A stretch of DNA of 61,968 nt, counting the filler, from Nemertoderma westbladi (taxonomy: Eukaryota > Animalia > Xenacoelomorpha), in NCBI GenBank assembly GCA_032718475.1. It is 4 parts of 4 records of this genome, joined end to end, with 100 filler letters (N's around TTAATTAATTAA, not from the genome) between each part and the next. Parts side by side here need not be neighbours in the genome. Positions count along the whole stretch, not along the records: positions 1 to 16,476 come from JAUCBJ010000371.1; 3 more parts are not named here. One strand, given 5' to 3'. Numbering within the stretch: position 1 is the stretch's first letter; the number at the start of each line of letters is the position of its first letter. The notes beneath the pieces are model-generated. The model saw nothing but the letters and a program-made list of their open reading frames with translations, was not told where the DNA came from and did no database searches. A program made the position numbers and the translations under genes. This document shows, one piece after another, positions 1 through 61,968 of the stretch.

Positions 1-400
1 CGGTCCCACCAATATGTTTAAATATTAGGCTCTATGTAAATTATTTTTCCGTAGTGTAGGTAGCAGTATGTATTTAATAATTCAATAATTGTGCTCAATT
101 TTATAAATGATATGGACGGGTATTATACAATGTTTTACTAAAATAATGTAATAATATTTTAGTAATAATATTTTTCACTAATGTCTGGTGTTATTTGCTG
201 TTACCACACCAGTTGTATTGGGTTTAGTTAATTAACAAATACTACTGCCATATATAATTATATTATATATTAATTCGCAATAATATTTGCGCGAGCCACA
301 TACAGTAGCCAAAGCATTTGTAACCTGACGGTGTTGGGGGAGATAGGTCTAATTAAGGACAATACTGTTGTATTGAGGACAACAGTCAAAAAGACCTACC

Positions 401-950
401 TGTGACGGGATCCCCGAGTTGGCGAGGGAATCCGGACTGGTGTGTTTTGCTTTTGGGTAGTACGCGTCGCCGCGTCCGTGGGCTACTGAAAGGCTTGTGG
501 TATCTGAGTTTGAAAGGCCGGAGGCCTAAAGAATAACTGAGTTTTAGTGGCAGTTGTTCGTAATGTCAGAATACAATAATAGCACAGTCAGAATACAATA
601 ATAGCACGGTTAATGACGACGGTCTAAACTGTCTTGCTTCCACACTCTACACAAACCAACTGAACAACAGGTAATAAATACAACGGTTATATTACTAACA
701 CATATAGAACATTGGTACTTGCTGTGTGGCCTGGCCAATGGATGCACCTCAATCAGATGGTAACCTGCCCCACCATTGGCTAATCGATAAGCTTCCTTCC
801 CTTAGCACTCCCTGTTCCCTTATACCCACGTGCTAGCTCCCTTCGTCCTTCTCATCTTTCCTTGTGGCTGGCAATGTATATTGCCTTCGTTGTTTGTTAG
901 GTGACATTATATTGCTAATGTCACCTAGCCAACTATAATTGGTAAAAAGC
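401..950 (-). mobile_element. LTR (solo or truncated) related to the Bel/Pao LTRs at 5513-14451; distal boundary uncertain (about 950-1143)
   Basis: TGTGACGGGATC at 401 is the reverse complement of the GATCCCGTCACA terminus of the LTRs ending at 7588 and 14451. The reverse strand also shares TTAGCCAAT, GCATCCATTGG, GGCTAG-TGACATT-AGCAATAT and CAGTT(T/A)AGACCGTCG blocks with them. No TSD found. Confidence 0.65.
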
Positions 951-1310
951 CACTTTCCCCATTTTCCCAATAGTATCTACTTCATTGTCCAGAATAGGGT
1001 GTTTCCCTTCATTTCTATGGGGCTTTCTATTATTCCTACCTGTCCCAAATACGTTGTGTAAGGATTTCCAACCTGTCCAATATAGGGGCATCCAATCTAA
1101 TCATCATATGAGCCAACTCCTCGTCATTGGACCAATACCAACATTCCTAAAGTTAGGCATCTCCCTTATTGGCTATATAATGTAAAGGTTAATGGAAAAT
1201 TCCAAAAAAAATTGGATATATTTGGACGTCAATGGATGGATAGGTTTGGTTTGAGAAACTAATATCACGTAGGCCTGCCTACCTAATCATATCTTTGCGA
1301 TAATTATTAC

Positions 1311-1600
1311 TAGATCAACTGGCCCCCAGCCACCTTCAACAAACCATCATTGCCGGGGGGCACTCAGCTGAGGGGCGGAGCGCATTAAAAACTCTAAGTA
1401 TCGCGACCTAATGGACCGGGGCCATTTCTTTCACCCCGTGGCCTTTGAGACCTTTGGCAACCCTGGAGATCCTTCCTCCTGGAGATCGGGGCTCGTCTCC
1501 ACAGTGCCACCCACGTACCGCGGTCACATCAGTTTCTGCTCCAGCGCCTGGAGATGGCAATTTAGGTTGGTAATGCAGCCTCAGTCATGGGGACAGCAAT
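1311..1600 (+). mobile_element. 3' remnant of a restriction-like-endonuclease non-LTR retrotransposon (CRE-like)
   Basis: Frameshifted translation DQLAPSHL...AEGAERIKNSKYRDL...FHPVAFETFG...FLLEIGARL...FLLQRLEMAI*VGNAASVMGT fits the KY..L / F.P.A.ET.G / QRL..AIQ.GNA C-terminal signature of CRE-type elements. Confidence 0.7.
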
Positions 1601-2302
1601 CACGCCGACCATCGGTCTATTCGGGGACTGAAGAGCCGAAACCAATCGAAACTGTCGAAATGGTTGCCAATGCAGTCACCAACGGGATGACGGCCGAAGA
1701 TATTCAATATTCAATACTCTATCTTATGCAATCTCAAATATTCAATTCGGTACTGTACCTTCAATTCAATATTCAATCTTAGTATTATTTCTGTGCTTCG
1801 TTATTTAATATATAATAATGTGATTAGATAAAAAAAATTAATTAATGAAATATAATTCATCTGTCAATTATTACAAAAAAAGAAATCCAAAATTATATTA
1901 ACATTTATATATTTTGAATGAAATGTTTCGAAATCAATAATCATTCAATGAACTTATACAGCAGTCATATAGCCTATCGCGTATCCCTTGGTTTAATCAC
2001 TGTTCTTTATTCAAGTATAACTGAATTCTGGCCTGCCGCCTTCACCCTCCGCACTGATAATTTAAAATCGTAACTCATTCAATCTTTGACTAAATTATAC
2101 CAAACTTGGTAAACATGTAATCTTGTCTATCGGCTAAAATAAACACAACTTGCTAAAATTCCCCCTACTGGTTAATGTTTTTTCCTATAGAACAGGATGC
2201 AGTTTTATTTTAGTAGTAAACAAGCTGTTATTTGCGTCGATTTTCACCTGGAGAGGGAAGAATATTGATTGCCCCCCCCCCCTCCCCCACCCCCACCTGC
2301 AG

Positions 2303-3393
2303 TGTAAAAGCTTTTGCGGACATAACAAGTCATTTTTCCCGCAATGCGCATAATACTCTAAAAGATTGGAGCTCAGATGACGAAATCTGTCAGCTGATTT
2401 CCTGTAGACGTGGAACCTCTTTGTTCTGCCAATTCAGCCAATCAGAGCGATTTTCACTTTATGTTGGACAGAGGCCTATGGAAAACCGCGCAATGCATTA
2501 CGGTCTTTGTTTACATTTCTGAGCCTCAGAACCGGCTTGGAATTCTTCTGTACTTCTGTTTTTGGAAGTTTCAGACTTTGGCCTAAACATCTGATGGCTT
2601 TGATTACAAGAACGTAAATCTATTATCTTGGCACCTTGGCCCATTACTCGTAACATTGCTTAATTACTATGGTAACACATACTGACCGTTCACCGCATTA
2701 TTTTACTTCTATTTTGGAAGTCTGTTATTAATTGTTGTTATATTGATGTATATCGCTGATATATTTGGAGAATACCGATGAATAATCATAAAACCCCCAA
2801 TCTTCTTGATTACTGAAGGTGAGAGGAACAGGTTACCGGTAGCAACTGCGACTTAAATTATAGTGGTTTTGTGTGAATTAAATGCTATTTCATAATCCCT
2901 ACAAGTGTCAGTTGCGATCTTCCTTATATATGATCAAATTCAGTGACGGTCGACAGATTAGTGTGCAGTAGTGTGAATTAGTGTGAAGTCGTGTGAAGTA
3001 GTGTGAAAGATAATAAAGCATCTCCTAAAGAATGCACTATTTACGAAACTCTATGGCCATCTAGTTGTGATTAGTATAAGTCATAACTCTGTTTTTTATA
3101 CTTAAAGCGCCACGTCCTAAAGGAACTGTTAATATTTCCCCGAAAGTAAATATATTTGTCAGAGATTATATAGTAACGATCAATCGAATAATACAGTAGG
3201 TCTACACCGCAATAACTTTCAAGGCACCCGAATCCAGTCTCCCTTAACTGTGGGTGAATGATCGCGCACAGACTGGCTTCGGCTGATGTAACTTCAGTAC
3301 ATTAAATAATTGATATAGGCTAAAGTCGATTTATAAATAAGAGGACAACTAAAATTGGCAGGTTAAACTGCTAAAGGTCTAAAAGCGCGAACA
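2303..3393. mobile_element. Solo LTR (1091 bp) with 5-bp TSD
   Basis: Begins TGTAAAAG and ends GCGCGAACA, flanked by direct TGCAG (2298-2302 and 3394-3398). A diverged homolog ends at the same GCGCGAACA at 41391. Confidence 0.8.
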
Positions 3394-5849
3394 TGCAGTT
3401 AAGTGAAAATATTTCGGCACCATTTAATTATCGATTGTAATGTTCTGGAAATATCTTGGTCCGGTATGTTAATCGGCAATTAGTACTTGACGTGACACAC
3501 ACACTGCACTGCTGCACACGGCTGTACAGTACATACACTGTACTGCTGTATGCAGACATACCATACAACTGTACAATGTATCAAAGATTCTGCCTGTGCG
3601 TTGCCAACACTACAGCACAGCTGATCAATAACCAGTATTTTCATGTATTTGTAGGCCTAACTTCTCCTGTTCTCTGCTTGTTGCGCCTTCGGCGCTACAG
3701 AAATGGAATGCCATAGAACGCAACAGAATGTACAGTACAAGCCAATGGAATTACAGTGGAATGTATAAACCATTCTTAGGTTGTTTGCTGTTGCGCCAAT
3801 GTTGTTCATTGGTTATAGGGCTGTTGTGCTGTTGCGCCGTTGCACTGTTGCCTGTTTTCATGGAAGCCTAAAGTTAGGCATATCCCTTATTGGCTATGTA
3901 ATGTAAAGGTTAATGTAAAATTCCACTGATATATAATCCAAGTGTCAGCTACGAATCCGGGGCTCATTATAACAGCCTATACTGGACAGAGCAACGTATT
4001 GGGGACAAGAGCTGGTTGAGGTATATGTACAGTGGAAATTCCCATTCTAAATAAGGGCATTTGGAATAAATGTTCCCTAGTTATGTATGGTTAAAGATAT
4101 ACTGTGGGTGCCTTGCAAATGGCATGTAAGACTGATGCATTATAGGCTATAGTGTCATCATAGTCACGTTATTTCATTTCATTTTATGCAATTTATTATT
4201 TTTTGATTTATTTTTTATAATTTATTGTGCAATTTATTCATGTTGTGCAATTTATTCATTGTGCAATTTAATTATGTGGTGCAATTTATTCACTTATAAT
4301 AAATCTAAATACATTCGTATAATAATAAAAATAAATGACAATCAAATTATTAGTGATATCGCAACCTCCTTCCCCAGGCTCAACTTCATCCCAAATAGTC
4401 CTTAATAAGTCTTAAATTTGACTCAAATAGGTTGTTAGTGTCCCATATAGAGTGTTTGTGTCCCATATAGGTTGATTTTGTCCAAAATAGCCTATAGCTT
4501 TATCAAAATTATTTCAAATAGTTTATAAATGTAAAGGAATACTGAAAAGAATATCGACTTCATAATCATAGTTTTAATTCCAATTTGTCCCAAATAGGTT
4601 GTTTATGTCCCATATAGTGTGTTTGTGTCCCATACAGGGTGTTTTTGTACCAAATAGCATGTAACTTTCTCAAAATGATTTTACATTGTTTATAAATATA
4701 ATGCAAATACTCAAAAGAAAATAGAATCCACTATCATAGCTTTAATTTAAATTTGTCCCTAATAGGTTGTTTATGTCCCATATAGTGTGTTTGTGTCCCA
4801 TACAGGGTGTTTTTGTACCAAATAGCATGTAACTTTCTCAAAATGATTTTACATTGTTTATAAATATAATGGAAATACTCAAAAGAAAATAGAATCCACT
4901 ATCATAGCGTTAATTTAAATTTGTCCCTAATAGGTTGTTTGTGTCCTGTATAGGGTGTTTCTGTTCTGAATAGGGTGTACATTTCTTATAATGATTTTAA
5001 ATAGTTTCTAAATGTAATGGAATACTCAAAAGAATATAGAATTCACTATCAGAGCGTTAATTTAAATTTGTCCCAAATATGTTGTTTGTGTCCCATAGGG
5101 TGTTTATGTCCCATATAGGGTGTGAATCGCTTATAATGATTTGAAATAGTTTCTAAATGTAAGGGAATACTCAAAAGAATATAGAATTCACTACCATAGC
5201 TTTAATTTCAATTTGTCCCAAATAGATTGTTTTTGTCCCATATAGGGTGTTTGTGTCCCATATAGGGTGTTTGTGTCCAAAATAGCGTGTGACTTTCTCA
5301 AAATGATTTTACGTAGTTTATAAATATAATGGAATACTTAAAAGAAAATATAATTCACTATCATTTGTTACATTAACAACAACCTATTTGGTAAAAATTT
5401 AAATTAAAGCCATGATACTGAATTCTATATATTCTTTTGAGTATTCCATTATATTTATAAACTATGTAAAATCATTTTGAGATAGTCACACGCTATTTGG
5501 GACACAAACACCGGTAAGCGTATTCAATTCCACTTCATTACCCACCAGAAAATGGGCTAGTGACATTTTAGCAATATGTTGGGGATACGAGATTACCAAT
5601 ATCAATCTCGTATCATAACCAACATAGGGGGGGGGGGGGGGGGGGGCACATGCCCCGAAGCCACATAGAAAGGAAGGTTAGAGGTCAAACCACCTTGGAG
5701 GGAACACAGCTAGTAGAGGCTAGCAGCGGGGGGGAAACACTCCCAGAGAATGCCAAGATGACCAGTAGTATATTAGCCAATAGAAGGGAGGGAAGCACGT
5801 GATAGGGAACAGCAAAGCATCCATTGGGTAGAAGGCCAAAGTAGAGTAA

Positions 5850-6822
5850 CTACTACTAGGATCGGCATGCTGCATTGCAGCTGCATTTTTAAGAATGCTG
5901 TGCCGGCTTATCGACAAAATTGCACCGCCACAACTCCCTATCACCCATGACATTTGCTAGATCATCCGCATCTTCAAGGCCAGTGTCCTTTAAGATGCGT
6001 CTCAAGAAAGTCATGGGCTGTCCACCATGCTTATTCACTCCATGAGGCTGCCAAAGTACAAGATTATGCACTGGCTGGTCCTCACGGCGAAAGCAATGTC
6101 CTGCAAAGCGGAGGCGATTTTGTTCTAGTGTCAAGCTTGGGGGAACCAATGTGACACCTCCAATGTTATATAGTGTCTGGTTGGAGATGTGTGCATTGTA
6201 CTTGACACAATGAACCTGGCGTAGCATTCTTGTGAATGTGCCATCCAGAGATTTGGTGTCCTCAGCAGTTAGAGCCCAGCATGGACTCCCATAGAGGAGT
6301 ACTGGAACTACTGCAGCTCTAAATAATCGAACCTTAAGTTTCCGATTAATTCTCGGTGACTTCCAAATCCTGGAAAGCCTATTCAAGGCTGCCCATGCCT
6401 TTCCCTTACGTATTCGAAGGTCCTCACCTGACTTCCGGATCCATGATCCCAGGTAACAGAGTCATACCATACTGCTCAAGCATACCAACATTTGAGCTTA
6501 TGCTCATCCGATAAGAGATTTGCTGAGGAGTTTCAAAGTTGTTAAAATGTTGGTCTTTCTGGAGTTAATAAAAAGACCAACACTAGAAGCAGCATGTTCT
6601 AATGAGCTGAGAAGCCGTTGGGCTCCCTCTAGTGATTCTGAGAGTACTCCTAAGTCATCAGCAAAGTCTAGATCAGTTAGGTACTTGGCAGGATTTCCTC
6701 GACTTCTGGAGCCAGTAGGTGGAGTTATCATCACCCCATCATCATTATGATGATCTAAGGACATGCGTAGAACATAGTCAACGCATGTCCTTAGACATGC
6801 GTTGACTATGTTCTACGCATGT
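5850..6822 (-). mobile_element. 5'-truncated RTE-clade LINE inserted in the 5' LTR
   Basis: 14-bp TSD CCAAAGTAGAGTAA (5836-5849 and 6823-6836), single-copy in the 3' LTR. RT motifs DLDFADD, YLGSWI, KLKVRLFRAAVVPVLLYG and RLRFAGH; short (TAG)n tail. Confidence 0.9.
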
Positions 6823-7031
6823 CCAAAGTAGAGTAAGAAGGTGAAGCAATATTCAATGTATTAGCCATATATTATCTCAGATTTTGTGCATTGGTTGTGT
6901 TATTCAGTTTAGGGCAGTCCGGTCATAGTTATTGACCAACACCGCCATACCGGTAACTATATTCAGTTATTCTGCAATTTCTACATTGTGCTATTATCGA
7001 ATGTATTAACTAATAACGAGACAACAATAAC

Positions 7032-7588
7032 TGTGAGCGTATTCAATTCCGCCACACTAAACCCCATAAAGTTGGCGTTAAGCAATATTGGAACTACAAG
7101 GTTGATTACCAATCAACCTTGTATCACCCCAATAAGCGGGGCAACAAACCCCAAAGGGAAACACACACAATGGGGGTCAGAGGTTATACCTCCAGGGGAG
7201 AGGAGAGAGTAGACAGCAGCGGGGGAGAGAACACTCCCAGCGGGAGATGAGAGGGTGAGAAGTGAGCTATTAGCCAATGGGGGGAAGGCATCGGCTGAGT
7301 AGTGTAATGCGGCCAACCGTGCAATATATATTACCAGTCTTTTGTATCATTCCATTCAGTTATCCCAGTACAGTCACGGCAGTACGGTGACAGTTAAGAC
7401 CGTCGCCGCCGTCACCAATACTACCATATTATCCATATCCTGTAACTGTGCTATCTACTGTTATCTCATTTACTATACCGTATCTATTATCAACGACACT
7501 GGAACAAACAACTCTTTTCCATTCACACGGCGGGGACGCGTACGTAAACAACACCGGATAAACCGGGATCCTCTCGGATCCCGTCACA
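7032..7588 (+). repeat. LTR-B of a related Bel/Pao family, acting as 5' LTR of the internal region
   Basis: Starts TGTGAGCGTATTCAATTCC (LTR-A starts TGTAAGCGGATTCAATTCC) and ends GATCCCGTCACA like LTR-A; the interior is divergent. Confidence 0.8.
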
Positions 7589-7659
7589 GTCTTAACTCAC
7601 AAGAGTCTTAACTTCTAAGACCTGCCGAACTGTGACTGCTAGCCACCGACAGAGTAAAG

Positions 7660-10600
7660 ATGAGTAGAGAAGGAGAGAGGACACCGCCGCGGACCCCGGA
7701 CGACAACCTAACGATCCGCGAGGCCGCGACGAGACGGTATCAACTCACGACGCCAGGTTCGTCGACGATAAGCGATCCGGCGGCCCAGGCGGAGGGCGGC
7801 CGTCTACCACAACGAGGAGGAGAGAACGAGTCGAGAGAAGGGAGAGACGAGTCGACGCACGACGGCGGTCGACGTACCGATGTCGCCGGCCAGCCACAGG
7901 CCGAGGGCGACGGACGGTCCACCGGAACGGCGACGGTGGGGCCGCCGGTACGACGCCGGACACGGAAGGATAGAGGAGATGTCGGCGACGAGGACGTCGG
8001 AGTCAGCAACCGGCTCCGACGAGCCTACCTCGCGACCCGGAAGCAACTGAGAGAAGCCAGAGGAGGGGCCAAGATAGACGAGGTGAAGTTAGAAAAGCGA
8101 CTAGGTGAGTCGAACAGACATTTTGATTACCTAGTGCGTTTTGGGCAGGGAGAACTAGCCAGCGAGAGAGCGAGAGGGGTTGCCAGCGAACTGTTTGAAC
8201 TATGGGAATGTAGGGGTATGGAGCCTAGTGTAGTGTACATAGGGCCATACTTAGTCGATGCCCGGGGAATAGAATTAGTGGGTTGGAGGGGACCGCACGA
8301 GGGCGAATCCGAGGTTAACTCCGAGGATTCGGTCTCGTCGGTCAGCGAGAACCCCGGAAAGCGGGGGAAAGTTAGTAGGACGGAGGGGCGACGGGAGTCC
8401 GTCGCAACCGATAAGTCTGCTACATCCTCCGCAAAAGAAAGACGGGTGCGGGAGATAAATCTGGCGTATAAATTAGAGGTTGCGGCGCTAGAACAGAGAG
8501 AAAGAGAGTGGGCAAAGGAGGACAGAGAGAGAGAGACAGAGGCAGAGTGTGTGCGGGATGACTTGCATGCCCGCCTAAGGGGGCTTATACTATATCAAGC
8601 CAAACTGAGGCGCCGACTAGAACTGGTGCGGTCGGGACTATCAGAGAGTGAGACCCCACTTACAGACACCGGGCGAGAGAACCAGAACTGGTGTAGCCGT
8701 ACGGGCGGGGGGGGGGGGGGGGGGGGTTAGTAGTAGTACGTTAGGTGTTGGTATTATAGTACCTAGTAGATAACCCTAATCCCTTTATTACAGGAAATAT
8801 TTTACCGGTAATTTAAATTTAAATACAAATAATCTAAATAATAATTTCAATTCAATACGCGCAAAATAATTCGAATAATAATTTCAATTTAGAAAATAAT
8901 AATAATTCTAATTTAAGTAATTTAAATAATAATCCCGTTTCAAATTCTAATAATTCTAATAATTTAATTGATTTAGGGGATTTAATTGATTTAACAGATA
9001 ATATTGGGAATGGTGCTATTAATATGAACGTGGCGGACGTGCATAGCCCGGCAAATGGGGGCCTGGTAGGCCACGTGTTAGTAGCAGGAAGTAGCGGGGT
9101 TGAGTCAACCCGAGGTGGGCCTGGTAGGCCACGCAGTAGTAGAGGAAGAGGCGGGGGTGAATAAACCCAGCCGCAGTAGTGTTAGTGCGTCGACTAGAGA
9201 GGGGTGTAGAGGTGAAGTTAGAAATAGTGAAGGTAGATGTGGCGAGTGGGGGGGGGGGGGGGGCTACGGGCGCCCTATCACGGAAGATTAGTGGCGAGAG
9301 AGGGGGGGCAGAGAATGCCCCACAAGAGGGGTGTAGAAGTGTAGTAAGAGATAGTGAAGTTAGAAGTAGCGGGTGGGGGGGGGGGGGGGGCTACGGGCGC
9401 CCCACCACGGAAGATTAGTGGATTAGTGACGAGAGAAGGGGGGTAGAGAATGTCCGACAAGAGGGACGCAGAAGTGTAGTAAGAGATAGTGAAGTTAGAA
9501 GTAGCGGGTGGGGGGGGGGGGGCTACGGGCACCCCACCGCGAGAGATTAGTAGCGAGAAAGAAGGGGCAGAAAATGTCCCACAGGTGTCGGCGGATAATG
9601 TGCGGGGCAAGATAGGTGAACCGCGGCACCCGACGACGGAGTATAGTAGGGGGATGGCGAGTATCCCCAGGAAGGTCCAACCGGACAGAGTAGAGTCAGA
9701 TGTTAGAGCCGAGAGTAGATTAGTAGAGTTTAATCGGGAGTTCGAAGAGAGAAGAAGTGAAGATAATAGAAGAGTCGTTGCTAGGAGCAACCGGAGAGCG
9801 AGGACGGATAGCGAGCCGTCAATAGTAGAGATGGAGTTAGGGAGTCAGTGGGGTCGAACTTCGGGAGATTGCCGTCGCCCCGGAGAAACGCACCGCACGC
9901 CAAGAGAGGGGTACAGGACGTACCGATACAAAGTCGAGAACAGGAGTGGGGATCGAAGAGAAACTTCCCGACGGGATATAGCTGCCGATCGAGAGTACGG
10001 TAGTCGCGGGGAGATTCGAGATTCGAGAGAATTAAACTTCGGTTCGGAAGGGCACACGCAGACTGCAGGACATACTGTAGGCCTTACTGCACATACTATT
10101 ATAGGCCATGCTGGGAGAGATAGAGTAGGCGATAGGGTAGCGCGGACGATGGGATTAAACCCGGAAGTCGCGGAGTACATACCGGTAGGTAGGCAAGAAG
10201 TGGATAGGCCTATATCGGTACCAGCACAGCAGCATGACTATAATATCCAGGGACATAACATATATCCAGGGGAGGGGAGGGTTATTGCAGATAGATGTAT
10301 GGGCCCCAATATATTAACATCAACCCCAGTACCAAACATACCGGTGGGGGGGGGGGGGGGGGGGGCAGGGTGACATTCCCCCATTACAATATCAACAATA
10401 TACTCGAACAGCAACGAGAACACCGAACCCCCTGGACGAGAACAGGTCGTGCGACACGGAAATATGGAGGGGGCCGTTACCCCCAATGATATATCCGACG
10501 CAACAAATCCCAGTCTATAGTGAGGATAGTTTGGGGAAGGCACCAAAGACCGAATACAACAGGCCTAGACCCGAACATAATCCGACAGACCCATTCTCAA

Positions 10601-11632
10601 GAGTAAGACAGTCACTACCACACGCGGCCACACAGGGGACTGCTAGTCCACAGTTAGCTGGTAGTAGGGCCACACCGTGGCAGGGACAGAAACAAAATAA
10701 CAACACGAACAAACATAATCCCAACATACCCAGTAGGCCGAGTCCAAATAACCAAAACACTAAACCGGTAGATATGAATCTACGCACAATACGTGAAAGG
10801 CTATAAGGGAGCGCTACAATCCAGGATACGAATGTCAATTGCATAGGGATGGGACCCATAAGACCATGAGTTGTAAGCATTGGCAAGAGTTGCCTAAACA
10901 AGATCGTGTAGCCTATGCGGATAGAAACGGACATGTCATCGATGCGTGGTAGAAGGACACAGATTCGGAGAGTATAGGGAAACACCGATAGGAGACGACG
11001 AGACTGGAGGCCAAACTATGGATACGAGCACATCGGGAGCAAGGAGAAAGAGGAAAGTACTACTCGGGGTAGTACCAGTGAGGATAACAGGAAAGGGCGG
11101 CCAATCAGTCACAACATTGATGCTGGTCGAAAGCGGAGCAGCCTTCACGCTGGTGTAGAATTGGATGGCCGAGGAGATAGGGTTACAGACAAGGCCGAGT
11201 AGGATGGCGGTAACTACTATCTCGAGTAAGGATGAGGTCCTGGAGATGAGGACGGGACGGTGCGAGATATCAGCAATAGCACCAGGATGTGATTATGGGG
11301 CGACCATCGACCCCATACAGATAATAGAATCGATTAATATAAGCGCCAGACGACCCACCAGGATCAAGGTCGAGCAATACAGATTCCTGGACGATATCGA
11401 TTTCTCAATACCAGAAGTGGACATCTCGAAGGTATCCATCATAGTCGGAATGGATTGTCCGATGGCCCACGAGAGAGTACGGACCATATTCGGAGAGAAT
11501 AAGCAGCGGGATCCGACGGCGATTCTCACGCCATTCGGATGGACGCTTAGCAGCCCAATTAAAACCAAGATTCCACTCAGGGTGTTGGAGACATCAGGGT
11601 GCATGCTATCAGGCACCGTTGAAGACGTATAG
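7660..11632 (+). pseudogene. Bel/Pao gag-protease region broken by frameshifts and stops (several at poly-G runs)
   Basis: Low-complexity/coiled-coil N-terminus (7660-8730). Knuckles CQLHRDGTHKTMSC and CHRCVVEGHRFGEY at ~10830-10980. Protease VLLGVVPVRI...MLVESGAAFTLV...IIVGMD...TPFGWTL (DUF1758-like, catalytic D replaced by E). Confidence 0.75.
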
Positions 11633-12089
11633 GAGAAACCAGAGACGGGCGATGGGGATGTCCCATGTGAGAAGCGGCCCGGGGAAGGATACCAGGAGTT
11701 GGGTATGGATCTGGAAACACGCATAGTGGAGCGTGGTGAAAGGATATAGGATGGTTCCAGAAAATACCGTCGGTAGATGAATCAGGAAGGGAAGTTACAG
11801 CAAGAGAGTGGGCGGAGGAGAATGGATTCGACGCAGAAGACTTAGAGACGATGGGATGGAACAAGGATGTTCCCGGCAACTATCGGTATGAGGATGGAGA
11901 AGAGTGGACATGCGAGATGTCTGGAGAAGTGTCCAGAGGAGACGCCGGTCCGGTTGAGAGGCATACCGAAAAGGGGGAGGTCAAATAAGAAGATAGGGTG
12001 GAAAGGGATAGGATTAGTATTATCCATTCTGTTCTATCTATTCTTTCGATTTCTTTTCATTCTACCGCCAGGTGACGACAAGATGAAGG

Positions 12090-12314
12090 GTGGCATTTTG
12101 CTGCCAGGGGACCATGAGGAAATCAGGAAGGCGACTGGAAGACCCGATTTTAGGGTGGTGGAGGAGGCTAGCGAGAGTGGTAGATGCTTACCCCGACGAG
12201 GACGGAAGAGTCTGGTCGGTGGAGGTGAGAATAGGAGGCAAGATAGGAGCAAAGGACAGGAAGGCCTACAGGAGGGCTGTAGGAAAGTGCTGCCTATTAG
12301 AAGGGGCACATTAG
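12090..12314 (+). pseudogene. Bel/Pao integrase C-terminal (DUF5641-like) remnant
   Basis: W..LARVVDAYPDEDGRVWSVEVR...YRRAVGKCCLLE matches the typical GRV...YPG.DG.VR.V.V...R...KL..L pattern. Confidence 0.8.
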
Positions 12315-12569
12315 AGTTTAGTCGTCCAAATGTTGGACTGAGGGGGGTGGGAATGAGGGCGAGACGCCCTTCCTACACAAAATATAATAAATAATAAGTA
12401 AAAAAAAAATAATAAAATAAGAAGTGAGATAATAGAAAGTTAGAAAGTAATAGTAGTAGATAGTTAGATAGTAGGTAGCGCTAGTTAGAAGTTAGTAAGA
12501 AGTAGGGAGTTAAAAAGTTAGTAGAAGTTAGTAAGAGTAAGAGGAGAGTTAGTAGTTAGAAGATTAGGG

Positions 12570-13025
12570 AGTGTGGTATATAGACATACCACGAGAGTAG
12601 TAGCAGGGTACATAGTATCGGAGTAGCAGGGTACAAAGTACCGAGAGAGTTAGAGGTTGTGGGCACTGAAAGCGCCACGTAGAAAGAGAGTAGAGGGCAT
12701 GGTATGCAGATATACCATAGAAAGAGAGTAGAGGGGTTATGGGCACCGAGAGCGCCACGTAGAAAGAGAGTTAGAGGTTGTGGGCACCGAAAGCGCCACG
12801 TAGAAAGAGAGTAGAGGGTATGGTATGCAGGTATACCATAGAGGTAGTAGCAGAGGGGTTGTGGGCACCAAAAGCGCCACGTAGTGAGAGAGTGAAGGGT
12901 GTGGTAAGTAGATATTAGGTTGTGGGATGGAGTAGGTAGTAGGTAGTTTATGTAGGTTGTGTAGGTAGTAGCAGTATTAGGGTACATAGTACCAAGTTAG
13001 AGGTTGTGGGCACCGAGAGCATAGT
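12570..13025 (+). repeat. Array of two alternating hairpin modules with purine-rich linkers in the 3' UTR of the LTR element
   Basis: GTGGGCACCGAAAGCGCCAC about 5 copies and ATGGTATGCAGGTATACCAT-type about 3 copies, separated by GTAGAAAGAGAGTAGAGG. Confidence 0.7.
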
Positions 13026-16000
13026 AGAGAGTATGTAGGCATAGCATAGTAGTAGTAGGGTACTTAGTGGTAAGAAGTTCTTAAGGGTAAGAAGCAAGTA
13101 GCAAGGTAGATAGGATGATAGCACAGACAGGGGTAAGACTAAGGAAAATTGGCACTTTGGGAGTGGTAGAGATCACAGGACATTGTCGAGCAGTGGGGAT
13201 GGGCCAGCTCATGGGCCTTGTCTGCCATAAGCCGATGGACTGGGGCAAGTTCCGGTGGGAGCACGGAGCGGGCACAGGACATTGTGGAGCAGTGGCGATT
13301 GGCCAGCTCATGAGGCTTGTCTGCCACAAGCCGATGGACTGGGGTAAGTTCCGAGAGGAGTATGAGAGGAGTGCGAGGGAAGTATGGAGAGGAGGTGTTG
13401 GTGCATGAGGAAGTGAGAGGAGTGCAATTCAAGCATGGGGAGCGAGCAGGGAGAGAGGAAGAGTCCCAAAGGGGGAGAGAGAGAGAGTAAGGGACAGAGA
13501 GGTCCGAGAGTAAGATAGAGTAGAATGAGGTTAGAGTGAGTTCAGGGCGAAGTGGTATAAAATTGTGTGAAAAGGGAGTCCACAATTGTATCGAACAGAG
13601 ACGTCAGATACCTTGGTGCAACATAGCTCGCGATTGCACCAAGGAGGGGTAGTAACATCATACCCAGGGGGGGCGGCCTAGAAAGCCAACCCCGAGAAAA
13701 GAACTCCACCCCACACCCGATATTAGATCGGGTTCCAGCGGAATTGTAGCGCACTTGAGGTTGATGCTATCTTCTCACCGGGAAGATAGCATGGGGGGGA
13801 GTGTAAGCGGATTCAATTCCACTTCATTACCCACCAGAAAATGGGCTAGTGGCATTTTAGCAATATGTTGGGGATACGAGATTACCAATATCAATCTCGT
13901 ATCATAACAAACATTGGGGGGGGGGGGGGGGCGACACATGCCCCGAAGCCACATAGAAAGGAAGGTTAGAGGTCAAACCACCTCGGAGGGAACACAGCTA
14001 GTAGAGGCTAGCAGTGGGGGGGAAACACTCCCAGAGAGTGAGAGTGCCAAGGTGACAAGTAGTATATTAGCCAATAGAAGGGAGGGAAGCACGTGATCGG
14101 GAACAGCAAAGCATCCATTGGGTAGAAGGCCAAAGTAGAGTAAGAAGTTGAAGCAATATTCAATGTATTAGCCATATATTATCTCAGATTGTTATATTAG
14201 TGCATCAGTTGTGTTATTAAGTTTTAGAGCAGTCCGGTCATAGTTATTGACTGAAACCGCCATACCGGTAACTATATTCAGTTATTCTGCAATTTCTACA
14301 TTGTGCTATTATCGAACGTATTAACTAATAACGAGACAACAATAACTCTCATTGTTTTTACCCAACGGCCTCGGCCAAAGCTATTAGCACGATCCCCAAT
14401 GCAGAACGGTGACGCGTATTCTAACTGGTCGGGATCTCTGATCCCGTCACAACACCCTTTATGGGACACAAACACCCTATATGGGACATAAACAACATAT
14501 TTTGGACAAATTTAAATTAAAGCTATGATAGTAAATTCTATATTCTTTTGAGTACTCCATTACATTTAGAAACTATTTAAATCATTATAAGAAATGTACA
14601 CCCTATTCAGGACAGAAACACCCTATACGGGACACAAACAACCTATTTGTGAAAAATTGTAATTAAAGCTATGATAGTGAATTATATTTTATTTTGAGTA
14701 TTCCATTATATTTATAAACTATGTAAAATCATTTTGAGAAAGTCATACGCTATTTGGCACACAAACACCCTATATGGGACAAAAACAACCTATTTGGGAC
14801 AAATTTAAATAAAAGCTATGATAGTGAATTATATTTTCTTTTGAGTATTACATTATTTATAAACTATGTAAAATCATTTTGAGAAAGTCACACGAAATTT
14901 GGGACACAAACACCCTATATGGGACATAAACAACCTATTTTGGACAAATTTAAATTAAAGCTATGATAGTGAATTCCATATTCTTTTGAGTATTCCATTT
15001 CATTTAGAAAATATTTGAAATCATTATAAGCAATTCACACCCTATACGGGACACAAACACCCTATATGAGACAAAAACAACCTATTTGGGACAAATTGAA
15101 ATTAAAACTATGGTAGTGAATTCTATATTCTTTTGAGTATTCCATGAGATTTAGAAACTATTTAAATCATTTTGAGAAAGTCATACGCTATTTGGGATAC
15201 AAACACCCTATAGGGGACACAAACACCCTATATGGCACACAAACAACCTATTTGGGACTAATTTAAATGAAAGCTATGATAGTGAATTCTATATTCTTTT
15301 GAGTATTCCATTACATTTCGAAACTATTTGAAATCATCATAAGCACTTCACACCCTATACGGGACAAAAACACCCTGTATGGGACACAAACACCCTATAT
15401 GGGACATAAACAACCTATTTGGGACAAATTGGAATTAAAGCTATGATTATGAAGTCGATATTCTTTTCAGTATTCCTTTACATTTATAAACTATTTGAAA
15501 TAATTTTGATAAAGCTATAGGCTATTTTGGACAAAATCAACCTATATGGGACACAAACACTCTATATGGGACACTAACAACCTATTTGAGTCAAATTTAA
15601 GACTTATTAAGGACTATTTGGGATGAAGTTGAGCCTGGGGAAGGAGGTTGCGATATCACTAATTTGATTGTCATTTATTTTTATTATTATACGAATGTAT
15701 TTAGATTTATTATAAGTGAATAAATTGCACCACATAAATAAATTGCACAATGAATAAATTGCACAACATGAATAAATTGCACAATAAATTATAAAAAATA
15801 AATCAAAAAATAATAAATTGCATAAAATGAAATGAAATACGTGACTATAATGCATCACAGTCTTACAGGCCATTTGCAAGGCACCCACAGTATATCTTTA
15901 ACCATACATAACTAGGGAGCATGTATTCCAAATGCCCTTATTTAGAATGGGAATTTCCACTGTACATATACCTCAACCAGCTCTTGTCCCCAATACGTTG

Positions 16001-16163
16001 CTCTGTCCAGTATAGGTTGTTATAATGAGCCCCGGATTCGTAGCGGACACTTGGATTATATATCAGTGGAATTTTCCATTAACCTTTATTATTATTATTA
16101 TTAAGTTTATTGACGATAAAAACTTACCAGTAAATAGCCACAAGTACGGTGGCTGAATTCGGC

Positions 16164-16476
16164 CAAAATTAATTATATTATGAAAACACGTTTTTGGTGA
16201 TGTTGTAAAATTAATTATATTATGAAAACACGTTTCTGGTGATGTTGTAAAATTAATTATATTATGAAAACAAGTTTCTGGTAATTTTGTAAAATTAATT
16301 ATATTATGAAAACACGTTTTTGGATGAACTTGCAAAATTAATTATATTATGAAAACACGTTTTTGGATGAACTTGCAAAATTAATTATATTATGAAAACA
16401 CGTTTTTGGATGAACTTGCAAAATTAATTATAATATTATGAAAACACGTTTTTGGTTGAACTGGCAAAATTAATTA
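16164..16476. repeat. 42-bp AT-rich minisatellite running into the contig end
   Basis: Unit AAAATTAATTATATTATGAAAACACGTTTTTGGTGATGTTGT, about 7 copies. Confidence 0.9.
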
Positions 16477-16576
16477 NNNNNNNNNNNNNNNNNNNNNNNN
16501 NNNNNNNNNNNNNNNNNNNNTTAATTAATTAANNNNNNNNNNNNNNNNNNNNNNNNNNNNNNNNNNNNNNNNNNNN
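16477..16576. other. Artificial contig spacer
   Basis: 44 N + TTAATTAATTAA (stops in all six frames) + 44 N. Confidence 0.95.
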
Positions 16577-18509
16577 ATGGACGGATCCAGCAGAGCAGAA
16601 CTGGATGTTGGACGGATTCAGCAGAGCAGAACTGGATGTTGGACGGATCCAGCAGAGCAGAACTGGATGATGGACGGATCCAGCAGAGCAGAACTGGATG
16701 TTGGACGGATTCAGCAGAGCAGAACTGGATGTTGGACGGATTCAGCAGAGCAGAACTGGATGTTGGACGGATCCAGCAGAGCAGAACTGGATGATGGACG
16801 GATCCAGCAGAGCAGAACTGGATGTTGGACGAATCCAGCAGAGCAGAACTGGATGTTGGATGGATCCAGCAGAGCAGAACTGGATGTTGGACGAATCCAG
16901 CAGAGCAGAACTGGATGTTGGATGGATCCAGCAGAGCAGAACTGGATGTTGGACGGATCCAGCAGAGCAGAACTGGATGATGGACGGATCCAGCAGAGCA
17001 GAACTGGATGTTGGACGGATTCAGCAGAGCAGAACTGGATGTTAGAGCAGAACTGGATGTTGGACGAATCCAGCAGAGCAGAACTGGATGTTGGACGGAT
17101 CCAGCAGAGCAGAACTGGATGTTGGACGGATTCAGCAGAGCAGAACTGGATGTTAGAGCAGAACTGGATGTTGGACGAATCCAGCAGAGCAGAACTGGAT
17201 GTTGGATGGATCCAGCAGAGCAGAACTGGATGTTGGACGGATCCAGCAGAGCAGAACTGGATGATGGACGGATCCAGCAGAGCAGAACTGGATGTTGGAC
17301 GGATTCAGCAGAGCAGAACTGGATGTTAGAGCAGAACTGGATGTTGGACGGATCCAGCAGAGCAGAACTGGATGATGGACGGATCCAGCAGAGCAGAACT
17401 GGATGTTGGACGGATTCAGCAGAGCAGAACTGGATGTTGGACGGATCCAGCAGAGCAGAACTGGATGTTGGACGGATTCAGCAGAGCAGAACTGGATGTT
17501 AGAGCAGAACTGGATGTTGGACGGATCCAGCAGACCAGAACTGGATGTTGGACGGATCCAGCAGAGCAGAACTGGATGTTGGATGGATCCAGCAGAGCAG
17601 AACTGGATGTTGGACGGATCCAGCAGAGCAGAACTGGATGTTGGACGGATTCAGCAGAGCAGAACTGGATGTTGGACGAATCCAGCAGAGCAGAACTGGA
17701 TGTTGGACGGATTCAGCAGAGCAGAACTGGATGTTGGACGAATCCAGCAGAGCAGAACTGGATGTTGGACGGATTCAGCAGAGCAGAAGTGGACGATGGA
17801 CGGATCCAGCAGAGCAGAACTGGATGTTGGACGGATTCAGCAGAGCAGAACTGGATGTTGGACGAATCCAGCAGAGCAGAACTGGATGTTGGACGGATTC
17901 AGCAGAGCAGAAGTGGACGATGGACGGATTCAGCAGAGCAGAACTGGACGTTGGACGGATTCAGCAGAGCAGAACTGGATGTTGGATGGATCCAGCAGAG
18001 CAGAACTGGATGTTGGACGAATCCAGCAGAGCAGAACTGGATGTTGGACGGATTCAGCAGAGCAGAAGTGGACGATGGACGGATCCAGCAGAGCAGAACT
18101 GGATGTTGGACGGATTCAGCAGAGCAGAACTGGATGTTGGACGAATCCAGCAGAGCAGAACTGGATGTTGGACGGATTCAGCAGAGCAGAAGTGGACGAT
18201 GGACGGATTCAGCAGAGCAGAACTGGATGTTGGACGAATCCAGCAGAGCAGAACTGGATGTTGGACGGATTCAGCAGAGCAGAAGTGGACGATGGACGGA
18301 TTCAGCAGAGCAGAAGTGGACGATGGACGGATTCAGCAGAGCAGAACTGGACGTTGGACGGATTCAGCAGAGCAGAACTGGATGTTGGATGGATCCAGCA
18401 GAGCAGAACTGGATGTTGGACGGATCCAGCAGAGCAGAACTGGATGATGGACGGATCCAGCAGAGCAGAACTGGATGTTGGACGGATCCAGCAGAGCAGA
18501 AGTGGATGT
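16577..18509. repeat. 31-bp minisatellite (about 60 copies)
   Basis: Unit GGACGGATCCAGCAGAGCAGAACTGGATGTT with variant and truncated units. Confidence 0.95.
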
Positions 18510-18699
18510 CGTTATTTCTCACTCGTGTTTGCGTGTGTGTTTGTTGGTGTGTAGGTGTAGGTGTGTGGGGGGGGGGGGGGTGTTTGTTTGTATACACAAC
18601 TTCTTGCACTTGATTGGCAACGCCACCACCACCTCTCTATCTTTCAATCCGAGTGCTTACGACTCTCAGATGATTTGTATGGTATGTATACAGTACACC

Positions 18700-20733
18700 A
18701 TGACCCGTAATATAGTGCCATTTTCTGATGACACGGACCCCCCCCCCCCCCCCCCCCCTCAAATTTTTCTTCAAATCTTTATCATATTGCTTGAAATTTG
18801 AAACATAACCGTGGTTGTTACAATGAAGCCGGAATATTCCTCGATTTCGCCTTAAAATTTATTTATATGCGTTTTAAAAAAAGTTTATGCGAAATCGCAC
18901 ACTCCGTATTGTTGTCATTCTTCACATTAATCGTAATTATAGATATCATTTGAAAGCTTTCGTTTCAAGGATTCCAAATATGTAACAAAATCTGAATTTC
19001 GTTGAGAAACAGCTGAGAAATAGGCGTTCAAAGATTGCAAGAATTAAAAGATTGCAGGAATTATCGTTCGCTGCAGGCCATTTATCCTATTTAATAAATA
19101 CACAATATTCTGGATCAATTTGTTTATGTATGATTAGCTACGCAATACACCATGTCCTGTAATATAGTGTCGTTGTTCAGGTACCTCCCCCCCCCCCCCA
19201 AAAAAAAAAATTACAGAAATTTACACAAATTCAATATATTACACCATGTCTTGGAAATGGTGTTGTTATTCAGGTACCTCCCCCCCCCCCCCCCCCCCCC
19301 CGCCCCCCCACATTTTCTACAAATCTTAATGAGATTGCAAGAAATTTGAAACAGAGGAGATAGTTTCACCTCCCTCCTCCTCCGTGGGTTAGCCAGAATT
19401 TTTATATTTGCTTTCATTCTTTAGCTACAAGTGTTTGAAAAAGGAGTCTCCGGCGATATTTCACCAGTTACACTGCAGTTATTCTTGAAACTTATCGCGA
19501 TTTGTTGGTACCAATAGAAAGCTGACCGTGCAAGGATTCCAGAAATGTAAGAATATTTGAATTTGGTTTGGAAACACCTGAGACATGGACATTCGAATGT
19601 TGCATGTATTTGCTTCCCCTGCAGGCAATTTATTCTATTTAATTGATGTACCATATTCTAGAACATTTTGTTTATTACATACGTAGCTGGACAACAATAC
19701 AATACCTCTTTAATTTTACTATTACGTAGCTATTCATAAATAAAAATATAATATATAAAATATAATAATTCTGTTCCAGAATATGGTATTTTTATTTAAT
19801 AAAATAAAATAGCCTCATGCAGATGCAAAACCAAGCATGCAACATTTGAACGCTCATCTCAGCTATTTCCCAACCAAATTCAGATTATGTTACATATTTG
19901 GCATCCTTACATGGCCAGCTTTCCATCAGTTCCAACAAATCACTATATTGTAGAAGAATAACTATGGGGTAACTGGTGAAATATCGACGGAGACACTTTT
20001 TTAAACGCTTGTAGCTAATTAATGAAAGCAAAAATAAAAAATTTTCTGGCTCACCCACGGAGGATGAGGGAGGTGAAACTATCTCTGTTTCAAATTTCAT
20101 GCAATCTCATTACGATTTGTAGAAAAATTTGGGGGGGGGGGGCATATACCTGAATAACGACACTATATTCCAGGACATGGTGTATAGATATTGTATAGGC
20201 ATACCGCTGTTGCCTATCAACTCAAAAAATAAATAACACAACAATAGCAAATTATATATATATTTGGAATCCACGCAAGCTTTATATGGATATGAAAAAA
20301 TTACGACTAATGTGAGGAATGGCAATGAATATAAGATGCGATTTTGTAAAATACACTTTTTTAAAACGCTTATAAAAAAAATTAACATCATTAATTTTGC
20401 GGACATACAAGGTATCAGATAGTATTTCCAGGTCTATCTTTTACCTGAGCCGCTAGCTGAATGGTTAGATCGTCAGACTTCCAACTCGGAGGTCACCAGT
20501 TCGATCCCACCTGGAAGTCATTGCCGACTTTGCAAAAGGTGTGCCCAACAAAAAGTTATAAAAAAAATTAAAGGCGAAATCGAAAATGGTAACAACCACT
20601 GTGAGTTTAACTAGTTGTGTTTCAAATTTCAAGCAATATGATAAAGATTTGTAGAAGATTTTTTTTGGGGGGGGGGGGGGGGGGGTCCGGTCCGGTCCGT
20701 TTCATCAGAAAATGACACTATATTACGGGTCAT
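18700..20733. mobile_element. Second foldback-like / long-TIR non-autonomous element made of diverged modules
   Basis: 18700-18805 (ATGACCCGTAATATAGTG...CCCC...GCTTGAAATTTGAAACA) is inverted at 20618-20733. Inner modules 19240-19600 are inverted at ~19870-20185. A further fragment lies at ~30720-30880. Confidence 0.6.
20447..20520 (+). mobile_element. tRNA-derived SINE head or tRNA pseudogene
   Basis: A-box TAGCTGAATGG (20454) and B-box GTTCGATCC (20499); acceptor and T stems pair poorly. Confidence 0.55.
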
Positions 20734-21408
20734 CGAGTACTACAACAAGAAAATACACGTGTCTTAAATATCGATAATTAGTGCAATGATTTCAGAAACT
20801 TAACAATTTCCTGCAATTTCCGAATTATTTTACTCGTAATTAATTCCAACGTTATGGAATTATAATAGAAATATTTTTCTAATTCATATCTTTTTAAAAT
20901 TAATCAATTCTATGAAAGAAATACTCAAAAAGGAAAATTATTAACACCAGGAAACACCAACTAACCGCATAATCAGTAATTTATTTTACCTAATAAATAG
21001 GCTGCTTGTTCCTCCATATGTATTGGGAGGTCCGGCTCCAGGGATATACGTTGCTTTCTTGTAAGGCGATAAAACCTATAACGCAAACTGAATTCATCGA
21101 ATTCTAATTATTGAGTCGAGTTAAAAATAGAAGCACCCTGGGTATTTCGACTTCCTTTTGGTTTCTGGCGGTCCATTCCATTGTCTAATATTTTGTATTC
21201 TTCTAAGTTTACTAGAAAGGCATTTCCTATAGGAAATGCAACCACGAAGCAGAAACCCGATTTGTTCCAGATTACCGATAGGCCTATAAATTACCGACCT
21301 GCATACTGATAGTGACTCACTAGGCGGTACGCATGTGTTTGGGTATAGCAACCACCCCCCCAACCTTTCAAGGTTGAAAAACTGTGAAAAATCTTTCTCA
21401 CATTTTTA

Positions 21409-23341
21409 TTATTTATAATTATTATTCGATCTTCTCAGATGCCTTTTTTTAGTTGTAAAACGTGACTTCATTCTCAATAACAGGCTCGATTGTGGCGCCA
21501 TTTCAGTTGTCTGCCACTTAGTAACTACATCCTCCACCACATCTAGAGTGCCCAGTCGGCGGTATTCTTCAATAATATCAATGAAAACCTGAATCCCAAA
21601 CCAAATATTCTCAGCGGTGCCATCATCAACATTATCCACATGCTCCACTACAGCTTCAGCATTTGACGGCATGGTAGTGAAGAAGCTGTCCTTTTGGCTG
21701 GGAATGATAAACCGTGGCATGATGCCGGTGGCAGCACACATAAACCCCCAAAGAGAAGTCAGACTGTACTCGTGAAGAAGGCCTTCCGTTGTGAGAAGTC
21801 CTTTAAATATGGGGTCAGACGAGGGAAGTCCCAGTTTTAGGCAGACTCGGGAGAACGTCTCACGATAAACATCTAGGTATTCATGAAGATGTTCTTTCCT
21901 CATCGCCGGTGTCGACACTTGGGAGAGGTAATGGTGAACGTCTGTAAGTGAAGAGGAAAATCGGTGAATTTGGAAGTCGAAGAACTTAACTCTCCCCGTG
22001 GCAGCGAGGAAGGCAACGTTCCACATGTGAAAGTCCCCGTGACACACTACGTTAAACGGTCCCTCGCGACTCCCAATGTGACCCATCAAATGGAACACAT
22101 CAGGGATAAATTTACGGATTCGACCCAAAGTTTCAACCATACCCGGTGGAAACTTCAGTGGGATCTTGAGGTTGTCGTCTACAGCAGAGAGGGAGGTGAT
22201 TAGTTGGATGTGGTATGTGAGAGTATCGGAGAAGCAATGTTTGAGTTGCTGTGCATGGCGCGGTGCTAGGAAGTACTCTTCCAACAGAGGAACCTCTCGC
22301 ACCCATTGGGCCCTTTCTAGAACTTGCATCGCATAGCTAGTTGCATGCCATGATGCTATACCTAAAATAAAGATAAATAAAGGCTCTGCATTACTGTATA
22401 AAACACCTAAACGAATACTACTAAAAATGGTCGAAATTCAACAACATTAGTTGCAACAATCTACATAGTCGAGTGGCTTAGTAGCCCTAACCCTAACTAT
22501 TAACTATCCTATTCTAACTATTAACTAACTATCCCATTCTCCAAAAAAACCAAACCAAACCAAACAAAGGGTATACAGATAGGGAGACTAAGGATCTAAA
22601 TAGTGATGTTCCAGAATCAAAAAAATTTGCAATAAGCTGTTCCAATTCAATGGGAAAGGCTACTTTTCTACTTAAATTGTTAGTAGGGAGGGACCTCTAT
22701 ACTACTGTATTTACATAGGCACAATAACAGTTTTAGCATTAGTGTCGTACAAAAGTCAACAGGAAATTTTTTACGTCAAACTGTGACAATAAAATTGTCG
22801 ATATTCCTGTCCGTTTTTCCATACCTGTTAATGAGGCTGTAATTTGTTGTAATGAGTGGAAATCTTTCCTGCCAGTAACTGCGTACCCCGGTTTCACAAC
22901 GTCATCCATTATTATTACTAATTTATCCCTCCCTGCGTCCGTCCCACCCGTAACTAACCCACTCCCGTAGTATTTCGGCACCAAACAACTCAATGTTTCT
23001 CCATCCGTCAACCCCTTCCCCCGTCTCGTTTGGAATTCCACCATTCGGGGTAGAATATCTTCGTAGAAGGCGATTTCTTTATCGAAAGTCTTGAGAAAAT
23101 CGTTAAAGTACATCCCGTCCTTAGCGGGAACCTTAGCGAACAAATTCAGTGGAGATTGCTTCCAGTTCACGAACTTTACCTCGGTAACCAGCGGAACACT
23201 CGTCAAACCGAGAATGACGCCTTCCTGCAGTTTCTCTACAGTCACTTTAGCTACCTTCCCCAAACCAGAATCTTCCACCAGCGACTCCACCAAAAACTCG
23301 ACATTATCGAATATTTTCCTCTTTATCTTCTTCTTTAGCAT
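21409..23341 (-). CDS. Ecdysteroid kinase-like (EcKL / choline-kinase-like) protein, paralog 1; exons 23341-22825 and 22361-21409, ~489 aa
   Basis: A GT-AG phase-1 intron joins two ORFs in frame. Motifs LFAK, E..FY..ILP, PKYYG, IASWHA, VVCHGDFHMWN and FFDFQ. Confidence 0.88.
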
Positions 23342-23494
23342 TTTAGTACAAGGGATTAGCTTAGACTATACTGAAGTACTTTGAGATAGCGATAAACGCA
23401 GTATAAAAAGAAACAAATAAATCAAGGTTCGACATAAAAATCGGTAACAAGTCAGGTGAGCCTTAGTGTAGGGGTATAATTAGTGGGTCGCCTG

Positions 23495-23712
23495 GGGTGT
23501 AAACGCTACGCCGACAACCGACAGCCGACAAGACAACCAACGCCGACAACCATTATTAAAGCTAAGTATTGTTAATTATTAATTGAGGGAAAGGGACAGG
23601 TTACAGTGGAAGGTTATTCTAACCAAAACAATAAACGAGAGTCACGAACTCAGGTTACATTTTCATTTTTGCTGTTGTCGGCAGTGGTTGTCGGTTGTCG
23701 GCGTTTACACCC
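23495..23712. mobile_element. MITE with 12-bp TIR and 9-bp TSD (Mutator-like)
   Basis: TIR GGGTGTAAACGC / GCGTTTACACCC, subterminal CCGACA repeats, TSD GGTCGCCTG (23486-23494 and 23713-23721). Partial copy at ~27945-28010. Confidence 0.8.
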
Positions 23713-24167
23713 GGTCGCCTGTTGTAGTCGGAAATGTTTATTATGATCTTTGTTGGCAACAGCTTAGCAAATTCCGACAATTATGGCTTAACTGACACAC
23801 ACTGAACCATTTGGAAAATGTCCCTAGTAGGCCTACAGTATAATAAATAATAACTGCACGCTGAAAGTTCACCGTTCTATTGTATTTGCAGTTCTATTGT
23901 ATTGATCTCCAACAACATTAAAGTTAAGACGATATTGTAAAAAATAGGAAATAGATAAAATTCTAAAGTCCATTTCCCCGAACCAACACCCCCTTTATTG
24001 AACTGTATAGGCATTCTTGTCTGTAGAATCAGATTCCTGTAATACAAATTATTACAATTAACTAATTAATTGTAGGCCTTGTTAATAAAAAAAAAACTAA
24101 AAGGTTAATTTTTATTACAGTATCGGCATCCCACTAGTCCAACCAAGGAAATAATTCCTTCACTGAA

Positions 24168-26004
24168 ATGTTAAAGAGGAAAATATTCGATACTGTGGAG
24201 TATTTGGTTGAGTCGCTGGTTGAAGATGCTGGTTTGGGGAAGGTTGCTAAAGTGACTGTGGGAAAACCAACGGAAAGCGCCAGTCTCGGCATGGCGAGTG
24301 TTCCGTTGGCAATCGAGGTAAAGTTAGTGAACGAGGAGAAAGATCCACTAAGTTTATTCGCGAAGATTGCAGAGAAGGATGGGATGTCCGGATATTTTAA
24401 CGATTTTCTCAAGACTTTCGATAAAGAAATCGTCTTCTACGAAGATATTCTACCTCGAATGGCGGAATTCCAAACGAGACGGGGGAAGGGGTTGACGGAT
24501 GGAGAAACATTGAGTTGTTTGGTGCCGAAATACTACGGGAGTGGGTTAGTTACGGGTGGGACGGACGCAGGGAAGGATAAATTAGTAATAATAATGGAAG
24601 ACATTGTGAAACCGGGGTACGCAGTTACTGGCAGGAAAGATTTCCACTCATTACAACAGATTACAGCCTCATTAACAGGTATGGAAAAACAGGTGGTATG
24701 TGGGTCATTGTATAAACACGACCTAATAATTTAATTCGTACCGGTACACAACGGCTTAATTCATCATTTAATAAACTGATAAAATACCTCGCTCAGGGTA
24801 AACGTTTCGCTCATCGAATAATATTAGTTAAACCGTTCCGTGTTGGGACGAATGATAAGCAGATAACCCATGAAAGGATATGATAAAGTCTGGAATGAAC
24901 GTACTTTAACAATGGAATCCAATCCAGAACAGATCCCTTACATCTAAAGAGCCAGGTCATTTTGGTTGTAAATAGTAGTAAAATTATGGCCAAATCTCAT
25001 GTGACAAACTGACATTATGAACATTTTAAAATCATTTATGAAAATATATTTACCTTTATTCTTATTAAGGTATAGCATCATGGCACGCAACTAGCTATGT
25101 GATGCAAGTTATGGAAGGGACCGAATGGGTGCGAGAGGTTCCTCTGTTGGAAGAGTACTTCCTAGCACCTCGTCATGCACAGCAACTGACACCATGGTTC
25201 TCCGACACTCTCACATACCACATCCAACTAATCACCTCCCTCTCCGCTGTAGACGACAACCTCAAGATCCCACTGAAGTTTCCACCGGGTCTCGCCGAAA
25301 CTTTGGTTCGAATCCGTAAATTTATCCCCGATGTGTTCCATTTGATGAGTAAAATTGGGAGTCACGAGGGACCATTTAATGTAGTTTGTCACGGGGACTT
25401 CCACATGTGGAACGTTGCCTTCCTCGCTGCTACAGGGAGAGTTAAGTTCTTCGACTTACAAATTCACCGATTTTCATCTTCACTTACAGACGTTCACCAT
25501 TACCTCTCCCAAGTGTCGACACCGGCGATGAGGAATGAACATCTTCATGAATACCTAGATGTTTATCGTGAGACGTTCTCCCGAGTCTGCCTAAAACTGG
25601 GACTTCCCTCGTCTGACCCGATATTTAAAGGACTTCTCACAACGGAAGGCCTTCTTTACGAGTACAGTCTGACGTCTCTTTGGGGGTTTGTGTGCGCAGC
25701 TGCCTACGTTCTGCCACGGTTTATTATTCCCAGCCAGAAGGACAGCTTCTTCACTACCATGCCGTCTGATGCTGAAGCTGTAGTGGAGCATGTGAATAAT
25801 GTTGATGATGGCACCACAGAGAATATTTGGTTTGGGATACAGGTTTTCATTGATATCGTTGAAGAATACCGCCGACTGGGCACTCTAGATATGGTGGAGG
25901 ATGTAGTTACTAAGTGGCAGACAACGGGAGTGGCGTCCAAATCGAACCATATCGAGCCCCTTACCGAAGTCAGGTTTTACAAATTGAAAAATGCCGTTGA
26001 TTAG
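24168..26004 (+). CDS. EcKL protein, paralog 2; exons 24168-24678 and 25070-26004, ~481 aa
   Basis: Same intron position and phase as paralog 1; HGDFHMWN and FFDLQ motifs; open frame after splicing. Confidence 0.88.
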
Positions 26005-27496
26005 CCTAGAATCTAGATCTTGCTAAATTATAAAAAACAATACTGTATGTAAGTAATTAATAGTTTAGAGAAGCCTACTGTAGACAATAAATAGTTTTAT
26101 TTCGAATCGTTTACTGTTTCCTTAGGTACGGTGTGTTAATGGATTTGTTGGTATTTTTCAAAAATATCGACGATATCAAGTTCAAAAATATCGACAACAG
26201 ATAAAGTGCTCAGCTCCAATAGAGTTTTTCACAAGATATGGTACAGAAGATTTAGGCTGGTAGTTCTCCCTGAATCTATCCTGAATCCGTACCAGTGATA
26301 AACTCATCTCCCCTGTCAACATTTTTTATCAGAACGCTCCTAAAATTTTAACAGGCATTGTTCAATCTATAGTGACCAACTTGGAAAAAATTATTTTCAA
26401 TAATCACAGCGCGCACAACAGCGGTCAGCGAGTCCTGTGACTCCCATTAACGGTAGCTGTTTTGAGGAAGTTGAAACACAAGGACATAGTATATCCATAC
26501 CTGACATTACAGAATTGCCTATTACGTCATATTTTATGCCAGTAAAGCTATTCCGCCTGGGTCTATGCCTGCCTCCATCCAACCCAATGCATCCTATAGC
26601 GTCTGTCCATAATTTTGACTTTTACATGACCACGTTCATGTGAGGGTACATCATATGAAATCGGACATAAAATCGGATACTCATACAAAATCGGTACCTA
26701 ATACTTATTTGGTAAGGTAATCAATCAGATATCTTTAGTAAATCCCAATATCGTACGTTTAGTTGGGCCATTTAGAACTTTTCTTTTCTACAATATAATA
26801 ATACAATATAATAGAGAAATAATAATCATTTTACATTTGTTTTGATGATGTCCGATGTTTGCTTCGGTTTTGGGAATTGGTGAACGATTTACAACGGCTG
26901 AAAATAAATTAACGGCACACTTGCTTTTAATTGAGGCAAAATTATCCGTGAGACGTATTTTTTCTAGAGATTTGTTGTTATGGTCAGGTTATTTTTAGTT
27001 ATTCGTATCTTAGAATTATCTTTGACCCCATATAGTGTAATATGAAAAAATCATTAAAATATTTATTGTAGTTAGCATAGCACGTTGAATAAATAAATAT
27101 AAAATAAAGTATTATTATAATTAACTTGATAAGCAATTACTAAATATACTTTCAGAAAGAAGAAGAGCACACCCAAGATGAATTCCGACAACGAACTGGC
27201 CGATGGGAAATAATTTATATAAATACAATAAAGAATAAAATCAATAAATTACATTTTATTGGTCCAATGTGATCGTGACGTGAGTGGGTGTACTGTATTT
27301 GTACTGTATGCTGTCCAGTCCAGGCAAACAAGGTGTTATGCTTAGTTATATGTAAAATAATAAGCACAATCAAATTAAACTAAAATCCCAGAGAAGGCTA
27401 TGCATGGACTTACACCAATTGTAAACCGTCGCTGTAACTAGTAACTGTGTTGCATAATATGGGTTAGGGTTGTAGCTATAACAACTAATTCCTTCG

Positions 27497-28148
27497 CTAT
27501 GTCTGTAACAGATACTCATGCGATTCGACTAGAAGGTTCTGCATATCTGGGAAACCCGCTGTGGTCTTGGATTCCTCCAAGTTGGACCACTTATAATTCT
27601 GATGTTCGTCGGATAGAATTATATCGGAGTTGGGATTAATTAATTCGGCTAACCAGTAGACCACAGTTTTATTTGCATCTTTAACTCGGTACTCGAGTGT
27701 CTTACAGAACGCCTCCACTACTCTCAAATGTTCCTTGCGAATTCCCGCTTCTTCCAGGGTCTCTCTGTAGGCGGTCACTAAATCCGTCTCGCCCGGGTCC
27801 ACATGCCCTAACGAAATAAATGTTAAATATATAAATATATTATTGCATTGTGATTGTAAATAATAACTCCATAGAGCAGAGGGTAGGCCTATGCGAGGCC
27901 TATGTCTGATGCTGAGGCCGAGCTGTGGACCTGAGTTACGACTGGTGTAAACGAGTACCGGTAAACGCTACGCCGACAACAATTTATGATAAAAAGTGAA
28001 ACTATAACCTCCTCACGCCACGCTCACGCTCACCTTTTGGTGGTGTCCAGTGATGACTTTTAGATTTAGATTGAAGCAGAAGAAACTCAATATTCGGAAC
28101 TCGTCCTCGGTAAACGATAAATCCAGCAGCACGATTCATCACCATCAT
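27497..28148 (-). CDS. NUDT2: Bis(5'-nucleosyl)-tetraphosphatase (asymmetrical Ap4A hydrolase); exons 28148-28034 and 27807-27497, ~141 aa
   Basis: Spliced product RAAGFIVYR...IEFLLLQ...HHWTPPKG|HVDPGETDLVTAYRETLEEAG (Nudix box)...KTVVYWLAEL...LSDEHQNYKW. Confidence 0.93.
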
Positions 28149-31100
28149 GGTACAGTGGTACCAGTAGCTGGGAAGTGGGTGGGTAGGCCTACCGCTACCT
28201 GCCCAAATTAACGAAAGTCCACAACCACTGGCTGACTGGATAAATTGTAGTTACTACAGTTACTAACTACAGTTGTTGTAGGCAAGGGTCTGCATTACAC
28301 TGTTACAGCTGTACAGTACTGCAGTACAGTACAGTACGCTACAGTTTCAATGATTCGGCCCGGGTTCAGCTACATTATGAGTACTGTAGCTGTACTTCTG
28401 ATCAGCAATATCCCAATTTACCAGTCTGCCAGTTTACCACAGGTGAGACAGGGTAGCAGGGAGAAACTTGAAGCACAGGATCCTGGGAACAGGGGGTCAG
28501 GCAGTCAGATGGGTCAGCCGACCCCCCATGAGTTTATGTGAGGGGTCCTGGACCCCTCCATTGGCAATAATTCATTGAAAGAGAATACATTATTATTCTA
28601 ATTATAGAAAATTAAACAGAAATTTAAACTCCACTGTTAATGTATAAATAGGCCCTACTCAATGTACTGTAGGCCTATACGCTGTTACTGGTACAGAACT
28701 ACATACTTACAGTCGTCAAACAACGGTACATATTATTATCAGGCAGTGCTAAATTGCACACACTTTCATTTTAACAGCTACTACCTACAACAGTCATCCG
28801 CGACCCAGCTAAAATCCTATCTGTCATGTTAACAATAGGATCCAACCTGGTCAATAGACACCAAGGGACCATTCAGTGGATGTAATTAATTGGACATAAA
28901 TACTCAGTATATGAAAGAGAATCATTGAATCATTGATCATATTGCACTAGAAACAACTAATAAATATCTTAAAACTCCAACCGTGGTTCACGCCATACCC
29001 CTTAGATAGATTGATAATGATTTTATACGGTGGTGAGGCGAATAGGCCAATTTCACCTTTTTATTACTTTTTATTGCAATTTATTTCCTTTTTTACCTTT
29101 TTACTTTAAAAGGTACCTTAAATGGTGAATATCGAAATTAAATATTCGCGAAATTAATTAATTAATTGCGTACCGTAGCCCTTCTGTTTAATTAAACTAA
29201 AAGTGAAAACATTCAAGCAAGACTGTATATATTTGGAATCTTTTTTATTGTTTGATCATCGTTCCCTGGTGGCGGATTCAGGAGGCATTGAGCATTATGG
29301 TTTTGGGGGCCTCTAGGCTAACGAGTAATGAGAGACCCTAGCCTTGGCCCTGTCGGCAGCACCCGGTGGTATGATAGGCGAAATTTTTTGAAATTTGTAA
29401 AGTTATGGCCTACGTTTTTTGAATTTCAAAAAAGTAAAGTTATCGATGAAAGCGAAACCCTATAGGCGCTAAACACCAGAGGCAACCCGTAAGCTCTTAT
29501 CTCTTGGCTGTTACCATAAGGCAGGGAAGGCGCCACACTATAGTAGGTCTACATCCCTTTTCTTTACTAGGCTTACCCTAACAGAAGCTAGCCTCTTGAG
29601 ATTCAAAACTTGCAAATGAATTAGCAAATAAAATGTACAATATTATTATTAATCTCCATTTCGTTTCCGTCTAAATTCGGAAATCACAATAGTCAAGTCG
29701 ATCCTTCTCAAAATTTCACATTCAATACACAACGATAACTTTATCCACTGGCTTAATATCAATCAATCAATCAATAGAGCTCGTATAATTCCGATTTACG
29801 CAATATATGACATGATTGCAACATTATAATTATATCATTACAATTTTTCAATCTTACAATTTAACGTTTATATAACTAAAATTTGTAATGTTTGTGATAG
29901 TAATGTAATAATATAGTAGATATAGATTTTAAATGACAAAAAATAACATTAGCATAGCTAGTGTTGCTCTATTTGTTGTTGTGGTGCGTAGATATAAAGA
30001 GAAGGGTTCATGCCATCATAATATTCGTTATTTGTATTTTCGGGTCGTTTTTTACCATTTATGTCTATAGTAAATATTTATAAAACTAATAATAATTATT
30101 GTAATGTCTAGGATTATGCGTATAGATAGCAACGTGTGGGCACACCGTTATAGGCCTACTGTACAAAATCAATTAATAAACTTTCATGCTATTTTACTGA
30201 TAGAAGAAAGATAATAATGACAAGACAAGATTATTCGTTGGATCTGTTGATGAAGATGAGGTTAATGTCATTTCGTGTTTATTTATTAATATTAATATTC
30301 AAATATAAATACAGTATATGTGTTAATTCTGTAGTTTATTAAATATGTCTTGTACTTTCTTGCTAAAGATTTCTTGGATTTAATATTTTTTAAGTCAAAC
30401 TGTAGTGAATTCCATATTTTTGTGCCGCCATTTTTAGTGAGTTTTGTATAAAATAACTCAATCCAGCCACCCCCCCCCCCCCCGCCCCTTTGGAAAAAAA
30501 AGCCAGTGTTAAATTATCAATTAAGGCTAAGGGAAAGAAGCAGGTAGATTACAGTTTATTTTGGGGAGTAATCAGATGTAATATGAGTGATTTTCCCCTG
30601 CAGTGAAAGTTCGCCCATCTGACATATAATGCCCTGGAATATGGTAGGGGTACGGTGCGTACTAATATTCCTGCGGCGGCGCAGGTTTAAGGAGCAACTT
30701 AACTAAGCCGGGCGGAGTTCAAACTATCAGTTTCAAATCTCATGCAATCTCATTAAAATTTGTAGAAAAATTATTTATTTATTTATTTATTGTTTATCAA
30801 ATTTGGATGGGGTGGGAGGGGGGGGGGGGGGGGGGGGCTGGCTGTGTGTGTGTGTGTGCCTGAATTACGAGACTATATTCCGTGGTGTTGGTATGCCTAC
30901 GTACAGGCTACCATGGGTTTCGGTCCCTTTCGCAAACAATAAAATAATTGATCCTTATCCTTAGAAGTCCGTTAGTTAGAAGGCCGTTAGGACTTCTTAC
31001 TGTAAAAGTATTGTGTATGTCGGCCTATCTATGTATGTATATCCTTTAAACCCAGAAACGGAATTAAGATTTAGTTTTTGGGTTTTATTGTCTTATAGAT

Positions 31101-31572
31101 ACGGTCTTCTTATAGCCAGCTTACTGGCTTTCTAGTTAAACTTGTTTCATCAGCACCAAGTGATGTGATGTGATGTACATAATGTAGTTTACTGGAATAC
31201 CACAAGATGGCGTAACAAATTTAATTACCAATGCAGTGCAGCAGCATATGGGGCAATATGACAAGCTGCCGGGCAACATTAGGTCCAAGTATAGTAAAGC
31301 AGCTCCTTCCTACTCGCATTGTGTGCAATAATAATAATGCATTTGTATTTCTACGGTAATTTAGTGTGGCTGACTCATACATACTGTGACGGCGAGAATT
31401 GCTTTATTTATTATCTATTATCAATCTTTATATTTAAATTATTATATTGATAGGCCATACAATTATTATCTAAATTAATTCACAGTTATTGGATTTCTTT
31501 TTCTTCTAGCTATAAATAAATATTTTCTTAATAAAATAGATTCTTCGTTAATAACAAACTATTTAAATTGTC

Positions 31573-34500
31573 ATGGACGACAGACTGGGTGACGCAACAA
31601 CAGAATACGTCACTAATGAAATAATAAATAGACTCGAGGTTAAATCTGCCCTTGATATTATACTTCCAATATCGGATGCCCTTGTAAGATTGCAGTTGAC
31701 TTTTTATGAAGAGGACGCAGATAAGTTCGCTTTAAAAGACACCACTGTTCAGGTAAGTAGTGATAACTACTGTAAGTAAATGTTTATAACTTGTTAGTTT
31801 GTTGTTTTATAAGTAAATAAGATGGAGTTATTTCATTTGTTATACAGTGGGGTTAATTAATACCGTTCTGGTTTGTCTTACATTGTGTACTTTTTAATAA
31901 TTTAGTTGTGGGGCGAGACACGTAGTCGGCGAGCCTTTGCATACGGTTCATATAGGGCAAATGGGGCATGTCCGTCTGTCCGTCTGGCTGTCTGTCCGTC
32001 TGTCTGGTAAATGTTTGAACGCGAATTTCTCGGCATCGCTCGTTCGGAATTGAACCAAACTTAGTAGGTAAGTAGTAGAGAGAAAGTTTAGAAAGTTTGT
32101 AAAGTTTGGTGAAAAATCATGCAGTCTGACGTCAGCTACGACAGATTATGTGGTTTTTAGAAAATGTTAAATTTCTCGGGAAGGCCTCATTTTCCTGAGC
32201 TGAAATTTTGGTGGCCTGTAGAGAATCATGAAGTCTATCTTTTACGAAATTGAAAAGTTAAGACATTTAATTGGGGATCCGCTAGAGACTCAGAAGTAAT
32301 GACATAGGCCTACCGGTACGGTACTGCTGTACAGTGCTCGGCCCTTATATTCCAAAACCGTGTATCTCGATTTTTGACGAAAATGACATATTTATATATT
32401 TGGAATCAGAATTTCAAGGCGCATCTTTCTATCCAGGTCCCGAAGCTTGAAAATCAAATGCAAAGAAAATAGTTTGCGACCAAAACCGTGTATCTCGATA
32501 TTTTTTGAAGCAATTTTTAATCAAAACCATTTATCTGAGAAAAATTAACCGAAAAAAATTAACTGACCAATAGGATGCAAGATCTCCATGATTATTAATT
32601 TATCAAAACAGTGTATCTCTGTTTCGGAAATTCGTTTAATTTATCAAAACCATCTATCTGGAGATAGACGGTTTTGGACCACCTCTAGAACAAATCTTTC
32701 TCAGATAGACGGTTTTGATTACAAATTCAATGTTCAATAAATGTTCTAGATTTATTTCAAAACACAGTTAACCGGTCATTTAGTCTGAACAATTCATTTG
32801 CAATGGGGTTCACGACTCAAATTCAAAACCAGGTTAATTAGATGCAATAATATCGCGGCCAGCTACCGTTTACCGGTAGTTAATTCATAAATCAACAATT
32901 CAGGCATTAACAAACTACATGATAACATATTGTAAAGTTTCAGTTTAGGTAAACAACCATGAGAGTTTAGGTAACAAGAGTTTACCAGTAGGTTGTGTTA
33001 CTGTACCATACCGTTTTGTCATCTATAAGCAATTCATCGATCAAAGAATCATAACAACAGTTTTTTTAAACACTTTCTTGACTCTTGGTAGCAAGCCAGT
33101 TTGTTTATTTTATATAAAGCATAGCACTGATATTCGTGTAAGTAAACAATGTCAGCCACACGCAAACAATAACCTCTACGGAGGAAGGCTATACCCCCTA
33201 ATGATTCCAATGCTTCTGGTAAATGGTGACGTTGGAGGGGAACATTCAGAGGGGAGTGGGAGTGGTGACGTTGGAGGGGGACATACAGAGGGGAGTGGGA
33301 GTGGTGACGTTGGAGGGGGACATACAGAGGGGAGTGTGAGTGGTGATGTTGGAGGGGGACATAAAGAGGGGAGTGGGAGTGGTGACGTTGGAGGGGGACA
33401 TACATAGGGGAGTGGGAGTGGTGACGTTGGAGGGGGACATACATAGGGGAGTGGGAGTGGTGACGTTGGAGGGGGACATACATAGGGGAGTGGGAGTGGT
33501 GACGTTGGAGGGGGACATACAGAGGGGAGTGGGAGTGGTGATGTTGGAGGGGGACATACAGAGGGGAGTGGGAGTGGTGACGTTGGAGGGGGACATACAG
33601 AGGGGAGTGTGAGTGGTGATGTTGGAGGGGGACATACAGAGGGGAGTGGGAGTGGTGACGTTGGAGGGGGACATACATAGGGGAGTGGGAGTGGTGACGT
33701 TGGAGGAGGACATACAGAGGGGAGTGGGAGTGGTCTGGTTGGAGGGGGACATACAGAGGGGAGTGGGAGTGGTGACGTTGGAGGGGGACATACAGAGGGG
33801 AGTGTGAGTGGTGATGTTGGAGGGGGACATACAGAGGGGAGTGGGAGTGGTGACGTTGGAGGGGGACATATAGAGGAGAGTGGGAGTGGTGACGTTGGAG
33901 GGGGACATACAGAGGGGAGTGGGAGTGGTGATGTTGGAGGGGGACATACAGAGGGGAGTGGGAGTGGTGATGTTGGAGGGGGATATATTGAGGGGAGTGG
34001 TGACATTGGAGGGGGACATACTGAGGGGATTGGGAGTGGTGACGTTGGAGGGGGGATGAATGACTATTGTGTGGTGTGGCATGAGGGGCTGCAAGGTCGG
34101 GATGCTGACTCATTGGCCGATTGTTTGTTAAGGATCATCAGAGAAGAGCGGGATTCCAAGGAGTTTATATTTTGGCTGGATAATTGTACGGGTCAAAATA
34201 AAAACTGGTTGCTCTTTGGCGCATGTGTAGCGATTGTCAATGCCACAGGGGGGCCACAGTCAATCACATTGAAGTACCTCACCAAGGGACATACACACAT
34301 GTTAGCCGATTCGGTTCATGGAAATATAGAGAGGAGTATTAAAAGACAACCAGCAATGTATGATTTGAAATACGTCACTATGGTTATGGCCAACAGTAGA
34401 AAAGATTTGGTTGTATTAACCCCGGAATTCCACAATTGGTTGAATAATCTAACGTATTCTAAGAAGCTGAAAGAGGCGCTTCCCTATATTACAGAGGTAG

Positions 34501-37500
34501 ACCAGGTGCGATTTAACAAAGGGTGTCGCAAGATGGTGTATAAAAGAGACTTCAAAGAAGCAGAGAAGTCTGTAGAATTCCTTCAAGAGAGGTATCACCC
34601 AGAAATTCCACAGAAGAAAGAAGGTGTACGGGGAATTAACACAGCAAAGAAGGAGATTATCCTAAAGAAACTTGTTAATCTCATGCCAGGAAACAGATCG
34701 TCTTTCTGGTTATCGATGACATCGAAACAATCACAAACAGACCTTAATAGTGGCTACGATCACTCTTTAGCTAATGAGTAGATCTGTATTGAATAAAACT
34801 GATCGATTTATTAAACTCATTATTCTATAACACGGATCAATGTATTAAACTCATATTTGTTTAAACTGAACTGTTTAATTAACTATAAATTGTATTAAAC
34901 TGATCGCTATAAACTATAAACATCGCTATCATAATTGTAAAAACTGATCATTAAATCTTATCTATGTATCATCTTTGTATAAAACTGCTCTATATATTAA
35001 ACTCAAATTTGTATAAAACTGCTCTATATATTAAACTCAAATTTGTATAAAACTGATCTATGTATTAAACTCATATTTGTATAAAACCGATCTACAGTAT
35101 AAATTAAACTCATATTTGTATAAAACCGTTCTTTCTACTGTATTAAACTCATATTTGTATAAAACCGATCGATGCATTGAACTCATTTTGTATATAACTG
35201 ATCTACAGTATATATTAAACTCATATTTGTATAAAACCGTTCTATGTATTAAACTATAAATTGTATTAAACTGATCGTTACATTAAACTAACTGTTCATT
35301 TTATTTTATTCCCTTACCATGAATTGTAGTTTATTAGTTAATGGTTTTCAATATTAATGGTAATTATTAATTAATAAAATAAAAGTTTATATTCAAACAT
35401 AGAGATAAACGGTTTTGTTAAAAATTAAAATATAAAAGATAGCTGGTTTTGAAGAATAAAAAATGAGTTAGCCGATTTTGATCCAAAAAAATTTACATGT
35501 TTGCGGCGCAAGTATATTGACCAATACCTGCTATGGTGTACTATCGGTGTACTATGGTGTTTTTAACATATTTCCCTTTATTTTTACGCCTTAATTTTGC
35601 CTCAGGTGGATTCGGCACATGCGTTTACCCTATATTGAATATTAATATGGAAATTTCCCCAATTAATCCCAGTAAGAATTTAAAATGAATAACCATAAAA
35701 AACCGGAATGGTTTTTGGCCATTTTCTCAAAATGCCAAAAATTGAGATACACGGTTTTGGAATATAAGGGCCGTGCTGCACTGGTAAGTACGAAATTGCA
35801 GAATAACAATTTGACACCACCTAGCGGATTAACATATGATTGTATATCGAATGAATACATTTATAGCATGGGATATGGGGTCCAAACTAGACATGCCCCA
35901 TTTGCTCTATATGAACCGTATGCCAAGGCTTGCCGACTACGTGCTGCGCGAAGTCCCCACGAACGTGTTTATGTGTTTGTAAGTAATTGTTTATAAATAT
36001 GTTAGTTAGTTATTTAGTTATAGTCAGTTATTTATATATAATTAATACCATTTATAAGATATGTGTTTAAGATTAGGTTAATAAATATTAAATAAGTAGG
36101 CCTATAGATTAGTATTCCCGAAGGCTATCACTTATAACGTATTACTCAACTTCTATGTTTATATTTTGCAGATAGTTTCTGCTTGTGAGGAAGTTGTTGA
36201 AGCAGCTAAGAACGCTATTGTTGATGTCGTGGATTCCTTCCATCACAATGACATCATCGATGCTTCAAACCGACTAGTAGTCGCCGCAGCTAAAATTAGC
36301 AATATATGTTATGAGAACGACAACTATAACGTTAATAACAACAGGTGCGGTGTACTGTTTATGCCATTCTGTGACAGCATGTTTTATGACATGCCAATAT
36401 GCCATATGTAACAGGCCATTTCGCAGGCTGTTAAGTATGAAATCATTTTAGGATTCACCATAAAACTTTGACACACGATATCGCTCCGATTAGAGATGTT
36501 ATTTTACGGCTGATATCTTTGTGGGGTAAACTGAACTGAAAGTAAAATATTTTGGCGGTTGACCTCTTGACCATTAAGTGACAGTCCTCATTGAGTCAGA
36601 CCACTTTATTTTACTGTAGTTTACTACAAAACATATTACTGTAAGTCAGGATAAATTGCCAATAAGGCGCTGACAGTTGGTGTCCGTAAGTTATGGGGCA
36701 AGCCACAAAGTAAGCGAGCTTAGCATACAGTTAACGGTGTTTCAACCGTTTTCTGTCGGTCGATCAGCCTGTCTGTCGCCGAATTGATAAATCAGCCAAT
36801 CTTTGGTGCAATTAAACCAAACTTGGTACACATTTAATCTTTCGAAAGACTGATATAGAATTTGCGTTCTCTAGTTCTACAGTCTCCCGGTTTCGGGCGA
36901 CTAGACAACGGTCTAAATATTGGCACCAGTACGATGAGCTTGTTTACTTTGTCCTGCTCGAAAGCATAACCAACGATAATATACAATTTGACAGGCTAAG
37001 AATTAAACTTATCATACAATAAATCAAGCCATCGTTTTACTAACATTTCATCTATATAATATTTCAGTTAATAACAATTACAAAAAGAAAATCCATTTAA
37101 TAGATACCGAAATGTAATAGTAAAAGAAAGTAGCCATCATAATTAATTCATGTTAATTAATATAATTAAATAATGTATTTCAGTATTGGTGATGCTGCTA
37201 ACGAAATAATAAACGCTATTGGAGAGGTGTTGGTGGCATGGAATAAAATAGAAGTAGATCGCATTGTTAACTCTTGTCAATGGTTCGTGAAAAACACCAT
37301 CAATGTCAGCAAAATAACCTCCCATGGTACCGAAGCTATAATCTTGAGTTTCAGAGATATGGTTGAGTCATTTGTAGTTATGAAAGCCATGGCGGATAAG
37401 CGAGCTAAGGATGCCATTGACGATGGACATGGAGAAAGGATAATGAAACAATTGGATTCGATTACTGCAGATATACCTGTAGTGAACACAATGATTAAAG

Positions 37501-39971
37501 ACGAACTAGAAGGTTGCCAATCGACTTTGTTCCATAAAGACAAACTCAATGCAATTCTCAAAGACATGGCGAGAGCTGCTAATCATATTATCCAAGAGTT
37601 TGGGGAACATGGATATCAGTTTGATGGGATTAAGTCGCAGGTATACGGCGCTTTTTTATGGAAAGCGCAGGAGCTGAAGTCGAGTTTCAAGGCGAACGCT
37701 GATATATCGGCGGAAGAACAACAATTAGCGTTGCTGAATGACATGTGTATGTTTGGTAATCAGTTAGCGAACAAGTGCCCCCCGTATCAAAAGAAATTGG
37801 CTTCATGTGCCCAAATTATTTTATCGAAGAAAGAAAGCCTTTACGACAACAAGAACATTACTGGAGAACGGAAACTCAACCTGTCGACACGTCAGGATAT
37901 ATTGCGGTGTTGCGACGAGTTGCGTGATCTCGCTATGGACGCGTGCGCCAGTCTAGTTGTAGATACATTCGTCACAGTTGCTGAGCCGATCAACGACATT
38001 ATTAACTACGTCCACCAGGTTATCGAGAACTCGGCGCCGTCCCTAGTCGATATAGAGACGGCTTATCGCGGCTTCCAGGTTCACCGTTCTCAGGTATGCT
38101 TCACATCCAACGCAGTGCTCGATCTTAGTCACAGCAATGCCAACGCTGTACAAGTTGATGAGTGCATTAATCGTATTGATACTATCGGAGATAAACTTTA
38201 TGAAGGCGTAGAAGACTGCTGTGATTCTCTTGAGGACACATCACTAGAGAGGCTCCACAACCAACACAGACAGTTTACCTCCGACATTAAACTTCTAATG
38301 GATTCATTGCAACGTCTTGTGGGAGCAGAAAGACTTATTGCTACGGCTGAACTAATGATTGAAGAAAATTTAGAGGAAATAGAGAAACATTTGAAAGAAA
38401 AAAACCACCTGAAGGTACGGGAAATTGGATCACAATTAGTCAGCAGGGCTAACAGAGTAGTTTCCATAGCAACAAGTCACGTAGACGAATCTATCAATGC
38501 GATTTACCGCAATGGAGTTCTATCTTATTTGAAGCAGTTGAGCAATGCCATTGATAAAGTGGAGACCACTTCGACTAATATTGATGTGAAGTCGGAATGT
38601 GTGAAATTCCGCAATGGATGCACCGATTGTGTTTTGTTTATAGCGAAAACGCGTCAAGCATTAACTCGTCATCTACAACCTTGGTTGCTCAGTGACAACA
38701 GAAAAAATGTGAGAGATAGGATTGCAGGTTGTGATTCGGATGCAGTGGAATCCAGCCATGTATCTGGACGCCCTAACGGATTACATAAACGTTATGGCTC
38801 GGCCCCGAACTTCCCAACGATCTACGAATCGCAAGAGAGCTTACTGCAGCAACAACACCAGCGAGGTGAATCGTTTGTTCTTTTACATCCCACCGTCAGC
38901 CACCATGTTCCCGCCAACACGGAGTCATTGTTAGCACTCGGCGGAGGTCGTTTTCGTAGCGTCGTAAACCGTATAATTCAACTTATGAAACTCTATGCAT
39001 TCTGGACAGAACCGAGTCCAGCCGTAGAGGAAGTTATATTACAAACTGCCGTGTTGCAGGACAAAGCAAACTATATTAACAGGGAGTTGGGCAAGACTTC
39101 GGAAGATAATTATATTAGTGGAAATCTGTGGGACAAAGCAAATCGGGAACAATCGGAGATTTGCAATAAGACTGAAGAATGTTTATCAATGATGAGGTCA
39201 CTCTGCTCACCTTGGAGCGATGTCTCCCAGTCCTGGTTAGTTCTTCTTCAAACCAACCCCATTGCAGCTAATGATATATCACTGTTCATCAAGGGCACAC
39301 GTACACGCATGTGCGATTTATACATCTTTACGAAAAGTAAACAAATTCATTTATGCGATATGCCTGAACACCTGCCAACTCCAGATGATGTTTTTAGGGA
39401 CATAGAGTCGATTTCAAACGAAATGGTAGATTCGGAGGTTATCTCTGAAAACGACCTTCCAAATTTACAACAAATTTATTGGTGCATTTTGATCGTAGTT
39501 GGTATTGCCATTATCGACAAGAATCTGCAACACTTTCTTCCGGGTTTAGAGAATGTGTTAGAGTTTGGGGATGAAGATGAGACCACAGAAAGCGATGAAG
39601 TGTTATCCTGGATCCAAAAGTCAACAGCTCTACTTTCAAATTTTGGTATTTGCGATGGTCATCTAACCATTCAAGTTAATGATTTACTATCAAAAACCAC
39701 AGATGTCCAACACATGAGGAATTTGGCGGCTGTTAAACGCCAGCAAAGTTTCGCACATAGTAAAGCATTATGTGGTTACCATTTGTTATTTCGTGAATGG
39801 GTAGTCGCCTTGGCAAACGTTATAGAAGCTATCGACATACTTGTTACTAATGGAGGAGAAGTTCCAAGTAAATTATTGAATTTAATCGGCGCCGAATCGG
39901 AATTTCAGTTGCCACACACGAAGCACAGAATTCTTATCGAATACCAAACTGCCTGTCAACAAGAAATGGCT
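31573..39971 (+). CDS. Divergent vinculin/alpha-catenin family protein, 3' end lost in gap; exons 31573-31752, 36172-36344 and 37184->39971
   Basis: Three exons splice in frame (phase 0, then phase 2) with canonical sites. Helical-bundle motifs resemble vinculin D1 (KSALDIILPI; EVLVAWNKIEVDRIVNSC; MADKRAKD) and the alpha-catenin middle region (VVDTFVTVAEPI). Family call is from recall, not an HMM. Confidence 0.7.
33225..34056 (+). repeat. 39-bp G-rich minisatellite inside the Sola element (about 21 copies)
   Basis: Unit GGTGACGTTGGAGGGGGACATACAGAGGGGAGTGGGAGT, translating as GDVGGGHTEGSGS. Confidence 0.95.
34785..35290. repeat. Degenerate ~36-40-bp AT-rich tandem repeat in the Sola 3' region
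   Basis: Recurrent TATTAAACTCATATTTGTATAAAAC(T/C)G. Confidence 0.75.
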
Positions 39972-40071
39972 NNNNNNNNNNNNNNNNNNNNNNNNNNNNN
40001 NNNNNNNNNNNNNNNTTAATTAATTAANNNNNNNNNNNNNNNNNNNNNNNNNNNNNNNNNNNNNNNNNNNN
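39972..40071. other. Artificial contig spacer
   Basis: 44 N + TTAATTAATTAA + 44 N. Confidence 0.95.
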
Positions 40072-41391
40072 CCGTATCGGCCAATAGAATTTGAGTTGGC
40101 GTTGATTTTGACCTATCCCAGAGCTACTGAACTGAATTTCCTATCTGTATGCTCATCCTCTGTGTTGGACGGGAGTTTCGGGGAATAAGGGTAGTTGGTA
40201 TCCTCGTATAGAGTGGTAGTCATATGATTCTTTATATGATTCTGTTGTTGTGTTCCCATTTTTCGCCAGACCACCCACCGGCTTTTGGGAAGAACTCTAG
40301 TAAAACTCCTTAAATTATCGAAAGTATAACTGTTATCTAGTCTAAATCATTATCTAACTCACTGGTAGTCATATTATTCTCCCGAACTTTACTTATTAAT
40401 TATATTGTTTGTACTGTTATTTACTGTCAGTTATTAATTGTATCGATTTGTTGATGAAATATTGCCCTTTGGAGAATACGGATAAATCACCCAAAATTCC
40501 CAATTTTCTTGATACACTACAGGTTAGAGAGACAGGCTATATATAACAATTGCGATTTATATCAATGTGGTGTGTATTGAATCTAATGTTATTTAGCAGA
40601 CCCTACATGAGTCAATTGCTGCTCTCTTTATGTGTGATCAAATTTACTGACGGTCGGCAGAATAGTGTGCATGATTGTGATTGGTAACAAAGCATTTCCT
40701 AAAGAATGCGCCTTATACTTTAATCATAAGCAGTATCGTTGCGTTTAGTATAAGTCCTAGCTCTGTTTAAATAGATAGAGCGCCACGTCCTAAAGGAACT
40801 GTTAATATTTCCCGAAAGCCAATAATATCTGTTAACGGCAACCATCCGAGATTGTTTCCCAAATATTAATTTCGCAACGTTTGGTAATATAAATGAGCTT
40901 TTTGATATAAACTTAACAGAAATCTACTCAGTATGTAAATACATAGATTTAGTACTAGCATTGTATAAGTAAATTTAATAATTATTTAATTTATTAGGTT
41001 CGTGAGATTATAGAGTAATATTTTGATTATATCTGGACAGTTATTTTTTTTTGTTTTTGTGATTTCGTGTGTAGTTCAAGTTTTGTGCACTATATAAATC
41101 ATTAATTGTCAATAAATTCTATCTATCTATCTCAGAAATTAATTATTAACGATCAATCGAATAATACAGTAGGTTTACACTGCAACCTTACACTGCAATA
41201 ATAAAATTTAAGCATCCGAATTCAGCCTCCCGGGTGTATCCATCGGGTGAATGATCGCGCATGGGCTGGCTTCGGCTAATGTTTTGTTTATTAGCATAAA
41301 ATATTGTCGTATGCTAAAGGTGTGTTAATTAACTAAAAGACATATAAATTTTGGCAGGTTAAACTGCTAAAGGTCTTCAAAAGCGCGAACA
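40072..41391. mobile_element. LTR related to the solo LTR at 2303-3393; left end lost in gap, with a ~300-bp insertion
   Basis: Collinear blocks TTTGGAGAATAC, GCGCCACGTCCTAAAGGAACTGTTAATATTTCCC and GGCAGGTTAAACTGCTAAAGGTCT, plus the identical terminus GCGCGAACA. Confidence 0.7.
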
Positions 41392-41493
41392 CTGGTACAT
41401 CTACATTACATAAATATGTTCTTGAATGAATATTTATGACATCCTCCTTACGTTAACTAGGTCTTCCTATGACGTCATCCAAGTGAATTACAA

Positions 41494-44230
41494 GGAATCT
41501 AAGTCGCAATAGATTTAAAATTACTAAGACGAGTTGGTAGAATGTTGAAACCATAATAAAATGAGTTTTATTTATGAACACACAACCAGCAAGCTACATA
41601 AAACTGAATTAGACCTTCACTTGCTGAACACCTGCAGAGATGATGGCTTGGTTCCTCACTTCCTGCGTTTTAAGTCGCCAAATCGTTGGCTACTCGGCAC
41701 GCCCCAGTACAAAGCATGCCAACTTCAACTCCTTACAGCTGAGATCGCTTGTAAACGCAGACTCCTACGTTCTCTTGGGCAGCGGGCTGTTGAGTATCGT
41801 AGTATACTGCGTATGTCGTTATCCAGCTTGGACTTTGCTTTTGTTACCCGCGAGAGTGAAAAATCGCTACACCGTTGTCTACAACAGTTTCAGAAAATAC
41901 ACTCAACAAAACTGATCAAACTCCACAAGGAGAACGCACTCGGCTCTCTAAACCCAGATAGCGTTATCTTTAATTATTCCTCATTCGTACTATCTGAGTC
42001 GGAGAAATCTCTCCTCAGTAAGGGTTTAAGATACTCTATAGTCCCTCGCAAGATAGACTATGGAGATTACTTGGTACCCTTTGAGAAACTGTTCCGAGAA
42101 TTAAGGCTCCTTCCTGTTCATCATAAGGATGGGATGAGTTTGGACCTCGTTAAAAATCGACTCCGTGATGTCGCTCTCAGTTCGCTGTACGGTTACAATT
42201 TACGAAAATTGGAATCCAACCTGACGAACAGCGAACGTAAGTCCCTCATGTCTTTGAAGGCTAATAAAGACATTGTCATTGTTAAGCCTGATAAGGGAAA
42301 TGGGATTGTTCTCCTCAATAAGTCAGATTATATCGATAAAGTATTAGCCATTATTAATGATACTTCGAAATTCAAGCGTGTTGACTCCGATGACTGGTTG
42401 GTTGATGCACTACGGGCCGAAGATCGACTTAGCACTTATCTGCGGTCTATCAAGAAGTCCTGGGACATCGATGACAAGACATTCAGTTCGATTTTACCTA
42501 CCGGGACCTACCCAGGTATATTATACGGCTTGCCCAAAGTTCACAAGTTTGGTTGCCCTGCTCGGCCGATTCTGTCGGCCATCATGACCCCTGGCTACAA
42601 CCTCGCCAAGTATCTGGTACCAATTCTGGAACCTACAACCACCAACTCTTACACGGCAAGGGATACTTTCTCAGCCGTTAGGGATATCACGAACATTACT
42701 AATGCTAAGGACGGCTTTATGGTTAGCTTTGATGTTAAAAGCCTGTTTACGAATGTGCCAGTTTCTGAGACTATAACTATAATATTAGATAAACTATTTT
42801 GTGATGGTTGCACACATGTGGGTGGTTGTCCCGCAGCGAATTCAAGCGCCTTTTGGAGTTTTGGTCCAAGGACATAGAATTTATATTTAATGGTGTTAAA
42901 TATAAACAGATTGAAGGCGTTGCGATGGGAAGTCCACTCGGGGGCCAACCTTCGCAAATGCTTTCATGTGTTATCACGAAACCCATTGGCTTGATAATTG
43001 TCCACCTCGGATAAAACCTAAATATTACTCACGATACGTGGATGATATTTTTTGTGTATTTCAATCAAAGTCACAGGCTACTGATTTTTTGAATTATATT
43101 AACACCAAACATAAAAACATTCAATTCACTGCAGAATTCGAAATTGATGGAAAATTGTCTTTTCTGGATATCCTCATTACCAGAATTGACAACCACTTTC
43201 ACACATCTGTTTATCGGAAACCGACGTTCACAGGTTTATATTCACAATTTGATAGTTTTATACCACTAAAATATAAGATAGCTCTAGTTAGCACACTAGT
43301 TTTTCGGGTTTTTAGTATTTGTTCAACCTGGACAAAGTATAACATCGAGCTATCCCATTTAACTGACCTACTATGCCGTAATGGATTTCCCGTAGATTTT
43401 GTCCGGGATCTTATTTGAGACACCCTTATTAAATTAGTTGGGCCTGTTAAACCTCTAGTTACTACAGTACCTAAGAAACGCGTGCTGTTGTGCTTGCCAT
43501 ATTTGGGTGCCCAGTCACATTTACTTTATAAACGACTCCGTATTATATCTAAGGCTTTCCCATCAGAGGAACTGAGAATTATCTCCCTTCCCTCCTGTCG
43601 CTTAAGTAGCTTTTTCCCGTTTAAGGATAAATTACCCTCAGAGCTCCGTCCACTGACCATTTATAAATTTAAGTGCAGTGGCTGTGCGGCCACTTATTTT
43701 GGCAAATCAATACACCACTATAAGGTCAGAGTGTCGGAGCATCTAGGGTTATCACCCTGCACGGGAAAACCTGTCGCACCCAAGCACTCAGCTATACGTG
43801 ATCTCTCACTTGAAACAAATCATAGTGTACATTATGATGACTTTTCAATATTCTCCCGTGCTTCGAACAGTTATGACATCTTAATTAAGGAAAGCATACT
43901 AATTCGAAAATACAGACCTTCTCTCAACATCCAAGAATAATCTTTTCCCTTATTTTTGTTTTGAGCTTACAGTACTTCTTGTTAGGAATTGGCGGGTAAT
44001 TTGAACTTTTGTTGTAGTCCTACACTAGGTTTAATTGTATAACTGTTTTATTGTCCGTTTGTGCCGCTTATTTACGCTGATGATGTTATTAGTAAATAAC
44101 AAAACGTCCGTACTTGCACTGTAAACTCATTTTATTATGGTTTCAACATTCTACCAACTCGTCTTAGTAATTTTAACTCTATTGCGACTTAGATTCCCTC
44201 CTGGGACCTCATTAACTAATTACAAGGAAT
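41494..44230 (+). mobile_element. Penelope-like element (RT + GIY-YIG), 5'-truncated with inverted partial pLTR; frameshifted
   Basis: KPDKGNGIV, YGLPKVHK, SFDVKSLFTNVP, GVAMGSPL, RYVDDIF, VYRKPT and GIY-YIG IYKFKC..C..TYFGKS...RVSEH...KESILI...PSLN. 75-bp IR 41494-41568 / 44123-44197; AATTACAAGGAAT repeated at 41486 and 44218 (TSD-like). Confidence 0.92.
44073..44112 (+). ncRNA. Minimal type I hammerhead ribozyme motif in the pLTR, with GAAA mutated to AAAA
   Basis: TACG-CTGATGA-T-GTTATT(AGTA)AATAAC-AAAA-CGTC-CGTA: stem I, core, stem II, palindromic stem III and GUC site. Confidence 0.7.
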
Positions 44231-45879
44231 TCCAACCATCCTTTTCCCAATCCATACCGGTACACCAGTAGTAGAAGTGGCCACACAATTAATTATTGAT
44301 AATAATTCATGATTTCATACGATAAAATACTGTATAATAAAATAATAGTTTCAATAAAAAGCTGTAGTGGGGATGTAATCGCTTTAGTATATAGCTCTTC
44401 ATTAAAAACCTAATGTGATTCAATGTTTGTTTCCAGTTGTCATAGTTGTCGATTTATCTCGCCAGATTAAGATAAATATTTTCTAGAGAGATATTAATTT
44501 TCTCGCGAGGTAATATTTAATAAATAAAATCGCAAAATAAATCATTTATATATAATCGTTATATATATATATATATATATCTTAGATTTACCTCCAGAGA
44601 TTATAATTTTTCTCTCGAACAAATAAAGTTCATAACAACCTTAAAAATGTCGAATAAAAATACTAATAAAAGTTTAATTATTCAATGTGTAAACTTACTT
44701 ACCATTTGTATCGCTCTGAGAGAAGAAACCAGCAGTTCGTTACTCCATTTATCTCGATTCTCGTAATCTCCAACTCCCAGTATCTCTTCATCGTATTGAT
44801 ATTCGAAGTTGTTGCCATCGTAGAGTACCCACCTATGGAATAGCCACAAATTACTATATTTCTTCCTTTATTTATTTTTTTAACTACAATTATTCCTGAA
44901 GATAAATTTGGATGAGGATATGTTGTACTTAAGAAACTTCGTAAGTATTCTTCGTTCGTATACTGTATTAGATCAACTAAAACTGCCCAAACTGAGGTTG
45001 ATTTTTGACAAAAAATAAAGTTTTCAAATATGGAAACCTTTTTATCAGTTGAAAGGTCTTTCTGTGAACACAGTGGTTCTACCGAAAGCTCATTAAGAAA
45101 CATGAAAAAAATTAGCTTTGAAAGAGCGTCTTTCATGTAACAAAAATGCCATGTCATGTAACATTAAATTTTGGAATGTTTATCAAACTGTCATTCATGT
45201 AACGAAAACATTTACTCATGTTTCGATGTTAGTAGTGGTAGTGTATCCCTCCCCCCGCCCCAGCGTTTTTTTTTAAACAAAAACGTAATGGTTCATAAAT
45301 TTAAAAAGTAACAGGGTGTTTAAAATCTCCCACATTAGGCATACAAGGGGGGGGGGGGGGGGTGTAGAGTCTTAGAGTGGGGCTTAAAATCCGAGAAAAT
45401 TGATTAATTCACCTTCTCACACGACCTATCTCACTGATCTTGCTCGCTACGTTCGTTCGGTAGATCAGTGTTCATGGGATGAGCATTAAATTAATAAACA
45501 TTTTTTGATTTACCGTACAATAAATAGTTATACTGTAATACACCGTAAATTGTAAATAATCATACATTATATGTATCAGTGCATATGATAGTAGTGTGAT
45601 AGTGATAGTGATAGTAGTGTTACGATAGTACTACTGTATGTATACATACATACCCATATTACGGTGTACCGGTACTGAACTTTGTACATAATTATTTATC
45701 TAAATTAGTTTATCTTTACATTAAAAACCAACCGTGGCCATATCCCAGTTTTATCTCAACTTAATATTAATTTAACAATAATACATTTTGCTGCTTGGTT
45801 TGTGTTTTTGTATTCCCACTAGAACAACGTAGAAGCAGTTCTACGTTTTAATTTACATTTTAATTGAAACATTTACAGT

Positions 45880-46045
45880 TAATAATAATAATATTAATTA
45901 TTTATATATCGCTTTTCTTTGCTCGGCATACTCAAAGCGCTTTTATTATTATTACCCCAGCAAAGCCAGGTTCCCATTATACCGCTGGGTTGGGGTAGGC
46001 ACTAATGTCTAAAGTGTCTTTCCTAAGGACACAACAGAGTGCGAA
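45880..46045 (-). mobile_element. SINE remnant (CORE/V/Meta-type central block, L2-like tail)
   Basis: Minus strand reads GTTGTGTCCTTAGGAAAGACACTTTA...ACCCAGCGGTATAATGGGAACC then AAGCGCTTTGAG...AAAGCGATATATAAAT(ATT)n. Confidence 0.6.
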
Positions 46046-46058
46046 ATTTATAGAGCCT

Positions 46059-46655
46059 TACTACTACTACTACTACTACTACTACGATCGGTATGCTGCA
46101 TTGCAGCTGTAACATATATATTATATACATATATATTAAGAATGCTGTGCCGGCTTGTCGACAAAATTGCGCCGCCACAACTCCCTGTCACCCATGAAAT
46201 TTGCTAGATCATCCGCATATTCAAGGCCAGTGTCTTTTAAGATGCGTCTCAAGAAAATCATGGGCTATCCACCATCGCCATGCTTATTCGCTCCATGAGG
46301 CAGCCAAAGCACAAGATTGCGCTGGCTGGTCCTCACGGCGAATGCAATGTCCCGCGAAGCGGAGGCTGTTCCGTTCAAGTGTCAAGCTATGGGAGACTAA
46401 TGGAACACCTGCAATGTTGTAGAGAGTCTGGTTGGAGATGTGTTCATTGTACTCGACACAGTGATCCCGGCGTAGCATTCTTGTGAATGTACCATCCAGA
46501 GATTTGGTATCCTTTGTTCAGTTAGAGCCCAGCATGGACTCCAATATAAGAGTACTGGTACTACTACTGCCATAAATAATCGAGCCTTAAGGTTCCGTTT
46601 TATCCTAATGGAATTCCAAATCCTGGACAGACTATTTAACGCTGCCCATGCAGCA
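46059..46655 (-). mobile_element. 3' fragment of an RTE LINE, same family as 5850-6822
   Basis: High similarity to 5850-6400; (TAG)n tail; AWAALNSLSRIW...LFMAVVVPVLLY...LRFAGH. Confidence 0.88.
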
Positions 46656-46947
46656 TTAAACATGCACTCTATACATCCTTATGTCGGATTCGAACATACG
46701 CCACCAAACACTATTGTGTAAGTAGCTGCGACATTTTTAATTTTTAATAGTTAAAAAACTAATAAAAATTAAACAGCCCAGAGAGGGCCTATTGCCTAAT
46801 AATTATTTAATTGAAATAATTATTTCAAAACAACGTTACCGGTAACTATGGAAAAAAATTGATTTGATTATTATGATTTGATTTGATACATGGCCCAAAA
46901 ATACGTGTGAGACAGACAACTCAAGACTAACTGTAAATATTGTATTG

Positions 46948-47409
46948 ATGGAAGATGATGACATTGAATATGCAGAATTGATTGAAGGATGTTGCGAATG
47001 TCTAATAATATGTCTAAACATATGTTGCTGCACGTCTGACGTAACTTATGTAGATTCTTCTAATAACCCGCCTCAACGAGGGACGAATAGGCCTACATCA
47101 AGAGGTGCAGAAACGCATAGGCTTCCTAATACAGTTCAACCAAGCAGTAATATAATTGTACACACCATCAAACCTAATGAGACTCTATTTGAAATCGCCC
47201 AACAATACGGTTGCAGTGTGAATCAGATCAAACTTCTAAACGGTATCTATGGTGATAGTTGTTTATTCCAGAAAACTACGCTAGATATACCTCTCCCCCC
47301 CGTGGAAGTTTCTTCACTTATACTAAATGAAAGCCGCGGCTCAGTTTCAGGTTCGGTAAACGATATGCCTGAACCCATTGACAAGCCGCCAAAAAGCCTT
47401 CCGTTGTGA
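46948..47409 (+). CDS. Single-exon LysM-domain protein (LYSMD-like) with Cys-rich N-terminus, 153 aa
   Basis: HTIKPNETLFEIAQQYGCSVNQIKLLNGI...LFQKTTLDIP is a canonical animal LysM domain; ATG at 46948. Confidence 0.8.
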   Translation: MEDDDIEYAELIEGCCECLIICLNICCCTSDVTYVDSSNNPPQRGTNRPTSRGAETHRLPNTVQPSSNIIVHTIKPNETLFEIAQQYGCSVNQIKLLNGIYGDSCLFQKTTLDIPLPPVEVSSLILNESRGSVSGSVNDMPEPIDKPPKSLPL

Positions 47410-47484
47410 AATGAATGTTGAATAACGCGGTCATAAAGTTGGTAACTCAATTCAATTAAATTCAATATTAATAATAAGTGAATT

Positions 47485-48064
47485 CTGCCCTTCTAAGGCA
47501 AAACCATGTAACTCAAAAAAAATCGAGTTTTGAGAAAAATCAACCTAAAGTTAACGAATCTACACGAAAACATGTGAATGTCTGTGTGAACATTTTCAAC
47601 ACTAAAAGTTAGTCAAATAGTATATTTAAATACATAGAAAGTCTTAGAGCTCCAAACTTAAGCTAGCTTATTTAAAAAATATATTTTATTTTGATTTTCG
47701 AGTTACATGGATTTACCTTACAAATTCTAACCAGTTTAATTATATTACATCATGTAAATTATATAAATTTCAACAGCTGTTCTAAGCCAAAACAATGTAA
47801 CTCGCTTGATATACATGGTGTACGCTTATAGTTAGTTACATGGAGTGTCATTATCACATTAGGGTTACATGGTTCTGCCTTGGCATGCCTTAACAAATTC
47901 ATATATAATGCAGTTACATTCTACCCCCTTTTTAAACCCTTTAGAGTTTAGATGCACTCTATTAAGTTCTACCACCAGATAGAGCTCGCCGAAAGCTTTA
48001 AAATGATACCAATATCTCATTTTCGTCAAAATTCAAGTTACATAGGTCTGCCTTAGGACGGCAG
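47485..48064. mobile_element. Sola-like non-autonomous element (580 bp)
   Basis: TIR CTGCCCTTCTAAGGCAAAACCATGTAACT / AGTTACATAGGTCTGCCTTAGGACGGCAG, 4-bp TSD AATT and internal CATGTAACT repeats. Confidence 0.75.
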
Positions 48065-48752
48065 AATTGTTGTGAACACTCCTTGATTGAGTAAATTGAA
48101 TTAGATTACCCCGGATAAATGTTGTTACAATCATCAGGAAATCTGTAGAAATCTCAAGTATTTTAATTTTACTTACATTCCGCAAGTGATCTTGATGCTT
48201 TTCACATTATTATCCATTTGTCTCAACTGCAAACTTAACTGGTTTGCATCGCCGTTTGTGTGGAAAGTTTGTCCCTGTAAAAGAATAAAGTCATTTAGGA
48301 AGGATTTATTTAAATTGGTACAACTACTGGTTGGTGTTTAGATTATAATACTGTTTGGCTAAAAGGGTAACCACTTTTATAAAATTAGCTTATTGTCTGT
48401 ACTAAAAGACAGTATGGCATCAGGAGAGCAGGCATTCTTTGAAAACATCTGCTGCAAGGGATTTTAAATATCACATAACTATGTAGTTCTGTGTAGGCTC
48501 ATATGAAAATTAGTAAGACCACAAATTATATCATTCCAAGATTACAGAGTTTTTGCACCAAATATACTTTTTTTTACCGCCCCAAACCGATAGCCCCAAA
48601 TTTCATGTTTTCTGTCAGCAATATACATTACGGCTACGTCGAAATATATATTTCGTTCCCAGATTACAGACTTTTAGAAAACAAATTATTTAAATCGTAC
48701 AAATGTATTTTTTATTTATTATTATTTATATTTTTATATTCGATAACAACAT

Positions 48753-48978
48753 CGTTTATTTTTTTGGTTAGAAAAAGCCGTCTCTGTAACCTGCTACTTT
48801 CCCTCAATTGGTAACAAATAGTTTATTGTTTTGGTTAGAAAAAGCCGTCTGTGTAACCTGCTCCTTTCCCGCATTTGGAAACAACATCGCTTATTGTTTT
48901 GGTTAGAATAAGACGCCCTGTAACCTGCTTATTTCCCTCAATTGGTAACAACATTTTTTATTGTTTTGGTTAGAAAAT
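48753..48978. repeat. ~62-66-bp tandem repeat (also at 55665-55878 and 56340-56410)
   Basis: TTTATTGTTTTGGTTAGAAAA...CTGTAACCTGCTCCTTTCCC units. Confidence 0.8.
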
Positions 48979-49750
48979 GGTATCCATTTTTGATAGAGCT
49001 ACCCAAGCCTTTGTTTGCTTTCCTAACCTCTGTCCTTTTTGCTACTCTCTATCCATGATCCAAGGTACTGGAAGTCATCGACCTTCCTTAGTTGATTATT
49101 ATCAATGGTTGTCAAGTTTCCATCAACATTACAGGTCATGAATTCGGTCTTGGTAGCATTTATATGCAATCCAACCTCCTTAGCAGCCCTCTCCACTTTA
49201 TTTAGTGGAAGCTGTGCATCTGCTAGCGTATTAGAGAGCAGGGCGATGTCATCCGCAAAGTTGTAGTTGCCGGATATCTACTACTTCTGCGTTCTTGAAG
49301 TGTGAATCCCAGATCTTCACCCTTTGTGGCCGTCCTCATTGCGTAATCCAGCACAATTACAAATAGTAATCGTGCTAATGTGTCACCTTGCAGTACGCCA
49401 GCCAGGATTGAGAAAAACTCAGTTTCACCATCTGGTGAGAGTACCTACGCTTCTGTGTCACAATATAACAATCCAATACCAGCAACAATTACTTCTGGTA
49501 TTCCATAAGCTCTTAGGATTTCAAGCATTTTACCTCTATGGATGGAGTCGAATGCCTTCTTGAAGTCCACAAAAGTCATGACTGCGGGGAGATTCTTTGA
49601 CTTAATTCCTTCAATCAGTCTCCGTAGTGCAAGGATCTGAGCTATTGTTGATCTACTTGGTCGAAATCCGTTTTGGCTCTTACGTAGTAGTTTCTCTATG
49701 TGAGGCCTAATCCTATATAGAATCATTTTATTGTATATTTTGGCAGCTAC
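48979..49750 (-). mobile_element. RTE LINE reverse-transcriptase fragment
   Basis: QNGFRPSRST, FVDFKKAFDSI, GVLQGDTLA, FADDIALL and FQYLGSWI, with stops and deletions. Confidence 0.88.
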
Positions 49751-51214
49751 TCTACTACTCTACAAGCCGACTCTATATGAAAATAAATATCATATATCTG
49801 ACTATTGTTGTTTGATTTATGTGTTTTATTAGTAAATGTGTGTTTTGGGTCTGATATTTTAATGTTTGGTTCGAATTTAAAGCATTACTTCAGGTGTATT
49901 TTTTTGGTTAACAAGTAAGTTATTTGGGGCGAAAAGTATGTGTTTTGTTCTTTTGATATTATTTTGGCCAGATTAATTTTATTGTTCCGCTTTTATGTTA
50001 TTTGGCCAATGAGTAAATTATTTGGTGCAGAAATTATGTGCTTTGCTAATTTTTTATGTTTTTTTGGAGCAAATTTTAATTGTTAGGCAATTAGTTATGA
50101 TAGAGGCTCTTCAGGCCCTTTCAATTTTGTAAAATCCTATAGCGTTGCTATAGTTTCATACGTCAACTACAATTTTATTTTTCCCCAAGTGCAATAGCAT
50201 GTTTGGCCTTACATAGGGTCTTTGTTGACCGCGATAAAATTTTAACTAGAATAACCCATTTAAATATAGTAGCACAGTATTTCTCGCCGACTCGAATGGG
50301 CATATTTCCAGGAACGAGCGTAAGGGAGTGAGTGAAATATAAAACGAGATAATGAAAGTGAAATACATGTACTTTATTTTAATCGGGTATGTCGTTTATT
50401 TTCAAGTTTCGAAGTTTTATTAATTAAAAATAGAATAATATACCGGTCCCGGAACCGTACCTGTAAGTGTGTAAGTGCATGTAGTGTGTGCTTCATAGCA
50501 CCCCATATAACATCATTGAGAATATATCAATACCCAGATCAATTTTTATAAATACTACAGTATCTATATATTAAATTAAAATAAAGTAGAACAGTTTAAT
50601 GCCATATCTAGTTGGAATATTTCTAAGGAGCACAAGTAACGTACCGTATAGATGTTGCGCTTAACAAATACGCCATGTCGAAATATGTATATTGGCGCTT
50701 TTGCGACCTGTTTATATAAGATGAGGGCGTTCTGCGGGATATAATGGCGTTTTGTAGGCATGTCATCTTAACGCCACAATGGCGATAATGCTACTTAAGA
50801 CCAAAAAATTCATCATAAGTGGCGTTTGTCATCATCCTATCATCTCTTGTATTTCATGCAACGAAAAAAGCATATGTTCCTGGGGAACGATTTATAATTC
50901 TTTTTGACGGCACCCTGGCTAGCAATAAAAAATAAACCATTTTTAATATAAACAATTAAAATGAGCATAATATTAATTAAAGCTATAAACTCATGGGGTG
51001 ACTATTAATGGCATTTATTGTGGTATATAGGCCTAAGTAAAAACACGGGACCTACAGTAAATTATCAGCAATTTACGATTTATGTTCGCATAAGAAGCCT
51101 AAGAAGTTCGCTAGGTTCACCAAAGTCAGGTTTTTTAGGATCTAATTTAGACTTTTTATCCTGCAGGCTGCATCGCATGTACCAGTTATACCAAACAGCC
51201 AATATACAAAAATT

Positions 51215-54200
51215 AAATACAGAAGCGTGATTGGCGCAAGTTTGTGGTGCTGCTTCCCAGTGGATAGTTACTGCCCACAACTCTATTCGTTTCGTAGGCC
51301 GTTCCTTTCCCCTTTGAGGCTTCACTCTTATTGTCATCTCTTGGGCTCCCTCTTGAGAATGCCTTCATTTGTGATGCGAAACAGGACGAGCGCAACCAGT
51401 CTAGTGATGGAGACGAGTTTATTCACGAAATTGGCAAATTGTTGACCTATTTATTGTTGGCACACTGTAAACATTTTACAACTAAAGTGGCGTTTCAATT
51501 CAAATTCCCATATAAAACAAATTAATAATAAGCAGAATAATTCTGCGGGTAATATTTAGGAATGTCCAGTCCAGTGTACTGTAATTTGTTTCGAAGGCCA
51601 CATTATTTACATAAACTGAACCATAACATACATGGACCTTCAAAATCATAGGCAAAACCATACCGGTATCACCTGCACTGTGACCTTAAGAGATCTAAAG
51701 ACTTACCCGAATCATCATAACCATATCGTCCCTTTCATTTTGAAACCACCTATATGCCATTTTTGCCGAAATGGTGATTTCTGCGTTTCTTTATGTTAAA
51801 ATGTATTCTGAATCCGATTAACACACTTAGAAGGCCATGCTCCCACGTATAACTGAGATATTTAACTTTTCAAAACCACCTATATGCCAGTTTTGCATAG
51901 ACCGCATGATAAAGAAATTTACGAAACGTTGATTTAAAATTGGAAACAACGAATCAGGAGCTAGAATTGTTGTTTATTATGATAGAGGGAGATTTGTTTT
52001 ATATTTTTAAAACTTAATAATCGAATTCGTCTTAAGGGTTTTAATAATTTTTGAGTGATCATTGTGAAAAATGTAATATTTTTTTTAAACAACCTATATC
52101 CCTATACATAAGTTTCCTATCTAATATGTTACATAATTCAATACCATAACTGTTTTTGTTTAAAATCGTTACATTTAATGGATTTAAAAGTAAATAAGAC
52201 CAAAATCCGGGAATATTACTTTCAAACTAAATTTGAATCGAAAATGCCGTTTTACAGGAAAATACATTTTTGTCATTTAGGTTGTTTGAAAATGAAAGGG
52301 ACGATAAAATCTTGAAACAGAACCATAACATGAAACCATAACACCAAAAAACGCAAAACTTAACCATACCATTACTCTGGGCGTACTGAAGCCATTTTAC
52401 ATATAACCTGGCGATATGTAGACTTTTAATAACCACATTGGCAAATTGTTTACATATTTAGCATCTGGCGCATGCCGAATATTTTATAACAAAATTGGTG
52501 TTTCATTACATGTTCGTAAATATTACAAATTGAGACAAGTTTTTTGATGTTCGTGTGCCAGAATATACTTAGTAGAAATGCTATGAAGAGCTCATATTAT
52601 ATAATAATATAATATACATTATATATAATTATACAATATATGAAGAGCTGAAGAGATCATATTGGCTATCGACAATTTTTGTCGAATTAAAACCATTTTA
52701 CGTAGATACTGGCGTTATGTAGTCTTTTATTCACGAAATTTGCATATTTATAGTTGGCACATTGTAAACATTTTACATCTAAATTGGCGTTTCAATTCAA
52801 ATTCCCATATAAAACAAATTGATAAGACATGTTATTTTTTATATGTCAGAAACCAAAAAATTAACTGAGCAGAATTCTGCGGGTAATATTTAGGAATGTC
52901 CAGCGTACAGTAATTTGTTTGGAAAGCCACTGAACCAATAGCAAACCTAATCTTTTCCACCTAATATTACATAATTCAATACTAACTTTTGAACCATAAT
53001 ATGGACCATAACAAAACCATACCGGTATCATTACCTGCACTGTGACCTTAAGAGATCTAAAGAATTACCCGAATCATAATCATATCTTGAAACAGAACCC
53101 TTACATGAAACCATAACAACGATAACGCAAAACTGAACCATACCATTACTCTGGGCGTATTGAAACCATTTTACATATAACCTGGCGATATGTAGACTTT
53201 TAATAACCTCATTGGCAAATTGTTAACATATTTAGCATCTGGCGCAAGCCGAATATTTTATAACAAAATTGGCGTTTCATTACATGTTCGTAAATATTAC
53301 AAATTGAGACAAGTTGTTTGTTGTTTGTGTGCCAGAATATACTTAGTAGAAATGCGGTGAAAGGAGAAGCCGGCAAATAAATGTACTTGCCCCATGTAAA
53401 TTGTTGAGAAAACCCCCATCATTAAAATTGTCTGACCGCATAAAATAGCGTGCCTATCACTCATAGGACTCAGTAAATTCGAATTTTTCATAACCGGTAT
53501 ACAGTATATAACGTTTCTGCAGCGTTCATTATTTTTAGAATTTGTTGTGCTATTAGACATGATATTACATTTTGTTGTGTTTATGTTTTGAAACTATTAT
53601 CTGGTTGTTTCTTGTGGGGGGGTGGGGGGGGGGGGGGCTGGGGGGAATTTCATATTTATATGTCATAAATAAACCCCTATCATTTAAATTAAAAAAACCG
53701 GTCATTAAAATTGAAAAAACCCCCATCATTAAAATTGTCTGATCGCATAATACGAACCTTTATCCTAACCTTAACATGAACCACATTAAAACCTTGTCAT
53801 TATTACTTGTAGGGCGTACCTAGACATTGAACAGTCCGTCATACCATACACCCATACCAATACCAGTACTGAAACGTGATTGGCGCAAGTTTTCGGTGCT
53901 GCTTCCCAGTGGATGTTTACTGTTCACACATATGTTCGTTTCATCAGCCGTTCCATCCCCTTTGGGGCTCCACTCTTAATGTCATCTCTTGGCCTGCCTC
54001 TTGAGAATGCCTTCAATCGTGAGGAGAAACCTACCGATCAGATGGCTGCCGTCGGCTGATCAGTGATTGCATTCACCAAGTTTAGCTTATTGGGGTCGGT
54101 CTGGACCAGCCCATTTATTTTGGTGAACGCAGACTTATTAAACGAGTGCAATGATAGTTGTAATGAAGACGAGTCTGTGCTGACTAAAATACTCAACCAC

Positions 54201-54735
54201 ATTAGGTTCCACCTTGGTGTAGTGGTTGCATTGAATTCACATCTCCTGTAGGTCGTGGTTTCGATCCTTACATGGGCCAGGGCAGTTTTTGTTTCGGCAC
54301 GAATGCTTTAAAGGGACCAGCCAGGGCTCATCTCTGCCTTGCATCCTTAAGTGGTAGCTAAATGAGTACTAGAGTTTCCTCTGGGGAGTTAAGTTCTGGG
54401 GGGACCGCACTGGAAATCAGACTTTGTGCGTAATCCCTGGCCAAGCGGCCGAAGAAAATTTACTTTTTTTACTTTACTTTACTTTATAACGCAAAACAGA
54501 ATCATTCCTCAAAGACACACAATGAACCATGTCGTATCCAGAACCTAAGCAGAACCACACAATAAGATCATATTGGCTATCGTCACTTTTGGCGAAATAG
54601 AACTATTTTACATACATACTGGCGTTATGTAGTCTTTTATTCACGAAATTGGCAAATTGTTCACATATTTATAGTTGGCACATTGTAAACATTTTACATC
54701 TAAATTGGCGTCCCATATAAAACAAATGAATAAGA
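51215..54735. repeat. Cluster of shuffled dispersed modules (local segmental duplications)
   Basis: 51220-51385 ~ 53868-54030; 51418-51720 ~ 52725-53080 ~ 54635-54735; 52310-52580 ~ 53085-53355. Confidence 0.7.
54210..54487 (+). mobile_element. tRNA-headed SINE with Nin/Deu-type core and (ACTTT)n tail
   Basis: A-box TGGTGTAGTGG, B-box GGTTTCGATCC, core GCCTTGCATCCTTAAGTGGTAGCTAAATGAGTAC, tail ACTTTACTTTACTTT. Confidence 0.7.
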
Positions 54736-55543
54736 CAAATGGATAGATTTATTTATACATGTAAAAATCAATAACAGATGCACCAAATAATGCATATAGG
54801 TATTGTCCAACATACTGTAGCATATAGGTTTACCCCTAAAGCTTTGCTGCTTATTTCCAAGGTCGTCCTTTTATGTTACTTGGTTACAAATACAATATTA
54901 CACTATGCTAACCTAAAACCAATATAAAACGTAATTACACTATGTACAACTTTACCGAGAACGTGAGAATTGTACGACTCAACGATAAAGATGTAACTAT
55001 GTACAGTACAATTTAATATTAATATAAAACGAAATTAAACTACGTACAACTTTAACGAGAGCGAGACAATACTCCGACTCAACGAAAAATATGTAACTAT
55101 CGCCTTTAACCATTTTCGGAATATTTAAATCCTTCACTTGAACCCCATGGGCAGCACAATGCCGCCTTAATCAATTGTAAGAATATTATTGGTTAAATTG
55201 AAATTAAATTGCATAAATTATGTAATGTAATATATTACCCTCAAACCAATAGGAATCCCTTCAAGCAATATTAAATTAACTTTTCTAGACCAGTTTTTCC
55301 TGCCGCCCAACACGAATATGAACTCCATTTTTCTTCCTCAATAGTTATAAGAAAGTTATAAGAGCATTTAAATAAAGGCGGCACCCTGCCGCCCGGGGGT
55401 GAACTTATAATTATATAAAGGCGCACACTGCCGCCTTTAAGAGCATGGTCCTGAATTATTTAGAATGAAAAATGCGGCAGTGTGCCGCCTTTTTTAAGTA
55501 TTGGTACGCAAAGGGTTAATCTGAACCATAACATGGACCATAA

Positions 55544-55643
55544 NNNNNNNNNNNNNNNNNNNNNNNNNNNNNNNNNNNNNNNNNNNNTTAATTAATTAAN
55601 NNNNNNNNNNNNNNNNNNNNNNNNNNNNNNNNNNNNNNNNNNN
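55544..55643. other. Artificial contig spacer
   Basis: 44 N + TTAATTAATTAA + 44 N. Confidence 0.95.
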
Positions 55644-55929
55644 AATTGAAATTGGTAATGTTATCGTTTATTGTTTTGGTTAGAAAATCCCGTCTCTGTA
55701 ACCTGCTCCTTTCCCTGATTTGCTAAACTGTTTATTGTTTTGGTTAGAAAATCCCGCCTCTGTAACCTGCTCCTTTCCCTCAATTAGTTAAATGATCGTT
55801 TATTGTTTTGGTTAGAAAGGCCTGCCTCTGTAACCTGCTCCTTTCCTTCATTTGGTAAAGTGACTGTTTATTGTTTTATATAATTTTTGTAAGTTTTAGT
55901 AGTAATAAGTTTTGTTTATTGTATAATTC

Positions 55930-56060
55930 AGGGGGGGCATAATTTCCTAAGGGGGGGCATTTTTTCCTAGGGAAATTTGCCCGGGGGGGCATTTTTTCCT
56001 AGGAAAATATGCCCCCCCCGGGCACATTTCCCGGGGGGGCATATTTTCCTGTTACACCGG
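55930..56060. mobile_element. Probable terminus of a non-autonomous DNA transposon
   Basis: Repeated GGGGGGGCAT(T/A)TTTCC units in both orientations, ending TTACACCGG; partner end not seen. Confidence 0.4.
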
Positions 56061-56485
56061 ATCCAGCTAAATTCCAACTATCCTAACGGTATCTATGAAA
56101 ATGGTAATCTTGTTTGTTGTGTTTCGTTATTTTTATGTTTATGTCGGTCAAAGTTGAAATATAAATCGGTGGTTACCTCGACTTTCTATTTTTCTATTTG
56201 TAATTTTTATAACAATTTTTCCAGATAGGGGGTGGGGGGGGGGGGGGGACTGGACGCAAATAAAATTCATCCCTCTCCACTCTCCAGGGGAAATTCGACG
56301 CAAATAACAGCTGGTTACTCTCAAAAATAAAACTGTAACCTGTTCTATTGTGTTTAGTTTATTGTTTTGGTTAAAATAACGCGTCACTGTAACCTGCTCT
56401 TTTCCCTAAATTGAGAATTTAATATTGAGGCGGGATATTAATTCGCCAAGACGGGATTTGCGTCCAGTCCCCCCACACCCCCCTG

Positions 56486-58749
56486 CAGGCCCGTATGGTG
56501 ATCATTATATCTGGGGGGGGCAGAGGCCAAATCTGGGGGGGCAAACTCATAACTGGGATTTGGGAAGCATATACAACCAAGTGAGAGTTAATTTAGTACA
56601 TATATAATCAATATTGTTGAAAGGCGTATGGAGCGAGCCACGAAGTTGGCGGAGCCTTGGCGAATTGACACTGTTAAAGAGAATGTCAATAATGGCAAAT
56701 AGTTGTTGACGTAGGCCTAACTATTTTGACATTAAATAACTTTGTCAGATTTAAAGCTGCCGAATTGAAAATTTGTAGGCATAAATATGTCCAAAACTTG
56801 ACATTATTTAGCGACTTTTCACCCCAACAGTTCATCAGTCTCCCGCTAGATGGCTACATGTCTAAACATTAAATGTCCTCCAAAAAAACTTGTTGTCGAA
56901 TTTAAACTCAGTTTGCACATCAGATATCAAAAAATGAGCCCAAACTTCGATATATACCAACATTTTGATTTGGGGATGACAGGAAATATTCCCACAGGCA
57001 CATGACCAGTTCCCGCCCTTCTTGGCGCAAATGAGTCATATTCCCCATTTTTGTGATGATCAACTTCTATTATTCCTACTGCATTGATATTTATGCTCAA
57101 TAGAACCGCAATGACAGATTTAGTTGGTGTAGACACCTTCAAAACAAGCATAGAGCGAATAGTTTTTGAGATATTGCAGATAATGTGAAGTCTGGCACAA
57201 GTCAAAATTAGCGCCTTGATGCGATATTGACAAATACCTGACAAATATCTCAAAACCTATTCGCTCTCTGCTTGTTTTGAAGGTGTTTAAACTCAGTTTG
57301 CACATCAGATATCAAAAAATGAGCCCAAACTTCGATATATACCAACATTTTGATTTGGGGATGACAGGAAATATTCCCACAGGCACATGACCAGTTCCCG
57401 CCCTTCTTGGCGCAAATGAGTCATATTCCCCATTTTTGTGATGATCAACTTCTATTATTCCTACTGCATTGATATTTATGCTCAATAGAACCGCAATGAC
57501 AGATTTAGTTGGTGTAGACACCTTCAAAACAAGCATAGAGCGAATAGTTTTTGAGATATTGCAGATAATGTGAAGTCTGGCACAAGTCAAAATTAGCGCC
57601 TTGATGCGATATTGACAAATACCTGACAAATATCTCAAAACCTATTCGCTCTCTGCTTGTTTTGAAGGTGTCTACAACAACTAAATCGGTCATTGCGGTT
57701 CTAAATGTGCATAATATCAATGCAGTAGGAATACACGAAGTTGATCATCACAAAATGGTCAATATGACTCACTTGTGCCAAGGGTGGGAACTGGCCATGT
57801 GCATTTGGGATTATTTCCTGTCATCCCCAAATCAAAATTTTGGTATCTATCTAAGTTTGGGCCCATTTGATGACATCTGATTTGCGAACTGAGTTGAAAT
57901 TCAAAAAAAGGTTTTTCGTTGATATTGAATGGTACAGGTACAAAACACGATGAGGTGAAATTTGAACTCAATGTCAATATGTGTTGTGTAGACCCCTATA
58001 AATTGTAAAATTGAATAGACCCCCTTGCAAAGTTTTACATTTTTGTTTTTCTAATTGAGAAGTACTATAAAATAATAAATATCACAAAATTTCGAGATAA
58101 AATATCAATGTGTGATAAAATTGTGTAAGTTTAAATCTTCGATGGGTCAAAAATGACCTCAAAGAGAGCACAAGGGTTAAATCGACTGCAGTTTTGAAGC
58201 CTGCCTTGATCACTGAAAGTGATCAAGGGCATCTGCTTAGATTTTGCTTATTTTTCTTTCAAGATTACACTTACATAAGTTTATATCACGTGCTGGGCGA
58301 AGGACCCACTTCAGGTATAATATGGTTAAGGTTAAGTTATAACAAATTATAGCTATGGATACCGGCGCAAGCAACCCTCAGCGCCAAGCCTTTTAGCTGC
58401 AAGCTGGCTCCCAAATTGCAGACAATTAGACAATTTGTCAACAACAAACAACCCCTCCGCCCTGGTAGCCAATGAGAGAACCTAGCGCTTTCGAGTATTT
58501 TTAGTAATTACAGGTACAGTAGGTAGGTATATTAATGTCATATAGTTATAGAATTGGACCAAATGGAATGATGGGGAGTCAGGTCAGGTCAGTGGGCAGG
58601 AGTATGTGAATCCAATAATATTGATTACCAACAATAATATTATTAATTAATTGTGAACAAGACGAGTGAACAATACATGTCTGGGGGGGGCAGTGGGACT
58701 TCTCTGGGGGGGCAGTGCCCCCAAAGCCCCCCCGCACGATACGGGCCTG
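56486..58749. mobile_element. hAT-type non-autonomous element (2264 bp) with internal cargo
   Basis: TIR CAGGCCCGTAT / ATACGGGCCTG, 8-bp TSD CCCCCCTG (56478-56485 and 58750-58757) and CTGGGGGGGCA subterminal repeats. Confidence 0.8.
56901..57897. repeat. Apparently identical 385-bp tandem duplication followed by a diverged inverted partial copy
   Basis: 56901-57285 = 57286-57670; 57661-57897 is the reverse complement of ~57290-57527. Confidence 0.85.
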
Positions 58750-59171
58750 CCCCCCTGTCTCAATTTTTCACACACACCACAATGAATGTAATAACAATAA
58801 TTAAGATAGGTAACTAAATATTTTTAAGTAGTTAAGCCTGCAAGCCTAAGCATTATGCGTGAGGGTCAGTGGTGGCTAACACAGGAGATTCTATTATTCT
58901 GTTATTTCAATCATCGTACACAACATAAACACAGTACCGGTACACTACGCTACAACTAATGGAAATATATTAGGAAAATGTAAGACTTAAGAATAGCCAA
59001 ATAGTATTATTATTATAGGCCTATTGTACACTTTATTTGTTTATTGCGTTTTAATTAATTGAATAGGCTAGTTTATAGTGTTTTGTTGATATAGCCCTAT
59101 TGTTTATGCCTGTATCGTTAATGAATTATTCATATTAACGCCTATAAAGCAGGAAAGAACCATATTACTGG

Positions 59172-60769
59172 ATGACACAACCTAATAGGAGGGTTATATC
59201 ACTGCACTCTCAGGAGTATATTAGTATTTGCGATAACTTTACTGTGACAAAAGACCGTTTGCGGCATACATATGAACTATGTGACGCCTACGACTTAACG
59301 AACTCTTTGATTGTGATCTCTCCTCATCCGTGTACAGTTGAGGATCTAACGCGGTATCATTCGGTAGATTACATCGAGTTCCTCAGGACTGCCAGCGATA
59401 CCGGAAGCACACCGGAGCAGGTGGAAGACGATAACTTTGGGTTAGATTACGACTGTCCCGTCAGTCAAGGCCTCTATGAATACTGCCGCTTGGTCGCTGG
59501 AGCGAGTATTACGGGAGCGAAGCTACTAGCGAAGGGATCCTGTAATGTGGCTATTAATTGGGGAGGTAGGCGGTATTATTCCCCATTATTACCAGATTAA
59601 GGCACATGTTTTGTAATTTTTCTCTGCGAAATCCGAAATTCGCAGCCAAAAAAAAATGATTTTATTATGCACATTAGTTAGCACGTTTAATTAAAAAGCC
59701 TCGCACGATGCAACGTTTGATACAGCATCATATTGTCGGCCAGGGCCCATCCATCCAGGGCCGGACCGGTCCCCTCACGCGAGCAACTTTTTTGCGGAAA
59801 TTATATGCCCCATTTTAGGAATTTGTAACTAAACCAAGAAAAGGCGGCTGGTTTGAGGCACGAGAAGGGCCTCGAATAATTCCAGAGTTCCATTACCGCT
59901 ACCGGTACTCCTGACCTGTTGCTGTTGTGATATGTTTAAACTCTAAAAATGATAAATTGTATATGAGCATTCCTTGACTCTGCTCTGCTGACTAGGTTCC
60001 CTCCTACCCGGCTTTTCTTACCTTCTTTTACTATTGTTTAGGTGGATGGCACCACGCGTTTAGCGACCACGCTAGCGGTTTCTGTTACATTAACGATGTA
60101 GTTCTCTCCATACTAACTCTCCGAGAAACTTTCTCCAGGGTCCTATACATAGACCTAGACCTGCACCACGGGGACGCGGTAGAGAACGCTTTCTGGTATA
60201 CCGACAAGGTGGTCACGCTGTCCTTCCATAAATACGAGGTTGGATTCTACCCGGGAACCGGTGCAGTGAGCGACCGAGGGGAGGGGAAGGGAACCTTCTA
60301 TGCAGTTAACGTTCCTCTTATAAGCGGAATCCGTGACCAACAATTCGTTCCTTTGTTCCGCCTTGTTGTAGAACGTCTGTTAGATAGGTTCAGACCTTCG
60401 GCGGTTGTCTGTCAGTGCGGTGCCGACTGTCTGTCCGAGGACCCCCATCTCGCGTTCAATCTAACTCCCCAGGGTTTATCCTCTTGCGTGCGGCTGTTGA
60501 TGGATTCCGGGATTCCCACGCTCCTGCTAGGGGGCGGCGGGTATCACGTGACCAACACCGCTCGGTGCTGGGCCGCGCTCACCGGGTGCGCCCTCCAGCG
60601 CCCGATGGCCGAAGATATACCGGAACATCCGTTGCTATGCGACTACGGGCCAACCTATAGTCTCGCTGTTGCTCAGGGTTACAGGCCGGATGAGAATAGC
60701 AAAGAATATATCGATGGATTATTAACTCAGATTACGAAAAACATAAATAAAATCCAAATAGAATCTTAA
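59172..60769 (+). CDS. HDAC8: Histone deacetylase 8; exons 59172-59565 and 60042-60769, ~373 aa
   Basis: FGLDYDCP, AINWG|GGWHHA...ASGFCYIND, VLYIDLDLHHGD, SFHKYEVGFYPGTG, QCGAD and LLLGGGGY; phase-1 GT-AG intron restores the frame. Confidence 0.92.
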
Positions 60770-61724
60770 AATTATTTACGACTCGTTTATATGACGAATT
60801 TTAGTGCAATAATTATTAATTATTATGTTTTTTTTAATGATTAAGAAACTGGATGTAAATCTCATCTCGGATAATTTGATGTCTATCTCGTCTCATTGTA
60901 AGGGGGAGAGGGGGGGGGGGGCATTGTACCTTTTATATGTTAAAAAAAAATTAAAAAAAACGTACGTTAGTCGATTTTTGTGCAGAATTGAATGGCTAAC
61001 CCGATTCTGTAAGTTTTGACTTCTCAACATGTTTAGTTTTGGCACATGGTGATTTTACTATGGCGTGTTTCCATAAAAAATTAAATTAACATTATTTTCA
61101 CAATAAAATGTGTTTCGTAATAAACAGACTGACAATATTTCGCCAAACATTAAAACTAACATTGGAAATGAAATCACCGACCACGAAACCCCCCGTAGTG
61201 AAAATTTTAGCCATGTCGTTTGTTTTATTGTATTATGATCGACAAATCAACATACATTTTTTAGTATCTTATACAACCCCGCGGGGGTCACCCGGACACG
61301 CCGGTAATTTAATAGTTAAAATTGAAACAGTAAAAACACACATAGGGTAATAATTAAGAAAAACATGACTGGGTCAGATCAGATGTCCGTAATAACAGTC
61401 AGTCAATATTACAACATAAAAATATTGTTTTATACGGGCCGGGCCAACTTTGTTTTGAGTGGTAGTGAAAGATTATAACAATTTTTAATGAAATTTAATA
61501 CTGATCTCATCAGATACCGTTGTATTTCCCATCGTTAATCTTGCTGATAATTCCCGTTTTGATATCTGTCAACAACTAGAGATAACGTTTGTGGGATTGC
61601 ATAGCTTGCTTTAGCGGTGTTATCAATTAAGAAATTGTCGCGCTCTCGTCACCGTAGTAATCATAATTGAGTAGAGATGCTGTCTGGGAGACCTCAGGTG
61701 ACCAAAAATAAAGGGTAACAACAG

Positions 61725-61760
61725 TTACGAGCTTTCACCCAACAGGGCTTCTTCAGGTAA
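61725..61760 (-). ncRNA. Intact minimal type I hammerhead ribozyme, probably in a Penelope-like pLTR (~61500 to window end)
   Basis: Minus strand: TTAC-CTGAAGA-A-GCCC(TGTT)GGGT-GAAA-GCTC-GTAA, with palindromic AGCT stem III and CUC cleavage triplet. Confidence 0.8.
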
Positions 61761-61968
61761 AGGAATAAAACGAATATACAGAGAGACTGCACCAGTTTAC
61801 AGAATGCAAAACAACAGTACCGGTATGTGGGGAACAGTATAATTAATTTAAATATAAACAGAAAAGGCCGAAAAAAGAATTAGATCCTAAACTACTGAAT
61901 ATGAGAAATGCACCATTGAAGTTTAACATTAACACCAAGCGATTAACCAGACAAACTGACTACTTACT

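Follow-up and report, generated by a model that had tools for sequence, protein, structure and literature searches.

Complementarity between a BEL/Pao leader and its own LTR in Nemertoderma westbladi: a candidate for self-primed reverse transcription

How would a retrotransposon whose leader lacks a tRNA-type primer-binding site (PBS) begin its minus-strand DNA? The question is raised by a BEL/Pao locus of Nemertoderma westbladi (GCA_032718475.1), contained in a window of 61,968 nt, the whole stretch of DNA analysed here, in which parts of four records are joined. An initial annotation of this window had proposed priming with the element's own RNA, in the manner of Tf1 of S. pombe. Self-priming remains the best reading of the locus, but a start of transcription at 7392, as in the strict Tf1 model, appears less likely than one near 7358. 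Coordinates of the features are collected in Table 1.

Table 1. Features of the locus, with positions counted along the whole window
Feature	Position	Strand	Remark
LTR-C, divergent	401–1035	−	5′ end approximate; motif AGTTTAGAC at 630–622
Host element A (BEL/Pao LTR retrotransposon with deletions)	5513–14451	+	in 146-bp satellite
5′ LTR-A	5513–7031	+	two pieces, 5513–5849 and 6837–7031; truncated by LTR-B
Initiator homolog in 5′ LTR-A	6904–6909	+	taken for the motif in the initial annotation
Primer-motif homolog AGTTATTGAC in 5′ LTR-A	6927–6936	+	from side-by-side reading
LTR-B, TG..CA	7032–7588	+	557 bp; serves as 5′ LTR for leader and gag-like ORF
Predicted promoter	7269–7361	+	CCAAT box 7269–7278, TATA 7325–7330, initiator-like TCAGTT 7356–7361
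Candidate self-primer end AGTTAAGAC	7392–7400	+	predicted cut 7400/7401
Helix 5′ strand, stacked on primer helix	7401–7412	+	pairs with 7527–7538
Helix 3′ (U5) strand	7527–7538	+	beside ACGCG block common to three LTRs
Terminal 8-bp U5 hairpin	7564–7583	+	directly before LTR end
PBS-position 9-mer GTCTTAACT	7589–7597	+	offset zero from LTR-B end
Second PBS copy and TAAGAC	7605–7621	+	7605–7613 and 7616–7621; TAAGAC able to pair with either copy
gag-like ORF	7660–8730	+	by position alone; no Pfam hit
Broken aspartic protease region, BEL/Pao type	11054–11629	+	PF13650, E 2.4e-5
Integrase-region C-terminal tail, DUF5641-like	12138–12311	+	blastp to relatives' C-termini
Polypurine tract (PPT) adjoining 3′ LTR	13793–13801	+	
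3′ LTR-A	13802–14451	+	650 bp; primer-motif homolog 14242–14251

Anatomy and classification of the locus

Element A is flanked by the 5-bp target site duplication ACACC (5508–5512 and 14452–14456), and 23 of 531 aligned positions distinguish its two LTR copies. A repeat of ~1 kb, inserted with a 14-bp target duplication, interrupts the 5′ copy, and LTR-B lies nested inside this 5′ LTR of the older element. The LTRs on either side of the internal region belong to different families: LTR-B is ~63% like LTR-A, and in its 5′ half only. The PPT was correctly placed, with the 3′ LTR beginning at 13802.

The coding capacity of this copy is reduced. Neither a reverse transcriptase (RT) nor RNase H nor an integrase core was found in the element, nor was any pol remnant beyond the protease and the integrase tail. 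Searching with the protease yielded 403 relatives (E ≤ 0.001), the best only ~35% identical, and nine of the 10 relatives scanned by Pfam carry DUF1759, Peptidase_A17 or DUF5641; the tail matched a six-sequence set of relatives' C-termini by blastp at E 2e-5 to 4e-4. The structural marks of BEL/Pao (TG..CA LTRs, a short target site duplication, a PPT) are present, with the LTR-B family differing from the 3′ LTR. Because the pol core is absent, the relatives carry BEL/Pao Pfam families, and the LTRs belong to two families, the element is on sequence grounds a non-autonomous, chimeric BEL/Pao copy. By the same kind of evidence it is not a member of the Tf1/sushi group of Ty3/gypsy chromoviruses: its relatives are BEL/Pao by Pfam, and no Ty3/gypsy polyprotein with a chromodomain was found. 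As the copy is without RT, its phylogenetic placement uses the protease tree only. None of 657 candidates from a protease word search and none of 489 metagenome stretches compared with gag was a close relative, and searches of prokaryote and viral contigs with P0009 (none) and of viral contigs with alignment A3 (0 of 66) were likewise empty. Four viral-contig matches to the LTR-end pattern were judged chance-like.

Several other features of the window were recorded. The repeat within 5′ LTR-A (5850–6836) has an 83% copy at 46075–46651 and is probably a LINE fragment; a 66-nt near-perfect palindrome (6759–6824, 94%) lies at its edge, with Rfam miRNA matches far under threshold. The satellite region flanking element A is itself present as an inverted duplication (3904–5364 and 14671–16088, 89.6%), and a long non-coding repetitive stretch with tandem duplications of 80–140 nt runs from the pol end to the PPT (12340–13800). 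Additionally, a 949-codon open frame at 37170–40019, unusual as a single stretch and ending in an N run, matches the vinculin family (PF01044, E 8e-17), and three ecdysteroid-kinase-like frames (PF02958) occur with a histone deacetylase frame across 21409–26004 and 59996–60769.

The leader 9-mer and its complement in LTR-B

The end of LTR-B stands as first annotated, and both copies of the leader 9-mer are exact reverse complements of the motif at 7392–7400. Polarity is correct for minus-strand priming, with 7400 opposite 7589, and TGG is absent throughout 7589–7660, as had been claimed for the tRNA-type site; no mature tRNA 3′ end is therefore able to pair there, and the 18-nt tRNA-Arg or tRNA-Gly PBS described by the ICTV, though not as a criterion of classification, was not found in this leader. 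The window contains no tRNA genes, and an Rfam search over 5400–14600 returned four sub-threshold matches, none of them at LTR-B or the leader. As in Tf1-type elements, the PBS is complementary to its own LTR and adjoins the LTR end (9 of 9 bp, offset 0).

When LTR-B was dinucleotide-shuffled 20,000 times, 50 shuffles produced a match of at least 9 nt at offset 0, and 117 did so when offsets of 0–3 were allowed. As background, 685 of 61,047 9-mers in the window (1.1%, repeats included) have a complement in the preceding 557 nt. The PBS matches its own LTR-B over 9 nt, whereas its match to any other LTR of the window spans only 4–5 nt. The primer–PBS helix is short, at 9 bp and −9.5 kcal/mol, and falls below the 10-bp rule applied to other elements (PMC6317226). 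The match between LTR-B and the PBS is real but short.

Other copies in the species were read from DNA contigs of four runs (X1–X4), representing three samples at most; 32 of 1,142 contig pieces and 40 of 59 variant rows were listed, and the counts that follow refer to these. A contig from a different study (X3 record 19) bridges 7546–7633 with three differences and no gap, and 13 of the listed pieces cross the LTR-B end, 12 reaching 7590 and six reaching at least 7593. Because of this bridging contig and these crossing pieces, the leader belongs natively to LTR-B, despite the chimeric structure of the locus. The sole variant within 7392–7400 among the listed rows is 7393 G>T (4, 3, 1, and 2 contigs in X1–X4), and the sole variant within 7589–7613 is 7612 C>A (two contigs each in X1 and X3). 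Within the second PBS copy, 7612 occupies base 8, which lies opposite 7393, such that the change restores pairing; a compensatory match of this kind has a chance of ~1 in 27, and the two variants lie on different contigs, unphased.

Loose contig ends in all four runs indicate that other subfamilies share the first two leader bases and then diverge. An X4 contig carries a variant motif that, in its final four bases, is complementary to the opening four of the divergent continuation, unphased, while the fifth misfits the plurality; it is the only LTR variant matching that continuation among the pieces listed. In eight of 10 joints, the blocks of the U5 helix described below are both matched and the intervening stretch is skipped. 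Summed contig depth is high over 7353–7417 and 7522–7590 and low between them; it is not a copy number and was not counted as evidence.

Upstream of the motif, LTR-B contains what we take, from consensus patterns, to be a CCAAT box, a TATA box, and an initiator. The CCAAT block ATTAGCCAAT is invariant across LTR-A, LTR-B, and LTR-C, and a TATA-like stretch followed by TCAGTT occurs in all three, with one base changed in 3′ LTR-A. From this layout, LTR-B transcription is predicted to start near A 7358, 34 nt before the motif; the predicted start would precede the motif end by 43 nt in LTR-B, 40 nt in LTR-C, and 31–32 nt in LTR-A. Given such a promoter, priming would use the 3′ terminus of a ~43-nt piece and not the first 9 nt of the transcript, as the Tf1 model has it.

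This layout also amends the initial annotation of the motif. The motif does open in CAGTT, in LTR-B as annotated and also in LTR-C, but TCAGTT at 7356, with CCAAT at 7269 and TATA at 7325, is the better initiator candidate. The related motif reported for LTR-C (AGTTTAGAC, minus strand) was retained; those reported for LTR-A, at 6906 and 14220, were not, being homologs of the LTR-B initiator TCAGTT at 7356, while the primer homolog in both LTR-A copies is AGTTATTGAC. The PBS predicted for the LTR-A family was mis-anchored because it had been built on these initiator homologs. Contigs aligned on 3′ LTR-A did not reveal the A-family PBS, the one loose end listed at 14451 (X4, two contigs) being uninformative, and LTR-C has no PBS behind its LTR end.

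Directly downstream of the motif, the 7401–7412/7527–7538 helix has 11 of 12 Watson–Crick pairs, with pair probabilities of 0.87–1.0 at the 11 paired positions upon folding. Its energy was matched by four of 500 shuffles in LTR-B and, with different letters, by seven of 500 in LTR-C; the same helix in 3′ LTR-A is not significant (53 of 500). In the primer-bound fold, 7392–7412 would pair as a single run with its junction at 7400/7401, followed by the terminal U5 hairpin. The energy of this fold exceeds the minimum by 2 kcal/mol, and its probability in the folding ensemble is only 0.13, because the PBS can alternatively pair with TAAGAC at 7616–7621, which replaces the motif as its partner in the minimum-energy fold; the second PBS copy would be able to take the TAAGAC partner instead. 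Additional pairing between 7358–7391 and the leader appears in folds and is not significant (160 of 2,000 shuffles). The three-duplex “pretzel” of Tf1, with PBS-adjacent arms, was not seen in these folds; one stacked U5 helix and the terminal hairpin were found instead.

Leaders of distant BEL/Pao relatives

A BEL/Pao alignment scan kept 80 of 492 metagenome loci, 28 with a terminal repeat and 52 without. Twelve loci were treated as resolved at the 5′ end of the element's LTR–leader boundary, L024 being doubtful, and six repeat-bearing loci were left out (L025, L040, L073, L079, L082, and L083). TGG lies near the LTR end in one of the 12 resolved leaders (L013). In six of nine families (L016, L045, L051, L059, L074, and L080), the PBS is matched over 11–15 nt at offset 3, solely across a GTAAG..YAG intron in the family's own LTR; unspliced matches span 5–8 nt, and none of 500 shuffled leaders for each of these families reached the spliced match. 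In a cross matrix, each of the six matches best, or ties for best, on its own LTR, with cross-matches among L059, L074, and L080. Under strict donors the match is weak or absent in three of the nine families. L006 has an 8-nt match at offset 0 (13 of 500 shuffles), L013 has one of 10 nt that requires a weaker donor, and L021, L024, L039, L055, and L075 have no clear PBS match.

Ten further loci with a known LTR start yielded six spliced matches of 10–14 nt, one from a new family (L018), and four with nothing clear. The LTR intron measures 76–164 nt in L018 and the six spliced families named above. Of 12 loci from contigs within bacterial MAGs, two (L085 and L086) had resolved ends; they have no TGG and carry an 8-nt match directly 3′ of an acceptor-like CAG, a figure without a shuffle control. 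The BEL/Pao contigs within bacterial MAGs of the prokaryote collection (L085–L096) are likely host DNA contamination. Where a family has a match, the matched PBS starts with GT in seven of eight cases, as it does in the window element.

The spliced families, L018 included, support self-priming more strongly than the window element does. In the protease tree (71 rows, 171 columns), the window element sits on a long branch within a 21-row set (98/98) that includes none of these loci. The relatives thus occupy another subclade, and they therefore document the self-priming logic for the superfamily and not for the window lineage.

A candidate mechanism, its alternatives, and known systems

Self-priming in the broad sense, strict Tf1 and spliced versions included, is in our view probable for the window family. 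We lean toward a more specific version, in which minus-strand DNA would be primed by the element's own RNA, started near 7358 and cut at 7400/7401. After such a start, 7392–7400 would anneal to 7589–7597 and 7401–7412 would pair with U5 at 7527–7538, giving one continuous run with its junction at 7400/7401. Since the copy is without RT and its flanking LTRs are of two families, it would depend on a helper element, whose RNase H would cut at this junction, as in Tf1. The cut would free a ~43-nt 5′ piece with its 3′ C on the base adjoining the LTR end; from that position, extension would open with the terminal TG of the LTR. On the best reading, self-priming gains support from the native junction, one compensatory variant pair, the stacked U5 helix, and the self-complementary PBSs of the relatives.

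A strict Tf1 model, in which a very short 5′-terminal primer results from a start at 7392 or from a splice at the CAG ending at 7393 that rebuilds the 5′ end, is unlikely. It would account for the opening of the motif in CAGTT in LTR-B and LTR-C, and its splice version has a parallel in the relatives, which form the primer at a splice junction, as well as a possible donor at 7183 that would lengthen the match to 10 nt. However, the TATA at 7325 is at a distance of 33 nt from 7358, as against 67 nt for 7392, TCAGTT precedes the motif end by 31–43 nt in 5′ LTR-A, LTR-B, and LTR-C, and contig pieces among those listed start at 7353–7358. Against a splice, 7393 is not preceded by a pyrimidine tract and loses its AG in the G>T variant, and the 7183 donor is upstream of the CCAAT box. 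Splicing inside LTR-B, whose best junction yields a 10-nt match but places the donor upstream of the promoter, is neither required nor supported and was rejected.

A purely structural role for the pairing, as a switch in the leader serving packaging, dimerisation, or translation, with some other RNA as the primer, appears quite unlikely. The leader does offer several mutually exclusive helices, with TAAGAC as the minimum-energy partner of the PBS. However, the match begins at the first post-LTR base and stops exactly where the U5 helix starts, the matches of the relatives keep a fixed offset (3; 0 in L006) and, in seven of eight matching families, the GT start, and no other primer site is visible, TGG being absent.

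Copia-like priming by the 5′ half of a host tRNA is improbable. Its leading candidate would be tRNA-Leu(UAA), cleaved after position 39: by eye, the anticodon arm of tRNA-Leu-TAA-3-1, a human and not a host sequence, gives seven contiguous PBS pairs (the terminal one G-U), a mismatch, and two more (PMC8113476). This pairing is weaker than the nine Watson–Crick pairs formed with the LTR, TTAAGAC is absent from the subset of human tRNAs taken from that source, and the matching LTR variant and the leaders that diverge after two bases would be left unexplained; among plant elements, half-tRNA primers are reported solely in Ty1/copia lineages (PMC6317226).

That the match is coincidental, and the locus a dead and rearranged one that has lost its true PBS, is very improbable: the locus is nested and chimeric, and scanning many elements will meet events at the 0.25–1% level, but the junction recurs in another study's contig, the LTR and the same first two bases occur together in all four runs, a motif homolog lies at the equivalent place in three LTRs, and the relatives follow the same logic.

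Extending self-priming beyond this family, we suggest tentatively, with confidence falling slightly short of even, that a large animal BEL/Pao branch has dropped tRNA priming. The primer would be contiguous, ~40 nt inside the RNA, here and assembled across an LTR intron in the sister branch, and in both it would end A-C (or A-U) beside the cut site, as if by one conserved cleavage chemistry. If so, host splicing would act as a licence for reverse transcription in the spliced branch. Self-priming in BEL/Pao would bring a third LTR superfamily, with a new geometry (an internal or spliced primer), to a mechanism demonstrated for Tf1 alone. Missing PBS calls in BEL/Pao annotation would be explained, and a target site for tRNA fragments would have been removed. 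The model assigns exact positions to the start site and the cut, and these can be tested.

In the ICTV account, Belpaoviridae are tRNA-primed, with an 18-nt PBS for tRNA-Arg or tRNA-Gly, and their replication is poorly understood (PMC8742986). The window element resembles these viruses (Semotivirus) in its protease and integrase-tail similarity, TG..CA LTRs of 0.56–0.65 kb, and PPT at the 3′ LTR; in contrast to their tRNA PBS, it and 11 of 12 resolved relatives have no TGG at the PBS. The initial annotation knew of no self-priming described for BEL/Pao, and the literature searched, including the available portions of PMC3601003, PMC3286476, PMC13524379, PMC8220671, and PMC554778, contained no report of it; most subscription papers and the Repbase and GyDB notes lie outside this scope, and the result is not proof.

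Self-priming has been predicted for the Tcn1 (Ty3/gypsy) and TAR/Houba/Osr-1 (Ty1/copia) lineages (PMC6317226), and the prediction therefore already spans more than one superfamily. As in the window element, it was drawn there from LTR–PBS complementarity; the rule applied there was at least 10 bp within 0–5 bp of the LTR, in plant and fungal hosts, whereas the window element is BEL/Pao with 9 bp. Tf1 primes with its first 11 bases, RNase H cutting between bases 11 and 12 (PMC7175516), and its primer complex is a three-duplex pretzel (bioRxiv 10.1101/2022.12.06.519325); Tj1 self-primes likewise (PMC4600332). Tf1 and Tf2 of S. pombe, together with Tj1, Tosmo/Tcry, and the rest of the Tf1/sushi group, resemble the window element in lacking a tRNA PBS, in having a post-LTR site complementary to their own R region, and in placing one more LTR duplex beside the primer helix. 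However, that group is Ty3/gypsy with 11 bp, whereas the window element is BEL/Pao with 9 bp; the Tf1 primer is the first 11 bases, whereas the window element is predicted to prime with the 3′ terminus of a ~43-nt fragment; and the flanking helix of the window element uses U5 sequence 50 nt before the LTR end, with the terminal hairpin between, whereas the duplexes of the Tf1 pretzel use PBS-adjacent sequence. On this comparison, the window element likely works like Tf1 self-priming, by a route that we found described solely for other retrotransposon groups.
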